58,942 nt of DNA, taken from a virus (taxonomy: Duplodnaviria > Caudoviricetes). The position numbers and the translations under genes were made by a program. The notes under the pieces are model-generated. The model was not told the origin of the DNA, did not search any database, and saw only the letters and a list, made by a program, of their open reading frames with translations. The stretch spans positions 1 to 58,942 of the IMG/VR virus record IMGVR_UViG_3300037722_000252; one strand, 5' to 3'. This document shows, in pieces, positions 1-58,942 of this stretch; positions within the stretch are counted from its first letter, which is position 1, and each line of letters opens with the position of its first letter.

Positions 1-141
1 CACCCACTCATCGCCGGCCCCGTCGTCGTCCTCTACCGTGTAGGCCCCCGTTCCTCCGGCTGGGTCGTCGATCGAGCCAGTGACGACTGGTGTGCCGACC
101 GCCGACCACGCCGTCAGGTCGTCGGATGTGATGAGGTTCGT
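1..141. repeat. Terminal overlap, copy 1 (matches 58802-58942); indicates a circular contig
   Basis: 141 bp identical except 127 T vs 58928 C; one reading frame runs across the junction. Confidence 0.97.
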
Positions 142-762
142 GCGCGCGGCCTCGACAAGCGAAGTCGGCCTCTTGAACAGGCCGACTGTTGAATCGTAGA
201 GCCACTCTGTCCTCAGGATATCGGCCGCAGCCGACTGGAGCACTCCAGCCTCGTCCGTGTACGGCCCGACCGCACCCGTCCGCGTGAACACCTGGCCAGC
301 CATCGCCTGGCCCGCTCGCCAGTAGAACAGTGGCTCCTCGAGCAGCGCCCTCCACGAGCCGCCGTCGATGCGACGGAGGCGGACGTCGACCTGGCAGCGA
401 TTGTCGAACCAGAGATCCGGGTCCGTCTGGATCTCGCCCGCGCTCACCATCACGCACGGAAACGACAGACTCGGGTTGGCGAGCGACGGGAAGTATTCGA
501 GTGCGGCCTTGCGCCTACCGGCTGCGATGAAGCGTTCAAGCGAGTCTGGGTTGCCGTCGAATCGCAGCGTGCCTGACAGGTCGGAGACGCCCGACCCGAT
601 CGCGATTGCTCTGACACTCGTAAGGTCCGCCGACCAATGCTCGTGTACTTGCTGCACCGGGTTCGCGACCGGCCGACGGATCTTCGCGCCGAGATAGTGC
701 AGGTAGCTCTGCCCGTTCTCGGTCCACCGGAACGCGGCGTCCTGCTTGACGGGCGCGCTCAT
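1..762 (-). CDS. Tail-tip/spike-fibre structural protein, N-terminal part (continues at 58801-57914; about 549 aa total)
   Basis: Not in the ORF track. ATG at 762 overlaps the TMP stop (ATGA); open to position 1 (MSAPVKQDAAFRWTENG...FTRTGAVGPYTDEAGVLQSAAADILR...VEAARTNLI), a motif typical of phage spike/fibre proteins. Confidence 0.8.
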   Translation of the reverse strand, partial: MSAPVKQDAAFRWTENGQSYLHYLGAKIRRPVANPVQQVHEHWSADLTSVRAIAIGSGVSDLSGTLRFDGNPDSLERFIAAGRRKAALEYFPSLANPSLSFPCVMVSAGEIQTDPDLWFDNRCQVDVRLRRIDGGSWRALLEEPLFYWRAGQAMAGQVFTRTGAVGPYTDEAGVLQSAAADILRTEWLYDSTVGLFKRPTSLVEAARTNLITSDDLTAWSAVGTPVVTGSIDDPAGGTGAYTVEDDDGAGDEWV

Positions 763-2687
763 GCGGGCTGCGGCCGGAAGCCGCCCTCCTCAGCCGTGCG
801 GAACGCCTCGACGATCGCACGCACCCACTGCTGGTCGCGCGCGAAGCTCATCGGGTCACGGGCAGGCGGCACGTTGATCTGCGGCATCGCGCCGGGTGAC
901 ACCGACGCCGGCCCCCTCACCACCTCCGGCCCACGCTCACCGACGATGCCCCACTGTCCGGACGGGATGTAGCCACCCTCGGCTAACCCGCCTGCGAACG
1001 AGCCGAGAATACTGGAGATGCCTGCGATCTGACCGATGCCAGGAATCGCGAGCCCCGCGATGCTCGCCAAGGACCCAAACCGCCCGAGCGCTGAGCCGAT
1101 CTTGCCGAAGATGCCCAGCCCACCCGACGCGGCCTCGTTCGCCTCGTCCAACGCCTCGGTCGCGGCCTCGACGGCGCGCGTGTACGTCTCCCACGTGATG
1201 CGACCCGCCTGCAAATGCGCGTCGAGCACGGCTAGCGTATCGTGAAACACCTCGGTCGGCGTGCGCACCGCGAGCGTGATCTGTTCGGCCTGCCTCATCG
1301 CGTCCGTGAAACGGAGCACCGATTGACCCGCAGAATCGAACGTTTCGACGGTCAGACCGGCTAGGTGGTCGATGTCGCCGAACACGGCCGCTGCTCGCTC
1401 GCCGCCGACAGCGACGAGTTCGATGTTCGCCGCGAGCGCCGACGACGCCCCGTCGAGGTTGGTCATCTGAGGACTGAGCGCGGTCAAGCTGTCATTCAGC
1501 ACGCTAGCCGCTGGTGCCGCCCTTTCGTATCCGTCCGCAAGCTGCTTCAGGTTCTCGGGCAGCTTCTCGAACTGCTCGGGCGCGAAGTCCCGTAGTAGCG
1601 CGACGTTCAGCGCTGTCGTCGGCAGAGCCTCGTTCACTCGGTCCAATTCGTCGGCAACACCCTTGATCTTGCCGAGCGCGACGCCGAACGCCCCAGCGAG
1701 CGCAGCAAGACCAACGATGAGCCCCCCGCCTGTCGCAATCGCAGCGATGCCTCCGGCTGCCAGTACCGCGTTCAGCGCCGTCAGGCCAGCGATAACCGAG
1801 GCGAGCGAGGAGACGAGTACGCCAGCCGTGATGATGACGAGCGGGATAGCCGCCGCGATCCCGCCCAACGCGATACCCCACGCGATCGTAGAGCGGTCTA
1901 CCTCGGTCAACCCTTCCGCGAGCCTGGCCGTGATGTCGACCAGCTTCGTGACAGCCGGTAGCAGCAGGTCACCGACCGCCACACGCGCCCGGAACACCGA
2001 ATCCGTCAGGTTCTCAAACGCGTTCTTTGCGCCCGTATTGGCTCTCGGCAGACGCTCTAGCGCCGCGATCAACTTGTTCAGGAACTCCTCGGAAGAGAGC
2101 CCCAACTGATTGATCTGCTCAGGGTCGATGGTCCCAAACGCATCGCGTAGCGCAGTGGCGACGGCAGGCGCGGTCTGGATGATCGGCCGTAGGTCGTGCT
2201 GCAGCACCTTGCCGGCTGCGGCAATCTGGCTCAGCTGCACGATCACCCGATCGAGTTCGGCTCTACCCTTACCACTTAACCCAACCGCGTTGCCGAACTG
2301 CTCCAGCGCGCGGTTCGTGAGTTGGATGCGGTTGGGCATCTCTCCGAACGCGACGTTGAGCTGTAGCGCGCCCTGGATGGCTTCCCTGAAGCCAAGGCCG
2401 GGCAACTCCGCGACCCGCTCCAACACCTTGAGTTGGCCGGCCGCCGCTTCCGCCGATCCAGCCGACACCTCGAGCGCGCGCTTGAGCGCGTCCATGTCGA
2501 CCGCCGCCTTGATCGAAGCCACACCCAGCGCAGCGATCGGCGCCGTAACGGTGAGCGCCAACCGCCGGCCGACACGCTCCAGGTTCGCTCCGACGCGCTC
2601 CATCGCGCGGCTCGCATTCCGAAGCGTGCGGTCGAGTGGGCTCCAGTCACCGTCGAGGATGACTTCGGGACGAGCGAGCACCGTCAT
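759..2687 (-). CDS. Tape measure protein (642 aa)
   Basis: Ala/Gly-rich helical protein with a tape-measure domain, hydrophobic stretch and C-terminal GIVGERGPEVV; follows the chaperones. Confidence 0.93.
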   Translation of the reverse strand: MTVLARPEVILDGDWSPLDRTLRNASRAMERVGANLERVGRRLALTVTAPIAALGVASIKAAVDMDALKRALEVSAGSAEAAAGQLKVLERVAELPGLGFREAIQGALQLNVAFGEMPNRIQLTNRALEQFGNAVGLSGKGRAELDRVIVQLSQIAAAGKVLQHDLRPIIQTAPAVATALRDAFGTIDPEQINQLGLSSEEFLNKLIAALERLPRANTGAKNAFENLTDSVFRARVAVGDLLLPAVTKLVDITARLAEGLTEVDRSTIAWGIALGGIAAAIPLVIITAGVLVSSLASVIAGLTALNAVLAAGGIAAIATGGGLIVGLAALAGAFGVALGKIKGVADELDRVNEALPTTALNVALLRDFAPEQFEKLPENLKQLADGYERAAPAASVLNDSLTALSPQMTNLDGASSALAANIELVAVGGERAAAVFGDIDHLAGLTVETFDSAGQSVLRFTDAMRQAEQITLAVRTPTEVFHDTLAVLDAHLQAGRITWETYTRAVEAATEALDEANEAASGGLGIFGKIGSALGRFGSLASIAGLAIPGIGQIAGISSILGSFAGGLAEGGYIPSGQWGIVGERGPEVVRGPASVSPGAMPQINVPPARDPMSFARDQQWVRAIVEAFRTAEEGGFRPQPA

Positions 2688-3064
2688 GCGAGTGTCACAC
2701 CCTTATTCTCGATCGCCCACCCGACCAGGGCAGCACGAAGCGCGTCGGGCGTGTCAGCGCTGGTCGAGCCGAGGTCGGGGAAAAAGTCGATCGGCTTGAA
2801 GCGTCGCTTGACGCTTGGCGTCGTGTTCGCGATCACGCTCACGATCATCCCCGTACGGAAGTTGGCCGCACGCTGTAACTCGCCCTCGCGCGCCTTGAAC
2901 TCTCGCATCTGCAGCGCCGTATCGAGAGGCGACGAGTCCCAGAACTCGACGTCCGTGACACCCGCCGCCCTCGCCCTCGCCCAGACCTCGCGCACGGTCA
3001 GCGCTTCCGCTTCGCCGCGGGCCCCTTCTTCGTGCGCTTGGGGACCGCGGCTTGCCCGTTTCCC
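2684..3064 (-). CDS. Tail assembly chaperone, -1 frameshift extension (gpGT-like)
   Basis: -1 frame is open from the slippery site into VREVWARARAAGVTDVEFWDSSP. Confidence 0.85.
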   Translation of the reverse strand, partial: GKRASRGPQAHEEGARGEAEALTVREVWARARAAGVTDVEFWDSSPLDTALQMREFKAREGELQRAANFRTGMIVSVIANTTPSVKRRFKPIDFFPDLGSTSADTPDALRAALVGWAIENKGVTLA

Positions 3065-3360
3065 TCAGAGCCACTGAACCGCTGGGTGATGAGCCTCGCA
3101 GCCGCATCCGCGATCTCGGTCACGTTGCCCTTGTCGAGTAGGTCGCCGACACCATCGAGCGTGAGGCCCGGATCCTCGTGCAGCAGCCCGAGCCACACCA
3201 CGAACCGCACCGCCTTCATCTGCGAGCCGCTGCGGAACTGCTTGCTGATGTCGTCGAGGCTGAGACCGTGCTGCTCTTCGAGCGCTTCCAGCGAGCGCCA
3301 AGTGATGCGCAGCGTGCGCGGCTTGTCGAGCGTGAGCCGGATGCCCGTGCTTGGAGGCAT
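2998..3360 (-). CDS. Tail assembly chaperone (gpG-like)
   Basis: MPPSTGIRLTLDKPRTLRITWRSLEALEE; lies between tail tube and TMP. Confidence 0.85.
   Translation of the reverse strand: MPPSTGIRLTLDKPRTLRITWRSLEALEEQHGLSLDDISKQFRSGSQMKAVRFVVWLGLLHEDPGLTLDGVGDLLDKGNVTEIADAAARLITQRFSGSEGNGQAAVPKRTKKGPAAKRKR
3058..3064 (-). other. Programmed -1 frameshift slippery site G GGA AAC
   Basis: XXXYYYZ heptamer in the correct phase near the end of the chaperone gene, as in lambda G/T. Confidence 0.85.
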
Positions 3361-3788
3361 TATGCGACCGCCTCTGCCACCGCGCCGGAGATGCGCAGCG
3401 TGCACGTCGCCGAGGCGGCTTGGTCTTCGGCAGTCGGCAGTTCGTAGTCGAACGTCTGCACGTACGCGTCGAACGTGAGCGTGCCGACCAAGGTGTCGTC
3501 GGTCGCAGCATCCGGCAGCGTCACCACGCACTCGACCACGGCCCTCGACGCCTTGAGCGTGCGTAGGTTCGCTTGCCCGGCGTGGCCGGGGATGTGGCGA
3601 ATCTCGAGCGAGAGCTGGCCGGAATCGGCGAGCCCGGCGACGAACTCACGCACACCCGACGAGTCGGAATCGGTTGTTTCAGCCTCACCGACCGAGCCGC
3701 CGCCGATCGAGATGCTGATTATGCCCGGCACGGTGACCGAGTCGACCGTGACCGTTGTTCCGTGAGCGGAGTATTTCTGGCCTGCCAT
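3360..3788 (-). CDS. Major tail tube protein
   Basis: ETTDSDS...REFVAGLADSGQLS and C-terminal TLRISG, lambda gpV/TP901-type; strong RBS. Confidence 0.88.
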   Translation of the reverse strand: MAGQKYSAHGTTVTVDSVTVPGIISISIGGGSVGEAETTDSDSSGVREFVAGLADSGQLSLEIRHIPGHAGQANLRTLKASRAVVECVVTLPDAATDDTLVGTLTFDAYVQTFDYELPTAEDQAASATCTLRISGAVAEAVA

Positions 3789-3805
3789 TGCGCTCCTCCT
3801 CTAAG

Positions 3806-4240
3806 TCAGGCCACCGCTGCCGCGGTCGCCAGGTAGGACATGCTGAAGCGGGGCCTCGAGCGCTTGTCGAAAACCCGTGCGAACTCCGAGCTGCGTGCAC
3901 GGACCTGCATGTAGGTCCCGTTACCGAGCGTCACACCGGACAGTGAGTGCAACGCCTCGTAGATCGCGGCGGCCTTAGCGCGGGCACTGTCACGATCGAA
4001 TGGCAGCCCGCGAACAGTGACGAGCACCGATGGGAACGTGAGCGCCTCAGACCCCGCCCCCTCGGCCGCGTGCACCTCGGGTGCGGGGCCGACGTCTTCG
4101 GCGATCTGCACGATCTGGTCGACCTGACCGTCTGCGCCCTCGTCGTAGAGCGCGCCACGCGTCGAAGGCCAATCGGTCGTGCCGTCGACCAGCCCTTCGG
4201 CTTCGAGGTACGCCTGCACGTCCGCGGCCAGGTCCCTCAT
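3806..4240 (-). CDS. Tail terminator-like protein
   Basis: PSVLVTVRG...RPRFSMSY pattern; synteny. Confidence 0.75.
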   Translation of the reverse strand: MRDLAADVQAYLEAEGLVDGTTDWPSTRGALYDEGADGQVDQIVQIAEDVGPAPEVHAAEGAGSEALTFPSVLVTVRGLPFDRDSARAKAAAIYEALHSLSGVTLGNGTYMQVRARSSEFARVFDKRSRPRFSMSYLATAAAVA

Positions 4241-4650
4241 GCTGATCGCCGGGCGAGGGCCGCGACCGCATTGGCCTGCAGCGCCAGGCCGCGCATCGCG
4301 GCCGAGCCGTCCTCGCGCCAGCGGTCGACCGGCCGCACCAAGTAGCGGGCCTCACCGATCTCGTGGTGATAGTCGAGGTTTTCGTGCTGGACGAGCGCGT
4401 AATCGGTCGACGAGTCGCCGAAGCTGAGGAGCACAGTACCATCGGAGCGCGGACCGTCGACCTGACCGGACGCGCGAAGCGCCCCGAGGTCGACCGGCAC
4501 GCCGCGGCCGGGGCTCGACGCCTTCGCGTCGGTCATGATCTCCTCGCCAATCGCCCGGAGCGCGGCCGGCACGCTCGCGCCCATCATGCGGCCGAACGTC
4601 GTGAGCTTCTTGGCTGACATGGCGAAGCTGCGAGCGGTACGGCTCATCAT
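4237..4650 (-). CDS. HK97 gp10-like neck protein
   Basis: VPVDLGALRASG...YALVQHE...GEARYL. Confidence 0.8.
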   Translation of the reverse strand: MMSRTARSFAMSAKKLTTFGRMMGASVPAALRAIGEEIMTDAKASSPGRGVPVDLGALRASGQVDGPRSDGTVLLSFGDSSTDYALVQHENLDYHHEIGEARYLVRPVDRWREDGSAAMRGLALQANAVAALARRSA

Positions 4651-4985
4651 TCCTCCCTGCACCGCACGCGCACGTGGTCGACCGTCCCGTCGAGCCGCTG
4701 GCCTTCGAAGTGGTCCTCGACGATCGCGGTGCGCTCTTCGCCGAGCGTCTCGAACCAGATCCGGTCATGCCACAGCGGAAGCGGACTCTCGGCGCCGTCG
4801 ATCCATGCCGTGTACTGCGTCGCGACCTCTTCGCCGCCCGGCAACTTCACGACGTGGTCCTCGCGCACGACCCGGCCCATGACGGTGCCCTGGTCCTGAT
4901 AGTCCGGCTTGCCCTGGCCGTCGCGGCCGACCATGCGCCCGACCGTGATCGCGGTAACCGACGCGCGCCTGACCGCGACGCTCAC
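4647..4985 (-). CDS. Head closure/stopper protein
   Basis: Beta-rich, 112 aa, GTGA/ATGA coupling, synteny. Confidence 0.65.
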   Translation of the reverse strand: MSVAVRRASVTAITVGRMVGRDGQGKPDYQDQGTVMGRVVREDHVVKLPGGEEVATQYTAWIDGAESPLPLWHDRIWFETLGEERTAIVEDHFEGQRLDGTVDHVRVRCREE

Positions 4986-5380
4986 GCCGCACCACCCGTC
5001 GAGACGTAGCCGGCGCCGATGTATGCCTTGCCGGCTGTGCGATGCTTCTGGGCAACGAGCAAGTCCTGCACGATACCGCACGGGTCGAGACCGGCAGCGG
5101 CTCGCAGGTACGGCGTCACCTCGTCGTCGCCCGCGACCTGGAACGTGTCCTGTGTGTCGCCGACCTTCGCGCTCTTGAGCACCGGGTAGCGCATGCTCAG
5201 GTAATGGGCGGCCAGATACTTTTCGACCGCCTTGAGAACCGCCGCAGTGAGCGCCGTGCACGCGCCGACGAGATGGGTGTCGACCCACAGCGAGGCGTCG
5301 CCGATGAACGCCTCCATGATCGGATCGGTTGGGGCGTTGGAGATCACGAGCGCGAGCTCGTCCGCAGTCACGCGCGCCAC
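4982..5380 (-). CDS. Head-tail adaptor protein
   Basis: VEKYLAAHYL...TPY...LDPCG pattern; synteny. Confidence 0.75.
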   Translation of the reverse strand: MARVTADELALVISNAPTDPIMEAFIGDASLWVDTHLVGACTALTAAVLKAVEKYLAAHYLSMRYPVLKSAKVGDTQDTFQVAGDDEVTPYLRAAAGLDPCGIVQDLLVAQKHRTAGKAYIGAGYVSTGGAA

Positions 5381-5638
5381 CTAGTCCTCCCCGACGAGAC
5401 GACGAGCCTCGTCCGCGTGTGGCCCGTCCGGATAGCGGAGCAGGTAATCGGCCGGAGGGGTGGCGAGCGACCACCCCTCGACCGGCTCGCTCTCGATGTC
5501 CGCCTCGTGCGCCGTGACCGGCACGAGCTTGTAGGCCCGCCGGAGCAGGTCGTCTGCGGTCGGCCTGTAGATTTGGCCGTGCGCTACCCGCTCTCCGCTG
5601 CTGCTCGTGAAGCGGGCACCGCGGTTGCGGTAGTACAA
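5381..5638 (-). CDS. Hypothetical head-associated protein
   Basis: Coupled ORF between capsid and adaptor. Confidence 0.55.
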   Translation of the reverse strand: MYYRNRGARFTSSSGERVAHGQIYRPTADDLLRRAYKLVPVTAHEADIESEPVEGWSLATPPADYLLRYPDGPHADEARRLVGED

Positions 5639-5642
5639 GGGC

Positions 5643-6125
5643 TCACCCCTCGCTCTCCCGGGGGGCGTCCTTGACCGCTTCTTTGCGCGCGATGATCTCG
5701 CGGACCTGAGAGCCCGTGTAGCGGTCCTCGAAGCCGTACTCGACGCCCTCGAAGTCCTCGACCGTCAGGCCCGCGTCGAGCGCGGCCCTGAGCGTGGTCT
5801 CGGCCATCGGCAGTGTGCGAAGCCCGATGTCGGCACCGTTCGAGACCGCCGGCCGCTCGTCACGATGGACTCCGCGGTATTCGGTCTGGGTCAGCTCGCG
5901 GGCCTTGCCCCTGAGCGACCCGTTCTTGACCTGGTTCTCGGTCGGGTGGAAGCGCGCGCCGGGCCCGATCCGGATCCCACCGGGTAGGCCCTTGCAGCCC
6001 TCGACGACCTCGTACACGCGGTCCGACTGCTTCTCGCCCGACTTGTACTCAACCACGCCGAGCGCGCGGTTGGAGTCCATGTCCTTCGCGTGCTTGTCCT
6101 GTGCCTGCTCCAGCGTCATCGGCAT
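5643..6125 (-). CDS. Hypothetical head-region protein, possible C-terminal E3-binding-like domain
   Basis: Follows the MCP; ends ALDAGLTVEDFEG...YTGSQVREII. Confidence 0.55.
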   Translation of the reverse strand: MPMTLEQAQDKHAKDMDSNRALGVVEYKSGEKQSDRVYEVVEGCKGLPGGIRIGPGARFHPTENQVKNGSLRGKARELTQTEYRGVHRDERPAVSNGADIGLRTLPMAETTLRAALDAGLTVEDFEGVEYGFEDRYTGSQVREIIARKEAVKDAPRESEG

Positions 6126-6139
6126 CGGTTTCAGAGCCC

Positions 6140-7165
6140 TTAGCTCAGGTGAGAGATGCCGGCAGCCGTCGTCAGCGCCGGCAGGGTGCCAGCCGACAGC
6201 GGCGCACGGGCGTTGGCGGCACGGAGCGCGAACGTGAGAACGGCGAGCACTGCCCAGTTGTTCGCGAGCCCGCCCATCTCGTCCCACATGACCGTGGTGA
6301 GTTGCTGGCCGACCGCCTGCGTCACGACGCTCCTCGTCATCTGCACGAGCAGCACGTTCGAGTCCGCGAGCGCCGGCAGCACCTTGATCGACGTGATGCC
6401 GTCGATCGTGAGCAGGCGCTCACGCAGCGTGCGGTCCGACTCGGCCTTGTAGTCGTCGTCGATGACGCCGTCGAAGTTGGCCGGGATGTAGAGCGTGTAG
6501 GGGCCCGTGAACCCGTCGTTTCTCAGCGCCGAGCGCATCGCGAGCACGTCGGCCACCGCAGCGGCGAGCCCCGGAGGCGTCAGCGCGCTCCAGGCCGAGT
6601 CCGAGAACGACTGCTGGTCGCGGCTGCCGAAGTTCGTGTAGCCGGGCAGCGAGTTGCCGCCGAGCACGACCACCGAGCCGTTGCACAGCGTGTCCTCCAG
6701 CTTCTCGGCGACCGAGCGGGTGTGCTCTTCGAGGTTCGTCAGGTCGACCGGCTCGCCCATGCTCTGGCCGGCCGCACGGTGCCGCGCGTCGAGCCGGAAC
6801 TGGCTCGCCGTGACGGGCACCGGAATCGCGGTCCGGCTGAAGTTGACGAGGTCGCGGTCACCCAGGTCGAGGATCGACATGCCCTGCGTCGCCTCACCGA
6901 CCGGCGCGATACGGTCGAACTCGAACGTGGTGGCGCCGATACCCTTCGCGAGCGGCGTGGTGAGGCTTGCGAGATCGGCGACCGCGACCAGGTCGCGACG
7001 TGCGACCCGGACCAGCGCCTCCTCGATCTCGCGCGTCTCGTCCTCGCGCAGCGTGTTGTTCTCGACGAGCGCGCGGTACATCGCCTTGCGGTCGATGCGC
7101 CCGTTCCTGACGAACGCCGCGGGGATGTCCTGGCGCAGGTTCGAGCTCAGTGCGTGTGTCAGCAT
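6140..7165 (-). CDS. Major capsid protein (HK97 fold, encapsulin/linocin-like family)
   Basis: 341 aa; AEKLEDTLCNG, GYTNF, GPYTLY, DDYKAESDRTLRERL; follows the decoration gene. Confidence 0.9.
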   Translation of the reverse strand: MLTHALSSNLRQDIPAAFVRNGRIDRKAMYRALVENNTLREDETREIEEALVRVARRDLVAVADLASLTTPLAKGIGATTFEFDRIAPVGEATQGMSILDLGDRDLVNFSRTAIPVPVTASQFRLDARHRAAGQSMGEPVDLTNLEEHTRSVAEKLEDTLCNGSVVVLGGNSLPGYTNFGSRDQQSFSDSAWSALTPPGLAAAVADVLAMRSALRNDGFTGPYTLYIPANFDGVIDDDYKAESDRTLRERLLTIDGITSIKVLPALADSNVLLVQMTRSVVTQAVGQQLTTVMWDEMGGLANNWAVLAVLTFALRAANARAPLSAGTLPALTTAAGISHLS

Positions 7166-7177
7166 GGGTCAGGTCTC

Positions 7178-7600
7178 CTAGACGCCGATGGGGCAGATGA
7201 CGACCTCGACCCGGCCGACCGAGCCGGAGAGGTCGGAGGCCGCGACGGCCTGACCGATGCGGTAACCGCTTCCCCACAGGCGGACGGTTCCGTTGCCGGC
7301 GCTCTCGACCCACTCACCCCTGGCGATGGTGTCGGCAGTCACGAAGTTCACGACCGCGCCGAGCTCGGGGAAAAGGATCGTCCCCTGGTCGTTGGCCGCG
7401 ACGTTGTCGTCGATGTCGTTGCCCTGGTTCTCGTGTTGTTCCTTCAGGACCGCGACGATCGCAGCGCCACCGGCCGACTGGTGCAGCCGGTAGCCGGTCG
7501 CGGTCTGCTGCATCAGCGAGCCCGGCCGAGCGGCCGCGTTCGTGATCAGCTCGTTCTGCTCGCGAGCGGACCCGCGAAGCATGATCTCGTTGCGAGCCAT
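7178..7600 (-). CDS. Head decoration/cement protein
   Basis: 140 aa between protease and MCP; IARGEWVESAGNGTV. Confidence 0.7.
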   Translation of the reverse strand: MARNEIMLRGSAREQNELITNAAARPGSLMQQTATGYRLHQSAGGAAIVAVLKEQHENQGNDIDDNVAANDQGTILFPELGAVVNFVTADTIARGEWVESAGNGTVRLWGSGYRIGQAVAASDLSGSVGRVEVVICPIGV

Positions 7601-8838
7601 CAGTTGGCCTCCTTGCTCGTCGCGAAGATGTCCTCACGCACGAAGTCGAAGGTTCCGACCGGCTCGGTCACGCCGGCACGCGGGCCACCGAGACCTGAGT
7701 AGTTCGCGGCACGCGGGAACATCGCCTGGTGCACCTTGCGCAACTCGGCGATGCCCATCTTGCGGACCTCGGTCTCGTTCCACGGGCACGACTTGGCGTT
7801 GTAGATGACATCGTCGAGCAGCCGGACCTTCTCCTTCTCCTCCGACTCGAGCGCGTTGGCCGTCTTCGCCTGGAGGTCTTCGAGCTCGCGCCGGTACTTG
7901 TGCGCGAGCTGCAGGGCCTCTGAGTCGTTGGCCGGAGGCGCGGGCTCGCTGGCCGAGCACAGCGCCTTGAGCTGGCAGTCGCTCAGCTTGGCCAGCGCGT
8001 CCTTGTCGGTGCCCGCCCCTGCGAGTTGGGCGATCATCTGATCTCGGTTCATGCTGCTTCCCTCCTCGGGGGTATCACCGTCGGCGCCTGCCGGCGGGTC
8101 ATCGGGCGCAGGCGCGCCGTCATCGTTGGTGTCTTCGTTGCGCGCGATGCCAACCGCTTGGAGAGCCTTGTTGAAGGCTTCTCTGATGGCGGCCACCCAC
8201 TGCGCGTCCCGCTTGAAGTCGATCGGGTCTGCAGGCTTCGGAGCGTCGAGCGCCGACGAGCAGTCGCCCGCGTGATTGACCCCGAGCCCGCAGCCGTCCG
8301 TCACGCTGCACGCGCCGATCTCGTCGGGCAGGAGCGCGAGGTGGTCGGGCCGGATCTCGTGCAGCACGTAGTCGTAGGCTTCGGTGCCCCACTTGCCGGG
8401 CGCGTGCTCGATCTGCGTACCGAAGCCGGTCGAGACCTCGCCGACCTCGCCGTTCTGCACGCCGTTGACGACGGACAGCGCGTCGGCGACCTCTGCGGCG
8501 CGCTGAAGATCGATCCACACGTCGCCCTTCAGCGCGCCGTCCTCGAACCGCGCACCGAAGATGCGACCCGTGCCTCGACTGTTGAGCACTTCCGGGTCGC
8601 GGGCACTGACCGGCATGCCGCGCTTGGAGGGGTGGCGGATGACGACCGGCACACCGTTCCAGGCATCGACGGAAGCTTCGATCTCGGCGGCGGAGAGGAA
8701 CGTGCGGCCGAGGTTGTTGACGAGCACCTGCTCACGGACGAGCACAGCAGGGAACACGGCATGATCGCGGCCTTCGAGCTGCTTCGTCGTCGAAGGTCCC
8801 GCGATCTGGACTGCGATCTGGAGGAGCTTTTCGTCCAA
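7600..8838 (-). CDS. Prohead protease/scaffold (DUF2213-like)
   Basis: WNGVPVVIRHP, EVSTGF, PDHLALLPDEIGACSVTDGCG; helical C-terminus; likely TTG start at 8838 after GGAG. Confidence 0.85.
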   Translation of the reverse strand: MDEKLLQIAVQIAGPSTTKQLEGRDHAVFPAVLVREQVLVNNLGRTFLSAAEIEASVDAWNGVPVVIRHPSKRGMPVSARDPEVLNSRGTGRIFGARFEDGALKGDVWIDLQRAAEVADALSVVNGVQNGEVGEVSTGFGTQIEHAPGKWGTEAYDYVLHEIRPDHLALLPDEIGACSVTDGCGLGVNHAGDCSSALDAPKPADPIDFKRDAQWVAAIREAFNKALQAVGIARNEDTNDDGAPAPDDPPAGADGDTPEEGSSMNRDQMIAQLAGAGTDKDALAKLSDCQLKALCSASEPAPPANDSEALQLAHKYRRELEDLQAKTANALESEEKEKVRLLDDVIYNAKSCPWNETEVRKMGIAELRKVHQAMFPRAANYSGLGGPRAGVTEPVGTFDFVREDIFATSKEAN

Positions 8839-8859
8839 CGCCTGACTCCGTAGAACGCG

Positions 8860-8903
8860 AAAAAGCCCCGACACCTGTCCCGTGAGGGATTAGGTGCCGG
8901 GGC
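8860..8903 (-). terminator. Intrinsic terminator-like hairpin ahead of the capsid operon
   Basis: GCCCCGGCACCT...AGGTGTCGGGGC followed by TTTTT. Confidence 0.7.
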
Positions 8904-8974
8904 TCGGTGCGGCCCGCCTCGCTGGCGGGGGTCCGTGACTGCCGGGCTACGTCATGCTGTGGTGCTTCGCCGGA

Positions 8975-9004
8975 ACGGTACTACCTGTCGCGGTCGGGCG
9001 TCAA
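8975..9004 (-). promoter_or_regulatory. Candidate sigma70 promoter
   Basis: TTGACG-N18-TACCGT. Confidence 0.5.
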
Positions 9005-9210
9005 GTCCCGAGTGTGCCCACCAGCGACTCGTCCGACTCGTCGAGGTCCGCGGGCCTGAGTCCGCGAGACTCACGGTAGTCACGTACGCCACCGTCCTGG
9101 AGCTTGACGTCGATGTCGCAACTCGCGCGTTCGAGCATGAGCGTGGCGATCCTGCGCAGGTAGCGTTTCGACGCTTCCGGTAGCGCCCCGTAGTCGATCG
9201 GCCGGACCAC
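9001..9210 (-). CDS. Small YezD/DUF2292-like protein
   Basis: Helix followed by CDIDVKLQDGGVRDY beta-hairpin pattern. Confidence 0.5.
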   Translation of the reverse strand: MVRPIDYGALPEASKRYLRRIATLMLERASCDIDVKLQDGGVRDYRESRGLRPADLDESDESLVGTLGT

Positions 9211-10205
9211 TAAAGCACGCCCTTCCTGCCCGGAAATACCAGCCCCTCGCCGCAGCGACACAGCGGCTCGAGCGGAGGGCCGAACGAGGGTCCGAGTGGC
9301 GTCTGGAACGCCCCACCGATCGGTACACCGTCCGGGTTCATGCCGGGTACGGCAGCGTGGGTGTCCCTCAAGCGATCGTCGGGCGTGACGATCCACATCC
9401 GCCGCGCGGTGGCAGGTAGGACGTTCTGCTGCTGGGCTTGGCGCCACTCTTCTCGGAGCCCGAAGTTGGAAGAGCGCAGCGTCTCGGTCCTGGCGATGTT
9501 GAGCGCGCGGCGGTTCGTCAGGCTCGCCGCGTACTTGGCCCGCATCTCGTCGACGAACGATTCGGTCACGGTGCCCGTGCGCAGTGCCTTACGGATCCGC
9601 GCCTTGTCGATCGCGGAGAGCCGGCGGCTGGACGTGAAGCGACCTTCCTTGAGCTCCCGGGCGAGGCTTGACGGGGCCGCAGCCCAGTTGGGGGGCAGGC
9701 CCACGACCTGGCGGATCGCGACCGCCTGTTGGCGAACCGTGAGCCCCTCGGCTGCCCCGATCGCGACCACGATGCGCACCGCCTCCCTCACGTCCTCCGT
9801 GATCGCCACAACCAGCGTCGAGGATTGCTGGCGCGCGTAGAGCACGACGTTGGGGTCGACGCGGTTGAACTGGACCGACACGCCGAGCGCGCCCGACAAC
9901 ACCTCGGCTCCCGCGATGCCCGTCGCCTTCGCCGTCTTCTCCAGAATCTCGGCGAGCGAGTCCGAGCCGAGGAAGATGGCGCCGAGCCGAGTCGGCCCGA
10001 TGGCGGACACCACCTGGTTCAGGTCGCCGGACGCAATCGCGCTTTCGAGCGCTGCGCCGTCTATCCCGGCCTGCAGGCGCGAGACCGCACGCAGGTAGGC
10101 CGCCGCGACCTCGGGGCCGAAGCGTCGGGAGATGCGACGCGCGATCCAGAAGAGGCGCGAACGGGGGCGGCCCGAGGTTGCGTTACGGACGGGGACGGCG
10201 ATCAT
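9210..10205 (-). CDS. Head morphogenesis protein (MuF/SPP1 gp7-like)
   Basis: RALNIARTET...W...DDRLRDTH...PPLEPLCRC. Confidence 0.88.
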   Translation of the reverse strand: MIAVPVRNATSGRPRSRLFWIARRISRRFGPEVAAAYLRAVSRLQAGIDGAALESAIASGDLNQVVSAIGPTRLGAIFLGSDSLAEILEKTAKATGIAGAEVLSGALGVSVQFNRVDPNVVLYARQQSSTLVVAITEDVREAVRIVVAIGAAEGLTVRQQAVAIRQVVGLPPNWAAAPSSLARELKEGRFTSSRRLSAIDKARIRKALRTGTVTESFVDEMRAKYAASLTNRRALNIARTETLRSSNFGLREEWRQAQQQNVLPATARRMWIVTPDDRLRDTHAAVPGMNPDGVPIGGAFQTPLGPSFGPPLEPLCRCGEGLVFPGRKGVL

Positions 10206-10540
10206 CGGCCGTACAGCAGACGCATCGCCCTGAGGGCAGACCGGCACCGCCACCGTACCCAGTGGTAGTGCACCCACCACCGCGCTCGCTCAATGCGCGA
10301 CCGCGTGATCGTCGCTTCTACGGTGCCATACCTCCGCGGAGCGTTGCAGCACGATTCTGGGTCATTGGGGTCAACGTGCTTCTCACCCGGATAGCCGCTG
10401 TGGCCATCGAGGCACCGGGTATCGACCCAACCCTCGGCCGTGTCGAAGCCGTAGACGGACTCCTGCTCGGCCCCGTCGAGGTAGACCACAATCCCACCAG
10501 TGCCGCCCGGAGGCGGGCCGTCGCCAACATCCCACCTCAT
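10202..10540 (-). CDS. Hypothetical protein
   Basis: ATGA-coupled on both sides. Confidence 0.5.
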   Translation of the reverse strand: MRWDVGDGPPPGGTGGIVVYLDGAEQESVYGFDTAEGWVDTRCLDGHSGYPGEKHVDPNDPESCCNAPRRYGTVEATITRSRIERARWWVHYHWVRWRCRSALRAMRLLYGR

Positions 10541-10743
10541 TCGCCCCTCCTGCACACCGGACAGAACGCGCCCTCGTCTTCCAGGTCGGCGTAGAGCGCA
10601 GCGAAGTTGGCCGCGTTGCGCGCCTCTTCCCGAGCCTCGTCCTCAACGACGCCCTCACGCAGCAGCGCCTCCTTGAGCAGCGTGTACGTTCTCGCCCACG
10701 CTGCGGCGTTCTTGCCGAGCGCGATGAGTTGGTCGGTGTTCAA
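10537..10743 (-). CDS. Hypothetical protein with C-terminal CPVC
   Basis: Coupled to the portal stop. Confidence 0.55.
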   Translation of the reverse strand: MNTDQLIALGKNAAAWARTYTLLKEALLREGVVEDEAREEARNAANFAALYADLEDEGAFCPVCRRGE

Positions 10744-12170
10744 TCGGCCTCCTCTTCGCCTTCCGGCTCGTCACCATCGTCCACTCCCGGCAGCGGCGGC
10801 GGCTCCAATCCCTCGAACGGGCTCGGCTCGCCTTCGGCGCGGGGCAGGAGCCAGACGTTGCGCTCTTCGTCGATCTCGACGAGCACCATTGGGTCGCCCA
10901 TGATACCGGCGAGTTCCTTGGCGGTGCGTGCTCGGTTCAAGTTCGCCTCGGAGATGTCCTTCTCGGGCTCGGAGAACAGCGGCGGCCACACGACATCGTA
11001 GTCGCCGGTCGTCGGGCGAGGCAGGACGCCGAACTCGATCTGGCGGTCGATGAACCTGCGGAGGATGACCGGCTCAGCGTGGGTGGTCTGTCGGTCGGCG
11101 ATCATGCCGAGAAACGTCTTCTGGTCCTCGGTCGAGCTTCGTTCGCCGGTCTCTGAGCCGAACAACAGGCGGAGCGGGATGCCCGAGCCGGCCGATATCA
11201 GCTTCATCGCGAGCAGCGCAGCACCCGTCGGGTCGGGTTCGGAGTCCCCGACCCGCGTCAACTCGCCGCCCTGGATGAAAAACGTCTTTCGGAGCTCGTG
11301 GTAGATCTCCTGCAGGTTCTCGTCGAGCGCTTCGAGCTGGGCTGGCGTCCACCTCACGTCCGGGTCGAGCTTGGCCTGCAGCACGCCTGCGACCCGCTGC
11401 CAGAACGCCTCACCGCTCGATGCCGATATCTTCTGCAGATCGACGAGCGGGTTGTAGATCCTGCGCAGTGCCGGCTTGCCGAACACCGGGTCGTCGAGCG
11501 GATCCTCGGCGACGTGGATCACCCGTGTCGCGTGCACCTGAGCGGTGCCGGTGCGCGACGTCGAGCGAAACGTCGGCACGTTGCCGGCCAGGTCGATCTT
11601 GTACGTCTCGGGCTGGCCGTAGCGTTCGCTCGCCGGGTCGGTCACCCATCGGTCGATCTGCGCCAGTCGCTCCGAGTACAGCGACACATAGAGCAGATCT
11701 TCGGGGTCCGACATCCGAAGCGGCGGCATCGGTAGCGCCCGGTCATCACCGCCCTGGTAGCCAAGCAGGATCAACGAGTACTGGCCGATGCGCGCGAGCT
11801 TGTCGGCGGCCTCGAACTTCTGCCAGATGCCGAGCCGCTTCGCCATCGTGGCCCACGCCTCGGTGAACTCGGTGCCGTCCTCTTTGTCGGGCTCCGAGAT
11901 CAGCGGCGGCTTGCGCCACGTCGTCTCGGCGATCATGTCGACGACCCTGCCAGCGACCGGGTCGCGCTCGTACATGCCCGCGTAGTTGTTCCAGCGGAGA
12001 TCCCTTGGGTAGCCGGCGACCCGGTAGATGTCCCGGTCCCCTCCGTACTGGAGCCCGTGCGTCTGTGCGAAGGCGAGCCGGTCGACGATCTCCGACAGCA
12101 ACGCGAGCTCGGGACGCACCGGACCCTGGACCGCGCCGCTCCCGTTACGGGCCAACACCTCTGTGCTCAT
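10740..12170 (-). CDS. Portal protein (DUF1073-type)
   Basis: VHATRVIH, GIPLRLLFGSETGERSSTED, 476 aa, synteny. Confidence 0.9.
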   Translation of the reverse strand: MSTEVLARNGSGAVQGPVRPELALLSEIVDRLAFAQTHGLQYGGDRDIYRVAGYPRDLRWNNYAGMYERDPVAGRVVDMIAETTWRKPPLISEPDKEDGTEFTEAWATMAKRLGIWQKFEAADKLARIGQYSLILLGYQGGDDRALPMPPLRMSDPEDLLYVSLYSERLAQIDRWVTDPASERYGQPETYKIDLAGNVPTFRSTSRTGTAQVHATRVIHVAEDPLDDPVFGKPALRRIYNPLVDLQKISASSGEAFWQRVAGVLQAKLDPDVRWTPAQLEALDENLQEIYHELRKTFFIQGGELTRVGDSEPDPTGAALLAMKLISAGSGIPLRLLFGSETGERSSTEDQKTFLGMIADRQTTHAEPVILRRFIDRQIEFGVLPRPTTGDYDVVWPPLFSEPEKDISEANLNRARTAKELAGIMGDPMVLVEIDEERNVWLLPRAEGEPSPFEGLEPPPLPGVDDGDEPEGEEEAD

Positions 12171-12817
12171 CGCTCACCTCGTATCCATTCGGGGGTCGGC
12201 CGGCCGAGCAGCTTTTCGGTGTTGCCCGACATCGACCGAACATAGTGCCCGAGCTGCATCCGGCCACGGTCCGAGCGCCAGCCTCGCATGTGCGACGCCG
12301 ACGATGCCCACGGCTTACCCTCGGTGTGGACCTCACTCTCCGCGAAATGCGGCTGGTTGCTCATCGGGATTCCGCAGAGCACGACCCTCGGCTCGGGTGT
12401 GTGCTGTTTCGTGACCACGACGCCCACCCATGCCCCGAGAAATCCCGACGAGCCGTTGTTGCCGGTCGTGTCTGCGTGGTGGTCGACCATGGACCGCTTG
12501 ATACCGTACGTCTGGTAGTCTCGCGCATGCCCACGCTCGGCTCTCTGGCGCTCCCAGCCCCATTTCTGCGGATGGTCGGGGTCGACGTGCAGCTTCGTTG
12601 GATGACGCGTGACCCAGCAATCCAGGTAGGGGACATGGACGCCGATGTCGTTGACCGCGACGACGAGGCCCGGCCAGGGACCGCCGAGCATCACCTCCAG
12701 CGCGCGCAGGTCGTCCCACACGCATCGTGCACCACCGAGCACGAGCGCCAACCCAGGGTCCGGGATCGGACGGTCGTCGCCGTAGAAGCACGGCCGTGCG
12801 CTCGTCGCGGTCGTCAC
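12167..12817 (-). CDS. Putative sugar transferase (Maf/sialyltransferase-like Rossmann fold)
   Basis: LVLGGA..VWDD, VAVND, GSSG, VVLCGIPM, VRSMSG. Confidence 0.5.
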   Translation of the reverse strand: MTTATSARPCFYGDDRPIPDPGLALVLGGARCVWDDLRALEVMLGGPWPGLVVAVNDIGVHVPYLDCWVTRHPTKLHVDPDHPQKWGWERQRAERGHARDYQTYGIKRSMVDHHADTTGNNGSSGFLGAWVGVVVTKQHTPEPRVVLCGIPMSNQPHFAESEVHTEGKPWASSASHMRGWRSDRGRMQLGHYVRSMSGNTEKLLGRPTPEWIRGER

Positions 12818-13995
12818 CCGAACGCCTCCAGAGCCTCGACGACGACGCCCATGTCATCAGCACCCAGTCCTTGGTGGCACCCGACGAGCAGCCCGCTTCG
12901 CATCACGTCGTCGGCCCACGGGAACCGCCCCGACCCAGCTTCCCGGAACGCCGGCTGACGCAGGACGTTGCCGGTCATGATCGGGCGCGTCTGGATGCCG
13001 CACGCTTCGAGGTGGACAGCGAGGCGCACCCGCTCCGAAGGCGCGTCCATCACCGAGCAGTTGACCCGCAGCGGGTAGGCGAGCCAGTTGGGCTCCGCCT
13101 CAGGATGCACGACCGGGCCTCTCAGCCAGTCCGTCGAGCGGACATAGGCGTCGAGACGGGCGACGTTGGCTCTTCGCTGGGCGAGAAAGCCGTCGAGCCG
13201 GTGGAGCTGCTCGAGCCCGAACGCGGCCTGCAGCTCGAGCGCCTGCAGATTGTAGCCGACTGCGAAAAAAATGAACTTCGCGTCGTAGGGCGTCTCGTCG
13301 AGCACCATCCGGTAGCGGCTCTCGACGGAAGCGTCGGCGTAACCTTCGAGCACCGAGGCTCGGCCCCAGTTCGCCAGCATCCGCGCTCGTCGGGCGTGTT
13401 CTTCGTCGCGGAAGCAGACCATGCCGCCACCGCCTGCGCATGTGATTACGTGGGTGGCATAAAAGCTCGTGGTGGAGACGTCGGAGTAAGCGCCACTTGG
13501 GAGGCCAGCGTAGCGCGCGCAGAGCGTGTCGCACGAATCCTCGACCACCACGAGACCGTGGCGGTCGGCGATCTCTCGGAGCGCTGGCATGTCGGGCACA
13601 TTGCCAAGGAGCAGCGGGACCATGATCGCGCGCGTCCGCTCGGTCACGGCCGCCTCGACAGCCCGGACGCTGGCCTGGTAGCTGTACGGCTCGACGTCGA
13701 CGAATACGGGGACCAAGCCGAGCTGCAGAATCGGTGCGACCGTGGTCGAGAACGTGAGCGCGGGCGTGATGACCTCAGAGCCGGCCGGTAGGTCGAGACT
13801 CGCGAGCGCGAGCAGGTTCGCGCTGGATCCGGAGTTCGTCATCACGGCGTGCGGCTTGTCGAAGAGCGCCGCGACCCGCACCTCGAACTCACTGACGAGC
13901 GGGCCCGCCCCGATCTGGCGCGGGTTTTCGAGCACGCGCACGACCGCCTCGATCTCCTCGCTACCGTAGGACGGCGAAGCGTAGGGCACGCTCAC
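12814..13995 (-). CDS. DegT/DnrJ-family PLP/PMP enzyme, NDP-4-keto-6-deoxyhexose 3-dehydratase-like (RfbH/ColD subfamily)
   Basis: NSGSSANLLA, EDSCDT, SFYATHVIT (His in place of the usual Lys), GYN. Confidence 0.85.
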   Translation of the reverse strand: MSVPYASPSYGSEEIEAVVRVLENPRQIGAGPLVSEFEVRVAALFDKPHAVMTNSGSSANLLALASLDLPAGSEVITPALTFSTTVAPILQLGLVPVFVDVEPYSYQASVRAVEAAVTERTRAIMVPLLLGNVPDMPALREIADRHGLVVVEDSCDTLCARYAGLPSGAYSDVSTTSFYATHVITCAGGGGMVCFRDEEHARRARMLANWGRASVLEGYADASVESRYRMVLDETPYDAKFIFFAVGYNLQALELQAAFGLEQLHRLDGFLAQRRANVARLDAYVRSTDWLRGPVVHPEAEPNWLAYPLRVNCSVMDAPSERVRLAVHLEACGIQTRPIMTGNVLRQPAFREAGSGRFPWADDVMRSGLLVGCHQGLGADDMGVVVEALEAFG

Positions 13996-14573
13996 AGCCG
14001 GAACCGCTCCTCGGCGAGCGCTCGGTTGTGGGTAGCGTCCTCACGGGAGTAGTAGAACGCCCCGTCGTCCCACGCGTAGCGGAAGCCGTCGGTCAGCCAA
14101 CCGGCGAGTGGAGTCGAGCGGAACACTACGGGAATCGTGCCGACCAACAGGCAGTCGATGAAGCGGTACGTCCACAGATGCTCCCACGGGCCCGGCCAGT
14201 CGGTGTGATGCGGACAGAGGCCGAACTCGGCTCTGGCCAGCGTCTCGTAGTAGGGCGGGTCCCAGCCGTTCTTAGCCTCGGTCCTGCCGCGCTCGCTACC
14301 CTCCACGAGAGCACCTGGATAGTGACGGAACGGCTCGAGCAGTTGCCTTCGGCCTCGGTCTATCCGGCCGAGAAAAAGCAGGCTGTACGTCTTCGGCGCA
14401 GCGAGCAGAGCAACGGACTTGGTGAAGAACGAGTCCGGGTAGATGAGCCCGACCGGCTTCCCGTCGAGTACAGACTGGCCCCGCCAGTGGTCGGCCTTCG
14501 TGCACCGGATCTCGCCGTCCTTGTCCCGCTCGGCAAGCGCGAGCTGGAGCAATGCCACTTGGCGGTAGGTCAT
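13992..14573 (-). CDS. Exostosin(GT47)-like glycosyltransferase domain protein
   Basis: YYETLARAEFGLCP...YRFIDCLLVGTIPVV. Confidence 0.65.
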   Translation of the reverse strand: MTYRQVALLQLALAERDKDGEIRCTKADHWRGQSVLDGKPVGLIYPDSFFTKSVALLAAPKTYSLLFLGRIDRGRRQLLEPFRHYPGALVEGSERGRTEAKNGWDPPYYETLARAEFGLCPHHTDWPGPWEHLWTYRFIDCLLVGTIPVVFRSTPLAGWLTDGFRYAWDDGAFYYSREDATHNRALAEERFRL

Positions 14574-15130
14574 GCGCTCTGCCTGCGAAACGCCCGCTTG
14601 GCTTCTGAGCGTGACGAGCGGTGCACGACCACTGGGTCCGGAACGCTCGACCAGCGCGCGAAGCACATGTACTGCGGCGTGAGCGCACGGACCGACCCGC
14701 GCCACTTACCAGACCGCCATGCACGATCGAGCGCAGCCTCGTCCGATGTCTCGGAATCGAGCGCTTGGATCCACATGCGCAGCAACTCAACCGCTGCGTC
14801 GGTCGGCTCGAAGTAGAGCGTCCCGACGTGCCATACCCGGTCCCGACTCGGTGGCATCCTCACCGCCCGGAAGTCGACGCCTTTGGCGATAGCAGGAAGG
14901 CGGACGACGGAGCCGTCCACGTCGACCCATAGCAGCGGCCGACGCAGAGCCTCCAGCGTCCCAAGGATGTGCACCGGCTTCTGCCGACAGTTGGCGAGGT
15001 AGCCGCCCGCGTCCGCTCGCTCGACGATGTGGTGGTCGAGGCCGAGCGCGTCGCATTCGGAGCGCAGCCGCTCGGCATGCACAGGATACTCCCACGTCGG
15101 CGTGTAGAAGCTGGTGACCGCGAGGCTCAC
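14570..15130 (-). CDS. GT-A fold nucleotide-sugar transferase
   Basis: SFYT, KPVHI, LLWVDVD (DxD), SDEAAL. Confidence 0.7.
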   Translation of the reverse strand: MSLAVTSFYTPTWEYPVHAERLRSECDALGLDHHIVERADAGGYLANCRQKPVHILGTLEALRRPLLWVDVDGSVVRLPAIAKGVDFRAVRMPPSRDRVWHVGTLYFEPTDAAVELLRMWIQALDSETSDEAALDRAWRSGKWRGSVRALTPQYMCFARWSSVPDPVVVHRSSRSEAKRAFRRQSA

Positions 15131-15840
15131 AGCGAGCGCCCGGCTTCGAGCAGGGCCGTCACGTCGATGGAGCCAGGTAGCATTGGCTCGGCCGATGCGA
15201 GGCCCGGATACGGCACAGCCGTCCAGCCCACCGAAGCCGCGTAGTCGTGGAACTTCGTGTCGTCGCCACTGAGCTTGTCCGACCAGCGCACCCAAGCCGC
15301 GGGTATCCTGTAGGCGTGCGCGACGATGACGCCGTGCAAGGACGACGAGACGATGGCCCGGCACTGGCGGATCTCGCGGACAACGTCGAGCGGGTTGGCC
15401 CGGAGCACGTCAATTCGGCGCTCACCGGGATGCAGCTTTCGGACGATTTCGCGGTCGACGTAGTGCGGCACGAGGCCGAGGTCGTGGATCTTGGGCACGG
15501 CTCCGTTGACGAGCTCGGGCAGGAGCAGCGCGGGGTCGCCGTAAACGCCAGGATCCGTGCCCCCAGCTTCCGTGACCACCCGCCCCGTCAGCGGCCCGCG
15601 GACAGCGAGGTAGCGGGCCCTCCGGTCCGGTCGGTCCGTCGCCCACATCGCGCCCGAGCCCCATACCGTCTGCCCGGCCCGAGCGAAGCGGATGATCGAG
15701 CCGGTCGCGAGCAGATCAGCCGAGCCCTGATCTACCCAGCGCGCACGATGTCCGAGCCGATCGAGGATGGCCGGCGTCAGTACGTCGCCGAGATTGCCCG
15801 GCCTCGGACTGCGCGGCCACCACACGCGGAGGTCAGACAC
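15127..15840 (-). CDS. Polysaccharide pyruvyl transferase (ExoV-like)
   Basis: GNLGD, GSII, VWGSG, AVRGPLT, GDPALL, VPHY, SSSLHG, KFHDY. Confidence 0.9.
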   Translation of the reverse strand: MSDLRVWWPRSPRPGNLGDVLTPAILDRLGHRARWVDQGSADLLATGSIIRFARAGQTVWGSGAMWATDRPDRRARYLAVRGPLTGRVVTEAGGTDPGVYGDPALLLPELVNGAVPKIHDLGLVPHYVDREIVRKLHPGERRIDVLRANPLDVVREIRQCRAIVSSSLHGVIVAHAYRIPAAWVRWSDKLSGDDTKFHDYAASVGWTAVPYPGLASAEPMLPGSIDVTALLEAGRSL

Positions 15841-16486
15841 CGACGGCCTCGCCAGCGTATTCGGTCCAGAGCCGGTGCGCCCATCCGGCCTCCCGGCTTG
15901 AGAAGCGCGGCCGACCATGTCCGGAAACAAGCCGCACATCACCCCCCGGCGGAGCCTTCCGGCAGTGCTTCTTGAAGCTGACGATCTTGCCCGGGAACAT
16001 GTCCTGTAGCCGGTCGGGCCTGGTGTGCGCGTGCAGCCACTCGCCGTCGCCGCGGTAGCGGCGCATGTACTCGTCCGGGGCCGCCGAAAACGTCCGCCAG
16101 ACACACTCGGTCTCCGGTCCAGGACGTAGTAGCATGACCCCGGATTGAGCCCGGCCCGACAGGTTGAAGTCGTTCAGCATCGCGAGCGGGCCGGGGTACT
16201 CGAAGAACGGGGCGAGGTCGCCGACGACGAGCGTGTCGAGGTCGAGCAGGAGCACAGGGCCGAGTTGCAGCACGTCGGGCCGAAACATCTCGAGCTTGCT
16301 CCACCATCCTCGCCAGTCGTGTACGAGCGCGATCTTCTGGTGCGGGTTCGGGAGCGTCCAGCCGGCCACGTCCGTCAGGCACACGAACCGCATGCCAGGG
16401 CTCCAGCGCTCGACGCCCTCAGCCAACGCGTGCACCCACCGGGCGCTGTACTCGCCGCCGGAGCGGAGCACGCACGCGACGGTCAT
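15833..16486 (-). CDS. GT-A glycosyltransferase (GT8-like)
   Basis: VLRSGGEY, FVCLTD, WWSKLEMF, LDLD, HGRPR. Confidence 0.8.
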   Translation of the reverse strand: MTVACVLRSGGEYSARWVHALAEGVERWSPGMRFVCLTDVAGWTLPNPHQKIALVHDWRGWWSKLEMFRPDVLQLGPVLLLDLDTLVVGDLAPFFEYPGPLAMLNDFNLSGRAQSGVMLLRPGPETECVWRTFSAAPDEYMRRYRGDGEWLHAHTRPDRLQDMFPGKIVSFKKHCRKAPPGGDVRLVSGHGRPRFSSREAGWAHRLWTEYAGEAVGV

Positions 16487-16701
16487 GACAGCGACGTCCG
16501 ATCGTCGATGGTGTCCGGCTCATGCTCTCCGCACCAACTCGACGATCCGACATCGGGCCATACACCGCCCGGGCCGTGCCTCACGACCGGCGCGCGTCGT
16601 CGGCACCACCCCAGCACCCGATCTTCGCGGGCGTCACTACTAGGCAATTCATCGCCGAGTGGCTGAAAGAACTTGCACGTTCGGCACGTGGGCACGCTCA
16701 T
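16483..16701 (-). CDS. Small 4-Cys metal-binding protein
   Basis: CRTC...WCRR...WCGEH. Confidence 0.6.
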   Translation of the reverse strand: MSVPTCRTCKFFQPLGDELPSSDAREDRVLGWCRRRAPVVRHGPGGVWPDVGSSSWCGEHEPDTIDDRTSLS

Positions 16702-18035
16702 TTCCGCCCCAGCGGCTTCGACACCGCGCCCGTGTACTGGTCCGAATCGCTCTTGTGCCCACCACCGATTCCGCCTGGCGCCACGATGCGGCGCGTCACA
16801 CCGAGCGGCCTTGACACGGCACCCTCCGGCCGGCTGTCTGCTTCGATCATCGGCGCGTGTGCGTACCGGATCGAGTCCCACCAGTGGTTGTGCTTGTCTT
16901 CGAGCTTCGGCAGCGGGTCGCCCGTGAGCCGGTCGGTCTTGTAGCTCCAGAGCCGCGCTTCCTCGATCGTTCTCGGACAGCGCACGTGAATCACGATCCT
17001 GTCGAAGCTCCGCAGGTAGCGGACGCCGTCCTCGACCGAGCCGCTCCACTTCGGCGCTGCGATGATCTTGAGGCCGCGCTTCGCTACGTGGTCGATCGTG
17101 CCTGGCTCGGCGGCATCGGCGCGGATCGTATGCTTGGCCGCGCCAGGTACCGAGCGGATCACGCCGTCAATCTCGTCGTAGCTGATGCCGATCCCGCCCG
17201 CTTCGTAGTCGATGAACAGACAGCGGTCGCCGTGCTTGCACGCCCCAATCCACGATCTGCTGACCGCGAACGGGTCCTGGCTGAACCCCCAGTCCGCTCC
17301 GTAGTACGGCCCGTCCCATTGCGGGTCCGGCTCAAACTCGTCGACCACCCACTTGCCGCTGAGCACTTGGGCGTCAGATCGAGTGTTGTACTCACCGAGC
17401 CAGATGTGCGCGTAGCGCTCCGGATCCACGCGCTGCATGCGCTCGGCTTCCGTGAGCATCACGTCCGGGCAGAACGGATTGTCGAGGTAGGTTGAGTGCA
17501 CCCGGAGCGAGCCCTCGGGTTGCTCGGCGAAGAACGCGTCGACCGGATCCTCGGGCTGGTCCGGATTCCAACTGAACCAGACCTCGGAGCCCGGCGCTCG
17601 GATCGTCGGCAGCAGCAGGTCGAGCGAACGCTGGCTGATCGACTGCGCTTCCTCAACCCACGCTCGACCGAAGCCCTCCAACGACTTGAGGCTGTCGGCT
17701 GTATGGTCCTGCATGCCCTCGAAGATCATCACGCCGGTACCACCTCGACGTCGGATCTCGGCGTTGAGGATCTCGAAGTGGTCCTCGTGGCCGGGCACCA
17801 TGCCGCGGATCTTGGACTCAACCAAGCTCTTGGCGCTGAACTTGAGCGAGCGCTGGACCTCACGGATACAAACGAAGCGGAGGTCGGGGTCGCACAGCAT
17901 CTCCTCGACAGCGAGCTCCGCGAAGAAATGGCTCTTGCCTGACGACCGCCCACCGCTTCCGCCTTTGTAGCGCGCCGGCTCGAGCAACGGCAGCGCCCAC
18001 TCCGCCGTGGGGATGTCAAGCGCGACCGTCGCCAT
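16698..18035 (-). CDS. terL: Terminase large subunit (PBSX family)
   Basis: Walker A GGRSSGKS, Walker B WVEEA, nuclease DWGF and NHWWDSIRY. Confidence 0.96.
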   Translation of the reverse strand: MATVALDIPTAEWALPLLEPARYKGGSGGRSSGKSHFFAELAVEEMLCDPDLRFVCIREVQRSLKFSAKSLVESKIRGMVPGHEDHFEILNAEIRRRGGTGVMIFEGMQDHTADSLKSLEGFGRAWVEEAQSISQRSLDLLLPTIRAPGSEVWFSWNPDQPEDPVDAFFAEQPEGSLRVHSTYLDNPFCPDVMLTEAERMQRVDPERYAHIWLGEYNTRSDAQVLSGKWVVDEFEPDPQWDGPYYGADWGFSQDPFAVSRSWIGACKHGDRCLFIDYEAGGIGISYDEIDGVIRSVPGAAKHTIRADAAEPGTIDHVAKRGLKIIAAPKWSGSVEDGVRYLRSFDRIVIHVRCPRTIEEARLWSYKTDRLTGDPLPKLEDKHNHWWDSIRYAHAPMIEADSRPEGAVSRPLGVTRRIVAPGGIGGGHKSDSDQYTGAVSKPLGRK

Positions 18036-18510
18036 TCGCACCGTTGGCGTGGGCGGCTACTCGATTCTTGCCCGCTGGCACCACTTGGCGCTTGACGGTC
18101 ACTTCCATCGGCCCGCCGTCCTTGCCGGTGTGCTCATGCAGGTGGCGATTGCTCCAACGTCCGCGCTGGCGGTTGTTGAGCCAGTAGATCGCTGCTGGGG
18201 TGTCGGGCGGGTAGTGCTTCAGCGTCTCGACCCGAATCGGGCGGCCCTCGTACTGGAAGATCTTCTCCTCGGGGTGCGTGTAGCCGGTCGCGCGCTGGTA
18301 GAGCCGCTCGGCGACGTTCGCGTCGGCATCGTCCTTGCCCCTTTTTCTGGCCTCCAAAAACTCGGGGTGCCGCTCGCTCCAAGTGTGCACAGTCTGGACG
18401 CTCACGCCGAAGAAATCGGCGAGGTCTTCGTCGGTCGCGCCGAGGAGACAGAGCTTGTAGCACTGCTCCGCGTGCTCATTGCGATACTTGGTCGGGCGAC
18501 CGCCTGGCAT
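18016..18510 (-). CDS. terS: Terminase small subunit
   Basis: GRPTKY, GATDEDLADFFGV, PPDTPAAIYWLNNR. Confidence 0.9.
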   Translation of the reverse strand: MPGGRPTKYRNEHAEQCYKLCLLGATDEDLADFFGVSVQTVHTWSERHPEFLEARKRGKDDADANVAERLYQRATGYTHPEEKIFQYEGRPIRVETLKHYPPDTPAAIYWLNNRQRGRWSNRHLHEHTGKDGGPMEVTVKRQVVPAGKNRVAAHANGANGDGRA

Positions 18511-18687
18511 CTACGCGACCTCCCCGCCGGCCTTCCACTCGTCACCCTCTACGGGCGGGCGCTCTCTGAGCAGGCGGACCATCTCCTCACGCATCTCCGG
18601 TCCCGCGATCCGCCACTTGATCGCTTCCCACAGCGTCACAGCGAACGAGATTCGAACCGTGACGGTCGCGGTGTTGGGGCTGGCCAT
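18511..18687 (-). CDS. Hypothetical protein (58 aa)
   Basis: MASPNTATVTVRISF...; below the ORF track cutoff; fills the gap before terS. Confidence 0.55.
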   Translation of the reverse strand: MASPNTATVTVRISFAVTLWEAIKWRIAGPEMREEMVRLLRERPPVEGDEWKAGGEVA

Positions 18688-18690
18688 CGG

Positions 18691-18867
18691 CTACGCCACC
18701 TCCCTCGGCACGTAGACCGTCAGCCTCTTGCAGCGGTCACACCACGCGCCGTGTTCTCCAGGCTGGAGCTCGGCGTACGAGAAGCGGGTGCGCTCGTTCA
18801 CGTCCACTTCAGCGGCGACTCCACCGATGGGCCATCCGCAGTCTGCGCATTTGATCGGGTTCGCCAT
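18691..18867 (-). CDS. Com-like zinc-ribbon protein
   Basis: IKCADCG...WCDRCKRLT; first gene of the late operon. Confidence 0.6.
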   Translation of the reverse strand: MANPIKCADCGWPIGGVAAEVDVNERTRFSYAELQPGEHGAWCDRCKRLTVYVPREVA

Positions 18868-18874
18868 TGAAGTC

Positions 18875-18911
18875 AAAAAGCCCCGCGCCGGGTTCGATTC
18901 CCGGCGGGGGC
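18875..18911 (-). terminator. Terminator-like hairpin in the late leader
   Basis: GCCCCCGCCGGG-AATCGAA-CCCGGCGCGGGGC followed by TTTTT. Confidence 0.7.
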
Positions 18912-18938
18912 CACGAGGGCTAGCAAGTCTGTCCCGCA

Positions 18939-18968
18939 AAGCTACGCTCCCGTGTGGTGCGGGGTCAA
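18939..18968 (-). promoter_or_regulatory. Candidate late promoter
   Basis: TTGACC-N18-TAGCTT. Confidence 0.6.
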
Positions 18969-18977
18969 CGCTGCGGC

Positions 18978-19937
18978 TCACGCGGGCCTGCCGAGGTCGA
19001 CGCTGATGCGGCGCATGCTCTCGGGTCCGCTGAGGTGCGCTTCCATGCGTCGGCGGGTGTCGCGCCAGTCTTCCGCTTCTCGGTCCCACTGCGATGCTTC
19101 TGAGCCCGGTGGTGGCTTGCGTGGCTCGGCGTAGAACTGCGCAATCGTGGCGCGGAGCATGCCAGCGAACTCGTTGGTCGCGATGGCTCGCTTGCCTTCC
19201 GCGGCGTAGCCGGAGAGCGCGACGGCGAGGATTCGCGGGCGGTCGATGTCCGGCGCTGCTGAGCCGTCCGGTCTAGCCCACGCGTTCGCTCGCATGCCGG
19301 GCGGGCCGAAGTGCTGGTACAGCGTGCGCCTGGCTAGGGGCTCCGTGGCGGGCGGGCAGTCGTCGAGTACGCCGGCGTGGGGTCCGAGCCAGTCGGCGAG
19401 TTCGTCGGGTTCTTCCGCCTCGCGCACGCGCGGTGTGTGTGCTTCTTCGTCTCCGTACTCCGTACTCCGTACTCCGTACTCCGTGCTTGGCAAGGGTATC
19501 CCGATACCATCCGCATGGTATACCTCAGGAAACGGGATCGGGAGTCCGTAACGGCGCGCGAAGTCGTTGACAATGCTGAGTTTAGGCAGTGTGAGTAGAT
19601 GTGTTGACACGCTCTTGCGATGGTTGTCGTTGCCGAGATTTCGGCTCGGCTCGAACTCGAGCGCGTTCCGGAGCCAGAGCACGTTGCGCTCACGGATCAA
19701 CCATGCCTTGTCACCCCCTTCGGATAGTATCCGCATGGCATCAGCTACCCTTCCGGATGGTATCCCCGAGCGCTGCGAGATGACCGCCTCAGGAGCGTCG
19801 AGTACATCAATGCCGGATGGCCCCAGCTTCAGCTTCAGGTGGAACCACACGAGCTGCGGGTCGGACCCGAGGTCCTGAAACTCCGGAGTCTCGGTCAGCA
19901 CCGTGTAGATGCCGCGGTAGTCGCCTCGGTCGCTCAC
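18978..19937 (-). CDS. Putative replication initiator
   Basis: N-terminal wHTH-like region, repeat-containing linker; last early gene. Confidence 0.6.
   Translation of the reverse strand: MSDRGDYRGIYTVLTETPEFQDLGSDPQLVWFHLKLKLGPSGIDVLDAPEAVISQRSGIPSGRVADAMRILSEGGDKAWLIRERNVLWLRNALEFEPSRNLGNDNHRKSVSTHLLTLPKLSIVNDFARRYGLPIPFPEVYHADGIGIPLPSTEYGVRSTEYGDEEAHTPRVREAEEPDELADWLGPHAGVLDDCPPATEPLARRTLYQHFGPPGMRANAWARPDGSAAPDIDRPRILAVALSGYAAEGKRAIATNEFAGMLRATIAQFYAEPRKPPPGSEASQWDREAEDWRDTRRRMEAHLSGPESMRRISVDLGRPA
19451..19485. repeat. Tandem heptamer (CTCCGTA)x4 + CTCCGTG
   Basis: Read directly; encodes STEYGVRSTEYG. Confidence 0.9.
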
Positions 19938-19944
19938 AGTTGGT

Positions 19945-22900
19945 TCAGCGCCTCCGCGCGTTGGTTGAAAGGGAGCGCACCCGCCGAATCAGCCGGTACA
20001 GCAGCGCGACGATGCGCGGACGTAGGCGAGCGGGTCGCGGTCGGAGCACGGGCCTGCCCGTAGGCGCTCGGATGCTCACGGCTCCTCGCTCACGCACTCG
20101 GGGATGGTCTCGCAGATCGCTTTGAGGCGGGCTTCGATGCGGTCGTGGTCAATCCTGATCATGTTGCTGTAAATGACGACCAGAACGAGGATCACCACGG
20201 CAGCGAACGCCACGTCGCCATCGGTTGCGGGCTTGCTCACGGCTTCGTCTCCTCGGGGGCCGCGTCCCCGGAGGGGCGGGCGGGTGGGCCTATGATCATC
20301 AGGAACGCGAGAATCGCCCACGAATCCAAGGCGATTATCAGATGATGGAGCCCGTGGTTATCCCAGTCCCAGGCGATGATCTGAGCCAGCACGATCACCG
20401 AGTACAGAGGCGCGAGTATGGAAGCGTTCACGAACCACAGCCACCACGCGGCCCTCACGGCTCGTCCCCCTCTGTCCCCTCGGGCGCGGCGCGCTCGCGG
20501 ATCTCGTACTTGCTCATCAACACCTTGGCCAAGTAGACGTACTGGCCCCAGCCGATGGGTGCGTTGTCGTTCTCGATCTCGGAGATCAGCCACGCGAGCT
20601 TCCACATGGGGTTGGCGTCGATCTCGTCGCGGTTGTACGTCGGGTCACCCATCAGTCTCTCCTGCCTCTGTCGTGGCGCCCCTGGAGCGGAGCCGGGCAC
20701 GCACGTCGTTGAGGGCTGATTCGACAGTCATGTTGTAGAGGCTGGAGTTGCGGGCGGCCTCCGCCACAACCGAGAAGCCAGGGTACCACGGCTCGTCGCT
20801 GTCTTCGCGCGGCTCGGCTGCGGGCTCGGGACGTGGCATGATCTTCCTTATCAATGTTTCGCACCCCACACATGCACGCTGTCCGTGAACCTCGATCACC
20901 GTCACCTCTCCGTCCCGTAGGTAGCACGGCGACATGTCACTCTTGGCTCGTGGGCAGCGCAGCCCCTCCCCCACGTCAGCCTCTCGCACGTCCTTGGGGG
21001 TGCGGCGACGGTCGGTGGCTCGCGTATTAGCGACCCACTCAACGCCGCCCCTGAAGAAGAGGACTGCTTTGTTCCGCCTCTCCGTCCCACTCCGTCGCTC
21101 GCGCGGCGCGTCTCCTCGGTCGGTGCGCTCGCGATGCTGTGTGCAATGGATGTCTTCTTCGCGCTCGACGTAGTTGAGGCATCCGTGAGTAGCGCATAGC
21201 GGCCACTTCTCGGGGCGCTCGGGGGTGCCGGCGCTGTTGTCGTGAATCGGACACCACGGCTTGCCGGCCGCCATCTCGTCCGTGCACGTGCAGCGCGGGT
21301 AGGCTGTCGTGCTCATCGGGGACCTCCCCATGTGGCACGTCCCATGATGCTGTCGAGCCACGGCGAAGGAGCGAAAATCGTTGTGTCGCATGTAGAGATG
21401 TTGGGGCCGGTCAGGTCGCTCCATCGTCCGATGACCGAATCAGCTTCGCCCACCAGCAGCGTACGAGCCTCGTGGTCCCAACAGAACCACATCGAGCGGA
21501 TGCTGTCGCCGCTGACCCACCAGTTTGCGTAGGCTGTGTCGGACCATTCCATCGACTCCATCCGTGCCCATGTGCTGTCTAGTTCGAGGCGCAGCCCACG
21601 AGGCAACGCCTGGACGCTCGCCGTGTAGTCCTCCCGTCTCGGCGCTTCGTAGGCGAGGATGGAGAGCGTCACGAGTCCGAGCATGACGTAGAGCGGTACG
21701 CGGAGGCTCATCGTCTTCGTGCTCATCGCTCAGCTCCAACGGTCTCGAAGACGGCGACCATCGCGCGGAACAGCCGGTGACGCTCCTGCGAGCGCGCACC
21801 GAACGCTACACCATCGACCTCGCCCGTCGTCACGCTCTGCACACCGCGTAGGTGGAGGATCGCGTCGATCACCGACTGCACGTCGTCGTCTCGCGTCGGC
21901 CTCTCCAGCACCACCGTCAGCGTGTTCACCCTGTCCGTCATCGCTCCTCCTCACGGGCCTCGGGGGTGGCGCGGCGCGGTGCAAGGTTGTCCTCGTTGAG
22001 CGTCGCCCACGTCATCACGCCGACGGTGAGGACAGCGGTAGCAATCGTGACTGTCGCAGGATCAAAGATCCAAGCCACGAGCGCGCCTCCGCACATTCCT
22101 GCGGTCATGTAGACCAGCAGGAGGACGTTCACGGCCCGCGTGTGCTGGACCATCTCTTCGTGCGTTCTCATGGCTTCTCACTCCCTGGGGTGGCGCGGGC
22201 GAGGTAATCGCGGATCGCTTCCTCGTCGGGCCTTTTATCGAGCACGCCCGTGCCGTACTGGTTCGTGATCGCGTTCATGACGCCGCTCGTCGCCAGCGTG
22301 CAAGGCTCATCCCAATTGAGAGCGTTCCCCAGCCTGCCTAATTCAGCGTATGCTACGCGCAACACCTCGCCGATCACCTTATCGGACGGAACGGGGGGCC
22401 GCGCTCCGCCCCCGAGAGGCACCGGCTTACCACCTATGAATTGGCTCATTCGGTCCTCCTTGGGGTGGCGCGCGGCGTCTCGGGGGTGGAGGCGAGGGCG
22501 CGATAGCAGAAGCCGGCACGTTCTTCGTTGCGGGCGGCCTTCTCGTCAGCACCTTTCGCGCGATGGCTTGCAGCGTATCCGTCGAACCACTCGGCGCATA
22601 GCGTCAGCGCCTGTCTCAGCCGCTCCACCTGCTTCTCCAGCCCGTCGATCTTGAGCCGGTCGTGCGCCATCTGAGCGCGCTTCGTGTCCAGTTGGCGGTG
22701 CAGGCTATCGACGTAGGCTTGCTCCACCTCCGGGGCAGGCGCAGCGACCGAAGACGCTCTAGCCGAGCCCCCACCGATAGCACTCGGTTGACTCGCGTCG
22801 GGTGCCGGGCTGGACATCCCGGCTTCGGTCTGTGAGGAGGTGGGGTCTGTTCGCGGGGCAGGCGCAGAGGGGGTGGCGCCTACGGGCACAAGCGCACAGA

Positions 22901-24732
22901 CGTGGACCGTAGCAGCAAACCGCTCCGTTTCTCCCGGCTCCTCATTGAATGTGGCGGTGGCTCCTACGTCACGATGGCATTGGATCATGGATTCACGGTG
23001 CCCGTCGGCTTCTTCGCGCGACCATGCTTTGATCATCGCCCACCCGTCGTCCTCGTCTGCCTCGTCGCTGTACGCGGGCGCGCCGCCAGCCGAGGGTACC
23101 TCCCGCTCCGGTGCGTCCTGAGAGCGGTCCCGTCCGGTGGCGGGCTCGGCTGACGGCGCTTCTACGTCGGCGGATATTGCTTCTCCGCTGTCGTGGTCCT
23201 CACCTCCTTCGGTTGCGGGTGACGCGGGGCCGAACAAGGACACGGGACAGAACGGCGAGTGCCACATGACGCCGGTCGGCACGTCCAGATGGCACCCGGC
23301 AATGCAACGACTCGGCGCCTCCCCCACGCCTGCCTCCGTCTCTACAGAGGCGAGCGCGGCCACGATGCGGTCGGCGTCGTCGCGACCAAATACGTAGGCG
23401 AGTGGCGGCCCGCCTCTAGGGCCAATCGCGTGGAAGCCGCCGATCTCGCACCTCTCGACCTTGCCGAGATATATCACCGCCGCCTCCCTCTCCGCGCGTC
23501 CGCTGCTCTCGTCTCGGGGGGTGCTCATGCGAATGCCCTTCCAGCCATGACGGCGCGCTCCAAGTCAGTGAGGTCCCACGCGTGAACGACCGCGCAGAGG
23601 TCGCCATGGATCGGGCGTAGGAGGAGCGGGTCACGGTCGGGTACGGCGCCGATGCGGAGATCGGCCCATTCTTCGACTTCCCACAGGATCAGATGGTCCC
23701 GCAGGTTGAGCGCGCCGCCGAGTTTGTCCATCCCCTCTGGCGGTACCATCGGAACGAGCGCGTAGCCCCGCGTCCATTCGCGAGCCACCGCCATCATATT
23801 CACGTCGATTGCGAGCGTCGCTGAGCGCCGCCGAGCCTGCTGGGCGTGCGCATCGAACGTCGCTGTGCGTCCAGACCAGCGCATCAGCACCTGCTGCCGG
23901 TCCGCGCGTGCGATTGCGAGCATCGGCCGCCCCTTCTCGTCGCGCGGGCACGTCCGGATCGCCTGCTCGTATCTGACGAGCGGCGTGCCCTCGGCCAGCG
24001 CCTCGTACCCGGCCGCGGCAGCCTCGTACTCAGCATCCGCACGCTTATGCAGCGCCCCCCGGTACGCCCGCAGTCGCTCCCTCGCCTCCGTGGGGTCCAT
24101 CGTAATCGTCTCGACGTTCATCGTCTCAGTCCTCTTTTGTGGGGGCGATGCCGGCGGCGTGCAGGAGGGTGGAGAGGGCTTCGGCGATCGCTTCTTTGCG
24201 GAACGCCAAGCGGGTCGCCTCGTCGAATGGAACCATCCCGCTTATCAGCATTCTCTCGCGAAGGTCGGCGACCATCTCAACGTCCAGCCCCAACTCCTCG
24301 ACGATCGCGCGCAGCACGCACGCAGCGGGGCCGTACACGCCCACGTCCTCGTCCCACGCCATACGGTCGCCGAGATAGCTGCCGGCGCTCTCCGTGTACG
24401 CGAGGCACTCGTCCCGTGCGGCATCCACGACCGCCGTCCTCAGCTTCTCGGCGCTATCCATGCGTAGCCTCCGCGGCCAACGCCTCAGCGGGTCCGAGCA
24501 CTCGGTCGCGGTATGCGTCGCGGAGTTGCCCCAAGATCCAGAAGACCTCCCACGGCGCGACCGTCACGTTGTTCGCGAGCGCGCCCGGCGGATACCCGTG
24601 GGGCACACCTAGCGGGATCACCGGCTCCATCGCCGACTCCATGCTGATCTGCTCGCCCAACTCCCCAAACGCACCCTCGATCTCCTCGATGGCGCGGTCC
24701 AGCGCGTCCAGTCTCTCCCGTAGCGCCCTCAT
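19945..24732 (-). other. Run of about 12 translationally coupled small hypothetical early genes (e.g. 20455-20652, 21313-21726, 21723-21941, 21938-22171, 22168-22449, 22446-23528, 23525-24121, 24126-24461, 24454-24732)
   Basis: Successive ATGA/GTGA overlaps with RBSs; several predicted membrane proteins. Confidence 0.7.
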
Positions 24733-24995
24733 GGCTCGTCCCTCGTCATACGTAAGCTCCTGTTGCGAGGCGATCGACCTCGGCCAGCACTTCGCCGGTC
24801 CGGCCGGAGAGAATCAGCGAATACGCGCTCTTGCCGCCGAACGCCTCGTGGGGGACCTCCATCCAACGCCACGCGGCACCGCGCGGATAGATCCTGCGGA
24901 GGCTCGCGAACACATGATCGCGGTCGGCCAGTCGCGCGTCGCTCCACTCGTATCCCAGGCCGCGCTTTTTCTTCGTCATGGCTCGTCCCTCGTCA
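24729..24995. repeat. 20-bp direct repeat TCATGGCTCGTCCCTCGTCA (24729-24748, 24976-24995)
   Basis: Exact copies flanking the antitoxin-like gene. Confidence 0.92.
24746..24979 (-). CDS. Orphan Xre/MbcA/ParS antitoxin C-terminal domain (DUF2384-like)
   Basis: AWRWMEVPHEAFGGKSAYSLILSGRTGEVLAEVDRLATGAYV fits W-x3-P-x3-[LF]GG...G...V...L-x2-G-x-Y. Confidence 0.75.
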   Translation of the reverse strand: MTKKKRGLGYEWSDARLADRDHVFASLRRIYPRGAAWRWMEVPHEAFGGKSAYSLILSGRTGEVLAEVDRLATGAYV

Positions 24996-25127
24996 GTCGT
25001 GTCTTCATCGTCCTACGCTTCCGTGGTGGGGGCGCCGGCCTGTCTTCGCGGGCCTCGTCGAGTAGCCGCTGCGCCTCTCGGCAGAGCTCACTCACGCGCG
25101 CGCCCTGGGTGTACAGCGTGTCCGCGC

Positions 25128-26606
25128 TCATGCGACACCGATCCGCGCTTCGTCGCGGGCAACGAGTTCGGGGCAGTTGGCTCGCACGATGGCCGCGGCT
25201 ACGGGTGGCGAAACCGAGTTACCGACGAGGCGGACCTGTTCCGTCTTGGTCAGCTTCCGTCCTTCGGCGCCACGCTCGATTCGGTAGGAGTCGGGGAAAC
25301 CCTGGGCCCGGTAGAGTTCGCGCGGCTGAAGCATCCGCATCGCGATATCGACGATGACGTACGGCTCGCCGGCGACCTCGACGGTGACCAACCCGAGGCG
25401 GTCCTTGGTCGTCACGGTGCGGGCGGGCGAGCCAAGAGCCTGCCCGACGCCCACGCCGTAGTACGAGGACAGGAAGGCGTAGACGAGCGCGTGGCGGTCG
25501 CCGCTGGCCCCCAGCTTCGCGAGGCTGGCCGCTACGAGGCTGTTGTGGTCGATCGTGGTGACGGTCGGCGTGGGCTCGCGTAGGTCCGCGCCGTCCACGC
25601 CCGTGAAGTGCTTCGCTAGGTACGCAGCGACGAGCGCGTGTTTCGTGGAGCCGACGATAGTGCCAAGGGGAACCTGTAGATCGAGCGCGCGCGGGCCCTG
25701 ACCGTTGCGCTCCCCGTATCCGGTCTGCACGAGCGATGGGGCGATGTGGCCGACGACGTAGGGGTCGGGGGCGTCGAGGATGAATCGCCGGATGCCTGTA
25801 GCGATTCGCCGAAGCGTCGCCTCCGCGAGCGGGCGCCGCGGCGTGCCCATCTTCCAGCCTTCCGCTCGCCGCTCGCGTGCCCACGCCTTCGCCTCGTCGG
25901 GGGTCGCGAAGATCGAAAGCATCGGAACCCGCCAGTCGATGCAATCGGCGGCGGTGCGGAAGGGGAGGAGGCCCGCGCCGTGCGTCGGCTCCGGCCAGAC
26001 GATCGGATCCCTGTCGCAGCGGGCGACGAGGAAGAGGCGCTTGCGGATCGTCGGGGCACCGAAGTCGCACGCGCGAAGCTCCCGCCACTCGACTCGGTAC
26101 CCGAGACGCTCGAGTCCGCGCACGAATGCCCGGAACGTCTCACCCTTCCGCTTCGGGCAGCGTCGAAGCTCGCCCGGCGGCCCGACGAGCGGGCCCCACT
26201 CGACGAACTCCTCGACGTTCTCCAGGCAGGTGACCCGCGGCCGCACCTGTCCCGCCCACCGCTGCACGACCCACGCGAGCGCGCGACGCTTGCGGTTCCT
26301 GATCGGCTTTCCGCCCTTCGCCTTGCTGTGATCTGTGCAATCGGGACTCGCCCACAGCAGCCCGACCGGCCGGCCTCCGGTAACAACGCGGGGGTCCGCC
26401 TCGAAGACGTCGCATACGTGGTGCGTCGTCTGCGGGTGGTTGGCCATGTGCATCGACACCGCCGCCGCGTCGTGGTTGATCGCCACGTCGACCATGCGGC
26501 CCGTCGCATACTCGATGCCCAGCGACGCGCCCCCACCGCCTGCGAAGAGATCGCAGATGATCTCCTCATGCGTGTCTAAGAGGAGTTGCGAGAAACGCAC
26601 GCTCAT
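25128..26606 (-). CDS. DNA cytosine-C5 methyltransferase
   Basis: DLFAGGGG, SPDC, ENV, RKRLF, GNSV. Confidence 0.95.
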   Translation of the reverse strand: MSVRFSQLLLDTHEEIICDLFAGGGGASLGIEYATGRMVDVAINHDAAAVSMHMANHPQTTHHVCDVFEADPRVVTGGRPVGLLWASPDCTDHSKAKGGKPIRNRKRRALAWVVQRWAGQVRPRVTCLENVEEFVEWGPLVGPPGELRRCPKRKGETFRAFVRGLERLGYRVEWRELRACDFGAPTIRKRLFLVARCDRDPIVWPEPTHGAGLLPFRTAADCIDWRVPMLSIFATPDEAKAWARERRAEGWKMGTPRRPLAEATLRRIATGIRRFILDAPDPYVVGHIAPSLVQTGYGERNGQGPRALDLQVPLGTIVGSTKHALVAAYLAKHFTGVDGADLREPTPTVTTIDHNSLVAASLAKLGASGDRHALVYAFLSSYYGVGVGQALGSPARTVTTKDRLGLVTVEVAGEPYVIVDIAMRMLQPRELYRAQGFPDSYRIERGAEGRKLTKTEQVRLVGNSVSPPVAAAIVRANCPELVARDEARIGVA

Positions 26607-26638
26607 CGGGCCCCGCTGGTGAGGGGGCGGGGCAGGGT

Positions 26639-26805
26639 AACATGTGCGGCCACTTCTGAGCGGCCGGACGGGCTGTCGAGGGAGGGGCGAGTCAGGCGCG
26701 GGGCGCGTGAGCGCCCGTCAACGGCCGTCCAGTCTTTCCGCGAGAAAGAACGCGGGCACCGCTGTCGTTCAGGATTCGCGGGGTGAGGGAAACATGTACG
26801 GCCAC
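26639..26805. other. Candidate attP
   Basis: Non-coding gap just downstream of int; AACATGT(G/A)CGGCCAC at 26639-26653 and 26791-26805; TCTTT-N7-AAAGA at 26733-26749. Confidence 0.5.
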
Positions 26806-26808
26806 AAG

Positions 26809-27873
26809 TCAGCCTCGAACGGCCTTCCGCGCCATCGTGATCGTGACCGACTCCCTCATGTGCCCGTACGCGTCGTCCGTGGTCCGGATCGACGAGTGCC
26901 CGAGAAACACCCGGAGCTGTTCCAGGCTCACGCCCGATTCGAGGCACATCCGTGCGTACGTGTGCCGGCCCTGATGCCACCCGGCGCCCATTCGGTTGAG
27001 GCCCGCGGAGTCGAGTAGCTTCGCCATCCAGCGCCACTGCACGCGCCGTCCGATCGGCTGTCCGCCACGGTGCACCACGTAGCCCTCGGTGCCCGAATGA
27101 TTCCAGCCGGGCAGGATCAGCGCGGTCCTCGCGCGTTTGCCTTTGAGCGGCTTCGGCAGAGTCCGACCCTGCGGGATCTGACGCTGCACCCGGACCGTGT
27201 CGCCGGTGATGTCTTCCCAGCGCAGCCCGAACACCTCGCCGACCCGGAGTCCCATGTAGAGCGCGCAGTCGAGCGCGACGAGAAGCTGCGGGTCGATCTT
27301 CGGGGCGGCCCTCCTGAGCTTCATAGTCTCCGCGTCCGTCCAGTAGCGCACGTCGGGCTCGACGGGTTTCGGGAGCACCACCTTCGGAAACGGAAGCTCG
27401 AGCCAGAGCCAGAAGCTCCTGAGGCTCACCACGTACTGCCGTACCGTGCTCGGTCGGTAGCCGGCGTCGATCAGCGCGTTGACGAGCACCTGAACCTCGA
27501 TGTCCGCGACCGGCTGCAGGGGCGGGTAGTGGTCCGTCAGATGACGGAGCGCCGTCGAGTCGCCGGCCAACGTCCTCGGCTCCACTACCCGCGCGCGGTG
27601 CACTCGGTAGGCATCGATCACCTGAGCGAGTCGCCGGACCGGGGCCCGCCCGCCGTAGCGTTCCTCGTACGCGGCCCTCCACTTCTCGGCCTCGCGCCGG
27701 CTCTCCGTCCGGTGTCCGCCCTCGGGCCACGCCGGATGAGACGGGTCGCGCATCGTCGGCCGGCCCATGCCCAGCCACCGGAGGTCGATCGCGTAGTAGC
27801 GTCCCCTTCGCCATAGCCTAGAGCCGTCCAGCCACGGAGTGTGCGATTTCTGAGCGCCGGTGCCACGGGCCAC
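26809..27873 (-). CDS. int: Tyrosine recombinase/integrase
   Basis: GLRVGE, LKGK, HQGRHTY, LGHSS, TDDAY; likely GTG start at 27873 after GGAGG (ORF extends to 27921). Confidence 0.92.
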   Translation of the reverse strand: MARGTGAQKSHTPWLDGSRLWRRGRYYAIDLRWLGMGRPTMRDPSHPAWPEGGHRTESRREAEKWRAAYEERYGGRAPVRRLAQVIDAYRVHRARVVEPRTLAGDSTALRHLTDHYPPLQPVADIEVQVLVNALIDAGYRPSTVRQYVVSLRSFWLWLELPFPKVVLPKPVEPDVRYWTDAETMKLRRAAPKIDPQLLVALDCALYMGLRVGEVFGLRWEDITGDTVRVQRQIPQGRTLPKPLKGKRARTALILPGWNHSGTEGYVVHRGGQPIGRRVQWRWMAKLLDSAGLNRMGAGWHQGRHTYARMCLESGVSLEQLRVFLGHSSIRTTDDAYGHMRESVTITMARKAVRG

Positions 27874-28156
27874 GCTTCCTCCGGGGGCGGATGAGGCGGG
27901 CAAGATGTTCCTCGCATCCACGCACGGGCAACCGCCAGTGGCGGTCCTTGTGAGCGCCCGGTATCTCCTTGGCCGCCCGCGCCCACCACTTCGGGCTCCG
28001 GCTGTAGCGTCGGCTCGCCTGGACCGTCGTGATGTAGACCGGCCCCGCGTCGGTGAGCGCGGTAGCGAGCTCGTCGAGCGTCATGTCACCCGAGCCCACA
28101 ACCAAGGACACCCGCGTGTCACCCGGAAGGCTCGCGATCGTAGCTGCCAGGCTCAT
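27818..28156 (-). CDS. Excisionase-like winged-helix protein
   Basis: YITTVQASRRY...IPGAHK..HWRLP; overlaps the int start. Confidence 0.6.
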   Translation of the reverse strand: MSLAATIASLPGDTRVSLVVGSGDMTLDELATALTDAGPVYITTVQASRRYSRSPKWWARAAKEIPGAHKDRHWRLPVRGCEEHLARLIRPRRKRGPWHRRSEIAHSVAGRL

Positions 28157-28467
28157 GCGCCCTCCGCCATCCACCGCGTGTACAGAGCCGGCACGTCACC
28201 GAGATAGACCGGCGCAAGCCCGAACTGGTCTGCTGTCGGGTCGAGAATCCGCCCATCAGCCAACCTCAACCAGCAGTGATTCCGGTGTGGGAACCAGACC
28301 TCCTCTAGCGTTGTCCGGTAGCCGAACATCGCCAGGAGTGATTCCAGGGGCGCTGCAACGGCGAAGCACATCAGGTCACTCGCTCTGCTCTCCAGCACAC
28401 CGTGGCGGAACTCGGTGGCGAAGTGCAGCAACACATCGTCGGTCCATTCGCACTCAGTCGCGCTCAT
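28153..28467 (-). CDS. Small papain/transglutaminase-like fold protein
   Basis: C...HCWL...ILDPTADQF Cys-His-Asp pattern. Confidence 0.55.
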   Translation of the reverse strand: MSATECEWTDDVLLHFATEFRHGVLESRASDLMCFAVAAPLESLLAMFGYRTTLEEVWFPHRNHCWLRLADGRILDPTADQFGLAPVYLGDVPALYTRWMAEGA

Positions 28468-28778
28468 GCGGGCACCACCAGTCCAACGCGGGCGGCCCAA
28501 TCGAACGAGTCCGCCGCGCTACGCCACAGTTCCCACGGAATACCGGCGTCCTCGCAGGCTAGACGGAACCCCTCTTGGTGTACGGTGAGCTTTCCCTTGT
28601 GCGTTTTCAGTTCCGCGAACGTCCACGCTTCGGGGTGGATCACAATCAGGTCGGGGATGCCGGGCGATGTGCGGGTGCCGCCTGGATCGCGCCGGTATCC
28701 CTGGGACGTGTCGTAAACAGCACACCCGATCTGGCGGAGGAACTCCTTCACGTTCTTCTGGATATCCGCTTCTCTCAT
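28464..28778 (-). CDS. VRR-NUC nuclease (Holliday junction resolvase-like)
   Basis: PGIPDL...FAELK..KGKLT..Q. Confidence 0.88.
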   Translation of the reverse strand: MREADIQKNVKEFLRQIGCAVYDTSQGYRRDPGGTRTSPGIPDLIVIHPEAWTFAELKTHKGKLTVHQEGFRLACEDAGIPWELWRSAADSFDWAARVGLVVPA

Positions 28779-29290
28779 CGCACGGTCTTCCATTTCTCGC
28801 GCCGCACTATCGCCCGCACAGTTGGGTACGAGACGGGGAAGTCGCGCGATATGCCCTGCATGCTCTCGCCAATCGCGTGACGGCGCCGGATCTCACGTAC
28901 GTCATGCACAGTCAGCTTCATTGGCCGCCGTGGGATTAGCCCGATCTCGTAAGCGTGGGCGATGTTGTCAGCGTGTGTGAGGTACTCCAGGTTGTCGACA
29001 CGATTGTTCTTTGGGTCGCCGTCTCTGTGGTTGACCTCGCAACCATCCGGACATGGCCCCAAGAACGCCTCCGCGACGAGCTGGTGGATCTTCACAATCC
29101 GCTGGGGCCTGGGAGCGTCGCTTAGCCGAACGACCAGATACCCACCGCCACCCATATGGCCGATCTCTCGCCCGATGTGCGTGCTCTTGCCTCGCGCGAT
29201 GCGCCGCACCTTGCCAGTGTTGCTTACGTCGTAGGGCCATCCCTCCACAGGACGCCACTCGATGTCGCGGCTGATCTGGCGCTCGCTCAC
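28775..29290 (-). CDS. NUMOD4-HNH homing endonuclease with C-terminal HTH
   Basis: EWRPV...YDVSNTG, HQLVAEAF, VNHRDGDPKNNRVDNLEY. Confidence 0.92.
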   Translation of the reverse strand: MSERQISRDIEWRPVEGWPYDVSNTGKVRRIARGKSTHIGREIGHMGGGGYLVVRLSDAPRPQRIVKIHQLVAEAFLGPCPDGCEVNHRDGDPKNNRVDNLEYLTHADNIAHAYEIGLIPRRPMKLTVHDVREIRRRHAIGESMQGISRDFPVSYPTVRAIVRREKWKTVR

Positions 29291-32200
29291 GCCGCACCCC
29301 CACGCCTGCCCCTGTACGCGTCCAGGTCCACCACGTCAGCGTCCTTGCGGGCACGAATGCGGCTCACGAGCCTCTCGGTCAGGTAGGTAGCCTCGGCCTC
29401 GACTGCCTCCGTTTCGCTGTCGTGGGGGATGCGGCGGTCGGCTGTCCATGTGAGCAGCGCGAAGACTGCGATGCCCGCGCCTCCCCAGAAGGGAGCGCCG
29501 AGCAGGAAGCCGACGACGACGGGGTCCATTAGCGTGGCCCCCTCGGCGCCGTACGGAACAGAACCGCGAGCGTGATCCCCATGAACAGCGCCCATAGCGC
29601 GATACGGGCAGGCACAGGTAGCGCGCTCACTGACGTAGCTCCGAGTTGAAGACCCACGCCTCGGAACGACTCAACGGCTTCGCCATGCGCTTACGGCACG
29701 CCTTGCATGTGACGGGGCGCCCCACCGAGACGAATGAGCCATAGCCGTACTCGACGCCGTACCTGTTCATCCAGAACGCGAGACACGCGCTCCGGTACTC
29801 CCTGGGCCCGTCGATCGACTCGCCCCGCACAGCGTGAATCACGCGGCCGCCCTTCACGCGACCACGTAGCCGCCATATTTCGGGGGCCGGCTGACCAGGG
29901 ATGACCTTGCTCACGGCTCGTCCGTCCTCCACACGACGCCCGCCCGCTCCCGGAGCACCTCGTGCAGCCTCTCGTCCTCCTCGCCGCACACCGCAAGCGC
30001 AGCCTCCGCGTTGTCGATCGTGCGAGAGACGAGCGCGTAGTCGGCGCCCTTCGTGGTCGCGGCCTGATAGACGCGGCCCGCGGTGAACGTGACGAGAAGG
30101 GTCGAGCCCGCGATGAACGCCCAGTACGCGAAGCGCTGCAGCCGCTCGGACAGCCGCACTTCTCTCTCACGACTGCGGTAGTGCTCGCCCCACTCCTCGG
30201 GGGTGAGCAGCCGGAGCGCGTGGAACTCGGCGAGTAGCGGGTCGGTCGGTTCGTGCCAGAGTCTCACGTCACCCTCCCCGCCTGCTCGACCGAGCGCGGG
30301 TCACGCCCTACCCGAAACGCGACCCAGCCAGCGGCCTTACGCGAGTAGCCTGCGAACACCGAGCCACACTCGAGCTGGAGCCGATAACTGAGCTTCGACG
30401 CCGCGCCAGCGAGGTTGGCGGCCTCTACGTCGATTTCGAGCGCCTCGCCGTCCGTCAGCACGGGCACCCGGAAGCGGTAGGAGTTCACGGTGCGACCTCC
30501 TCACTGTCAGGGCACCAACCTAGTCTAAGGTGCGCGTGGTAGCGGTCCTTGGCCTCGCTCACGTCCTTGCGTGCCTCACGTTCGGCGTACGAATCGGGTG
30601 AGCGCGCAGCCCAGTCCCAATGCGCCGTCATCGCAGCACGGTACGCACGTTGGAGCGCGGCACCGACAGCGCAGAGCCGTGCGTCGGCGCGGTCGGTCGC
30701 GGTACGGCAGTCGGGGCAGGGCGTCGCGTTCTCGTCACGCACCGGCGGCCTCCTCACCCTCGGGCGGGAACGCATAGGGCAGGGGCTCTCCCACGGGCGC
30801 GACTAGTACAGCGCGCAGCCTCTCGATCTCAGTCTCAGCAGCGATGAGGCGCTCGCGATACCTGTAGGAGTACTCGACCTCGGAGCGGAGGGCTTCGATC
30901 GTGTCGGCGGCAACGTGCATAGCGCGCGAGCATTCGTCGTACAGTTCGGCGGGCTCGGTGCCTCGCACCCCATCTATCCAATCAGCCCACCCGCGTAGAT
31001 CCTCAGGGCTCCCCACGGGCACGTCTCGCGTCTCACCCATCGGAATCCTCCACGATGCGGTCAACGGTCATCCGTCCCGCTCGCATTCCGATGTGGTCGG
31101 CGACCACGAGCGACAGCCACGCCTCGGTCCAACCCCACGGGCTGAATCGCTGGAGTGCCCACGCGAGGACCGTCCACACGAGCAGCATGCCCGCCGTGTT
31201 CATCAGCGTACCGCGCCAGAATCTGCGCTTCACGTCAGCCTTCATCGGTCGCCCCGTCTGTGAGAGAGGCGAGAGCGGCGCGGGCAGCGTTGAGGCGACG
31301 GGGAGACGAAGAATCCGGCCTGTCCTCGGAGGTAGTGGCCCAACCCCTCGGTATCGATACCCTCGGCGGGCAACTCTCCGAGAAGCACCTTGGCCGCGAT
31401 CTCCATCTGAAAGCCGAGCCCGAGCGGCTCACGATCCCACGCGACCGGCTCGCCCGACCCTGCGAGGGAGCGCAGCCGCTCGTTCTCGGAGCGCAGAGCT
31501 TCGATCGTGTCGGCGGCAACGTGCAGAGCGCGCGAGCATTCGTCGTACAGTTCGGCGGGCTCGGTGCCTCGCACCCCATCTATCCAATCAGCCCACCCGC
31601 GTAGATCCTCAGGGCTCCCCACGGGCACGTCTCGCGTCTCACCCATCGGTCGGCTCCCATACGGGCGTACGTGCGACCGTTCGGTCCGTGAAGAGCGCGA
31701 TGAGCACGACGAGCCACCCGATGCCGATGAGCGTCCAGAAGACGCCCATGGCCACGCGCGGGTCCGTCTTGGCCTCAGTCGTCATCGCGGTTCTCGGTGG
31801 CATCGTAAACGCCGGAGCACATCTCAACACGAACGCGCTGACGCGGCCGCGGACGACCGTGCTTCTCGGTGCAGGCGGCGCACCAATCGACGCTCTCCTC
31901 GTAACTAGGCGCGTCGGACGACGGCACGAACACCCATGAAGATCCGGGCTCTTTGTAGCGGAAGAACCGACCGCAGCCATCGCACTTCATGGCTCCTCCG
32001 CCGGTATGGTTGTCTACGAAGCTCATTTCGCCGTCTCCGTGTCCGTGAAGGGCATGAGCAGCGCGACCTCATCGCCCTCGTCTTCATGCTCGCCATCTGG
32101 CACGATCACGCGCATCTCCCACACGTCGTCAGAGGCTCCCGCAGACGCGACTTCCGCCACGATCCTCACCACGACAGCGTCCGCACGTACCTTGCGCAGT

Positions 32201-35157
32201 AGCGTGAGGGCGGCGCGGAGTCCGCACCGGGAGCACTTGCCGCACGCGGTCCCTAGGGACTCGTCGCCTCGGCACCATAGGCCGGGTGTATCGACGGCCC
32301 GCCCCAGCGCCTCCTCTACGACCTCCAGCGGGTTGCGGGGCTCAGGCATCGAAGGACTCCCTGCAAGGCGCGAAATCGGCGGGGATGCCGTCGCGGTAGT
32401 CGAAGCCGTGCTCGGCCTCGAAATCCTCGACCATGCACCCGAGCACGCGCCTGCCAGCGAAGTAGTCTGCGTGTACGTTGAGGCAACGGGCGCACGTCCG
32501 GTACGTCTCCCACTCACCGTCGTAGAGGCCGCGCACGTACTCGTGAAGATCGCCGACGTTGATCGTCACGGCGCACTCGCAGCAGCAATGCGGCTTGCGT
32601 GCCTTGACGAGCTTGGTCGTACAAGGCTCCATAGTCTCGCCTTCGTCGTACTGCCAGATGCAGCTACTCGTCATCGTCCCCTCCAGTGCTGGTGTCGCGA
32701 CTCACGCCGAGGCATCCACCGATCAGGAGAACGAAGAACCCGAACCAGGGGTGGCCCTCTATCACGAGGTATGTCCCGGCTCCAATGGACCCCAGGAACG
32801 CCACCACGAATGCGAAGTAGATCACTCGTCCCCTCCCGTGCTGGGCGGGAACGCTTGCAGGTGCTCGATCAGCACTCCGCCAGCGCGGCCCGTGACCTTC
32901 ACCACGACGGCCCCGTGGCCGAGACGCCAAGCCTCGCTCCGCACCTTGACCCGCTCGGCGTGCATGTCGCAGCGAACCGGGTGGTAGAGCATTTCGGTGC
33001 CGATAGGATGCTCAGCACTCCAAGCTTCAGGCGTCATCGTCCCCTCCCGTGCTGGGCGTGAACTCCAATTCGTGCTCCACGACGGCCGCACCAATGTCGC
33101 TCGTCACGTCGTACTTCTTGCCGGTCACGACGACGAACCCGCGCGCGTCCACCCGATAGCGCTGTGTGGCGTAGAAGCGACCGGATAGCTCCGAGTAGAA
33201 CACGCGGATAGGTCGCTCAGGCATCGCTCAGCACCTCCACGTACAGCCCTCGCGTCTCGTCCTTCACGACCACCGAATAGTTGGGCTCGCGCTCACCCTG
33301 GCCACGCAACCCGCAACGCATGCGCTCGATATCCTCCGGGCTCCCTGTCACCTTGAGCGTGACGGAGGCAGTCGTGGGGACGGGCTCGAAGTGGCAGCAC
33401 AGGTAGAGCTTTGCGTCTTCCTTAGCGACGAACCACCACGAGCCGTCGTGTAGAACCGGATGCGAGTCAATCGTCCTGACCTTCGCGTCGCACCGCACCT
33501 TCGTCCCCACCGGCCACATCGGCGGCGGGTCTCCGTCGAAGGGGATGACGAGGGCAGGGACGGAGTATGCGTAGCCTTCGTAAGCTTCAATCGGGCAGAT
33601 CGTGTCGCCGTCATCCGCGACCCGTGAATCGCGCTTGCTCATCCACCCCACGAACGCCTCTCGCTTCTCAGGCATCGTCGTCCTCCGTCGTGCTGGGCGT
33701 GAGGGTGCGAGCGGCGAGTCGGTCGAGGTCGCGCTCCATCTCACGGCGTGTGTCGTACCATCCCACGACATCGGAGCGATCGGGCGTGAACGCGAACCAC
33801 AGGACCGGGTTCTCCTTGTCGTGCGGGAACACGTACCTGCTGGGCGACCGCTGGTACGGGTAGCCGCGATATCGACCCACGGTCACAGCGCCCCTCATCG
33901 CGCGACCCTACCGAGCTCAGGATCAGCAGCCACGTCGCGGTTCCACTCGCGCCGACTCGCCTCCGACCGCGCGTGCGCCCGCGCCGTAGCCTCGCACACC
34001 TCGCAAATCTGCAGCATCCGTGACTCACCTAGTGGGCGGTCGCACAGCGAACATTTCGTGACCGGCTCCCACCCGTGGCGACGTGCGTAGTCGAGCACTT
34101 CGGCGTCGGTGACTTCGCGCTCCACCTCTTCTTCTGCGTCCAGCGCGAGCGCGTCGAAGTCCGTGCTCCGGTCGTCTCGCGTCCAGTTCCAGGGGGCGCT
34201 CATAACGAGACCTCGGTCTGTTGGGCGCGGACCTTCTCGGGGCTGGTCGTGCAGTCGCCGCGGTGCTCGCAGCCGTCGAGCGTGCGGCACTCGGCCGGCG
34301 TGAGAGGTGTGCGGATCTCGAATCCCTCACGGGCCAGCTTGGAGACTTCTCGCCATGTGTCGCGGTCGGATTGTTTCGAGACCCCGAGCACCGCGAGCAT
34401 CACCCATCCCCCGCAGACACAGACCGCGACCACGCACTTCCGTTCGTCGCTCATCGGGACTCCTTCGTTGGGCTGTCCGTGGGGGTGGGGCGCTCCCACT
34501 CTCCACGCCGGACGCCGAGGGCGCGGAGCAGTTTCACCCAACCCTTGAAGCACTGGCCATCGTGAACGCGGACCGAGGATGTGCGCGGCCAGAAGTCTAC
34601 GTACTCGGATTGCGGCTTGTCGTAGTGGCAAAGACGGTATCCGTACTCGCCGAGGCGCCGGAGCACGATCACGTCTGGGTGATTAGCGAGACGAGCGAAC
34701 CGCTCCATGCGCTCGGGCTCAATAGTGTCCAGGCGCTCGCGCCGCTCTTTTCTAACGGCTATCCACATCTCGCCCACGTCGCTCACGGTTTCGCCCTGTC
34801 CGTGGGGGTGGCGAGCGCGGCGAGCGTTTCGACTGGGCCCTTGGTGCGTCCGTAGTCGGGGATCGGCTCGACCTCTCGGGTGGCGCCGTGCTTCGCTTCG
34901 GCGGCGGACAGCCACGCGTCCCACGTCTCACCATCCACCTCGGCCTCGGTCGGCAGGTCCGGGTGCTGGCGCAGCACGTCGGCCTTGAGCACGTCGCCCA
35001 CGCCCCCGGTGCCGAACTCGTGCGTCCAGACCGGACCGGACGTCATGAACTCCGCGAATTCGTGGAACGCGCCGAACCCCTCCCTCGACAGCATCTTCCC
35101 GGTCGTGGCAGTCAGTACGACACCCAGCGGAAACGAGCGTATCTCGGCCTGATTCAT
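29287..35157 (-). other. Array of about 20 small coupled hypothetical early genes, several with Cys/Zn motifs
   Basis: Continuous ATGA-type coupling and recurring junction sequences. Confidence 0.7.
30879..31649. repeat. 165-bp direct repeat (30879-31043, 31485-31649; 3 mismatches)
   Basis: Gives genes 30735-31040 and 31242-31646 the same N-terminus MGETRDVPVGSPEDLRGWADWIDG... Confidence 0.95.
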
Positions 35158-35230
35158 CGTCCATATCTCCAGTGCCACGTCTCGTTGAGCAGCTCCAGCA
35201 GGATCAGGTACGTCGCGCAGCGGGCGTCCA

Positions 35231-35815
35231 TCAGAACTCTCCGCCGAAGCGCAGCTCGAGGAGCCGATCCTCGTCGGGCTCGCGATCGTGGGGGTGAGAG
35301 GGCACCGCGTCGTCGCCGTAGTACCACGCGACCCAGTCCGCGCCATGCTCCTGCCAGTGGATGTCCAGGACTTCGCACTCGCGCTCGGGATCGAGGCCGG
35401 GGTTCTCGTCGAGGAACGCGGGCCAGCCGATGTCGCCGACGCGATCGTGGCACTTCCGGCATTGCCGCAGGATGCGCGTGTGGTGAGCCTTGCGGCCCAT
35501 GCCCTCCGTGCCATAGTGCGAGTTATCACACGGCCGTCCGCCGCAACGTGGCGTCGAGCACGGGCCGCCGTGCTTCACAAACAGAACACGCTCGATGCTC
35601 CCGTACTTGCGCGCCCACTCGGCCGCGGCGCGCTCCTCGTCGTACTTGAGCCGGTCGGCGATGCCCTTGCCCGTCTCGGGGCACATCGCTTCGATCGCCG
35701 CCCAAAGCTCGGACGCGTCCCTGTGCCACGCTCCACTGGTGAGCGGCGTGCGGCGTGCGAGCGGCTTGGTGCCGCGCTTGAGCCCGGCCGTCCGCTTCAA
35801 GGGCGTTTTCCTCAA
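35231..35815 (-). CDS. HNH/DUF968-like Zn-binding putative nuclease
   Basis: RKTPLKR N-terminus; PC...C...H...CRKCH. Confidence 0.55.
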   Translation of the reverse strand: MRKTPLKRTAGLKRGTKPLARRTPLTSGAWHRDASELWAAIEAMCPETGKGIADRLKYDEERAAAEWARKYGSIERVLFVKHGGPCSTPRCGGRPCDNSHYGTEGMGRKAHHTRILRQCRKCHDRVGDIGWPAFLDENPGLDPERECEVLDIHWQEHGADWVAWYYGDDAVPSHPHDREPDEDRLLELRFGGEF

Positions 35816-36693
35816 AGCAGCGCACCTTGCTCTTCATCCGCCTCGGCACGGGCGAGCTCGATCCGGATTTCCTCCCACGCCTCACGGGCCGCGACCCACT
35901 CTCCACCGATGATGGCCTGCTGAATCTCCGTCTCGCGGTCGGTCGTGATGAGGCCGTTCTTGCGAGCGAGCGCCGCTTCCTTCGCGAGCGCGTCCATCTC
36001 GTCCTCGGTCAGAGCGTCCGGGTCGGGTTCGACGGGGTCTGTGCCCTTCGCGATCAGCGCGTTGACTTCGTCGTTCGTTGAGCGGTTGGCTTCGATCGTC
36101 GCCCGGATCTCGGCCGCGGATTCGAGCTCGTCGAGCGTATACGTGCCGCCGAAGTAGTCGGGCGCGATCTGGCGCAGGCCGTCGGACAGCGCCCGCCAGT
36201 AGAGCATCTGCTTGGGGTGCTTCGTCCAGTTCTTCTTGGTCGACCGGAACCCGTCGTCGGTTATCGTGACCAGGCCGGCGCGCTGCGCGTCCTCCATCGT
36301 GTATTCGACCGGGAGCGGGTCCCAGCCCTCACGGTGGAGCGTCATCTTGCAGCGCGCGTCGGAGCGCTCGAGGACCGTTTTCTTGACGCCGCAGCGCTGG
36401 ATCGCGAGGGCGTCCATGAGGTGGCCCTCGAGCGCGACCTTGCCGTCAACGAAGTACATGCCGCCGAGCGCCTGCATCAGCGGCACGCCCATCTCGAACG
36501 CCTTAAGCTGGATCGCCATGACGGCTTCGGGCTTCTTCTCCCGGATCATGCCCGACTGGACCAGCATGTTCGCTATCCGCCAGCGCGTATCCATGTGCTC
36601 GGCGAACGCGATCACGACGTCGCCGCGGCGGTCCCATGAATCAGGCAGATCGAGCGCGGTGGTACCGACCTCAGCAGGCAGGTTCTCAGACAT
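35812..36693 (-). CDS. RecT/Bet-like single-strand annealing protein
   Basis: MQAL..MYFVDGK, DAQRAGL, NWTKHPKQMLYWRA, GTYTLDE. Confidence 0.8.
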   Translation of the reverse strand: MSENLPAEVGTTALDLPDSWDRRGDVVIAFAEHMDTRWRIANMLVQSGMIREKKPEAVMAIQLKAFEMGVPLMQALGGMYFVDGKVALEGHLMDALAIQRCGVKKTVLERSDARCKMTLHREGWDPLPVEYTMEDAQRAGLVTITDDGFRSTKKNWTKHPKQMLYWRALSDGLRQIAPDYFGGTYTLDELESAAEIRATIEANRSTNDEVNALIAKGTDPVEPDPDALTEDEMDALAKEAALARKNGLITTDRETEIQQAIIGGEWVAAREAWEEIRIELARAEADEEQGALL

Positions 36694-37672
36694 GGGAATG
36701 CTCCTCCCGGATAGCGACCGAGTCCGGAGGCAGAAGTGCGGGTATCTCGTGCTCCTCCTCGTCGACCTTCGCCCACGCGTACTCGGGCAGGCTGATCGAG
36801 GGGATGTGGTCCGCGGCATGGCCGGGCCACGTATCGTGCTCGAAGCACCACGCGATCTGGCGCAGGTAGCGCGAGCACAGCCGGTCGCCCGCGTCCATCA
36901 AACCCTCGTCGAGTTCGTAGACGACGACCGAGTCAGACGACAACGGTCCTTCCGTCTCGATGCAGAGCATGAACGGATGACGGAAGTCCCAGCCGACCGA
37001 CTTGAGCGCGCGAGCGTAGAAGGCTTCCGAGACGTGGTACTTGAACTTGTAGATGTCGTGGCTGAACACGTCCCAGCGCGCGTTACGGGTCGTCTTCGCT
37101 TGCAGGTTCGCTCCGAGCGGGTCGACCAACTTGTCGGGCCGGAACTTGATGCGGACCCCCGTCTCTGAGTCGGTCGCCACCCCGCTGATCTCGACCGGGC
37201 CGACCATGTGGATCAGCGCGGCGGCCCGAGAGTGCCCGTGCACGGCGTCGCGCATCGCCATCGCCTTCTCGTACTCGGTGCCAGGAACCAGCGTCGCTGC
37301 CGGATACTCGGCCTGGAGCGCCGCGACCTCGGCCTTGTACTTGGACGTGGCGGCTGGATTCGTCGACGGCTTGTCCTCCGCTGTCGTGTGCTTGTTCGGG
37401 TCCGGGACCGGGAGCGGCCGGTAGAGCTGCTTAAGGAAGTCGGGCTCGAAGATCGCCGTGTGCGTGACCGAGCCGAGCGTCTTCGCGGATGTCTCGTCGG
37501 GCTCCGTGCCGCCGTCGAGCGCCCACCGGATGTAGGCCGGCGTGCGGCTCTTCACCTTCTTGGCGAGCGACGATCCGACGAGCGGTAGCGCCAGATACTC
37601 GGCCATCGTGAGTTCGTGGAAGCCGTCAGTCAGCGCGTCGCACTGGCCGTGAATCGAGAGTGAGTTCGTCAT
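36686..37672 (-). CDS. RecE-like PD-(D/E)XK exonuclease (DUF3799-like)
   Basis: GSVTHTAIFEP, KFRPD, AKTT, YHVSEAFY, WPG; paired with RecT. Confidence 0.85.
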   Translation of the reverse strand: MTNSLSIHGQCDALTDGFHELTMAEYLALPLVGSSLAKKVKSRTPAYIRWALDGGTEPDETSAKTLGSVTHTAIFEPDFLKQLYRPLPVPDPNKHTTAEDKPSTNPAATSKYKAEVAALQAEYPAATLVPGTEYEKAMAMRDAVHGHSRAAALIHMVGPVEISGVATDSETGVRIKFRPDKLVDPLGANLQAKTTRNARWDVFSHDIYKFKYHVSEAFYARALKSVGWDFRHPFMLCIETEGPLSSDSVVVYELDEGLMDAGDRLCSRYLRQIAWCFEHDTWPGHAADHIPSISLPEYAWAKVDEEEHEIPALLPPDSVAIREEHSHV

Positions 37673-38189
37673 CGGCCTGCCAGCATCCGGTCGAGCGCCT
37701 CTTCGTACGCGACCGCAGCGGCCACGTACGCCTGCATCGTCTCGGGCGAGCCGTCACGCATCGCTCTGAGGTAGCGCCGCTGGCAGCGGTAGCGGAGCCT
37801 CGTCAGGTAGGTGCGGTTCGCTGTGCGACGTGGGATGATGCCGGCGCTCAGCAGCGTGCGGGCGCCCAGCTCGTCGGGCGCGGTGCTCTTCACGTGGCGT
37901 GCGGTGTTCAGCGCGCTCATGGGGTGGGCTCCGTGCTGGGGGAGGATGCCGCAGCGAGAACGCTCTCGACATCTTCCACGCGAACATCGAAGACGAGGAA
38001 GACTTCGCCGCCCCCCCAAGGCTTCGGACCACCTACGCGCAACCCGCCCCGGTTGTTGTGCGACATCGACAGGCACGGGCCCTCGGGACCGGAGATCGCT
38101 TCCACCCGGATGTGCCCGGATGGCACTTCGCGCTCCACCCTCGACTGTGTGGCGTTGGTGTGTGTCAACTTCCTCATGGGGCGCCTCAT
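37669..38189 (-). CDS. Two hypothetical proteins (37669-37920, 37917-38189)
   Basis: ATGA-coupled ORFs. Confidence 0.55.
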
Positions 38190-38659
38190 CGCATGACCTC
38201 CGCGCGCTCGATCTTGCGTTCGGCGAGCTCGCGGCAGATCGCGGCCTTCATGAGGTCGTCGGCCGCGTCGCGTTCCGAGCCCGCGGCCTCTTCCTCCCAC
38301 GCGACCTCTTCCAGCGAGTTGGCCGTGTCGCTGGCCTCGTTCGCCTTGTCGCGCAGCCTGACGAGTCGGTATTCGCGGATCAGCCGCTCGTTGTCCCACT
38401 TCTTCACGGTCTGCTGGACCGCGATCGCTTCGTCGTGTGCCACGATTCTCCACGGGTCCTCCGCGCACGCTACGTAGCGGGCCTGACGGTCGAGCGGTGA
38501 GCCCTGCGCTTCCGCGATCGAGCACCACCGTCGCACCGTCCGCTCGCTCACACCGTTGCGGGTCGCCGCCCTCCGACTGTTCGGGTACGCGTCACTGTGC
38601 GCGACGGCCGCCAGCCGCTCGCGCACCGCCTTGGCCACCATCGTCGTTTCCGGTCGCAT
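38186..38659 (-). CDS. HTH regulator (CII-like position)
   Basis: RRAATRNGVSERTVRRW. Confidence 0.6.
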   Translation of the reverse strand: MRPETTMVAKAVRERLAAVAHSDAYPNSRRAATRNGVSERTVRRWCSIAEAQGSPLDRQARYVACAEDPWRIVAHDEAIAVQQTVKKWDNERLIREYRLVRLRDKANEASDTANSLEEVAWEEEAAGSERDAADDLMKAAICRELAERKIERAEVMR

Positions 38660-38732
38660 GTCCGGGCCTCTCGTTTTTAGTCCGTGACGGTGCGTTGGGG
38701 GGCTCGCCACGTTCGTGGTCATGGAGCACATC

Positions 38733-39044
38733 TCAGACATCGTTGGTCGCGTTCTCGGCACCGTTGCGGTTCGCGTCGAGGAACCAGATGCGGTAGGCGT
38801 CGCCCTCAAGGCGGGTGACGACCTTCCAGCCGGGTCGGTTCTTCTTGACCCACGCATAGGCGCTGACGGCCGCCGAGTCGGAGCCAGAGCGCTTTCCGTT
38901 GGCTCGGCACTTCCGGTATCTGTCAGTCCACGGGACGAGGATGGAGTCACCGTGTTGCATGTCGGGCCACGGGTACGCCATGAAGCCGCCGCCGGTTGCC
39001 ATGAACGGCACGGGAACGCCCTTCTCGATCTTGAATCCGCTCAT
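38733..39044 (-). CDS. Conserved phage hypothetical protein
   Basis: FKIEKGVPVP...YPWPDM..GDS...RIW. Confidence 0.65.
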   Translation of the reverse strand: MSGFKIEKGVPVPFMATGGGFMAYPWPDMQHGDSILVPWTDRYRKCRANGKRSGSDSAAVSAYAWVKKNRPGWKVVTRLEGDAYRIWFLDANRNGAENATNDV

Positions 39045-39556
39045 CTCACACCTCTCTCGGTAGCGTTGCCGGTTGCCTTGGCGAGCGCGGCCTGTATCTG
39101 GTCCCACAACCACGACGGCACCTGTCCCGCATCGTTCTCGATCGTGGCAAGCACCTCGTACATGCCGGGTGCGGCGGATATCAGGCGGGCGTTGGCCTCA
39201 GCATCACCCTTGGCGGTGGCGACGAAGGCCACCGTACGCGACTCGGCCTCGACGGAGAACGGATGCGCGTTGCCGCCACGGGTCACGCACCACGGCCCCG
39301 GAGTGAATCCGGTGAGACCGGCCGGGGGAGGCGAGGCTTCCCCCCCAGGGTTTGCCGGGTCGCCTTCGACCTCGACCGGCTCAGAGATGGGGGAGGCGGG
39401 CACGAGCGCGTCCTCACGCTCGGCCTGGAGGGCTTCGCCCGCGCTCCCCTCGTATGCGTCCGGCTCACCACCCACTTCGCCCCTGTGGCCAATGCCGATT
39501 CCCTGTGAGGGATCGAGCGAGGGGGTGGCGGCCGGGGTGTGCGTCATGTCAGGCAT
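39041..39556 (-). CDS. Hypothetical protein
   Basis: TPGPW...ANARLISAAP domain, widespread in phages. Confidence 0.65.
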   Translation of the reverse strand: MPDMTHTPAATPSLDPSQGIGIGHRGEVGGEPDAYEGSAGEALQAEREDALVPASPISEPVEVEGDPANPGGEASPPPAGLTGFTPGPWCVTRGGNAHPFSVEAESRTVAFVATAKGDAEANARLISAAPGMYEVLATIENDAGQVPSWLWDQIQAALAKATGNATERGVR

Positions 39557-39992
39557 ACTTATCCGCCAGCGTGGCTTTCATGGCCTTGGTCCCGGCGCGG
39601 CACAGCTCGTCGAGCGGGATGAGCACTCCCCTCGTCGGGTTCTTGCTCCGCGTCATGTCCCGACGCCGTGCCGGCTTGCGGTAGGAGTGGCGACCAAGCT
39701 CCTTGAGGCGCTCGGTGGTGATGAGCACGACCATCTGGCCCTGTTCGAGGACGATGGCCCAAGCGGTCGCTTCAGTTTTGGCGATGCCGCTCGGCTCGTA
39801 CTTCTTCGTCCGCCGACTCCATGCCTCGTATTCCAGGTAGATGTTGCCGGTGTTGCAGGACTCCAGGTCGCGCTTCACTTCGATGTCGGGAGAGCCCGCC
39901 ATGAGCGAGTCGAGCAAGTCCTTGACGAAGCACTCGGCTTGCGTCCCGGCCTCGGCCGTGATGTCCCACCGAAGTTCGGGCGCGTCCATCAC
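39549..39992 (-). CDS. PD-(D/E)XK nuclease-like protein
   Basis: IEVKRD...TGNIYLE...PSGI..TEA..W. Confidence 0.65.
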   Translation of the reverse strand: MMDAPELRWDITAEAGTQAECFVKDLLDSLMAGSPDIEVKRDLESCNTGNIYLEYEAWSRRTKKYEPSGIAKTEATAWAIVLEQGQMVVLITTERLKELGRHSYRKPARRRDMTRSKNPTRGVLIPLDELCRAGTKAMKATLADKYA

Positions 39993-41050
39993 CCGGCCTC
40001 CTGCATCCACAGATCGCGGTCGGTTGCGTTGCCCCAGCAGTCCCAGCCCTCACGACCCTGCCGCGCGAATAGCTCCAGATACGGGCCGGGGCTGACCTTC
40101 TCGATCAACTCGTACATCCTGCCCGGCTTCGCGCTGTGCTTACCGCGCGGCCACTCGGCCCAACTCATTTCTGATTTCGAGCCGAACGGCGCCGAGCCCT
40201 GGACTCCGAGCAGGCAGAACTCGTGAGAGACGCGCCAGTAATTGCCCATGCCCATCTGCGGCTTGACCCAGATGAAGCACGACTTGTAGGTGAAGCCCCA
40301 CGCCTCGATGACTTCACGCGCGTCGAACAGGAACGCGTTGGTCGTCCACAGGTGCAGGTGCGCAGCGTCGGCGACCAACTCTCCGATCGGGAGCGCAGCG
40401 ATGTCGCCCACGCTCATGCCGGGGTAGTGGTCGCCCGTCGCCCCACGCGTGCCCTGGTTGCCGTACAGCCACGGCGGGTCGGCGTAGACGGTACCGAACC
40501 GCTTGCCCGTCTCGATCAGGGTGTCGAGGGCATCGTAGGCTCTCGCGGTGTCATCGCCGGTCGGCTTCTCGACCTTCACTTCACGGCGCCACTGCCGGAG
40601 CACGAAGGCGGTGGTCAACTCCTCGCCCTCGGTCGCGAGCACTTCGCGGAACCGCTCGTCCGTGAAGGCGGCGAGACGCTGCCAGCGCGACGCCTCACCA
40701 CGGGTCAACTCGGCTTCGGCGAGGGCCTCGCGGTACGGGTTGACACTTCGCCCAGCCTCGGGCGAAGTCAGGTCCGTCCGCTCGCCCTGCGCCCGCTCCA
40801 ACTCCGCGAGCATCGCCCCGCCCCGGCGCATCGCCGTGAGCTTCGCGCGGGATGCTCGGTTCTGCTCTTCCAGCGACAGCCCGGCCTGCTTCGCCAACTC
40901 GGCGACAGCGGTCGCAGCGCGCTTCACGGTCGCTGCATCCGACACTGTCTCAATGCGCTCGACCATCGCCTCGACCGTCGATACCTCGGCGAGCTCCTGA
41001 CGCCGGGCCGCGAGCGCGGCCACCTTGCCGCCCTTCTTCGCCTTACCCAT
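39989..41050 (-). CDS. MT-A70 family N6-adenine methyltransferase
   Basis: YADPPW, LHLWTT, WGFTY, HSAKP, LELFAR, WGN. Confidence 0.92.
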   Translation of the reverse strand: MGKAKKGGKVAALAARRQELAEVSTVEAMVERIETVSDAATVKRAATAVAELAKQAGLSLEEQNRASRAKLTAMRRGGAMLAELERAQGERTDLTSPEAGRSVNPYREALAEAELTRGEASRWQRLAAFTDERFREVLATEGEELTTAFVLRQWRREVKVEKPTGDDTARAYDALDTLIETGKRFGTVYADPPWLYGNQGTRGATGDHYPGMSVGDIAALPIGELVADAAHLHLWTTNAFLFDAREVIEAWGFTYKSCFIWVKPQMGMGNYWRVSHEFCLLGVQGSAPFGSKSEMSWAEWPRGKHSAKPGRMYELIEKVSPGPYLELFARQGREGWDCWGNATDRDLWMQEAG

Positions 41051-41199
41051 GCGCCCGCTCCCGCTCGACCCGCGCCGCGGCCTCAGCAGCGTATTCCGAG
41101 GCGGCCTCACGTGAGTAGCCGATCTTGATCGCAGCCGTGAACGCGGCGTTTCGTGCCAGGATGACGGCGAGCGAGGGGTGCTTGGCGGGAGGCATCGCG

Positions 41200-41421
41200 T
41201 CAGCCCTCCGTCGTGGTCGTGGCGGGCTCGGCGGCGGGTCGGCTCGCGATCCACACGTCAAGTTCCGAGCGACGAAAGCGAAGGCCGCCCGTGGGGAGCT
41301 TCACGCTCGGGATCACCCCTTCGGAGGCGTAGTTGCGCACCGTGCCTTCGGAGTAACCGAGGTAGCGCGCGGCATCCTTCGCGGTGAGGAGGCGGTCGCC
41401 TTCGTTGCCGGTATCGGTCAT
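41200..41421 (-). CDS. Cro/Xis-type HTH protein, first early gene
   Basis: LLTAKDAARYLGYSEGTVRNYASEGVIP...RFRRSEL. Confidence 0.88.
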   Translation of the reverse strand: MTDTGNEGDRLLTAKDAARYLGYSEGTVRNYASEGVIPSVKLPTGGLRFRRSELDVWIASRPAAEPATTTTEG

Positions 41422-41490
41422 GCCCTGTAATCTCCTGTCATATGATGACACGGAGCATCTTACAACAGGGCGTCAGATTCTGTCAAGTCA
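41422..41490 (-). promoter_or_regulatory. Early promoter and operator-like palindromes
   Basis: TTGACA (41486-41481)-N18-TAAGAT; TGTCA-N5-TGACA at 41436-41450. Confidence 0.75.
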
Positions 41491-41548
41491 TACGATAGAC
41501 CTGGAAACCATCGACCTCGTAAAGCGTTTCACGGGAAACACTTTGCAG

Positions 41549-41911
41549 ATGACCCTCCGGCCGGCGGGCGACCTGATCGGCGTCAAGGCGCCGACGGTCG
41601 TGGCGCTCCGGAAGTGGTACGCCGCGGGAGCGCTGCCCGAAGAACTCACCGCCTCACAGAAAACGATCGACGGCATCCGCTCCTACATGGCGGTGGCCGA
41701 CAATGTGGAGGCGCGACGGGCGGCGCTCAGGATCGCAGCCGACCGGCTAGAGGGGGTGATTCAGGAGCTTCGCGACGAAGCGAAGAGCCCCGACGCTGGC
41801 GCTATCCCTCGCCCTGAATCACCCGCAGCTGGCTCCGACGTAGATCCGCGTAGAGCGCATCGGGGTCGTCCAGACAGGACCAATCGGCGGAAGAAGAAAG
41901 GTCGGCCATGA
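41549..41911 (+). CDS. Putative repressor (start uncertain)
   Basis: Divergent from the cro-like gene; weak HTH TLRPAGDLIGVKAPTV; no S24 peptidase domain. Confidence 0.5.
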   Translation: MTLRPAGDLIGVKAPTVVALRKWYAAGALPEELTASQKTIDGIRSYMAVADNVEARRAALRIAADRLEGVIQELRDEAKSPDAGAIPRPESPAAGSDVDPRRAHRGRPDRTNRRKKKGRP

Positions 41912-42029
41912 GCGCGGCCTTCTCTGCCGACGTGAGCCGGCGCGACAGCCACACCTCGCCACTATCGTGGTACAGCCACACGACCTTCGGGCATCGCGAA
42001 TGTGACCAGCGAGTGGCGTTGCGGAGCAT
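41802..42029 (-). CDS. Hypothetical protein overlapping the repressor 3' end in antisense
   Basis: GGGAG RBS; MLRNATRW...LRVIQGEG. Confidence 0.45.
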   Translation of the reverse strand: MLRNATRWSHSRCPKVVWLYHDSGEVWLSRRLTSAEKAALMADLSSSADWSCLDDPDALYADLRRSQLRVIQGEG

Positions 42030-42160
42030 GGCGGTACTCCCGGCGGGTGGGGCTGGCCTCACCCTGGAGGGGCCGGGGACTCCGAAGTAGTACAGGCTCG
42101 GGGCGCGAAAAGAAAGGCGGCGCACGGCACGTAGGCTGTGCAGCATAGGAGGCGCGAGCG

Positions 42161-42577
42161 ATGCGGTGGACGGTGCTGGTGGTGGCTCTCGGGGCGACCG
42201 TCGCAGGGTGCGGCGACACTCCGACCGAGCCCGTCCCGGACCCGAGCGTCGAAGTCGATCCAGGCCCGACCGATGTGGTCCTCGTCTCTGTGGATGCGCT
42301 CCCGAACAACGACATGCGCACACGGCTGGAGAACCACGGCGGCCCCGGAAGCTACCGGATCGCGTTCTTCGGTCGCGACCCCTACGCGCCCTGCATCGGC
42401 TGCGACCCGTTCGAGCCGCTCGGGCAGACGGACCCGATCAACGTCGAGGTAGGCTACGCGGAAGACCTGACGTGGCACACGGGGCCGATCTACCGAGTGC
42501 GGCGCCTGATCGTCTACTCCCGCCCGCACAACACGGCCGTATGGTCAGAGACGGATCGCTGGGAGCGCGACCCCTGA
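42161..42577 (+). CDS. Lipoprotein (moron, possible superinfection exclusion)
   Basis: AGGAGG RBS; signal peptide with lipobox VAGC. Confidence 0.8.
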   Translation: MRWTVLVVALGATVAGCGDTPTEPVPDPSVEVDPGPTDVVLVSVDALPNNDMRTRLENHGGPGSYRIAFFGRDPYAPCIGCDPFEPLGQTDPINVEVGYAEDLTWHTGPIYRVRRLIVYSRPHNTAVWSETDRWERDP

Positions 42578-42616
42578 CGCTGAGTCCCACCCCCGCAGGA
42601 TGCTCGCGAAAGGTTT

Positions 42617-42645
42617 TTGCCTCGACCCCCGTAGTCGCCTATACT
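42617..42645 (+). promoter_or_regulatory. Sigma70 promoter
   Basis: TTGCCT-N17-TATACT; -10 sits inside an inverted repeat. Confidence 0.65.
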
Positions 42646-42671
42646 GCGCACTACGACACAGGAGGCGAGCG

Positions 42672-42848
42672 ATGGGACCCCAGCTGCCGAAACCCGTTGT
42701 CACGAAGGGCAAGATCGTCGGACTCCAGTGGCCTTGCGGTCACGTCACGGACGATCCGGGTGACGACCACTGTCCGACGTGCGCGGCGGATGTGAAGCTC
42801 GCGCCCAAGCCGAAGCGCGCGCCTCGGCTGCGGGCTGCCGCGATATAA
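42672..42848 (+). CDS. Small Zn-ribbon protein (58 aa)
   Basis: AGGAGG RBS; PCGH...CPTC; basic tail. Confidence 0.6.
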   Translation: MGPQLPKPVVTKGKIVGLQWPCGHVTDDPGDDHCPTCAADVKLAPKPKRAPRLRAAAI

Positions 42849-42935
42849 GGTGAGGGCGCAGGAACCGCTCGCGGTCCTCGCGCTCCATGTCCTGCTCACG
42901 GCGATCGTGCTGTACGTCGTGCTGTGGTGGGTCGC

Positions 42936-43322
42936 CTAGGTGGGCACCCCCGGCCCTGAAATGATCAGCACGTCGTAGGGCTGGTCGCCACGGATGGGAT
43001 GCGAGCCGTCGTCGGCGTCGCACTCTGAGCGGATGTAGTACGTGCCGAGCGTGCTTCCGGCGGTCGCCATGAAGAACACGCCGCGCCCGATCGCGATGAC
43101 CTCGCCGTCGTCCGCTGTCTGCTCGGTCGTGTTGACCTGCTCGTTCGCGAACGTGACCGTGGCGACCTCGGTGAACGTGTCCTCGCTCGGCTGCGTCCAC
43201 ACGCTCACTTCGGGCGTCTCGCCGGCCATCGAAACGCCGACGGCGAGTTCGGAATCGAAGCTCACGCCGAGAGGCCGCGTCTCGCCGGGCGCCATGTGCC
43301 AGACCTTGCGACGCAGCGCCAT
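42936..43322 (-). CDS. Fibre adaptor-like virion protein
   Basis: PGETRPLGVSF...GTYYIRSEC; last gene of the fibre operon. Confidence 0.6.
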   Translation of the reverse strand: MALRRKVWHMAPGETRPLGVSFDSELAVGVSMAGETPEVSVWTQPSEDTFTEVATVTFANEQVNTTEQTADDGEVIAIGRGVFFMATAGSTLGTYYIRSECDADDGSHPIRGDQPYDVLIISGPGVPT

Positions 43323-43459
43323 CTCATGTCCTCCCGAGGATGTTGACCCGGCCGGTGCGGCCGAGGATGTCGGAGGCGGCTGGCGTGAGCACCACCGTTT
43401 CACCGGTCCAGTAGAACCAGAGGATCAGCAACTCAGCAGCGCCCATGCGGATCCCCTCC

Positions 43460-45043
43460 CTAGAGCGGCCGGAAGGTGTACGTGACGCCGTTCGCTGGGG
43501 CGGCGCTGAACGGTCCCACCGTTGTCAGGCCAGCAGGCACCGACGTCGGCTGCACGACCGCGACCGTCGTGCCGGTCCAAGTAACCAGCCTTGACTCGCC
43601 GGCCAGCGCGCCGGACGTCAGCCGCAGCGTGCCGAGCCTGATGTCAGAGCCCGCGTCGTCTGTGACCGTGAAGCCCGTCACCGCTGCGCTCGCGTCGTTC
43701 ACGCTGCCGGTCACGATGCCGAAGGCGTCTGCAATCGCCGTGTCCGCTTCAGCGTTGACCGCCGCCGCCGAGAGGTCGTTGAGCGCCGCGATCAGGGCGG
43801 GGAGTGAGGTCCCGGTGTCTTCCAGGATGGCCGCGATCTCCGTGTCCAGGTAGCCCGCGACCGTGGCGAGGTTGGCCGCCGTGGCGAGTGCGGTGAGCTG
43901 ATCGCCCGTTCCGCCCGCTTCTGTCAGTCCCGCTCCCGCCGCTCCGATCTCGGCCGTATCGAGCAGGATGTCGTCCACGATGCCGTCGATCGTGTTGACC
44001 GACGCCTGCGTCGCGAGCGCCGTCAGTTGATCGCCTGTCCCGCCGGCCTCTGTCAGTCCAGCGCCAGCGTCGCCGTCGCCGATCGCGGCGCCAAGCGTGC
44101 CCGTTGTTTGGTGGCCGACCATCAACTCGTCCAACACGCCGTCCGCGATCACCGCCACGGCGCCAGCTTCCATGCCCGCGCCATCCACGGTTGCGTCCAT
44201 CTTCCCGTTGACGAGTGCGACCGGGGTGCGAGCCGACAGGTTGTCAATGATCGCCTGCAACGCGTCGGTCGTCGCGACGAAGTCGCTCCAGTCACCGGAC
44301 GCGGCAGCCAGCTTGGCGATGATCGAGTCGTCGGCGGGGTCGTCCGCATCCGCGACCGCGACCAGGTGGTCGAGCTTGATGTCGGTCAACGCTTGCTCGG
44401 CCGCCCACTTCGGGTCAGCTCCAAAGACTCTGAACACGTAGTCACCGGACGCGACCGCTTCGGGCATCGCAGAGCCGTCCAGTTGCTCGACGGTCGCCAG
44501 TTGGTTGGTGACGGCGTACGCGGTCACGCGAACCGCAATCAGCAGTTGATCGAAGGTGCCACCCTGGTACTGGACGCCGAACACTTCGCCGATGACGTCG
44601 TTCGCCTCGGCGGTCGAAGCCACGATGCCGGTGAGGTTGAGCGCGGAAGTCGTGTTGCCCGTGAACGAGGTCGGCGACAAAACTGGCAGTATCGCCTCAC
44701 GGAACTTCCGCGCGGCAAGCTCGGACGCGGGCTCGACGCGGAACTCGTAGACGACCTCACCGACCGCGGACACGCCGTCTACGGTACCGGCGTCGACCGC
44801 GGCCCCGTAGACCTTACCCGCCTCGTAGCCGTTCGCGGCTGCCGCGGCGACCGTCCCGATGTTGACCGCCGTGAGTGAGCCGTGCGCTGCGGTGGTGATG
44901 CCGGCGTCGATGACCGCGTTCGTGCCGTCGAGCTCGATCGCCGCCAGGTCGGGCGTGCCACCGAGTGCTTCGGGAATGCCGTCCGCGAACGCGCGCGACG
45001 GATACGCGAAGTAGAAGGTTTCTTCGAGGGCGACCGTTCTCAT
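43460..45043 (-). CDS. Virion structural/fibre protein (527 aa)
   Basis: Ala/Asp/Thr-rich; duplicated GAGLTEAGGTGDQLTALAT; C-terminal TSGALAGESR...PFSAAPANG. Confidence 0.7.
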   Translation of the reverse strand: MRTVALEETFYFAYPSRAFADGIPEALGGTPDLAAIELDGTNAVIDAGITTAAHGSLTAVNIGTVAAAAANGYEAGKVYGAAVDAGTVDGVSAVGEVVYEFRVEPASELAARKFREAILPVLSPTSFTGNTTSALNLTGIVASTAEANDVIGEVFGVQYQGGTFDQLLIAVRVTAYAVTNQLATVEQLDGSAMPEAVASGDYVFRVFGADPKWAAEQALTDIKLDHLVAVADADDPADDSIIAKLAAASGDWSDFVATTDALQAIIDNLSARTPVALVNGKMDATVDGAGMEAGAVAVIADGVLDELMVGHQTTGTLGAAIGDGDAGAGLTEAGGTGDQLTALATQASVNTIDGIVDDILLDTAEIGAAGAGLTEAGGTGDQLTALATAANLATVAGYLDTEIAAILEDTGTSLPALIAALNDLSAAAVNAEADTAIADAFGIVTGSVNDASAAVTGFTVTDDAGSDIRLGTLRLTSGALAGESRLVTWTGTTVAVVQPTSVPAGLTTVGPFSAAPANGVTYTFRPL

Positions 45044-45046
45044 GGG

Positions 45047-45232
45047 TTAGCTCCCCCTTGGCGCGAACCGTTCGTTGAGTCGTCGGCACTGCTCTTCGAC
45101 CGCCTCACGTTCGGTGGAATTGCGAGGATGCCTCACGATGACTCCGTCCGAGAGCCGCCGAATGCCGAACCCCTGGCCGTGCTCTTTTCCATACTTCGAC
45201 TCTCCCTCGAACACTTCGTAAGCGTCCTGCAT
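45047..45232 (-). CDS. Hypothetical protein (61 aa)
   Basis: AGGAG RBS; fills the gap. Confidence 0.5.
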   Translation of the reverse strand: MQDAYEVFEGESKYGKEHGQGFGIRRLSDGVIVRHPRNSTEREAVEEQCRRLNERFAPRGS

Positions 45233-45234
45233 CT

Positions 45235-46479
45235 CTATGCTCCTTGTAGCTGCGGGCTTGGCACCCACAGATTGCCGATCTTGGTCATTGTGCGGCCGGC
45301 GATCCCCCCACCGATCCCTGCGAGCCCACCACGCCCGGCGAGGCCGCCACGTCCTGCGAGCGCGCCCATCGTGCGGCCACCACCCCCACCCGCCGCGACC
45401 GTCGGCCAACCGACCGTCGCGAGCCTGAAGCTCACCGTACCGAGGTTACGGCTGCGCCACATCTCGATGTTCGTCGTGGTTTCGAGGCGACCCGTCACGA
45501 TCTGCGCGCAGGCTGACGCCGTCGTTTGGTCCGTCGTGCACGTAAACTCCTCGACCGACGTTTCAGCGAGGGTGACCGCCGTCACGGTCTGATCGAACGT
45601 TGTGCCCGTGAAGTTCGTCGTGTCCGTGTAACGCGCGACGAGCAGCGGCGTGCCATCGGTTTGGGAGTTCGAGATGCAATACGCGGCGATCACTGCGCCT
45701 GTAGTCGCACCCGCTTGCGTCAGATACGACACCTCGTCGGTGTCCGACAGCCACACCATCACGCCGTCGTCGTTGACGTCACCAGCGAGGTTGTACGAGA
45801 CGTGCAGGAACGCGCGTGTGACGGTAACAGCCGTGCTCAGCGTCTCCGTTTCCGTTGCGCCAGCGGTGCCGATCGTGTGCAGCGTGACCGTCTCGACGGT
45901 CCAGTTCGAGCCGGTGAACTCGACGGCCGCCCAGGAGAACGTCGCGCTACTGGAGATGACGACCGTGCGCGTGCCGGTGATCGTGTCGGCACCGGAGTTC
46001 CAGACCAGATAGAAAAACCCGTTTCTGACCGCGTTGGCGCCCGGCCCTTGCCCGGTCAGCCACGGCACCACGTCAGCGTCGGTCGCGACGTTGGACACCG
46101 CGCCCGTCGTGCCGGAAGCGTCCGTGCCCGTCACCTCCAACGCGCCAACGCCTCGCACGATGAACTCATTGGCGCCACCGTCGGATCCTACGTATTCAAT
46201 GATCTCCCACGATACCGCGAGCGCGCCGGTCACATCGTAGCGCGCGAAGTCGATGCTCGTCGTGATGTTGCCCGGATTCGACACATACGCCATCGCATCG
46301 TTGGCGTTGACATTCGCGCCGACAGAGTTCCGATTGCTCGTATTATGCGTGCCAACGAGACGGATGAAGCCAGCGGTGACCGAAGCAGGCGCGGTGTACT
46401 CCGAGCCGGCCGTGATCGTCACGGTCGAGGCGGTATCGGCGATCGTCGCCACGCCGCGCTGGATCGCGAAATCAGCCAT
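45235..46479 (-). CDS. Beta-rich virion protein with repeated small domains
   Basis: IQRG...VSWEIIEY and FSWAAVEF repeats; Gly-rich tail. Confidence 0.65.
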   Translation of the reverse strand: MADFAIQRGVATIADTASTVTITAGSEYTAPASVTAGFIRLVGTHNTSNRNSVGANVNANDAMAYVSNPGNITTSIDFARYDVTGALAVSWEIIEYVGSDGGANEFIVRGVGALEVTGTDASGTTGAVSNVATDADVVPWLTGQGPGANAVRNGFFYLVWNSGADTITGTRTVVISSSATFSWAAVEFTGSNWTVETVTLHTIGTAGATETETLSTAVTVTRAFLHVSYNLAGDVNDDGVMVWLSDTDEVSYLTQAGATTGAVIAAYCISNSQTDGTPLLVARYTDTTNFTGTTFDQTVTAVTLAETSVEEFTCTTDQTTASACAQIVTGRLETTTNIEMWRSRNLGTVSFRLATVGWPTVAAGGGGGRTMGALAGRGGLAGRGGLAGIGGGIAGRTMTKIGNLWVPSPQLQGA

Positions 46480-46645
46480 AGCGTCGGCGCTTCTTTCGAC
46501 GGTTCACTTGCGCGCGCGTCAGCGGGACCATGCCCTTGTCGGTCTTGATGAAGCCGAAGATGCCGAGCTTACGGATGTCGTTCGTGAACTCGACATCCGC
46601 CTTGCCCTGCTCGCGGTCGCTGAACTTCTTGGGGATGTCGCTCAT
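46472..46645 (-). CDS. Small basic protein (57 aa)
   Basis: MSDIPKKF...RRKKRRRYG; ATGA-coupled. Confidence 0.5.
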   Translation of the reverse strand: MSDIPKKFSDREQGKADVEFTNDIRKLGIFGFIKTDKGMVPLTRAQVNRRKKRRRYG

Positions 46646-47565
46646 CCGACCGCTACCGTGACGCGAGCCGTGCGCCGGTAGTGCGAGCCGACCTTGTCAC
46701 CACCGCCACCCCACACAGACGACAGCGCGAGGTCGTAGATCGCCGGGAACGTTCTGCCCACGTGGTCGCCGTGCAGCGTGCCGTTCAGCCACCACCGCAC
46801 CGTGCCCGTGCTGCGGTCGAACAGGATCTCGTACTGGTTCCACTGGCCATCGACCGGCGGGGTAACCGGGAGACCTTGCCGGTCGAGGCCGTTCGGTTCG
46901 AGGTTCGCCCTGAGTGCTGGATCGTTGTCGTAATACTTCGCCGCGGGGGCGATGTAGAACATCGACTCTCCACGCCAATGGAACTGAAAAAGCAGCTTTT
47001 CGGCGGTGTTGTGGTTGAAGTAGAGCTGTTTTTCCGACGTGCCGTTGTGGTCGAAGCCGTCTTCCCACTTCACCCACCACGAGACGTAGAGCCGGTCGTG
47101 TGAGCCGCCGAGCTTCTTCTTGATGAGCAGCGGGCCACCGCCGCCGAGGTGGGGCGGATAGATCGACTCGAGCGCGCGTCCGGTCGGTGACGACGGGTCG
47201 TTGAGCGTCTGCGACATGCCGACGAGCGCACCCTGGCCGATCGCGTCCCAACCCGGCGGCGTGCCCTGCGACTCGTTCCACGCATAGCCGAACGAGTCGT
47301 CGAAGAGCACCGAGTAGCCTGCGGGCATGTTCGGAAAGCCGGGATCGTTCGGGGCCGGATCGGGCGCGGGCGGTTCGGGGTCCGGCGTTGGCTCTGGGGT
47401 GGGCTCAGGTTCTGGTGTCGGCTCTAGGGCAGGCTCGGGAATTGGCTCCGCATCGACGAGCCCGAGGATCTTCGTCGCCTGCGTCTCGGCCGCGCGGATG
47501 AAGCCGCGCATCCTGACCGTCTCGGCTCTGATCTCGTCGATGCTCATAGGGCGCTCGTCGGGCAC
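46642..47565 (-). CDS. Polysaccharide lyase/ConA-like beta-sandwich protein with PE/PT linker
   Basis: YPPHLGGGG, LYVSWWVK, GQWNQYE, WWLNG, WGGGG. Confidence 0.6.
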   Translation of the reverse strand: MPDERPMSIDEIRAETVRMRGFIRAAETQATKILGLVDAEPIPEPALEPTPEPEPTPEPTPDPEPPAPDPAPNDPGFPNMPAGYSVLFDDSFGYAWNESQGTPPGWDAIGQGALVGMSQTLNDPSSPTGRALESIYPPHLGGGGPLLIKKKLGGSHDRLYVSWWVKWEDGFDHNGTSEKQLYFNHNTAEKLLFQFHWRGESMFYIAPAAKYYDNDPALRANLEPNGLDRQGLPVTPPVDGQWNQYEILFDRSTGTVRWWLNGTLHGDHVGRTFPAIYDLALSSVWGGGGDKVGSHYRRTARVTVAVG

Positions 47566-48956
47566 GTCGTGCCCGCTCCGTCGCGTGCGTAGATTTGGAT
47601 GTCGTCGGTCAAGCGATCATGCGTACCGGACTTGTTGCCACCTCCGCCCCACGTGCCGGACGTGACGATCTGCGAGATGCCGCTAGCCCAAGAGCTGCCG
47701 CTGAAATCGACTGGGTAGTGCGCGCCTCGTATCTCGTCGTTGCGGCCAAACGAGACGATCGAGTCGGTGACCGAGATACAGAACCAGTCCTTGACCCACT
47801 GGCCGCGCTCGATCGTATGGCGGCCAGCGTTCGAGCACCCCGGCGCGCCCGTCAGGCTGAAGTTCGGATATGGCATCGTATCCGCGCCCATGAGATTGGC
47901 GAGCAAAAACTTGCAGCCAGTCACGGGGTCGTCGATCTTGTCGCCGAACAGCCACACGCCGCTGAGGTAGTCCCATAGTTCGCGGCTACCGAAGTTGTTC
48001 GGGAAGTGGCCCTTTGTGCCGCCGTTGTTGAGCGTGAAATCGCTGATCCCAACGCCGCATCCGCTGGACGCGCCCTCCCAGCATTCGGTGATGAGGTAGA
48101 ACACGTCCTGCAAGGGCGTAGCTGCTGCGGGGCCGTTCCCGTCTTCGGGGTCGATGCGAAACTTGATGCATCCACCACCACCAAGCCCGGGCGGATACGT
48201 CATCGCCCACACCCACGGCGGTGATCTCATGCCCGCCGCGTCGATCGAGTCGAGCACGCGATCAGCGATGCTGAAGCCGCTCAGCCGGCCACCGCTGCCG
48301 GAGCCGGCGCACACACCTGACGCGGTTTCGTCGGTGACGAGAAAGTTGCCGACCGTCTCGGACTGAAAGCCGTCGCCGGTCACGAACGCGGTGTCGTTCA
48401 TCGGCTCGTCCGACACGAGCGCCCAGCCAGCGGGCAGGTACGCGAGCCCGTCACCACCTGCCGTCGCCTCGAACGTGTCGGCCGGGCTGAACGCGCTCCA
48501 CCCGCCCGCTGCGCCCTTGTGCGCGTGATCGACGTAGTACGACGTGTCGGTCTGGAGCGGGACCGAAGCGCCGAGCCCTGCACCACGCCATGCGGTCAGC
48601 GAGTCGCCCACGGTGTCGGCGAAAACGACCGCGTCGTCCGAGGTTCTGCGGATACGCCACGCGGCCGAGTCCTGCGTGTCCGCACCCGAGCCCGCGAAGT
48701 CCGACGCTGTGACGAGCGCGGAGTTATCCGTGGGCACGACAGCCACGAAGGTCGGCGCGTTCGGAGCGCCCGGCGCTTCGGCTCCACCTTGTGAGCCGGT
48801 CGCGCCACCGATCGAGCCGAACACCGCGAGCCCACCACCGCCCAAGAACCCGACCGCGCCCATCGCCAGAGCAGCAACAGTCGCAGTGATCGGCACGAGC
48901 GGGTGAGAGCGGCCGGTGTCGACCTCGTAGCCGTCAGGACGGACGGTGAGCTTCAC
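47544..48956 (-). CDS. Paralogous lyase/lectin-like protein with N-terminal hydrophobic anchor and Fn3-like domain
   Basis: GTG after GGAGG; YPPGLGGGG, RGQWV, TWGGGGNK. Confidence 0.6.
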   Translation of the reverse strand: MKLTVRPDGYEVDTGRSHPLVPITATVAALAMGAVGFLGGGGLAVFGSIGGATGSQGGAEAPGAPNAPTFVAVVPTDNSALVTASDFAGSGADTQDSAAWRIRRTSDDAVVFADTVGDSLTAWRGAGLGASVPLQTDTSYYVDHAHKGAAGGWSAFSPADTFEATAGGDGLAYLPAGWALVSDEPMNDTAFVTGDGFQSETVGNFLVTDETASGVCAGSGSGGRLSGFSIADRVLDSIDAAGMRSPPWVWAMTYPPGLGGGGCIKFRIDPEDGNGPAAATPLQDVFYLITECWEGASSGCGVGISDFTLNNGGTKGHFPNNFGSRELWDYLSGVWLFGDKIDDPVTGCKFLLANLMGADTMPYPNFSLTGAPGCSNAGRHTIERGQWVKDWFCISVTDSIVSFGRNDEIRGAHYPVDFSGSSWASGISQIVTSGTWGGGGNKSGTHDRLTDDIQIYARDGAGTTCPTSAL

Positions 48957-49104
48957 GCGCCCTCCGCTTCGCCTGGACCTTCGCCGGGACCTTCGCCGCC
49001 TCACGGAGCGCGATCCGTGCGAGCCGCAGCGCCTCGGCCCGCGCCTCGCGCCGCAGAAGACGGAGCAGTTTCTTGGCCGGCATTACCCGCTCTCTCCAGC
49101 CGGC

Positions 49105-49159
49105 CAAAACGAAAGCCCCCGCAGAACACCGGCCGGCTGGCTTCGGTGTCCGCGGGGGC
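49105..49159 (-). terminator. Terminator-like hairpin ahead of the fibre operon
   Basis: GCCCCCGCGGACACCG...CGGTGTTCTGCGGGGGC followed by TTTCGTTTT. Confidence 0.7.
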
Positions 49160-49198
49160 CCGGTATCTCGGGTAGGCCCCGTATCTGTCGGTGTGGAG

Positions 49199-49384
49199 CT
49201 AGTCGGGCTCCACCATCGCGTCGGCGTCCTCGTACTCGAAGACGTAGCCGACCTTCATCAATCTACCCACTCGATAGGACAGAAGCACGACCCCGGTTCT
49301 GCCCTCCATGCGACGCTCGATCGTGTCAGCGCGTGCCTTCAAGCGTCCGACCCACGACGTGATAATGCGACGCACCTGGCTCAT
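49199..49384 (-). CDS. Small protein, possibly YezD/DUF2292-like
   Basis: Helix followed by TGVVLLSYRVGRL; ATGA-coupled to the spanin. Confidence 0.45.
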   Translation of the reverse strand: MSQVRRIITSWVGRLKARADTIERRMEGRTGVVLLSYRVGRLMKVGYVFEYEDADAMVEPD

Positions 49385-50022
49385 TTCAGCACCACCAGCG
49401 CGACCAGTGCGAGCGCCGCGCCGCGTTCGTACCACACCCGCCGCTCTCTCGCCCGGAGCGCGTCGTCTCGTGCGGAGCTCGCCGCCTCCGATGCCGCCAG
49501 CGCGCTCGCGGCGACCTCTGCCGTGTGACGGTGCCCCTCGGCGGTCGTACGCCAGAGCGCGGCATTCTCAGCGGTCGCCGCTAGGCTCACCCTCAGCCCG
49601 GCAGCGACGGCCCGCTCGGCGCTCACCACGTCCGCATGGTCCACGATGATGCGGTCGAGTAGCGCGACGCCGAGCGTATCATCTCGCGTACGTAGGTGGT
49701 AGCGGAGCGAGTCGGTGCGGCCAGCGAACGCGGTGTCTGCCAGCGCGCTCCGCTCTTCGGCCCGCTCGACCTCGACCGTCACCGAGTCCACGACCCGCAC
49801 GAGCACCGTATCCGAGCGCACCGCCTGAGCCTGTAGCGAGTCAGCCCGCTCGCGTGCAGAGGCCAGCGAGTCGAGCGCGACGTCTTTGATCGAGTCCGCG
49901 TACACGATGCGCGCTTCGAACGCCGAGCCCTGAGCGCAGCCCCGCCCGATCAGCACGAGACAGAGCGCGAGCAGCACGGCGGCCAGCCACGATGGCGTAG
50001 ATACTAGGCTCCGGCCGCTCAT
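49381..50022 (-). CDS. Putative unimolecular spanin
   Basis: Signal ending LIGRGC, long helical region, C-terminal TM GAALALVALVVLK; lysis context. Confidence 0.7.
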   Translation of the reverse strand: MSGRSLVSTPSWLAAVLLALCLVLIGRGCAQGSAFEARIVYADSIKDVALDSLASARERADSLQAQAVRSDTVLVRVVDSVTVEVERAEERSALADTAFAGRTDSLRYHLRTRDDTLGVALLDRIIVDHADVVSAERAVAAGLRVSLAATAENAALWRTTAEGHRHTAEVAASALAASEAASSARDDALRARERRVWYERGAALALVALVVLK

Positions 50023-50228
50023 CGGTTCGGGCACCCCCGAGCTTCGGGCCCGTTTCGGGCGCGTTTGGCCCGATTCGGCCAAAGTGGCACGCTCAGGATG
50101 CCCCAGGACGCGCGAGACGGCCGGGGGACGTGTACGGAGTAGGGCGCCGAGTGCTCGCCACCCACGGGGCCACGGTCGCGGGCCGTGTAACAATGTGCCC
50201 GCACCCCCGAAAGTCGGGCGCTTTTCGC

Positions 50229-50257
50229 TTGCGCGCACGGCCAGGGGCCGCTATCGT
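50229..50257 (+). promoter_or_regulatory. Cassette sigma70 promoter
   Basis: TTGCGC-N17-TATCGT. Confidence 0.65.
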
Positions 50258-50303
50258 ATAGGTACGGCGGATTGACCAGCCGGACCCAAGAGAGAGACCA
50301 GAC

Positions 50304-50690
50304 ATGACGATCCAGACCCCCACACTCGACAGCCTGATCGCTGGCCACGATGTATCGGACAGCCGCATGGAGACGCTCTCCATCGCGATGGAACTCGGCG
50401 CCGACGAAGTGACGCTCGCCACGTTGCGCGACGCCCTTCGCCTCAGCCGCGGCACCACGATCGTGCTCCCGGCCCACCGGTACGAGAGCCTCAGCCGTGG
50501 TCGGGGCTGGGCCAGGATGGGGCGCGGCGACAACGCCATATGGGGTGAGCGCACAGACTCCGGTGACTACCGCGTCGGCCCCGGTCGATGGTCCGTGGGC
50601 GGCTCGGACGGCTACCGGCGCAAGGACTCGACGGAGTGGACTGTGCGTCATGTGGCCGTGGGCACGCAGGCGTGGACGATCGCGGACTAA
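50304..50690 (+). CDS. Cassette gene 1, hypothetical (128 aa)
   Basis: RBS; Trp/Gly-rich beta C-terminus. Confidence 0.75.
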   Translation: MTIQTPTLDSLIAGHDVSDSRMETLSIAMELGADEVTLATLRDALRLSRGTTIVLPAHRYESLSRGRGWARMGRGDNAIWGERTDSGDYRVGPGRWSVGGSDGYRRKDSTEWTVRHVAVGTQAWTIAD

Positions 50691-50691
50691 C

Positions 50692-50765
50692 GGCGAAACG
50701 GGGCTCCGGCCCCGTCCCGGAACCGGGAGCCCGGCCCGCCCGACCGGCTGAATGAGCCAGGGCCG
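50692..50765 (+). ncRNA. Type II hammerhead ribozyme candidate with variant core CUGAAUGA
   Basis: GGC-GAAAC-GGGGC-uccg-GCCCC-GUC-CCGG...CCGG-CUGAAUGA-GCC; pseudoknot CGGCCC (50732-37) with GGGCCG (50760-65). Confidence 0.7.
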
Positions 50766-50783
50766 ACCAACGGAGACACGACC

Positions 50784-51395
50784 ATGACGACGTACACAGC
50801 GAGACTCATCGACACGGGAGCGCAGACCGCCGAGAAGCCCTGGGGCATGTATGCCGCCCGGGCTGGCCGCGAGTGGCTGGACGGAGCCTTCGGCTCGCAG
50901 GCCGAGGCCGAGGCCGAGGCCGGGCGACGACAGGCGGCGGCGGCCAAGCCCCCGACCCGCACGATCACGCTGACCGACCGCCCGCCGGTCCGCATCCGTG
51001 AGGACGAGTGGCCCATGATCGCCCAGGGTTCCGGCGACAGCTACGCCGGCAACGACTACGGCAAACACCAGCAGGCTCTGGCCCGCGGCGAGGTCGATGA
51101 GTACACGCTCCGCGCGCGTCAGCACGCCGACGGCCGCGTGATCGTCTACGCTGTGCTCGTCGGCGCGTCGGCGTGGACGGGCAGTGAGGACCGCCGGGAG
51201 GGCGAGTTGCTCGGTGTCCCGCGCCCAGGCGCGAACGACGCTGCCGGGTGGGACGCCTACCGTCAGGCGGGCGGCGAGCGCCATGTCTCGGGCGCGACCG
51301 TGGCCGCCACGATCCGCGAGGTCGGCGAGCGGTGCGGCCTGCCAGACTCCGTGATCCGCGAGTGCATCGCGGACCTGCCGGCCGAAGAGGTCTAG
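50784..51395 (+). CDS. Cassette gene 2, hypothetical (203 aa)
   Basis: GGAG RBS; RTITLTDRPPVRIREDEWP...RQHADGRVIVY...ECIADLPAEEV. Confidence 0.8.
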   Translation: MTTYTARLIDTGAQTAEKPWGMYAARAGREWLDGAFGSQAEAEAEAGRRQAAAAKPPTRTITLTDRPPVRIREDEWPMIAQGSGDSYAGNDYGKHQQALARGEVDEYTLRARQHADGRVIVYAVLVGASAWTGSEDRREGELLGVPRPGANDAAGWDAYRQAGGERHVSGATVAATIREVGERCGLPDSVIRECIADLPAEEV

Positions 51396-51399
51396 GCCA

Positions 51400-51458
51400 G
51401 GTGAGGGACGGGGGCCGCGCGGCCCCCGGTAAACCGCACGGCCGGTCCCAAGCCCGGC
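51400..51458 (+). ncRNA. Circularly permuted (P5-type) twister ribozyme
   Basis: GGU-GAGGG-[8-bp P1 hairpin]-UAA-ACC-GC-ACG-GCCGG-UCCCAAGC-CCGGC; conserved twister elements and both pseudoknots are present. Confidence 0.85.
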
Positions 51459-51478
51459 CACCACCACAGGGATATCGG

Positions 51479-51721
51479 ATGACGACGACCGCCGGCTACA
51501 TGGCGCGCGCGCTGGCTCGGGGCGAGTCACTCCCCGAGCCAGTAGCGCTGCGTCCCGAGGACATCCGCGAGTGGCGCATCGCCGAGAGCCTGACGCAAGT
51601 CCAGGCCGCGAAGATCGCAGGCGTCGGCGCGCGCGCATGGCAGCGCTGGGAGGGCGGCGAGCGCCCGATACCCGAATCGCTGCGAGACGTGCTCGCGCAC
51701 CGCTGGGGGTCCGCTCCGTAG
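51479..51721 (+). CDS. Cassette gene 3, XRE-family HTH protein
   Basis: IREWRIAESLTQVQAAKIAGVGARAWQRWEGGERPIP. Confidence 0.88.
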   Translation: MTTTAGYMARALARGESLPEPVALRPEDIREWRIAESLTQVQAAKIAGVGARAWQRWEGGERPIPESLRDVLAHRWGSAP

Positions 51722-51755
51722 GCGCGAGCAGCACGGCGACGGCGAGGCGGTCCAT
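51722..51755 (-). pseudogene. Displaced original 5' end of the spanin gene (MDRLAVAVLLA)
   Basis: ATG coupled to the upstream stop (TAATG); in frame with the spanin through the 17-bp repeat. Confidence 0.7.
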
Positions 51756-52183
51756 TACCCGTGCACGTCCGGTCGGAGCCAGTGCTGGTGCAGCATCCAG
51801 TGGAGCATGACCGCGGTCATTCCGCCGAGCAGCCATCCCTCCCAGCTCGGCACGTAGGCCGCAACGGTACGAGCCAGCAGGAACGCGATTGGGAGCGCGA
51901 CGATGTCGACGAGCCAATTCCAGCCGGTGCCCGGACGATCGTGCTTCGACAGATGCTTGACGACCCACGTCACGACCGCGGAGAGCGTCCAGCGCCAGTT
52001 CAGCCGGAGCGCGACGAACTCGCAGGGGAAGAACGCGAGCAGCGTCACGAGCGCGAAGCGTGGCCCGTGCGACTCACCGAGCCAGATGTGCGCGAGCCAC
52101 ACGTCGGCGTACCAGATCGTCCAGAGCCAGCCGAACACGAGGTGCGGAGCGTGCTTCGGCACGTAGCGCTCGGCGGTCGTCAT
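51755..52183 (-). CDS. Multi-TM membrane protein (holin candidate)
   Basis: About 4 hydrophobic segments; follows the endolysin. Confidence 0.6.
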   Translation of the reverse strand: MTTAERYVPKHAPHLVFGWLWTIWYADVWLAHIWLGESHGPRFALVTLLAFFPCEFVALRLNWRWTLSAVVTWVVKHLSKHDRPGTGWNWLVDIVALPIAFLLARTVAAYVPSWEGWLLGGMTAVMLHWMLHQHWLRPDVHG

Positions 52184-52698
52184 CCCACCTCCCCATCCCA
52201 ACAGGGATCGATGAATGTGACCCGGTAGCCGCTGTCGAGCTGCCGCGTCCGGACCGCGACCGCGTCGCCGTCGCGCTCGTTCTCGGCCGCCGTGTTGCCC
52301 TCGACGCTCGTGAACAGCGGTGAGCCGACCTTCGGGGGCCGCACCACCATGCCGATGTGGTCCCAGCGAGCGCCGCCGAAGCTGAAAAGCACAAGGAAGC
52401 CCGGACGGACGAGTTCGATCGGCACCTGTTGGGCCTGCAGCAGATCCCAGTAGTCCTGGACGTAGGCCTCGCGACGGACCGCGTCGAGCGGGTTGGCGAC
52501 TCCGAGCTGGTGGGCTGCGGTGTCGAACCCGCTTTGCACCTCCGCCGCGCACCACGGAGCGCCCTCGGGTAGCGGCGGGTCGAGATCGGCGAGCAGCATC
52601 CGGACGAACGTGCCGCGGTTGTTGCCGCCCTCCTCGCCCATGCCGAGCTTCGCGTCGCGGAGCATGCAGCCGAGGGCGGTCAACTCAAGGCCCCTCAC
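52180..52698 (-). CDS. Endolysin, CHAP-family amidase
   Basis: E.GGNNRG, PWCAA, HIGMV, VEGNT. Confidence 0.9.
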   Translation of the reverse strand: MRGLELTALGCMLRDAKLGMGEEGGNNRGTFVRMLLADLDPPLPEGAPWCAAEVQSGFDTAAHQLGVANPLDAVRREAYVQDYWDLLQAQQVPIELVRPGFLVLFSFGGARWDHIGMVVRPPKVGSPLFTSVEGNTAAENERDGDAVAVRTRQLDSGYRVTFIDPCWDGEVG

Positions 52699-52702
52699 CG
52701 TG

Positions 52703-53113
52703 CTACTTGCCCCACGGGATCAGCCCGCGCACCGACTCGAACGGCAACCGATTGCCGGCCACCATCGCGCCGAGGAACGCGGCGAGTTGCACGACCTCGG
52801 AACCGCGCGCGATCCCGCCAAGGAACGCGGCGACACACATCGCGATCCCGATCCAGCCAGTAATCGTGCGCTGCTTGCGATCCACGTCCGATGCGCGGCG
52901 CCCGTACTCGGCTTCCTGCGTCTCGATCTCTGCCATCTCAGCGTCTCCGTTGGAGTTAGCGAGCCGACGTACGATGCCGGCCGCCTTGTTCAGCGCGTTG
53001 ATTGCGTCCTCGATGTCGTCCAAGTCCCGAGGATGTGTCAGCCGACCCTTGAGCAGGCCGAGCGTCGATATCGCTACGTGCAGGTGCCCGTTGAGGTTGT
53101 TCCATACGTTCAC
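52703..53113 (-). CDS. Holin-like 2-TM protein with an N-terminal HisKA(DHp)-like helical hairpin
   Basis: GTGA-coupled start; second in-frame ATG at 52936 with GGAG; two TM segments immediately before the endolysin. Confidence 0.6.
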   Translation of the reverse strand: MNVWNNLNGHLHVAISTLGLLKGRLTHPRDLDDIEDAINALNKAAGIVRRLANSNGDAEMAEIETQEAEYGRRASDVDRKQRTITGWIGIAMCVAAFLGGIARGSEVVQLAAFLGAMVAGNRLPFESVRGLIPWGK

Positions 53114-53628
53114 GCATCCGCGCGCCTCCACGCGGCTCTCCCGAACAGGCCGAACGCAGTGAGACGCGACGCTTGGTAGGCGGCCCACCAGGGCATGAAC
53201 GCGGCGTAGTCGTCGATGCGCGCGACCATCAGAAGGTAGAAAACCGTACCGAATCCGCAGTAGACAAGCATCGGAGCCCACATCCGCGTATCCTTCGCGA
53301 CCACGAGCACAAAGACCGAACCAGCGACGGTGCCCACGATGTCCGGGCCCGCGAAGTCGGCCGTCACCGCCTGGCCGATCGACAAGCCAACGAGCAAGGC
53401 CCCGAGCGAGGGCCGACCGAGTGCCCACAAAACCAACCCGAACTGGGCAGGCGAGAGCGCGTAGTAGACCGCCCACGTCCGCGTGCCCGTCAGGTTGAGC
53501 GCGACGAGGTCGGCGATCGCGGAGAGCGCGAAAGCCGCCGCGATCATCCAGTGCCGGCCGTCCCTCGAACCGAACAGCGCGAGAACAGCCGCGGGCACGA
53601 ATGCGAGCAGGTGGGCAGCAAGCAGCAT
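53110..53628 (-). CDS. Polytopic membrane protein (about 6 TM, 172 aa)
   Basis: Almost wholly hydrophobic; TGATG-coupled. Confidence 0.75.
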   Translation of the reverse strand: MLLAAHLLAFVPAAVLALFGSRDGRHWMIAAAFALSAIADLVALNLTGTRTWAVYYALSPAQFGLVLWALGRPSLGALLVGLSIGQAVTADFAGPDIVGTVAGSVFVLVVAKDTRMWAPMLVYCGFGTVFYLLMVARIDDYAAFMPWWAAYQASRLTAFGLFGRAAWRRADA

Positions 53629-53927
53629 CAGAGGCAGTCCTGCGGCGGCCGGGGCGGGCAGGTGTAGGCCGCGTTGCCGACGTACAGCAGTTCGTCTCCG
53701 CTCCGCACGATGATCCACGCCTCGGGGTTGCCGTCGGCGTCGAGCCCGAGCTTGACGATCAGCCGGGCCTTCACTTCGCGTGCTTTCGCGATCGCGGTGT
53801 CGAGCGCGTCGCGGATTTGCACGAGCAGGATCGGATCGTCGAACCCGTAGGAGTCAGGAACGTACAGCGCGTTCTCTCGGCGCTTGACCGAGGCGCGCAT
53901 CTTCGCCAGTTCGTTGTGGTAGCTCAT
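53628..53927 (-). CDS. Hypothetical protein with C-terminal CPPRPPQDC
   Basis: 99 aa; ATGA-coupled. Confidence 0.7.
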   Translation of the reverse strand: MSYHNELAKMRASVKRRENALYVPDSYGFDDPILLVQIRDALDTAIAKAREVKARLIVKLGLDADGNPEAWIIVRSGDELLYVGNAAYTCPPRPPQDCL

Positions 53928-54283
53928 GGGATCAACCCCTTGGCATAGGTGAGTAGGTGCATCGCAAGGCTCGCGAGCGCGCTGATCGCGACCGCCCACT
54001 TGCCGTACACGGCAAGCCGCCTCTCCTCACGTTCGCCGCCTGGCCGCGCGTCGGCCAGCCTGTCCACCCTCTCCGTGAGCACGTTCACCTTGTCGCCGAC
54101 CGACAGTAGTGTGGCCACCACACCGACCTCGCCGTTGTAACCGCGCAGCGTGCGGTCGCTGCGTTCCACCACCTTTGCCACCTGCCCGAGAGTGGCGGCG
54201 TGATGCTGCACGTCGCTCGCGAGACCGGCGAGCTTCTGCCAGCCCTCCCGGTCGAGGTAGCCGTCACGACGTTCGTCGGGCAT
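53924..54283 (-). CDS. Coiled-coil protein with C-terminal TM (XhlA-like lysis accessory)
   Basis: LRGYNG..G motif, heptads, C-terminal anchor. Confidence 0.6.
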   Translation of the reverse strand: MPDERRDGYLDREGWQKLAGLASDVQHHAATLGQVAKVVERSDRTLRGYNGEVGVVATLLSVGDKVNVLTERVDRLADARPGGEREERRLAVYGKWAVAISALASLAMHLLTYAKGLIP

Positions 54284-54431
54284 CGCCACTGTCCTCGTCC
54301 TCCTGGTCGTCGGTGAACAGCCCAGCCACCTTCGCGCGCGTCGCCTCGACGGCAGCGTGCGCTTTCGAGCACGAGATCAGCGCAGCAGCCACGTCGCGCG
54401 CGGTCGGTGTCGTCCTCAGCTTCTCGGCCAT
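54264..54431 (-). CDS. Hypothetical protein (55 aa)
   Basis: GAGG RBS; MAEKLRTTPTARDV... Confidence 0.45.
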   Translation of the reverse strand: MAEKLRTTPTARDVAAALISCSKAHAAVEATRAKVAGLFTDDQEDEDSGDARRTS

Positions 54432-54522
54432 CGCCTCAGCCACGGCAGTCCTCCACGGTCACGGACATTACTGGACGTGCCCCCGTCCGCCACGCTACCC
54501 TAAGACCAGAACAGGAGGGGGT

Positions 54523-54888
54523 ATGCGCTGGACGGTGGCTTGCTTGGTGGTGCTCGCAGCGTGCGACCTGTTCGGGCCCGAGGTTCTCTTCGTGAACCGG
54601 CGGCCGATGGTACCCGTCCCGAACGTCTACGCGGAGTGGTACGCGGCTACCGAGAGGTGCCTTGTGGTATCCGGAGACTTCGGGGCAGTGCGATGGTTCC
54701 TGGCCGACAGCGTAATCATGGGCAGCACGGCGCAAGCGGGCGTGCTCCGTTTTCCGAACGAGATCACCATGTTCGCGCGCGTCGCACAAGCAGAATGGGC
54801 CGTGCGCCACGAAGCGGCGCACCACATCCTGCAACGCGGTGACGACCTTCACGGCGAGTACGGACGAGTGCCATGTGAGCACGGCTAG
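54523..54888 (+). CDS. Lipoprotein with HExxH metallopeptidase-like motif (moron)
   Basis: AGGAGG RBS; lipobox LAAC; VRHEAAHHIL...H; stop overlaps the tail gene stop (CTAG). Confidence 0.8.
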   Translation: MRWTVACLVVLAACDLFGPEVLFVNRRPMVPVPNVYAEWYAATERCLVVSGDFGAVRWFLADSVIMGSTAQAGVLRFPNEITMFARVAQAEWAVRHEAAHHILQRGDDLHGEYGRVPCEHG

Positions 54889-57800
54889 TCTGTCCCGATC
54901 AGGGCGAGGTGGGACATCTCAAGCGTCAAGTCGTCGGCGGCATCGGAGAACTGCACGGTGATGTCAACGTCCATGTCCGCCGTCGTGTCCTCGGCGAGAT
55001 CGTTGGTCACCAGTAGCACCTGATTCCCGCTCGCGTTCGTGAGTAGGATGTAGCCGCTGACGTGCTGGTCGTTCGTCGCGCCGTCGTTGAAGGCCAGTAT
55101 GGTGAAGTAGGCGATGTTCGCGATCGAGAAATTGAGAGAGACGACTTGGGTGGTGTTGAACCGCACCCGCAGCGTGCGCGATCCTGCCGGGGCGCCCTGC
55201 GCGTCAACCCGCAACTCCAAGCGCAAGCCACCGCTGGAGCCGAGCGTGTTCGCTGGAATCGTGATCGACTCAAGCGTCGTCTCGGCCGTGTCGCCGGTAT
55301 GCGAGCGGTCCGTGGTGTCCTTGTGAAACGGCCCAATGCGGCGCCCCTGCTGCGACGTCACGACAGGCCCGAGGTTACCCGCGGCGTCGGCCCCCCGGAC
55401 CTTCACATAGGCGTCTCTGCCCTGTGTGATCTTCACGCCCGTGCTGATCGTGCCCTGGCGGGTCGAGAGCGAGCCGTCGTTCGCGCCTGACGTGGGGTCC
55501 GATGGCGCGCTCCCATCACCCACCGTCACGTAGATCGCCGCAACGTCTTCGTCGCCCGCCACGCTCACGACAGCTTCGCCGTTCGCGTCGAACGTCACCT
55601 CGGGCGCGAGCGTCAGGAACTTGACGCCGCGCAAGTCGATGCCGCGGTTGGAGCGCGGGAACACGGCTCGCACGTCGGTCACTTCGCCTGCAGTGCCCGA
55701 GACTGCCGACCCGCTCCAGCCCGTGTAGGGCGTCAGCTCGACGGTGACCATCTTGCCGACGCTGAGGTTGGGAATCGTGAAGCCGCCGTCGTCGGCGTCG
55801 TAGTCCGTCTGGCTGCCGAGCGTCGGGTCGGTGTCGCGGTCGTGCACGTCGTAGCGGGTCCGCATCCCGAGCGTAGCCGCTGGCACGTCCCATGTTACCA
55901 CACCGTCATAGGCGACGATGTCGACGCGGGCCGAGTTGATCCGGGCGCGCGTCGAGAGCGCCACGTCGTCGGTCGCGTAGGCGGACCGGATTCGGTTCGG
56001 TGCGGTCGAATAGCCTCGACAATATGCGGTGCCGGTGCTCGCGTTCAGCCGGAAGCTGATCGTGCTGTTGGGTATGCCCGACCGGATGAAGTCGTACGCG
56101 CTCGGCGACGACGCGGCGGCTGTGCACTCTACGGTCGCCGTCGCACCCGCCAGCACGTCGGTGACAGTGACGTTCACGAGGTCTTCCTCGGTCACGTCCT
56201 GTGCGATGCTGAGCGTCGGGGCAGCGAGCGGCGCTGAGCCCGGCCCGAGATCGAGGTAGCCGAACACGACCGAAGTGAGCGTGAATTCGCGGAACCCCGT
56301 CAGCAGCGCGACCCTGTCGCCGGTGCGGTCGCCGGTCGCGACGTTGTACCCCTGCACCGTGTCGTGGTCGATGACCACGTAATCGCCGACTTCGACCCCG
56401 GCGTTGTCCGGCACCTTGATCTCGCCGAGCTGGGCACCGTCGCCGAACACGTCGAACAGCTCGAGCGCCACTTCTTTGATGATGCGGTCGACTTCTCCAG
56501 ACCATCGGGCCGGGCGGTCGAGGATCAGCACCGTGTCTATGGTCTGCCGCTTGTCGCCGAGCGTGGCCACGTTGTCGTTCGGTACGTTCACTGGCACTAC
56601 GACGAGTTCGTAATCGTCAGCCGGCCGGTCGTCGACGTGGATCGCGACGTTGCCGATCTTGCGAGCCGCCCGGCAGCGATACTCGACGAAGGTCACGAGC
56701 TCGGACGACGTGTGCTGCCACGAGTAGTCGCTCGCGTTGCCCGCAGTCAGCACCGTGAGTGTGCCAGGGTCGATGTTCTGCGGGAGCCGGAGTTCTTTCG
56801 GCCGCAGGTTGAGGTCCGTGCCCACGAGCGGAGCGCACCCGAACGCGCGGTAGATGTTCTCCGAGGCCCACGCGCTGCGCTCGGCGGATTCGGTGATGCG
56901 CGCCCATACGGGCCGGAGCGGCAACGCCTGGAACGCGGTCATCGCCGTAGCGTCGTAGCGCACAGCTTGGCCGCCGTAGTCGCCGTCTAAGACAGCCTGT
57001 AGCAGCACGCCCGGATGCACGCCGTTCGCGCCGCCGATATGGAGCGGCACGTTCGGGCCAAGTCGCACACCGCCCGGCCAGTAGAACCGACCCGAGACCG
57101 GGTCATTCACCTGCAGGGTATGGCCGTCGATGTAGACCCACGCGTTCAGGAGCAGGCCGCTACCCTCGGGGCTGAACTCGTCCAGCAATCCGAAGAACGT
57201 CGTGCCCGCGGGCGCGAACCCGAGCCGCTGCCGGAACCCGATGACCGTGTGGTCTTCGCCGGCGTAGCGGAACCGCAGCGCGGTGAAGTTGCCGGCCGAG
57301 TTCGCGGCGGTACCGTCTTGGTCGTTCGGCGCAACGAGATCCGACGCGAGCGCTTCGCGTAGACCGGCGGGTACCTGGCGGATGTCGGCTGGCCCCTTCT
57401 CGTCGTTGGGCCCGATCCTGACCGCGTCGCCACTGATTTCCTTGACGATGTACGTCGCCGTGCCAGCGGCGGCGCCGTCGATCCACGCGCTCGCGAGGCC
57501 GGGAGGATGAAGCTGCACGGTATCGGTGGTCCGAAAGATGTCCGTGCGCCGCTCGGCCCACCGCTCGTCTGACACCTCCAGGCTGACCCTACCGCGTCCG
57601 TCGACTTCCGACGCATGACTGATCCGGCCGACTGCAAGCGAGACGTAGCCGGCGCCGATGTCGCGCTCGATCTCGCACAGTCGCCCCAACTCCGTGAGCC
57701 GCGACCCACTCGGGAACAGTACCGTGTCGACGATGCAGTCCAGCCGGAACGGGAACGACGTGGTCGTGCCCGCGAGCAGTTGCGCGCTCGGCCCGCTGAT

Positions 57801-57917
57801 CGTCGGCACGTCCGCGATGTCGGAGATCGCCAGCGTGAGGTCCGGCGTGCCGATCGTGGTCGCGCCCCTAGCTGCGATGTTGACCTGGTACGTGGCAGTC
57901 GCGGCCGAGACGGTCAT
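54885..57917 (-). CDS. Large tail tip/hub protein with Fn3-like domains (about 1010 aa)
   Basis: Second gene after the TMP; ATGA-coupled start at 57917; beta-rich. Confidence 0.75.
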   Translation of the reverse strand: MTVSAATATYQVNIAARGATTIGTPDLTLAISDIADVPTISGPSAQLLAGTTTSFPFRLDCIVDTVLFPSGSRLTELGRLCEIERDIGAGYVSLAVGRISHASEVDGRGRVSLEVSDERWAERRTDIFRTTDTVQLHPPGLASAWIDGAAAGTATYIVKEISGDAVRIGPNDEKGPADIRQVPAGLREALASDLVAPNDQDGTAANSAGNFTALRFRYAGEDHTVIGFRQRLGFAPAGTTFFGLLDEFSPEGSGLLLNAWVYIDGHTLQVNDPVSGRFYWPGGVRLGPNVPLHIGGANGVHPGVLLQAVLDGDYGGQAVRYDATAMTAFQALPLRPVWARITESAERSAWASENIYRAFGCAPLVGTDLNLRPKELRLPQNIDPGTLTVLTAGNASDYSWQHTSSELVTFVEYRCRAARKIGNVAIHVDDRPADDYELVVVPVNVPNDNVATLGDKRQTIDTVLILDRPARWSGEVDRIIKEVALELFDVFGDGAQLGEIKVPDNAGVEVGDYVVIDHDTVQGYNVATGDRTGDRVALLTGFREFTLTSVVFGYLDLGPGSAPLAAPTLSIAQDVTEEDLVNVTVTDVLAGATATVECTAAASSPSAYDFIRSGIPNSTISFRLNASTGTAYCRGYSTAPNRIRSAYATDDVALSTRARINSARVDIVAYDGVVTWDVPAATLGMRTRYDVHDRDTDPTLGSQTDYDADDGGFTIPNLSVGKMVTVELTPYTGWSGSAVSGTAGEVTDVRAVFPRSNRGIDLRGVKFLTLAPEVTFDANGEAVVSVAGDEDVAAIYVTVGDGSAPSDPTSGANDGSLSTRQGTISTGVKITQGRDAYVKVRGADAAGNLGPVVTSQQGRRIGPFHKDTTDRSHTGDTAETTLESITIPANTLGSSGGLRLELRVDAQGAPAGSRTLRVRFNTTQVVSLNFSIANIAYFTILAFNDGATNDQHVSGYILLTNASGNQVLLVTNDLAEDTTADMDVDITVQFSDAADDLTLEMSHLALIGTD

Positions 57918-58942
57918 GCTAGCCTGCACTCGGCCAACGAGACCACGCCCGGCAGGATTGCCACCTCACGCATCGGGTTGAGCCCATGACCACTCGTACC
58001 GTCGCTGCCGATATAGAGCCGCTCGGCGGCCCACGCGTCCGTGAACGGGACCGCGCTCGACGCTGCCGTGACCGTCTCCGTCGCTCCGTTGATCGACTGT
58101 CCGATCAGCACGGAGCCGTCGGTGTTGACGACTGCTCGGATCTCGTGCGGCAATCCGAACGTCGGGCCCACGCCGAGTGTCGCCGTCTGCGGACTTACCC
58201 CGTCGTCGTGCGTGATGCCGTAGCGGTTCGAGTTCTGCCGGATCGCGATTCTCGGGTCCGCGCCTGCCGTCGCGCTGCCGATCTTGAGCAGATGGCCCGA
58301 GGTCTCCAAGTAGGTGCCGAACTCGTAGAAGCGGAGGTAGATCGTGACGCCGCCGGCGGATACAATGTGGCGGGGGCTGAACTCGAAACCAGCGTACAGC
58401 GTATCCACGTTTCGGACCTCGGACGCATCCAGGATCGAATAGCTCGGCGCGAGCGCATCGAATACGTTGACCCGATACACGTCGATTGAGCCGGTCGCGG
58501 TGGCCGTCTCGGCCGGCCGGATCCGGACCTCGTTGGTGTTGGCGGCCGTAATTGCGGTCGCGAGCCCGTAGATCACCCAGTAGCCGTTGCCCGCGTAGCG
58601 CTTGCCGAGATACGTGCCCGTCGCTGCCGTGACCGTCGGCTCGCCGGCTGTCCAACCCGTGATCTGGAGACGGAGCCGCTGCGCCGCGGCGTTCGTGTCG
58701 AACACCTGCAAGAGTTGGTTGCCGGCGCTCGCCATCGTGCGCTCGCGTACCGTGAAGCTGAACGCCTTGACCGCGTCGCCGGTGAACGTTGGAGTACGCA
58801 CCACCCACTCATCGCCGGCCCCGTCGTCGTCCTCTACCGTGTAGGCCCCCGTTCCTCCGGCTGGGTCGTCGATCGAGCCAGTGACGACTGGTGTGCCGAC
58901 CGCCGACCACGCCGTCAGGTCGTCGGACGTGATGAGGTTCGT
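57914..58942 (-). CDS. C-terminal part of the tail-tip/spike protein starting at 762 (LamG/ConA-like C-terminus)
   Basis: Frame continuous through the terminal overlap. Confidence 0.8.
   Translation of the reverse strand, partial: TNLITSDDLTAWSAVGTPVVTGSIDDPAGGTGAYTVEDDDGAGDEWVVRTPTFTGDAVKAFSFTVRERTMASAGNQLLQVFDTNAAAQRLRLQITGWTAGEPTVTAATGTYLGKRYAGNGYWVIYGLATAITAANTNEVRIRPAETATATGSIDVYRVNVFDALAPSYSILDASEVRNVDTLYAGFEFSPRHIVSAGGVTIYLRFYEFGTYLETSGHLLKIGSATAGADPRIAIRQNSNRYGITHDDGVSPQTATLGVGPTFGLPHEIRAVVNTDGSVLIGQSINGATETVTAASSAVPFTDAWAAERLYIGSDGTSGHGLNPMREVAILPGVVSLAECRLA
58802..58942. repeat. Terminal overlap, copy 2
   Basis: Matches 1-141 with one mismatch. Confidence 0.97.

Follow-up and report, generated by a model that had tools for sequence, protein, structure and literature searches.

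A ribozyme-carrying accessory-gene cassette inserted at the start of a spanin-like gene in the lysis cluster of a temperate phage

We find that the gene closing a phage lysis cluster is interrupted near its 5' end by an insertion of accessory genes, a block of 1757 bp. The block was analysed in a window of 58,942 nt, which comprises positions 1 to 58,942 of the IMG/VR virus record IMGVR_UViG_3300037722_000252. It lies between two copies of a 17-bp direct repeat, on the strand opposite to the spanin-like gene that it interrupts, and carries in order ORF1 (128 aa), a hammerhead type II-like motif, ORF2 (203 aa), a Twister-P5 ribozyme and an 80-aa HTH gene (Table 1). As had been proposed, it behaves like a moron, being an opposite-strand island that is absent from some relatives (contig L008 and a contig of run X3) and present in others (the window and record 20 of run X3). 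On balance we favour the view that it is an accessory cassette, or moron, which entered the signal-sequence codons of the last lysis gene by short-homology or illegitimate recombination and whose RNA is cut by ribozymes.

Table 1. Positions of the cassette, its edges and the neighbouring lysis genes in the window
Feature	Coordinates	Strand	Basis or remark
Spanin-like lysis-cluster gene, inserted state, 213 aa, start MSGRSLVSTPSWLA...	49381..50022	-	ORF; six homologues aligned
Left 17-bp direct repeat copy	49965..49981		Part of AVLLA codons in working gene
Cassette-supplied start: ATG and leader MSGRSLVSTPSWL(A)	49982..50022	-	ORF; same leader in P0001, P0003
Stop-free antisense frame, 578 codons	50019..51755	-	Inside ORF 50019-51968
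Hairpin-containing motif, copy 1 (GCACCCCCGA...TCGGGC...TTTCG)	50031..50069		Repeat families D4, D8
Hairpin-containing motif, copy 2	50201..50228		About 75 nt upstream of ORF1
ORF1, 128 aa	50304..50690	+	GC3 0.85
Hammerhead type II-like motif, between ORF1 and ORF2	50692..50758	+	Own motif scan
ORF2, 203 aa	50784..51395	+	241 homologues at E<=1e-3, best non-self 63%
Twister-P5 self-cleaving ribozyme, between ORF2 and HTH gene	51400..51457	+	Rfam RF02684
XRE-type HTH gene, 80 aa	51479..51721	+	Profile matches; stop abuts right repeat
Right 17-bp direct repeat copy	51722..51738		Repeat search
Orphaned original lysis-gene start (ATG GAC CGC CTC GCC GT)	51739..51755	-	TAATG overlap with upstream stop
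142-aa Trp-rich membrane protein, lysis cluster, upstream neighbour	51755..52183	-	ORF ending TAA; hydrophobic segments
Endolysin	52180..52698	-	PHROG endolysin families 21825 (E 1.5e-6), 21357, 9589; weak CHAP, E 0.071

The repeated sequence, GCGCGAGCAGCACGGCG, is present exactly twice, with a start-to-start distance of 1757 bp, and the positions in Table 1 bear out the preliminary description on this point. Both copies encode AVLLA, as it had stated: the left copy does so in the frame of the working lysis gene, whose start is MSGRSLVSTPSWLAAVLLALCLVLIGRGC, and the right copy as part of MDRLAVAVLLA, read from an ATG at 51755-51753. This ATG had been described as coupled to the preceding lysis gene, and it does overlap the stop of the 142-aa membrane protein gene as TAATG. 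Likewise, the stop codon of the HTH gene is flush with the repeat (TAG at 51719-51721, directly preceding 51722). The repeat by itself is within chance, two matches at <=2 mismatches being reached in 5 of 100 shuffles and at least one repeated exact 17-mer occurring somewhere in 30 of 60 windows simulated by a Markov-1 model. We therefore take it as real from its placement and from the empty-site allele, not from repeat statistics. No further copy at <=2 mismatches was found in the rest of the window, the surroundings of the phage integrase included, and a repeat search found no terminal inverted repeats at the two ends of the block. The three block ORFs matched no transposase or recombinase family in Pfam, PHROG, NCBIfam and PADLOC searches, which agrees with the earlier view of a unit that has no recombinase gene of its own. 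The absence of terminal inverted repeats and of a transposase family speaks against a transposon or insertion sequence. The exact repeat and flush HTH stop are tidier than most illegitimate joints, a counterpoint to a joint of that kind.

The empty site was found as DNA in a metagenome contig (L008), in which the same flanks are contiguous around a single 17-mer. Positions 924-1395 of this contig match window positions 52193-51722 at 90.5% identity and positions 1379-1897 match 49981-49463 at 87.4%; the overlap of the two matches is exactly the 17-mer, and identity adjoining the site is 100% over 60 nt and 98.7% over 79 nt. Run X3 also gave one contig with the empty site as DNA. Proteins P0002 and P0004 start MDRLAVAVLLALCLVLIGRGC, exactly as predicted for the uninterrupted gene, and short MDRL-like starts recur in P0005 and P0006, which are more distant homologues, so we regard the short start as the ancestral form. 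The DNA of L008 and proteins P0002 and P0004 thus confirm that the unit is an insertion relative to uninterrupted, MDRL-starting alleles. Neither a cassette-less relative starting MSGRS nor a general lack of empty sites was encountered: L008, the one relative readable as DNA, has the short start, and P0002 and P0004 agree with it. The filled state was seen in the window and in record 20 of run X3 (51477-51771), which comes from a different study and reads across the right junction, continuing for another 33 nt. Two proteins from other assemblies (P0001 and P0003) have the MSGRS start of the window, with the leader fused. The filled state is not an assembly artefact, given this bridging record and the fused leader in these proteins.

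The interrupted gene is predicted to keep working, because a start codon and the first 14 residues come from the left end of the cassette, which is fused in frame at the repeat; that the unit provides a replacement N-terminus had been recognized from the outset. The leader has a GC3 of 0.71 vs 0.83 in the gene body and contains the rare codons CTA, GTA, TCT and CCA. The layout of the orphaned start is identical to that of the working start in L008. The 213-aa protein is hydrophobic near its N terminus, rich in Ala, Glu and Arg in its middle part and hydrophobic again over a short C-terminal tail, and it matched no Pfam, PHROG or NCBIfam family; the name spanin is a putative one, given for its position and this architecture. 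Its signal had been called a clean lipoprotein signal, which it is not. The motif G-R-[GS]-C is invariant in 7 of 7 homologues, with Arg at -2, and on account of this Arg a PROSITE-style lipobox rule, written as our own regular expression, fits 0 of 7. P0001 is the one protein in which the hydrophobic C-terminal tail, of about 13 residues, rises above our own Kyte-Doolittle threshold. With or without the cassette, the gene product is full-length and keeps its conserved Cys and an unchanged hydrophobic core at the N terminus, and the proposed switch in outer-membrane lysis is not supported. Upstream, the 142-aa membrane protein matched no Pfam, PHROG or NCBIfam family and has a homologue at the same place in L008, where the lysis order (endolysin, membrane protein, spanin-like gene) is also the same. 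The L008 sequence is 99.4% identical over 156 nt and then changes to a DUF5675 gene in place of the window's endolysin, which points to sharp-edged module swapping at this locus.

The cassette has a G+C content of 71.5% vs 66.9% for the window. Most long coding-like frames in the window are on the minus strand; ORF1 and ORF2 are on the plus strand, with GC3 values of 0.85-0.89. On the minus strand of the cassette, the frame opened by the orphaned ATG crosses the entire insert for 578 codons until it stops at a TGA which, as ATGA, overlaps the new start codon, and the other two antisense frames contain 13 and 6 stops. Of 5000 simulations 0.4% were stop-free, with a mean of 5.3 stops. From this arrangement of the sequence, translational coupling may be kept across the insert by termination and re-initiation at ATGA. 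The window has other antisense frames of 510-590 codons; since frames of this length occur elsewhere in this G+C-rich genome, the open frame may be compositional.

ORF1 is modelled as a helical N-terminal part followed by a beta-sandwich (pLDDT 97.2). Its family comprises 139 cluster representatives at E<=1e-3; no Pfam, PHROG, NCBIfam or PADLOC family was matched, and a structure search gave no PDB match at E<=1e-3, VIA being the best at Z 5.2. The conserved domain of ORF2 spans about residues 55-203, and its homologues occur at 51 IMG/VR loci. The ORF2 model (pLDDT 85.7) weakly resembles WGR domains (Z 4.6-5.2, TM 0.41-0.44), with no clear fold match in structure comparison. PADLOC gave no match for ORF1 or ORF2, and no similarity to known anti-defence proteins was found. 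The two families are independent, ORF1 being present in 0 of 51 ORF2 loci and ORF2 in 0 of 12 ORF1 loci. At the two closest ORF2 loci the gene adjoins peptidase-M15 lysis genes on the opposite strand. The HTH gene has homologues in P0267 and P0268 and matches repressor families in PHROG. Its Pfam matches (HTH_31, E 7.3e-6; MqsA, 2.1e-4; Aca2_YdiL, 7.4e-3) are all below the curated cut-offs, and its NCBIfam matches (MqsA-type, 2.6e-7; VC1465 family, 7.9e-7) cover the HTH part only. An Aca-type regulator was rejected, Aca2_YdiL scoring 16.9 bits vs a cut-off of 23.8.

The earlier suggestion of a ribozyme in the cassette is confirmed by the Twister-P5 match, which scores 55.8 bits vs a gathering score of 37.6 (E 6.3e-9, model positions 1-58 of 58) and is the only Rfam match above gathering score in the window. 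Its MFE z-score is -2.43, and we predict a cut after U51430, from the cleavage position known for twister ribozymes. A homologous twister (53.5 bits) lies in the same place after the ORF2 homologue of locus L016 (3414-3469); the two have the 3' half in common and the differing hairpin still pairs, which, with two sequences, is minimal covariation. The second motif, between ORF1 and ORF2, consists of GAAAC, a 7-bp stem III, GUC, stem I, CUGAAUGA and GGC/GCC closing stem II. Its three helices are in type II order with stem II open (4, 3 and 7 bp in stems I, II and III), a layout that matches the Rfam-confirmed type II hammerhead at L014 1672-1736. The core CUGAAUGA has one extra A after A6 vs the canonical CUGANGA ... 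GAAA ... UH. Rfam Hammerhead_II (RF02276) gave 14.4 bits (E 1.2) in a 131-nt search, below the gathering score of 37, and the structure was not recovered by MFE folding; motifs with this 8-nt core arose by chance at a rate of 4 per 10 shuffled sets of 363,611 nt. Judged by its sequence, the motif is probably a slow or decayed ribozyme. An A6a insertion is described as a low-activity natural hammerhead variant (PMC3088659).

By our own scan, 7 of the 51 IMG/VR loci have a same-strand ribozyme beside the ORF2 homologue and the other 44 have none; canonical ribozyme motifs numbered 0 in 10 shuffled sets. Among 20 loci examined, Rfam confirmed L014 (two Hammerhead_II) and L016 (Twister-P5). The ORF2 family is tied to ribozymes, and its members are often bracketed by a hammerhead or twister. 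This arrangement, a phage gene bracketed by ribozymes, is already published and not new here.

The cassette also carries a repeated hairpin-containing motif, which may be an operator or an RNA structure. On the minus strand, copy 1 precedes the new ATG by 9 nt; it is 81-87% identical to copy 2, around which run X2 showed 9 clustered differences (50197-50214). A scan of the cassette gave no promoter matches of the sigma-70 type, which may not be the type used by the host, and a single weak terminator-like site, which lies on the minus strand.

We propose a single arrival of the cassette as most likely, through short-homology or illegitimate recombination. This could have been Campbell-type integration of a circular fragment or unequal crossover between two lysis-gene alleles, and either route would leave the shared 17 bases on both sides. 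The cassette would then have spread among related phages by homologous recombination in the flanking lysis genes. The phage encodes RecT-like (35812-36819) and exonuclease VIII-like (36686-37672) proteins besides its integrase (26809-27921), and the first two make such spread plausible; cassette loss by precise exchange between the two 17-mers is possible for the same reason. The old start, still coupled to the upstream gene, would now open the stop-free antisense frame that ends as ATGA on the new start. The cassette would be transcribed from its own strand, and its RNA cut by the twister and perhaps slowly by the hammerhead-like motif; cleavage would yield separate ORF1, ORF2 and HTH RNAs, with ends of the 5'-OH and cyclic-phosphate kind. 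The HTH protein is probably a repressor of the cassette that acts through the repeated hairpin motif. We infer the insertion route, RNA processing in vivo, coupling, autoregulation and any roles of ORF1 and ORF2 from this organization.

The same ends would suit a family of recombinase-less site-specific elements, with the HTH 3' end, the 17-bp core and the leader as attachment site and the signal-sequence codons of this lysis gene as target, moved in trans by a recombinase of phage or host and reversibly excised. We regard this as unlikely, although it accounts for the exact core at both ends with one copy in the empty site, and for the replacement start carried by the unit; integrating elements that target gene ends often bring such a start. 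Several carriers also accord with it. P0001, with the leader, and P0267, with the HTH, each come from a 4150-nt Logan contig, presumably one and the same, for which no ORF2 homologue is listed; it seems to have both ends conserved and its interior changed. The last 55 residues of P0267 are identical to those of the window HTH and its first 80 are different, and an HTH homologue of 56% overall identity still ends YRWGSAP. Run X2 gave near-identical cassette pieces with unlike flanks, their match ending on the left at 50165, with 551 further nt unlike, and on the right at 51732, inside the 17-mer, with 11 nt of the core kept. Contigs from the source sample break at 49981 and 51751, which would be the branch points expected at the repeat edges for 31-letter words, and P0270 begins VLLALCL, as though its 11,713-nt contig ended within the 17-mer. 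The conserved ends of P0001/P0267, the YRWGSAP end and the limits of the X2 match are all features that fit a discrete element with defined ends. However, the unit contains no recombinase, no core copy or similar sequence lies near the phage integrase or elsewhere in the window, no second target site was seen, and no circle junction was found among joints from four runs of contigs, which drop rare forms. The attL/attR-like nature suggested in the preliminary description is not supported, nor is active excision, the metagenome data giving coexisting alleles. Patterns for the leader, spanin and HTH end retrieved no relatives from IMG/VR, GenBank phages or GTDB genomes. Junction residues, moreover, vary between carriers (SWL/AAVLL, STW/AAVLL and STW/VAVLL), which fits recombination inside a short homologous stretch.

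Alternatively, MSGRS could be the native start and the cassette a once intergenic moron upstream of it, the MDRL stub and the duplicated 17 bases having come from a later unequal crossover. A single illegitimate joint, between the end of the 17-mer of an MDRL allele and the HTH stop, would yield the arrangement without special machinery; mosaic exchange is common at this locus, and the MSGRS-type leader is found on three diverged gene bodies, 70-92% identical. The codon usage of the leader is nevertheless that expected of recruited non-coding DNA, the distant P0005 and P0006 have short MDRL-like starts, and such an origin, which we think improbable, leaves the flush joint at the HTH stop to chance. 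Rather doubtful, too, is the broader idea of an undescribed recombinase-less mobile cassette, with ends set by the HTH 3' end, the 17-bp core and a portable signal-sequence leader, that homes into a lysis-gene start with exchangeable, ribozyme-punctuated cargo and is adapted not to harm its carrier, replacing the start and keeping the 578-codon frame so as to deliver ribosomes from the upstream lysis gene to the new start via ATGA. Finally, an assembly chimera of two co-occurring phage strains, which the several strains in the source sample (variants at 49677 and 49684 in run X1) and its contig breaks at the repeat edges might suggest, is very improbable, as record 20 of another study crosses the right junction, separate assemblies yield the fused leader, and the 17-bp repeat is shorter than the assembler's words.

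Taken as a moron-like insertion, the locus can be compared with several known systems. Unimolecular spanins are of the phage T1 gp11 type, and the interrupted gene resembles them in closing the lysis cluster and in encoding a signal-like N-terminal segment that carries a conserved Cys and, at the C-terminal end, a hydrophobic tail; it differs in its non-canonical lipobox (Arg at -2), short tail, lack of a family match and a middle that looks helical, not beta-rich. The acr-aca anti-defence operons end in an HTH autorepressor, and the cassette similarly has small family-less genes followed by a short HTH gene within the late region, but it shows no known anti-defence similarity and its Aca2 match is weak (E 7.4e-3, below cut-off). 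Integrase-less elements with attachment sites moved in trans include cis-mobilizable elements and users of host Xer. Like them, the cassette lacks its own recombinase and is bounded by direct repeats, of which the empty site has one copy; unlike them, it has no recombinase partner, circular form or second insertion that we could find, and the weak match of its HTH to the NCBIfam VC1465 family, a likeness to Xer activators, involves the generic HTH part only.

Phage morons are independently transcribed accessory genes in late operons, lambda bor lying beside the lysis genes on the opposite strand. The cassette shares with them its position as an opposite-strand block at the lysis cluster of a temperate phage, its presence or absence among relatives and its deviant composition, and departs from them in lying inside a gene between 17-bp direct repeats, in giving the split gene a new start and in that no promoter or terminator was found. 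It shows a phage tolerating an insertion in an essential-looking late gene: a substitute start takes over, and a read-through frame possibly maintains translational coupling. Should the antisense frame turn out to be under selection, it would add a new device to gene-overlap economy. Perreault et al. 2011 (PMC3088659) describe ribozyme-flanked genes in prophages, and hammerhead and twister ribozymes are said to be enriched near particular phage genes for reasons left unexplained (PMC10085705 and PMC4604425, both citing Weinberg et al. 2015). The published cases, so far as these reports go, are not described as splitting a lysis gene, and the ORF2 family differs from them in being defined here from metagenomes. 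As in the published prophage genes, self-cleaving ribozymes bracket one gene on the same strand, the pairs being hammerhead-like and Twister-P5 in the window, hammerhead I and Twister-P5 in L016, and two type II hammerheads in L014. The locus thus offers a compact natural ribozyme-bracketed gene in a temperate-phage cassette, with presence and absence both documented and with exact boundaries, and it makes practical the testing of ribozyme cutting in vivo, of the bracketed gene's role for phage or lysogen and of cassette movement as a unit.

All elements of the preliminary description (the pair of 17-mers, the TAATG overlap, the MDRL reading, the new start and the stop of the helix-turn-helix (HTH) gene) were recovered at their positions. 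The stop codon of the upstream gene overlaps the ATG at 51755 as TAATG, and this ATG reads MDRLAVAVLLA. The ATG at 50022, supplied by the cassette, opens MSGRSLVSTPSWLAAVLLAL, and the HTH stop codon (51719-51721) directly abuts the right repeat. An exact 17-bp repeat is by itself not improbable in the window: two matches to the 17-mer at ≤2 mismatches occurred in 5 of 100 shuffles, and some repeated 17-mer arose in 30 of 60 Markov simulations.

The cassette interrupts the last gene of a lysis cluster in a genome of 58,942 bp and 66.9% G+C, the minus strand of which carries nearly all long coding-like frames. Positions 1-126 are repeated at 58802-58927, leaving the terminal 15 bases of the record unmatched, and minus-strand ORFs continue past both ends; the record may thus represent a circular or terminally redundant genome, though IMG/VR classes it as linear with a CheckV completeness of 85. 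Other repeats were also noted. A direct repeat of ~150 bp (30892-31043 and 31498-31649), made of two exact blocks 606 bp apart, falls in the sole region with longer plus-strand ORFs (31055-33061, without PHROG match) and may be a regulatory or replication-origin repeat. Two pairs of exact 23-bp direct repeats lie between distant genes (17390-17412/52072-52094, connecting the terminase gene with the 142-aa lysis-cluster gene, and 5000-5022/57639-57661); both exceed the 17-mer in length. Aminotransferase-like and glycosyltransferase-like genes (12814-13995 and 15833-16486), between portal and terminase, are further accessory genes within the structural region.

Features of the cassette, the lysis cluster and the phage genome
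Feature	Position	Strand	Remarks
Insert	49982-51738		anatomy read on plus strand
17-mer, left copy	49965-49981		
17-mer, right copy	51722-51738		
Hairpin-containing motif, 27-39 nt	50031-50069 and 50201-50228		two copies in left 250 nt of insert
ORF1	50304-50690	plus	GC3 0.85
ORF2	50784-51395	plus	GC3 0.89
Twister-P5 ribozyme	between ORF2 and HTH gene		Rfam
XRE-type HTH gene	51479-51721	plus	third cassette gene
213-aa spanin-like protein	49381-50022	minus	last of lysis cluster
142-aa Trp-rich membrane protein	51755-52183	minus	after endolysin in lysis cluster
Endolysin	52180-52698	minus	first in lysis cluster; PHROG
Portal	10740-12170		PHROG
Terminase large subunit	16698-18041		PHROG
Head proteins and tape measure			PHROG
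DNA methyltransferases (two)			PHROG
Tyrosine integrase	26809-27921		PHROG
RecT-like annealing protein	35812-36819		PHROG
Exonuclease VIII-like protein	36686-37672		PHROG

Comparison with relatives was decisive. Among 5.8 billion proteins searched, the spanin-like protein had six homologues. Two of these (P0002 and P0004) begin MDRLAVAVLLALCLVLIGRGC, in every letter the product that had been predicted for removal of the unit, while P0001 and P0003 begin MSGRSLVSTPSTW; short MDRL-like starts occur in P0005 and P0006, which are more distant. An uninterrupted relative also exists as DNA. In the metagenome contig L008 (2143 nt), TAATG ends the 142-aa gene and is followed by an uninterrupted lysis gene with a single 17-mer. 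Its two blastn matches to the window share exactly the 17 bases as overlap, and the flanks next to the site are 100% identical across 60 nt and 98.7% identical across 79 nt.

We then compared Logan contigs from four sediment runs (X1-X4) with the region. In X3, one contig joins 49964 to 51722 and omits 1757 bases, with 17 letters compatible with either side; in its flanks this contig has diverged (25 differences in 233 nt). A second X3 contig (record 20, 51477-51771) spans the right junction with the cassette present. In X1, the probable source run, contigs stop at 49981 and 51751 and the next begins at 49952, breaks that would be expected from 31-letter assembly words if a second form diverged at the repeat edges. 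Neither a circle junction nor an empty-site joint was listed for X1, where the empty-junction piece is calculated at 43 nt and was probably too short to be retained or placed; in X2-X4 the cassette was partly without cover. Similarly, P0270, a cluster-mate of P0001, starts VLLALCL, which looks like a contig ending inside the 17-mer. Given the empty-site relatives at the protein and DNA levels and the X3 joints, the insertion and its presence/absence polymorphism are real.

Several other contig joints were seen in this region. Two in X1 run backwards (51748 to 49024, with one letter between and a depth of 11.4, similar to phage depth, and 51097 to 49754); they may reflect a relative with a rearranged locus, a circular form or a chance resemblance. 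A further joint, in X2, links 51746 to 52583 (side 22). At 51749 and 52113, an identical loose-end consensus of high depth (bin depth up to 91.6) recurred in all four runs and likely comes from an abundant unrelated organism with a short stretch resembling the 142-aa gene region.

Searches for further relatives of the locus gave little. Region 48000-54000 had no blastn match among GenBank phages, and neither ORF2 nor the spanin-like protein had a tblastn match there; the latter had no relative in IMG/VR, and an alignment search of GTDB genomes was also empty. In IMG/VR, the pattern of the cassette-supplied leader gave 0 matches and that of the HTH end gave 9, all by chance. A pattern match to the ORF2 motif at another IMG/VR locus (L012) was likewise due to chance, and a locus with a related endolysin (L005) was set aside as its downstream gene differs.

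The cassette had been suggested to uncouple or switch outer-membrane lysis. We see no on/off switch in the sequences, since the empty and filled states both encode a full-length protein with an identical hydrophobic core and the conserved Cys, and three diverged gene bodies carry the MSGRS form intact. The 213-aa protein starts with a strongly hydrophobic stretch, contains an invariant G-R-[GS]-C, is rich in Ala, Glu and Arg in its middle part and ends in a short hydrophobic tail. Of the lipoprotein signal proposed for it, the hydrophobic N-terminus stands, but the lipobox is non-canonical in 7 of 7 homologues; with this lipobox, the short tail and no family match, the name spanin is unproven as judged from sequence.

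In the filled state, a late transcript must traverse 1.7 kb of antisense cassette. The antisense frame of the orphaned ATG is stop-free for 578 codons, and its TGA overlaps the new ATG as ATGA; the remaining two antisense frames hold 13 and 6 stops. When the three proteins were kept, synonymous codons redrawn and spacers shuffled, just 0.4% of 5000 simulations left the frame stop-free (mean 5.3 stops). Composition accounts for part of this, because antisense open frames of 510-590 codons are present elsewhere in the genome. That the frame is maintained so that ribosomes leaving the upstream gene can reach the new start is possible, although we consider it somewhat improbable. A 649-aa antisense ORF was rejected as a gene, because its GC1 (0.83) and GC3 (0.66) mirror those of coding strands.

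ORF1 and ORF2 show the codon signature of real genes and fall into no Pfam, PHROG, NCBIfam or PADLOC family. Structure models were confident for both (pLDDT 97.2 for ORF1, 85.7 for ORF2). Foldseek found nothing at E≤1e-3 for either; the best VIA Z was 5.2 for ORF1, to generic Ig-like sandwiches, and 5.3 for ORF2. By these searches, neither has a convincing solved relative. A weak WGR-domain likeness of ORF2 was the sole recurring lead (Z 4.6-5.2, TM 0.41-0.44), and the protein atlas offered just unnamed viral clusters and this same lead. The HTH gene matches HTH_31, MqsA-type and Aca2-type models, all under curated cut-offs. A sequence scan of the cassette revealed neither a consensus promoter nor a convincing terminator.

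The spacer that separates ORF1 from ORF2 contains a motif that has the complete layout of a type II hammerhead except for its core, CUGAAUGA. It was detected by a helix-checking scan and scores only 14.4 bits with Rfam. Shuffling (10 sets of 363,611 nt) produced relaxed motifs with an 8-nt core 4 times and canonical ones 0 times. Perreault et al. 2011 (PMC3088659) describe an insertion after A6 as a natural low-activity hammerhead variant, and the motif is probably a slow or decayed hammerhead, not an established ribozyme.

The C-terminal domain of ORF2 (~150 residues) has 241 homologues at E≤1e-3, typically of ~130 aa, and the family occupies 51 IMG/VR loci. At 7 of these (L013, which is the same contig as L003, L014, L016, L026, L039, L041 and L060), the helix-checking scan placed canonical hammerheads no more than a few hundred bases away from the ORF2 homologue, in every case on the homologue's strand and never on the opposite one. 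A search at the Rfam gathering level covered 20 of the 51 loci. At this level, two type II hammerheads bracket the homologue in L014, and in L016 a Twister-P5 lies directly downstream of it; the scan adds a type I hammerhead directly upstream in L016, the same order as in the window. L003 and L004, the closest ORF2 loci, had no match at the gathering level. The type I hammerhead of L003 (24.7 bits, E 2.6e-4, under the gathering score) was detected in a 131-nt search and overlooked by Rfam at E≤10 over the whole contig. Three ORF2 loci in metagenome-assembled genomes (MAGs) of 3 phyla had no ribozyme by scan. Hammerheads of the same type occur as pairs in L014 (1672-1736/2407-2471), L039 (2858-2917/4081-4140) and L060 (2855-2906/3938-3989), with one or two small genes, the ORF2 homologue among them, in between. 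Cleavage at such pairs would free an RNA of gene length that has a 5'-OH and a cyclic phosphate at its ends and is a candidate for circularisation.

ORF1 stands outside this ribozyme association. It is absent from all 51 ORF2 loci, and its own 12 IMG/VR loci lack ribozymes, ORF2 and any comparable HTH gene. Accordingly, the cassette is a composite of independently travelling genes. L003 and L004 likewise adjoin peptidase-M15 lysis genes on the opposite strand, and insertion seems to favour the end of the lysis cluster.

The lysis locus is visibly mosaic, and L008 is a sharp module swap: its positions 1-937, aligned with 52180-53069 of the window, are 99.4% identical for 156 nt, a DUF5675 gene then replaces the window's PHROG endolysin gene, and the match picks up again at 90% in the 142-aa gene. 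The phage carries a RecT and exonuclease pair. One short-homology event would account for the 17 shared bases on either side of the insert, whether a circular fragment integrated or two alleles crossed over unequally. The junction residues vary among carriers (SWL|AAVLL, STW|AAVLL, STW|VAVLL), in line with exchange inside a short homologous stretch. Recombination between the 17-mer copies would precisely restore the MDRL gene. Empty and filled alleles both exist, and an active excision process, as had been envisaged, is unsupported.

An element bounded by attL/attR-like sites had also been proposed. In favour of a discrete element with conserved ends, P0267, a homologue of the HTH protein, shares the last 55 residues and differs in the first 80; it comes from a Logan contig of 4150 nt, a length that equals that of the contig of the MSGRS-type P0001, so that the two may share one contig, and no ORF2 homologue is listed for a contig this long. 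Moreover, a 56%-identical HTH homologue retains the YRWGSAP end, and the similarity of near-identical cassette pieces in X2 breaks off at 50165 and, within the 17-mer, at 51732. The leader codons (GC3 0.71, four of them rare and A/T-ending) resemble recruited non-coding DNA, not an old coding start. However, the hallmarks of a dedicated mobile element are missing: family searches found no recombinase or transposase among the insert's genes, a repeat search found no terminal inverted repeats at its ends, the window holds no further similar copy of the 17-mer as a second core, and no circle junction is listed in the contigs of the four runs. The att-site reading is so far unsupported. Action of the phage integrase on the 17-mer was rejected, as nothing similar lies elsewhere in the window.

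Altogether, the original observation is correct and well supported by the empty-site allele, while its att-site, excision and lysis-switch readings, though possible, are unsupported. The unit is best viewed as an accessory cassette, punctuated by ribozymes, that sits inside a lysis gene and brings a substitute start. Published reports describe ribozymes flanking individual genes in prophages and an enrichment of hammerhead and twister ribozymes near particular phage genes, for reasons given as unknown (PMC3088659, PMC10085705, PMC4604425), and the association of ORF2 with ribozymes matches this pattern. Among known kinds, the cassette is a variant both of phage morons and of ribozyme-flanked phage genes.

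Follow-up and report, generated by a model that had tools for sequence, protein, structure and literature searches.

Type II hammerhead ribozymes are the closest described relatives of the element reported here. In Perreault et al. 2011 (PMC3088659), they are described as carrying a Watson-Crick pseudoknot between loop I and the 3′ tail and as having a stem II that is commonly as short as two base pairs; hammerheads that flank single genes in prophages are also described there. The same paper reports a natural insertion after core position A6, named A6a. The one case tested, which was chosen for testing because it was found in a typical gene context, had low activity in vitro, and this was ascribed there to a disturbed contact of the A6-N7 phosphate with U4 (PMC3088659). 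Phage PaP3 is one of the four named sources; no convincing hammerhead was detected in PaP3, in which a descriptor allowing one edit gave only an implausible match in a coding region. In searches of the literature outside subscription journals, no publication was found that paired a hammerhead with the eight-letter core CUGAAUGA, and no published statement was found that A6a recurs; the core motif alone retrieved primers and siRNAs only.

The element at positions 50692-50765 (+) of a 58,942-bp viral record with 67% G+C, the whole of which was analysed and is referred to below as the window, is a new member of this already described A6a variant. Direct reading of the sequence revealed a complete type II hammerhead layout, with every element in type II order and one extra base in the core. 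A mechanical descriptor applied to the 58,942-bp window returned 50692-50765 as the single site, and the same descriptor found no canonical hammerhead in the window. Like the type II hammerheads of Rfam family RF02276, the element has capped stems I and III and a short, open stem II. It also shares with type II hammerheads the series of motifs GGCGAAAC ... GUC ... GAGCC, the pseudoknot between loop I and the tail, and an intergenic position in a phage beside another ribozyme. It differs from the RF02276 type II hammerheads in its core of 8 rather than 7 nt, in its longer loop I (23 nt), and in its score with the family model. As in the published A6a case, one extra nucleotide is located between A6 and G8.

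Stem II is formed by a 5′ strand GGC (50692..50694, +) and a 3′ strand GCC (50756..50758, +), and its closing pair G10.1-C11.1 is present as G50756 (position 10.1) with C50694 (position 11.1). The helix has 3 bp and is not extendable, because C50691 faces A50759. The core GAAA (50695..50698, +), comprising G12, A13, A14, and A15.1, aligns to the GAAA of both the Rfam Hammerhead_II model and the covariance model R1 described below. The stem III hairpin (50698..50715, +) has strands at 50698-50704 and 50709-50715, which form 7 bp including A15.1-U16.1 (A50698 paired with U50715), and is closed by the loop UCCG; its constrained fold energy was -14.7 kcal/mol. The cleavage triplet GUC consists of G50714, U50715, and C50716, and position 17 is thus not a G. 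In the hammerhead consensus the cut falls 3′ of C17. With this consensus and the arrowheads in the figures of PMC3088659 as guides, cleavage is predicted 3′ of C17 (C50716), at 50716..50717 (+).

The stem I hairpin (50717..50747, +) consists of CCGG at 50717-50720 paired with CCGG at 50744-50747 around a loop of 23 nt (50721-50743), with a constrained fold energy of -11.4 kcal/mol. Three pairs are possible in addition to these 4 bp, between GGG at 50725-50727 and CCC at 50739-50741. Within loop I, the strand CGGCCC (50732..50737, +) is complementary to the 3′-tail strand GGGCCG (50760..50765, +), which begins one A after stem II. The resulting pseudoknot has 6 bp, where a type II hammerhead has at least 4 bp between loop I and the tail that follows stem II, and the layout of spacer and tail is the same in the window copy as in related copies. 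The core strand, read from the sequence as CUGAAUGA (50748..50755, +), is C3, U4, G5, A6, an extra A, U7, G8, and A9. It therefore holds all seven letters of the consensus C3-U4-G5-A6-N7-G8-A9 in order, with one extra A after A6, and has 8 nt rather than the exact consensus length of 7 nt. The extra A is either 50751 or 50752, as the sequence fits either. A different register for the core strand was rejected; no shift puts C3...G8-A9 beside stem II. A role of the region as an intrinsic terminator was also rejected, because no U tract follows. The first-pass annotation had described stems I to III, the GAAA and GUC motifs, a 6-bp pseudoknot, a 3-bp stem II, and an 8-nt core, and sequence reading and the descriptor agreed with it in every detail.

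That annotation had also raised an indel error at 50751-50752, such that the true core would be the consensus CTGATGA. The core is covered by one sequencing run, X1, and contigs from three further runs (X2, X3, and X4) do not reach it (50723-50769); none of the runs listed for this DNA is an RNA run. Because X1 may be the source sample and the other three runs miss the core, agreement with X1 serves as a check on re-assembly only. Nevertheless, the contig of a second assembler (Logan, run X1, depth 13) covers 50300-51636 with 0 differences and 0 gaps, the AA dinucleotide is not an error-prone homopolymer, and the same extra A is present in dozens of independent assemblies from other samples. 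A sequencing or assembly error is thus an extremely improbable source of the insertion.

Strict pattern searches had been expected to miss the element, rightly, and Rfam at its gathering score misses it as well. Rfam searches of the whole window and of 1.5 kb yielded no hammerhead match. When 111 nt were searched with Hammerhead_II (RF02276), the score was 14.4 bits, below the gathering score of 37 (E = 1), and the 3′ half of the window copy was misaligned. In a control, 31 Hammerhead_II matches at the gathering score were obtained in six consensus loci, with scores of 37-59 bits. The gathering score was reached by none of 11 A6a loci from IMG/VR and by 2 of 9 A6a copies in contigs L419, L282, L412, and L446, for a total of 2 among the 20 A6a copies scanned. 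Annotation based on strict patterns or on the Rfam gathering score therefore under-counts A6a ribozymes. In the printed consensus-structure line of RF02276, the stem II brackets stand over 'gG' and 'Gc' and not over the paired G-C/C-G register, so that on the 5′ side the stem II brackets appear to be one column out of place.

The minimum-energy fold of the region was not the hammerhead fold, and the region was no more stable than shuffled sequences (z = -0.61). This folding result was not treated as conclusive, since neither pseudoknots nor tertiary contacts enter into nearest-neighbour models.

It was also considered that the element might be a chance resemblance, in which G+C-rich intergenic hairpins happen to lie beside near-consensus motifs. 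None of 200 dinucleotide shuffles matched any of six exact descriptors. As the first-pass annotation had allowed an edit in the core, a fair null must be looser, and when any single core edit, three topologies, and minimal stems were accepted, 54 of 300 shuffled windows had at least one match. The bare motif is thus not rare on its own. In 1000 shuffles there were 56 type II chance matches, 16 of which had a pseudoknot of at least 6 bp, so that in DNA with 67% G+C the pseudoknot alone is weak evidence and adds little. Fifteen of the 56 chance matches reached the number of stem pairs of the real site (at least 14), and 7 of those 15 also had a pseudoknot of at least 6 bp; matches as good as the real site therefore occur in about 7 of 1000 shuffles. 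From these shuffle counts, the hammerhead motif by itself is worth roughly p = 0.01-0.03, and context and comparative data therefore bear the remaining argument. The element fits exactly into an intercistronic gap, on the coding strand and beside a high-scoring twister ribozyme; it is the sole significant match to model R1 in 59 kb; and it conforms to a recurrent family even in such details as the spacer A and the pseudoknot with the tail. Chance resemblance is accordingly highly unlikely.

The gap occupied by the hammerhead has 93 nt and separates two genes on the same strand, designated genes A and B. The hammerhead starts 1 nt past the gene A stop codon, and its end precedes the gene B ATG by 25 nt. 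Gene A (P0001; 50304..50690, +; 128 aa, with the stop codon TAA at 50688-50690) was recognized from its open reading frame, translation, and GC content by codon position, which at 0.64/0.57/0.85 is typical of real genes in this DNA. Gene B (P0002; 50784..51395, +; 203 aa) was recognized from its open reading frame and codon-position GC (0.74/0.56/0.89), and a Shine-Dalgarno-like GGAG (50772..50775, +) is present 8 nt before its ATG. Gene C (51479..51721, +; 80 aa, GC3 0.85) encodes a small helix-turn-helix protein, with a match to Pfam HTH_31 (E 7.3e-06, 26.6 bits) just below the cut-off of 27 and weak PHROG matches to regulators. Apart from the helix-turn-helix in gene C, Pfam and PHROG searches with genes A and B and eight neighbouring open reading frames gave no match. 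No relatives of gene A were found in viral contigs, and a BLAST search with 50250-51650 found no match in the phage collection. Judged by codon-position G+C, genes A, B, and C are a short run of plus-strand genes that interrupts long blocks of genes on the minus strand, which end at 50238 and resume at 52180; this arrangement suggests a divergently transcribed regulatory cassette. Within 49900-52400, no promoter-like (sigma-70-like) site was found, and a terminator scan of the same interval returned one minus-strand terminator-like site, at chance level.

A Twister-P5 ribozyme (RF02684; 51400..51457, +) begins 5 nt past the stop codon of gene B and about 640 nt downstream of the hammerhead. 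It was matched over model positions 1-58 of 58 with 55.8 bits, compared to a gathering score of 37.6 (E 6.3e-09), and is the sole gathering-level Rfam match in the whole window. The first-pass annotation did not include this twister. According to PMC5408937, twister ribozymes have a U-A dinucleotide at the cleavage site, and on this basis and that of the aligned UAA linker the twister cut is placed at the U-A step 51430|51431. Because the hammerhead lies upstream and the twister downstream on one strand, gene B is bracketed by two self-cleaving ribozymes and constitutes a ribozyme-flanked cassette in a phage. This resembles the multi-ribozyme prophage arrangements described in PMC3088659 and De la Pena 2017 (PMC6155905), in which a small gene is bracketed by two ribozymes in one transcript. 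Unlike the arrangements described there, the pair in the window is mixed, a hammerhead with a twister-P5, and the hammerhead is a core-insertion variant.

Relatives of gene B are present in 6 viral contigs. The closest, 60% identical, is in viral contig L002, which has a consensus type I hammerhead at the same place upstream. This hammerhead (L002:1401-1453, +), positioned between an upstream stop codon and the start of the gene B relative, was detected only in a local search of 101 nt, as a Hammerhead_1 match of 24.7 bits (E 2e-4; gathering score 34). Inspection by eye and with a regular expression found no hammerhead upstream of the gene B relatives in the other five contigs. The two homologous genes, each from a different phage, thus follow hammerheads that differ in topology, type II in the window and type I in L002. 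Gene B has an N-terminal extension of ~55 residues (50784-50950) that is absent in the relatives. This extension includes an AEAEAEA run, for which three GCCGAG units repeated in tandem (about 50900-50921) code, and gene B could in truth begin at a start codon further downstream.

The first-pass annotation had proposed a search for other hammerheads with the same core, and this search identified 41 other distinct hammerheads with the core CUGA-A-Y-GA in phage, metagenome, and bacterial contigs. IMG/VR was scanned with the frame GGCGAAAC ... GTC ... core ... GCC, in which the stem II sequence was fixed and is hence invariant by design in the copies recovered. Every match was passed through a fold filter in which both capped helices had to reach -5 kcal/mol or lower when forced closed. 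The extra-A pattern CTGAANGAGCC (CTGAAN) had 15 matches in IMG/VR, 11 of which folded, 9 with AU and 2 with AC. A control pattern in which C, G, or U replaced the extra A had 25 matches, with 1 doubtful pass. The consensus core had at least 172 matches, at least 159 of which passed the fold filter (at least 120 loci); among the 149 distinct sequences listed, position 7 was occupied by U (98), C (39), A (9), or G (3). Because the control was nearly empty and the base after the insertion was U or C, the insertion that defines the variant is specifically an A placed after A6, with the usual U or C next to it. The window core, CUGA-A-U-GA in an otherwise consensus type II frame, belongs to this A6a subclass. 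Among IMG/VR copies with the stem II of the window, A6a accounts for at most 11 of 296 (about 4%), which is an upper bound.

Metagenome contigs contained 54 matches to the extra-A core, of which 37 passed the filter; these represented 28 distinct sequences, 24 of them previously unseen. In bacterial genomes there were at least 120 matches, about 100 of which would be expected by chance by our own estimate. Among the bacterial matches listed, 4 passed and 3 were convincing cases, from Kroppenstedtia guangzhouensis, an Anaerolineaceae MAG, and a Kitasatospora species. In 12 of 15 A6a copies examined for context, an open frame of at least 50 codons ends within 24 nt upstream. A lineage-specific pattern with a core gap of 1 or 2 nt recovered 0 close relatives of the window copy from metagenome contigs. 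Comparison of these sequences indicates that the extra adenine is a natural variant which, although rare, is found repeatedly across many other phages. The suggestion that the core is a natural variant was thus supported; a claim that the variant is new would be overstated, since this kind of insertion has been in print since 2011 as A6a (PMC3088659). Unlike that report, in which a single case was tested, the present set is a recurrent class of 42 distinct copies.

Another insertion in the same core strand, between A9 and stem II (CUGAYGA + U/A/C + GCC), was abundant in the same type II subfamily in IMG/VR, including L291-L406. At least 126 of at least 145 matches to this form folded, and among those listed the extra base was U (104), A (20), or C (2). 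Because this form is abundant, an 8-nt core strand appears about as common as the 7-nt consensus in the subfamily. De la Pena and Flores reportedly described, in 2001, a viroid hammerhead with an extra nucleotide between A9 and G10.1. Like the after-A9 form, A6a results from a one-base insertion that extends the same 7-nt core strand to 8 nt. However, the after-A9 insertion is beside stem II, whereas the A6a insertion is on the other side of G8-A9, inside the uridine-turn pocket. The two forms co-occur in contigs L018 and L282. In the viral contig L018, two hammerheads (2931-3000 and 3854-3922, +) about 850 nt apart both have 8-nt cores; one carries the extra base after A6, and in the other it follows A9.

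The 11 copies from IMG/VR, but not the window copy, were used to build a covariance model, designated R1. In a search of the whole window with its filters off, R1 matched 50690-50768 over its full length (1-70) with 31.6 bits (E 1.4e-6). The next-best site in the window scored 12.4 bits, 19 bits lower. The R1 score is high partly by construction, because the training copies had been gathered with motifs from the window site. The window copy was among the lowest-scoring A6a rows under R1, and its 23-nt loop I is unusually long.

Application of R1 to 37 sources gave 51 hammerheads, consisting of 42 A6a copies (including the window copy), 3 consensus copies, 2 copies of the after-A9 form, and 4 of other forms. 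In the 51-row alignment, which was fitted to the model and so favours the structure somewhat, 93.3% of cells pair, compared to 66.3% in shuffles, and none of 500 shuffles reached the observed value; when the partners were slid, the paired fraction was 29-44%. Of the 17 pairs in this alignment, 13 change on both sides. In the relatives, stem I covaries at 8 of 8 pairs, and both-sided changes are found at 4 of 6 pairs in stem III. Copies L010, L021, and L023, which are of one lineage, differ in stem III and in the pseudoknot by compensatory changes and have kept the extra A.

A6a copies also occur in arrays. In metagenome contig L419 (1707-10783, +), one intercistronic gap after another over a stretch of 9 kb contains a type II hammerhead; of the nine in total, at least six are A6a. 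Open frames end a few nucleotides ahead of each ribozyme, and the next frame starts directly after it. Other copies in L419 have CUGAAUGA together with a GGC stem strand, CCGAAUGA, or CUGAAGAU. In L282, from Kitasatospora sp., four hammerheads are found within 2 kb (5814-7761, +): a single A6a copy, a copy in which an extra U follows A9, and two with the consensus core. Their layout is intercistronic, as in the window and L419, and L282 has the appearance of an array of prophage ribozymes in an actinomycete of high G+C content. A tRNA gene (2257-2329, -) is located about 3.5 kb from the hammerheads in L282.

These comparisons bear on whether the element is an inactive relic, that is, a formerly functional type II hammerhead that was disabled by the one-base insertion and either persists only as intergenic hairpins or lost its function too recently for further decay. 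The first-pass annotation had offered a natural active variant, an attenuated ribozyme, and a decaying copy as possible readings. The low activity published for A6a, for which PMC3088659 gives a structural reason, would be expected of such a relic, the window copy falls below the Rfam threshold, and no close relative of it was found with which lineage-specific conservation could be tested. However, the 41 other distinct hammerheads that share the insertion have kept three helices and the pseudoknot through compensatory changes, and the insertion persists in the diverged copies L010, L021, and L023, whose stem III and pseudoknot sequences differ. A6a is the majority form in the nine-ribozyme array in L419. 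Furthermore, the inserted base is an A and the next base is a U or C, as at the normal position 7, and random decay would not be so selective. Recurrence, covariation, and the arrays, as far as sequence comparison can tell, do not readily fit either decay or an error of assembly, and an inactive relic is considered unlikely.

The analysis established the anatomy of the element, its intergenic position, the presence of a twister nearby, and that the variant recurs and covaries, and these results together point to a genuine type II hammerhead at 50692-50765 (+). Very probably, the element is a rare natural A6a core variant that is predicted to cleave itself and, with the twister, to free the gene B RNA. 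A plus-strand phage transcript of three genes, starting near 50304, would carry the hammerhead, which would fold co-transcriptionally, with the 6-bp pseudoknot holding stems I and II parallel. Self-cleavage is predicted between C50716 and C50717. Self-cleaving ribozymes leave 2′,3′-cyclic phosphate and 5′-OH ends, as described in PMC8782182. The gene A message would then end in the stem III hairpin with a 2′,3′-cyclic phosphate, and the downstream message would begin with a 5′-OH and the stem I hairpin, 55 nt ahead of the ribosome-binding site of gene B. The hammerhead cut and the cut predicted for the twister at 51430|51431 would between them yield a gene B RNA of about 714 nt (50717-51430), and the gene C message would start after the twister.

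The rate of cleavage is probably below that of the consensus core. If the extra A slows cleavage, cut and uncut forms of the transcript may coexist. The new ends might alter decay by RNases that depend on the 5′ end and so affect mRNA stability, and the cuts may uncouple the expression of genes A, B, and C, with an effect on their relative expression.

The window ribozyme is ordinary in kind, has a textbook phage context, and is of modest interest because a supposedly harmful insertion is conserved and arrayed. A tentative proposal, which we regard as possible but rather doubtful, is that A6a hammerheads are a selected, functionally distinct subclass that serves as a working intercistronic ribozyme in phages of several bacterial phyla. 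Either the active site would accommodate an extra base in a manner unforeseen by crystal structures, or slow, partial cleavage would itself be selected. Conservation of A6a in dozens of covarying copies and in arrays, despite the structural reasoning and the one in vitro test, makes the variant a natural test case for how much weight an in vitro rate should be given in vivo and for the selection of attenuated ribozymes. If the proposal is true, partial cleavage by A6a hammerheads would determine how the mRNA is divided between polycistronic and monocistronic forms.

Follow-up and report, generated by a model that had tools for sequence, protein, structure and literature searches.

Among the closest described systems are the holin genes of lambda (S105/S107) and phage 21 (S68/S71), in each of which a single open reading frame has two in-frame starts and the longer product is proposed to restrain the shorter, hole-forming one. 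The extensions known from such dual-start genes are two to three residues long. A pinholin, in turn, requires an endolysin with a SAR or signal segment. In the phage 21 holin there are two transmembrane (TM) helices, the first of them weakly hydrophobic, and the starting state is N-in/C-in (PMC9671378).

Two-TM holin-like proteins have also been described in actinophages, including gp11 of mycobacteriophage D29 and LysF1a/LysF1b of the F1 cluster (PMC9671378, PMC13056207). Lysis cassettes of Gordonia phages can hold three or four TM-protein genes together with small genes for non-TM proteins, and several of their two-TM holin-like proteins have cytoplasmic ends of more than 40 aa (gp61 of ChisanaKitsune, gp56 of DalanDe, and gp66 of Clawz) (PMC9671378). 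Proteins that act on the timing of lysis include RIII of T4, a small cytoplasmic protein (PMC8385771), and LysA of P2, a cassette-encoded multi-TM antiholin (PMC9671378). Lysis cassettes with multiple TM-protein genes are known in high-GC phages, but they are not understood.

The locus described here lies in a 58,942-nt stretch of DNA, referred to below as the window, from an uncultivated siphovirus with a GC content of 67%. We read it, with a probability of about one half, as a six-gene, translationally coupled lysis cassette in which g3 encodes a dual-product holin and the g1-g2 pair an accessory regulator of lysis timing. It is not a signalling module, which is how a reading of the sequence alone (the sequence-only reading) had described g1, g2, and g3: a captured ligand, receptor, and kinase, reused to gate lysis or to decoy a host two-component system. 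That the trio may gate the timing of lysis is a reasonable idea.

Organization of the cassette

Direct reading of the sequence gave six genes in an overlapping or near-contiguous block, all on the minus strand, in the order gA-g1-g2-g3-g4-g5. Stop and start codons overlap at gA/g1 (ATGA), g1/g2 (TGATG), g2/g3 (GTGA), and g4/g5 (ATGA), and g3 and g4 are separated by 4 bases. GC3 was 0.82-0.90 across the six chosen frames, and these are therefore the coding frames. The cassette comes after the tail genes: tape measure (759-2687), portal (10740-12170), and a 1014-aa open reading frame (54885-57929) that resembles, at its end, a large open reading frame preceding the cassette of contig L004. The best relatives of the portal protein belong to a Halorubrum virus, at 35%, and to Brevundimonas phages, at 30%, and these do not assign a host. 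No RNA family was found by Rfam over 51500-54600, and a promoter and terminator scan did no better than on shuffled sequence.

The block opens with gA (53924..54289, minus strand), which encodes a tail-anchored protein of 121 aa with an N-terminal helical or coiled part containing an LRGxNGxxGV motif and a single C-terminal TM segment (hydrophobic window 92-116). Homologs of gA were found at the matching position in L004, L007, L031, L032, and L006. The cassette closes with g5 (51755..52183, minus strand), a Trp-rich membrane protein of 142 aa with about four TM segments by sequence reading and three hydrophobic windows by hydropathy; a homolog (52% identity, E 1e-31) follows the endolysin-position gene in L031. 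Neither gA nor g5 matched a Pfam, PHROG, or NCBIfam family.

Directly after g3 is g4 (52180..52698, minus strand), a 172-aa CHAP/NlpC-P60-like endolysin. It matched PHROG endolysin families (E 1.5e-6, 1.9e-5, and 1.1e-3) and the NlpC/P60-type endopeptidase 4xcm in the PDB (E 0.0023), and its match to Pfam CHAP was sub-threshold (E 0.071). These matches and the overlapping codons bear out the earlier description of three translationally coupled genes directly before an endolysin. By hydropathy, g4 has no N-terminal TM or signal segment, a point that weighs against the cassette reading: if the two-TM module of g3 is a pinholin, g4 must be released by g5, g2, or gA; otherwise g3 makes large holes.

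The window shows no spanin-like pair, which counts against the cassette reading, and no spanin family was found among the PHROG matches. The g1 protein has neither a hydrophobic N-terminus nor a lipobox, and the helical parts of gA and g3 are cytoplasmic by the positive-inside rule, unlike the periplasmic coiled coil of an i-spanin.

Conservation of the g1-g2 pair

A g1-like gene with a Cys tail was found directly upstream of g2, with stop and start overlapping, in all nine of the nine contigs that show what surrounds g2 (the window, L002, L003, L004, L005, L006, L007, L031, and L032; L005 holds only a 3' fragment). The pair is constant, whereas the gene following g2 and the endolysin vary between contigs. 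The endolysins near the pair are CHAP-like in the window, GH108 plus PG_binding_3 in L002, and Amidase_2 in L003 and L007. The two halves of g3 recur in cassettes that also hold g1-g2, so the grouping seen in the window does co-occur elsewhere, with g1-like and g2 genes adjacent throughout and the g3 halves in the same cassettes.

The relatives in viral contigs were found with alignment queries rather than single sequences; close-relative scans of the viral contigs with the single proteins g3, g2, and P0008 returned nothing. Among 50,697 GenBank records of cultured phages, no match was found by blastn of 51700-58900 or by tblastn of g1, g2, g3, and g4. Neither the g3 hairpin nor g5 was found in four related virus records that were 39-74% complete. 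One genome each of 185,579 species was covered by a pattern-seeded scan, which can miss distant relatives, and it yielded relatives of neither g2 nor the two-TM module of g3. This result speaks against a captured ligand/receptor/kinase module, and no relative was found adjoining a bacterial sensor kinase.

The g1 gene (53628..53927, minus strand) encodes a soluble protein of 99 aa that ends in ...AAYTCPPRPPQDCL. Its maximum hydropathy is 0.83, and neither a signal peptide nor a TM segment is present, which argues against the proposal that it is a ligand. The C-terminal tail TCPPRPPQDCL (53631..53663), singled out by the sequence-only reading, is real: in an alignment of six sequences (A5) that are otherwise 20-54% identical, the six invariant columns include N85, C90, and P91. 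The second Cys follows the first by three or seven residues in every copy of the tail. The longer tails are CPPRPPEDC (P0017 and the L005 fragment), CPPLPPEAC (L004), and CPPFPPEDC (L007), and the shorter ones are CPPNC (L006, L032), CPPAC (L031), and CPIFC (L002, L003). Judged from these alignments, the conservation of the tail exceeds chance. The relatives of g1 include one close homolog, P0017 (54% identity), and others in L004 and L007, while similarity to the protein upstream in L002 was confined to the tail (E 0.11). No Pfam, PHROG, or NCBIfam family was found for g1, and the Atlas gave nothing usable. Direct reading showed hydrophobic N-termini in the g1-like proteins of L031 and L032.

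The linkage of the two genes suggests that g1 and g2 may be in contact as proteins. A prediction of their complex, run without controls, scored 0.00 against a mark of 0.32 and counts neither for nor against binding. Literature searches turned up neither a 7-TM protein nor a Cys-tailed partner described in a lysis cassette; the one match to 'seven transmembrane' was to a gene of the immunity region (PMC5679791).

The multi-TM protein g2

The g2 gene (53110..53628, minus strand) encodes an integral membrane protein of 172 aa. Its multi-TM character agrees with the sequence-only reading, though the earlier count of about six segments does not: the AlphaFold2 model is a compact bundle of seven helices (pLDDT 79.7, pTM 0.76), two of which are fused in a hydropathy scan. 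Our own reading of the loops by the positive-inside rule places the N-terminus outside and the C-terminus inside. The best-conserved stretch is the end of TM7, WWxAYQASRLxAFGLFGRAAWR, and the residues invariant in the family alignments are P12, F33, S36, A69, W148, Y151, Q152, R155, and A158.

Fold searches with g2 recovered only generic GPCR- or rhodopsin-like bundles. The seven helices of the g2 model may follow the up-down arrangement seen in designed GPCR-like folds, in microbial rhodopsins, and in the membrane domains of class C GPCRs, and the VIA-align comparison with 8oyx_B gave Z 13.6 with an rmsd of 3.0 over 168 aligned residues, a Z that is common among unrelated helical bundles; GPRC5D, GPR156, and mGlu domains gave Z of about 12. 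At 172 aa, however, g2 is much smaller than these proteins and only 7-12% identical to them. With scores of this size widespread among helical bundles, the likeness of the modelled g2 to GPCRs and rhodopsins is one of shape, not kinship.

It is unlikely, in our estimate, that g1-g2 is unrelated to lysis and serves some other membrane function (exclusion of superinfecting phages, handling of ions or metals, or modification of lipids by a YhhN-like enzyme) while riding in the late operon. Such a role would fit the Atlas lead to YhhN-like proteins (TM 0.73; all Atlas leads for g2 had feature scores below 0.9) and the BFVD matches, which were actinophage 7-TM proteins annotated just as 'membrane protein' and hemolysin-III/PAQR-type proteins; the Cys pair of g1 could also bind metal. 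However, every fold match is weak, with Foldseek E no better than 0.069 in the PDB and 0.3 in BFVD. YhhN (PF07947) had no match at E<=1 in any of the nine g2 members and was absent from the 50 VIA-align rows listed, and no member matched any other Pfam or NCBIfam family. Furthermore, the pair always sits inside the cassette, between gA and holin-type genes and in overlap with its neighbors, while the other elements have all been swapped.

A different assignment of roles within lysis would make g2 the main hole-forming or envelope-acting protein, with g1 as its cytoplasmic inhibitor, comparable to T4 RIII acting on T, and g3 as an auxiliary. In favor of this are the conservation of g1-g2, the best-conserved part of the cassette (9/9) while the downstream gene and the endolysin vary; the basic cytoplasmic tail at the end of g2 and its conserved polar residues within the membrane (D40, Q62, Y151, Q152, and R155); and the need of g4, having no signal segment, for a route through the membrane. 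T4 RIII offers a precedent for a small cytoplasmic antiholin (PMC8385771). As far as the available text of the Gordonia survey goes, however, all 46 of its TM proteins have one to four TM helices, and nothing in it resembles the 7-TM g2 or the Cys-tailed g1 (PMC9671378). The closed, monomeric 7-TM bundle, which was modelled with confidence, is also closer in appearance to receptors, transporters, or enzymes, and we regard this assignment as improbable.

The two-TM module of g3 and a possible internal start

The g3 gene (52703..53113, minus strand) has a GTG start and encodes a protein of 136 aa that begins (M)NVWNNLNGHLHVAISTLGLLKGRLTHPRDLDDIEDAINALNKAAGIVRRL. Its N-terminal part is a helical hairpin, followed by a charged linker and a pair of Gly/Ala-rich TM helices at about residues 86-102 and 107-120. 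The structure model (pLDDT 68.7) has helices at residues 3-24, 28-53, 74-103, and 106-119, and hydropathy gave hydrophobic windows at 83-108. By direct reading, Gly and Ala make up 8 of 17 and 6 of 14 residues of the two TM helices, and basic residues flank both; five of these precede TM1, and the N-terminus is therefore placed in the cytoplasm.

Residues 60-136 (52703..52936, minus strand) form a two-TM holin-type module whose kin are stand-alone proteins of 65-97 aa. A representative search with g3 gave 21 matches: the window's own protein, P0009, eight stand-alone proteins, and 11 long repeat proteins. The eight stand-alone proteins, of 65-85 aa, span g3 residues 60-136, and P0010 is a further small relative. 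P0009 has a g3-like hairpin joined to a different TM module. By these alignments g3 is modular, with a hairpin joined to a two-TM module that exists elsewhere bare.

Members of the two-TM family are encoded directly ahead of an endolysin or of an open reading frame in the endolysin position in L004 (4899-5186), L007 (5135-5428), L031, and L032. Of these four neighbors, only that of L007 is a confirmed endolysin (Amidase_2, E 2e-32); the endolysin-position protein of L004 had no Pfam match. Structural and positional traits of class II holins were found in g3, which is small, has two TM helices and charged ends, and is adjacent to an endolysin. Of the earlier description of the third gene as a holin, the presence of a holin-type two-TM module is thus supported. 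No curated holin family in Pfam, PHROG, or NCBIfam matched g3; P0018, of the two-TM family, had a sub-threshold match to DUF3040 (E 2.4e-4) and P0008 a weak one to Phage_holin_2 (E 0.053). That no member of these families has a curated holin match counts against the cassette reading, and the roles given here are predicted ones.

A possible internal start lies at the junction of the two parts (52934..52948, minus strand), where GGAG (52948-52945) is followed after an 8-nt spacer by the ATG of Met60 (52936-52934); the context reads CAACGGAGACGCTGAG and then ATG. Met1 of the stand-alone family members aligns with Met60 of g3. This suggests that g3 may have a long, regulatory product and a short, holin product. 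A Shine-Dalgarno-like word is not rare before internal in-frame ATGs in the window (12 of 110, with GGAG itself in 6 of 110), which weighs against the cassette reading, and for this reason the internal start is no more than suggestive.

The N-terminal hairpin of g3

The first 59 residues of g3 (52937..53113, minus strand) form a cytoplasmic helical hairpin. The only others to share this hairpin are P0008, P0009, and L006; there it is either cut off or joined to a different two-TM module. Identity to the P0009 hairpin is 80%, with hydrophobic core positions kept, and on these comparisons the hairpin is a real, selected domain. It has no similarity to the 86-aa protein that occupies the same slot in L004. 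A mosaic block at 52925..53190 (minus strand), made up of the last 80 nt of g2 and the g3 hairpin, has 95% DNA identity to L006, whereas the rest of g2 has just 47% protein identity to that contig. Counting of synonymous and non-synonymous changes between the hairpin and L006 found 3 changed codons of 63, too few to inform.

The sequence-only reading had likened this hairpin to the HisKA (DHp) domain of histidine kinases, which is likewise a two-helix hairpin of about 55 residues. HisKA (PF00512) and HisKA_3 (PF07730) gave no matches at E<=10 in six frames of the window, while the same searches were positive in 14 and 12, respectively, of 14 control genomes. HisKA was not found in g3 by hmmscan at E<=10. 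An HMM made from the HisKA segments of E. coli (21 of them) and run without filters gave the hairpin 0.2 bits, a score that 17 of 200 shuffles also reached. With hhalign, the probability of a match to HisKA was 3% over 22 columns, and the H-box His fell opposite Asn5. Direct reading found no H-box in g3, in which His10 and His12 lie within GHLHV. No HATPase_c domain is present in the 136 residues, and Pfam found no domain at all.

The fold matches of the hairpin did include the DHp domains of GacS (7n0e_A), at Z 7.6 and rmsd 2.1 with 56 residues aligned and 16% identity, and of ERS1 (4mt8_A), at Z 7.4 with 58 residues aligned and 17% identity, but some 48 unrelated hairpins scored equally well (Z 7.2-8.3). 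Foldseek with the g3 model gave nothing at E<=0.001 and no kinase among the best 50. By the fold of its model, the hairpin looks like a generic helical hairpin.

On these results the resemblance to HisKA does not hold. It is extremely unlikely that the hairpin is a degenerate DHp domain and the trio a captured signalling module that gates lysis or decoys a host two-component system, for instance through heterodimers with the DHp domain of a host kinase. The size of the hairpin is right for this, the two DHp domains are among its fold matches, and in one Atlas lead g2 aligned, at TM 0.67, with the membrane region of a cluster of hybrid histidine kinases. Set against this are the silent profiles, the shuffle-level custom HMM, and the missing ATPase domain, along with the absence of an export signal in g1 and of bacterial homologs in the scan, and the idea is largely refuted at the sequence level. 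Its failure removes most of the surprise in the locus.

The hairpin appears more like one TPR-type repeat unit, a likeness drawn from similarity to one repeat subtype. Residues 30-85 of g3 (helix 2 and the linker) match, several times over, repeats of about 46 aa in TPR_10/TPR_12 proteins of the bacterial STAND type, which beyond the hairpins named above are its only relatives in sequence. By BLASTP, pairwise E was 6e-7 (34% identity over 56 residues) and 1e-6, and identity in helix 2 was 45%. The NNL and HP-D motifs noticed in g3 resemble the TPR_12-type pattern. Eleven of the 21 library matches are proteins of 1033-1560 aa, each matched in 4-11 stretches at E 2e-11 to 1e-3. TPR_10/TPR_12 repeats were found in all five of the 11 that were scanned; nSTAND_NTPase5 is present in three of the five, two of which have a trypsin-like domain as well, and a CHAT protease domain in a fourth.

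STAND NTPases are often conflict or defense proteins. The multi-stretch matches, the domains of the scanned proteins, and the pairwise similarity would all fit a hairpin taken as a TPR-type unit from a bacterial STAND NTPase, in which case its target might be a host protein, to be bound or misled, and not the holin itself. We consider this very unlikely. Pfam TPR_10 (PF13374) had no match in the window at E<=10 and hmmscan of the hairpin found no TPR family, a helical-repeat pattern common to both could account for the similarity, and one repeat unit alone makes a weak platform for binding. The g3 protein also differs from STAND TPR arrays in that it has roughly a single repeat unit, which is joined to a membrane module.

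Proposed function of the cassette

In the cassette reading, g3 would be a class-II-type holin-family protein with two TM helices, an N-in/C-in topology, and a core at residues 60-136. The short product from Met60 would be the active, membrane-permeabilizing form. In the long product, the folded N-terminal domain may hold the first Gly/Ala-rich TM helix or bind a partner, and the long form may thus act as an antiholin-like brake on the short one. The g1 and g2 proteins would form an obligately linked pair, probably produced in fixed proportion, that acts at the inner membrane and is probably a joint accessory regulator of the time at which the holin fires; the type of endolysin would be immaterial to it. 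Besides the points given above, the seven-helix g2 counts against the cassette reading, since no holin or antiholin is known to resemble a well-packed 7-TM bundle, as does the unmatched Pfam TPR_10.

A bolder version, which we hold to be distinctly unlikely, is that g1-g2 is an undescribed, sensor-gated lysis controller made up of a receptor-like seven-helix protein and a Cys-tailed latch partner. The Cys-Pro...Cys tail of g1 would be a redox- or metal-sensitive latch, and the pair might read the state of the cell through its membrane potential, its redox state, or some small molecule and then release or restrain the holin, with the TPR-like hairpin of g3 as the docking site. If true, this would contrast with lambda's purely concentration-driven lysis clock.

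Under the cassette reading, g3 is a natural case of a holin module that is found in a bare form and also with a folded N-terminal domain attached, with a candidate internal start exactly at the junction, and it allows a direct test of whether tethering of the N-terminus is how antiholins work. The g1-g2 pair, kept through swaps of the endolysin and of the neighboring holin-like gene in nine contigs, is a defined new component to study.

Comparison with known systems

The dual start proposed for g3 would extend the principle of lambda S107/S105 and phage 21 S71/S68 to a larger scale. The g3 protein differs from these holins in its folded extension of 59 residues, in having no sequence similarity to them, and in the lack of a SAR segment in g4, and its dual start is putative.

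The actinophage two-TM proteins, described as 135-179 aa long with an N- or C-terminal cytoplasmic domain that is coiled-coil in some, are comparable to g3 in the available text of the sources (PMC9671378, PMC13056207), but no sequence relationship to g3 was detectable.

The g1-g2 pair has no homology to RI and RIII of T4 or to LysA of P2 and differs from them in being a fixed two-gene unit. Its predicted role in timing would nevertheless be of the same kind, in that RI and RIII, acting on T, and LysA are likewise the products of separate small genes that set the time of lysis through binding to the holin.

Layout of the cassette and its endolysin

The record, with an estimated completeness of 85%, has a GC content of 65-71% along its whole 58,942-base window. 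Genes for a portal protein (10740-12170, minus strand) and a tape-measure protein (759-2687, at the left end), point to a siphovirus affiliation. Gene order was circularly permuted, with the tape-measure gene at the left end of the record (1-2687) and the lysis cassette at the right; large minus-strand ORFs at the right end (54885-58942) had no PHROG match and are presumably further tail genes. Among 50,697 phage records, the portal was most similar to that of Halorubrum phage Hardycor1, a haloarchaeal virus (35% identity), followed by those of Brevundimonas phages (30%); a haloarchaeal virus as top match is unexpected for a phage with 67% GC and with relatives that have amidase and GH108 endolysins in their lysis cassettes. 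Two DNA methyltransferase genes were found on the minus strand (25128-26606, PHROG E 9e-100; 39989-41254, PHROG E 8e-59).

The cassette is a block of six minus-strand genes: gA (54289-53924), g1 (53927-53628, 99 aa), g2 (53628-53110, 172 aa), g3 (53113-52703, 136 aa), the endolysin-like g4 (52698-52180), and g5 (52183-51755). GC3 was 0.82-0.90 for each chosen frame, so all six frames were considered coding. The junctions were ATGA (gA/g1), TGATG (g1/g2), GTGA (g2/g3), a 4-nt gap (g3/g4), and ATGA (g4/g5). The sequence-only reading had described a translationally coupled gene trio immediately preceding the endolysin; the stretch it singled out corresponds exactly to g1, g2, and g3, and the description was borne out by the gene overlaps and by matches of g4 to PHROG endolysin families (E 1.5e-6) and to the NlpC/P60-type endopeptidase 4xcm (E 0.0023). 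The match of g4 to Pfam CHAP was sub-threshold (E 0.071), and g4 had neither a signal nor a SAR segment. Homologs of gA were found in five loci.

A small lipoprotein (signal ...VVLAAC) was predicted at 54523-54888 within the ORF 54109-54888, on the plus strand, opposite to the cassette and between it and the preceding 1014-aa ORF. It contains a metalloprotease-like motif, VRHEAAHHILQ. A homolog with the motif VRHEMVHHILQ occupies the same position in contig L004 (2630-3013, minus strand), and a Pfam search with this copy found no family.

The g3 hairpin and histidine kinases

The first 59 residues of g3 were modeled by AlphaFold2 as a helical hairpin (helices 3-24 and 28-53; pLDDT 68.7 for the g3 model), which had been likened to the DHp hairpin of a histidine kinase. 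This claim was examined in six ways: hmmscan, HisKA and HisKA_3 models, a custom HMM, hhalign, phmmer against the PDB, and fold searches. Pfam hmmscan found no HisKA family at E up to 10 with either the whole of g3 or the hairpin alone, and HisKA (PF00512) and HisKA_3 (PF07730) gave no matches at E ≤ 10 in the six-frame translation of the window, while control searches were positive in 14 of 14 and 12 of 14 genomes, respectively. Against an HMM that was built from the HisKA segments of E. coli K-12 (n = 21) and run with all filters off, the hairpin scored 0.2 bits, a score equaled or exceeded by 17 of 200 shuffled hairpins. Alignment of the hairpin and HisKA alignments with hhalign gave a probability of 3% over 22 columns, with Asn5 facing the H-box His, and phmmer found no kinase among PDB sequences. 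Foldseek with the g3 model returned nothing at E ≤ 0.001, and its top 50 contained no kinase. The exhaustive VIA-align search did match two DHp domains, GacS (7n0e_A, Z 7.6) and ERS1 (4mt8_A, Z 7.4), but these scores tie with those of about 48 unrelated hairpins (Z 7.2-8.3), including the Get1 cytosolic domain, AscE, EncB, PspA, and Snf7. Both DHp domains and the g3 N-terminus are helical hairpins, and no other tie to kinases was found. By the profile, HMM, and hhalign tests the interpretation of the trio as a kinase or signaling module is wrong, although the observation behind it was largely right.

An exhaustive HMMER search with g3 across 1.84 billion representatives gave 21 matches, 11 of which were proteins of 1033-1560 aa, each covering g3 residues ~21-86 in 4-11 stretches. 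A Pfam scan of five of these long proteins found TPR_10/TPR_12 arrays in all five, together with a STAND NTPase domain in three (two of which also had a trypsin-like domain) and a CHAT domain in a fourth. BLASTP of g3 against one long repeat protein aligned residues 30-85 with successive ~46-aa repeats (best E 6e-7, 34% identity), best in helix 2 (DL..-DA-----KA-GI-RRLA). The NNL and HP-D motifs behind the H/N-box idea are similar to the repeat pattern of the TPR_12 type. Because the Pfam TPR_10 model had no match in the window, the hairpin is described from these alignments as TPR-repeat-like rather than as a member of the TPR family.

A two-TM module with an optional N-terminal domain

Residues 60-136 of g3 also exist as separate small proteins, which make up a family: the representative search gave eight (65-85 aa), and further members are the 91-aa P0010, copies of 95-97 aa in L004 and L007, and more in L031 and L032. 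In these four contigs the two-TM module lies directly 5' of an endolysin or endolysin-position ORF. Direct reading showed Gly/Ala-rich helices and basic flanks. In both build and genomic position the module fits a class II holin, although g3 had no match to curated holin families.

The hairpin was found only in the window, in L006 (a contig cut after the hairpin), and in the proteins P0008 and P0009; in these two proteins it is joined to a different two-TM module past the same ...GDAEMAEIETQE junction. In all three complete proteins, the hairpin thus extends a small two-TM protein at its N-terminus. Met60 of g3 aligned with Met1 of the stand-alone proteins, and a GGAG lies 8 nt 5' of its ATG. 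Since SD-like words precede 12 of the 110 internal in-frame ATGs in the window (GGAG in 6 of 110), the sequence is suggestive, not proof, of an internal start at Met60.

The linked pair g1-g2

Only five relatives of g2 were found in 5.8 billion clustered proteins, with seven further copies in viral or metagenome loci. The g2 model had seven helices (pLDDT 79.7, pTM 0.76), and fold searches returned generic seven-helix bundles only: the best E was 0.069 in the PDB with Foldseek and 0.3 in BFVD, and VIA-align Z was 13.6 for a designed GPCR-like fold and ~12 for class C GPCR membrane domains, the usual range for helical bundles. Atlas leads, a YhhN-like protein (TM 0.73) and the membrane part of a hybrid kinase (TM 0.67), were both under naming level, and a Pfam scan of nine family members found no family at E ≤ 1. 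The best-conserved residues were F33 and S36 of helix 2 and W148, Y151, Q152, and R155 at the end of helix 7. The 3' end of g2, in which 73 nt are 75% identical in DNA to L004, is better conserved across the family than any other stretch. A sharp mosaic (recombination) junction lies within this 3' end: the window and L006 share 95% DNA identity only at 53190-52925, which spans the g3 hairpin and the final 80 nt of g2, with no detectable DNA identity upstream of 53190, and protein identity over the remainder of g2 is 47%.

One close relative of g1, P0017, was found, with homologs in L004 and L007. Genes directly 5' of g2 in other contigs were barely alignable outside the tail, which in all contigs read ...N-x-x-x-x-C-P-[PI], followed by another Cys after 3 or 7 residues; the 5' fragment of L005 had a g1-type end, ...FAYTCPPRPPEDCI. 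In L031 (3274-3501), L032 (3280-3501), and L006 (1206-1454), the g1-position protein begins with a Trp-rich hydrophobic helix (RYWWWALTDILAMLWMFVVASV) in place of the soluble N-terminal part found in the window and keeps the TCPPxC end, so that the Cys tail seems to be the functional element that stays constant.

A Cys-tailed gene was directly 5' of g2 in all nine contigs in which the upstream side of g2 was visible, and in each its stop overlapped the start codon of g2, by 1 nt in six contigs (TGATG or other) and as ATGA or GTGA in the other three. The slot 3' of g2 varied, encoding the hairpin fusion, a helical protein with an N-terminal TM segment, or a two-TM helical protein. The accompanying endolysins were CHAP-like (window), GH108 with PG_binding_3 (L002), or Amidase_2 (L003, L007). 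Thus, g1 and g2 are a strictly linked soluble/7-TM pair, independent of endolysin type.

Proposed function and comparison with known systems

These analyses show a coupled cassette and a holin-type module that occurs with or without an N-terminal domain. We infer that g3 would yield two products: a short one, initiated at Met60 and active, and a longer one, in which the folded cytoplasmic hairpin would anchor or occupy the N-terminus and delay hole formation. Dual-start antiholins work with two or three extra residues, whereas the proposed g3 version would use a whole domain. Together at the membrane, g1 and g2 may act as an accessory timer. One point against this explanation is that g4 lacks a signal or SAR segment, so that the endolysin must be let out by another protein if g3 makes only small holes. 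One that could serve as a large-hole holin is g5, which had no family match. The g5 product (51755-52183, minus strand) is a Trp-rich membrane protein with ~4 TM segments and the C-terminus ...HxHWLRPDVHG. Its homolog in L031 (4895-5290, 52% identity) is 3' of the endolysin-position gene, as g5 is 3' of the endolysin in the window. Just past that homolog, L031 encodes a 205-aa protein (5287-5904) that starts with a signal-like segment, continues as a long helical stretch, and has a hydrophobic C-terminal end, a layout reminiscent of a spanin; the window has no counterpart at the same place. Two further points count against the proposed explanation: no spanin-like pair was evident in the window, and the packed 7-TM bundle of g2 is unlike known holins or antiholins.

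No match to g1, g2, g3, or g4 was found in 50,697 GenBank phage records, nor to g2 or the two-TM module in a pattern-seeded scan of a 185,579-species genome set, and narrow full-text literature searches brought up no lysis cassette in which a 7-TM protein has a Cys-tailed partner. A survey of Gordonia phages describes lysis cassettes of several genes, in which as many as four genes for TM proteins are accompanied by small genes of unknown function, as well as two-TM holin-like proteins with long cytoplasmic ends, and gives 1-4 helices for all 46 TM proteins (PMC9671378). Other studies report two holin-like proteins shown genetically to cooperate in F1 mycobacteriophages (PMC13056207) and a small cytoplasmic antiholin in T4 (PMC8385771). 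Compared with these, the cassette is a new form of multi-component lysis cassette with two unusual features that can be tested: a holin-type protein extended N-terminally by a whole domain, with a suggested internal start, and the conserved g1-g2 pair.
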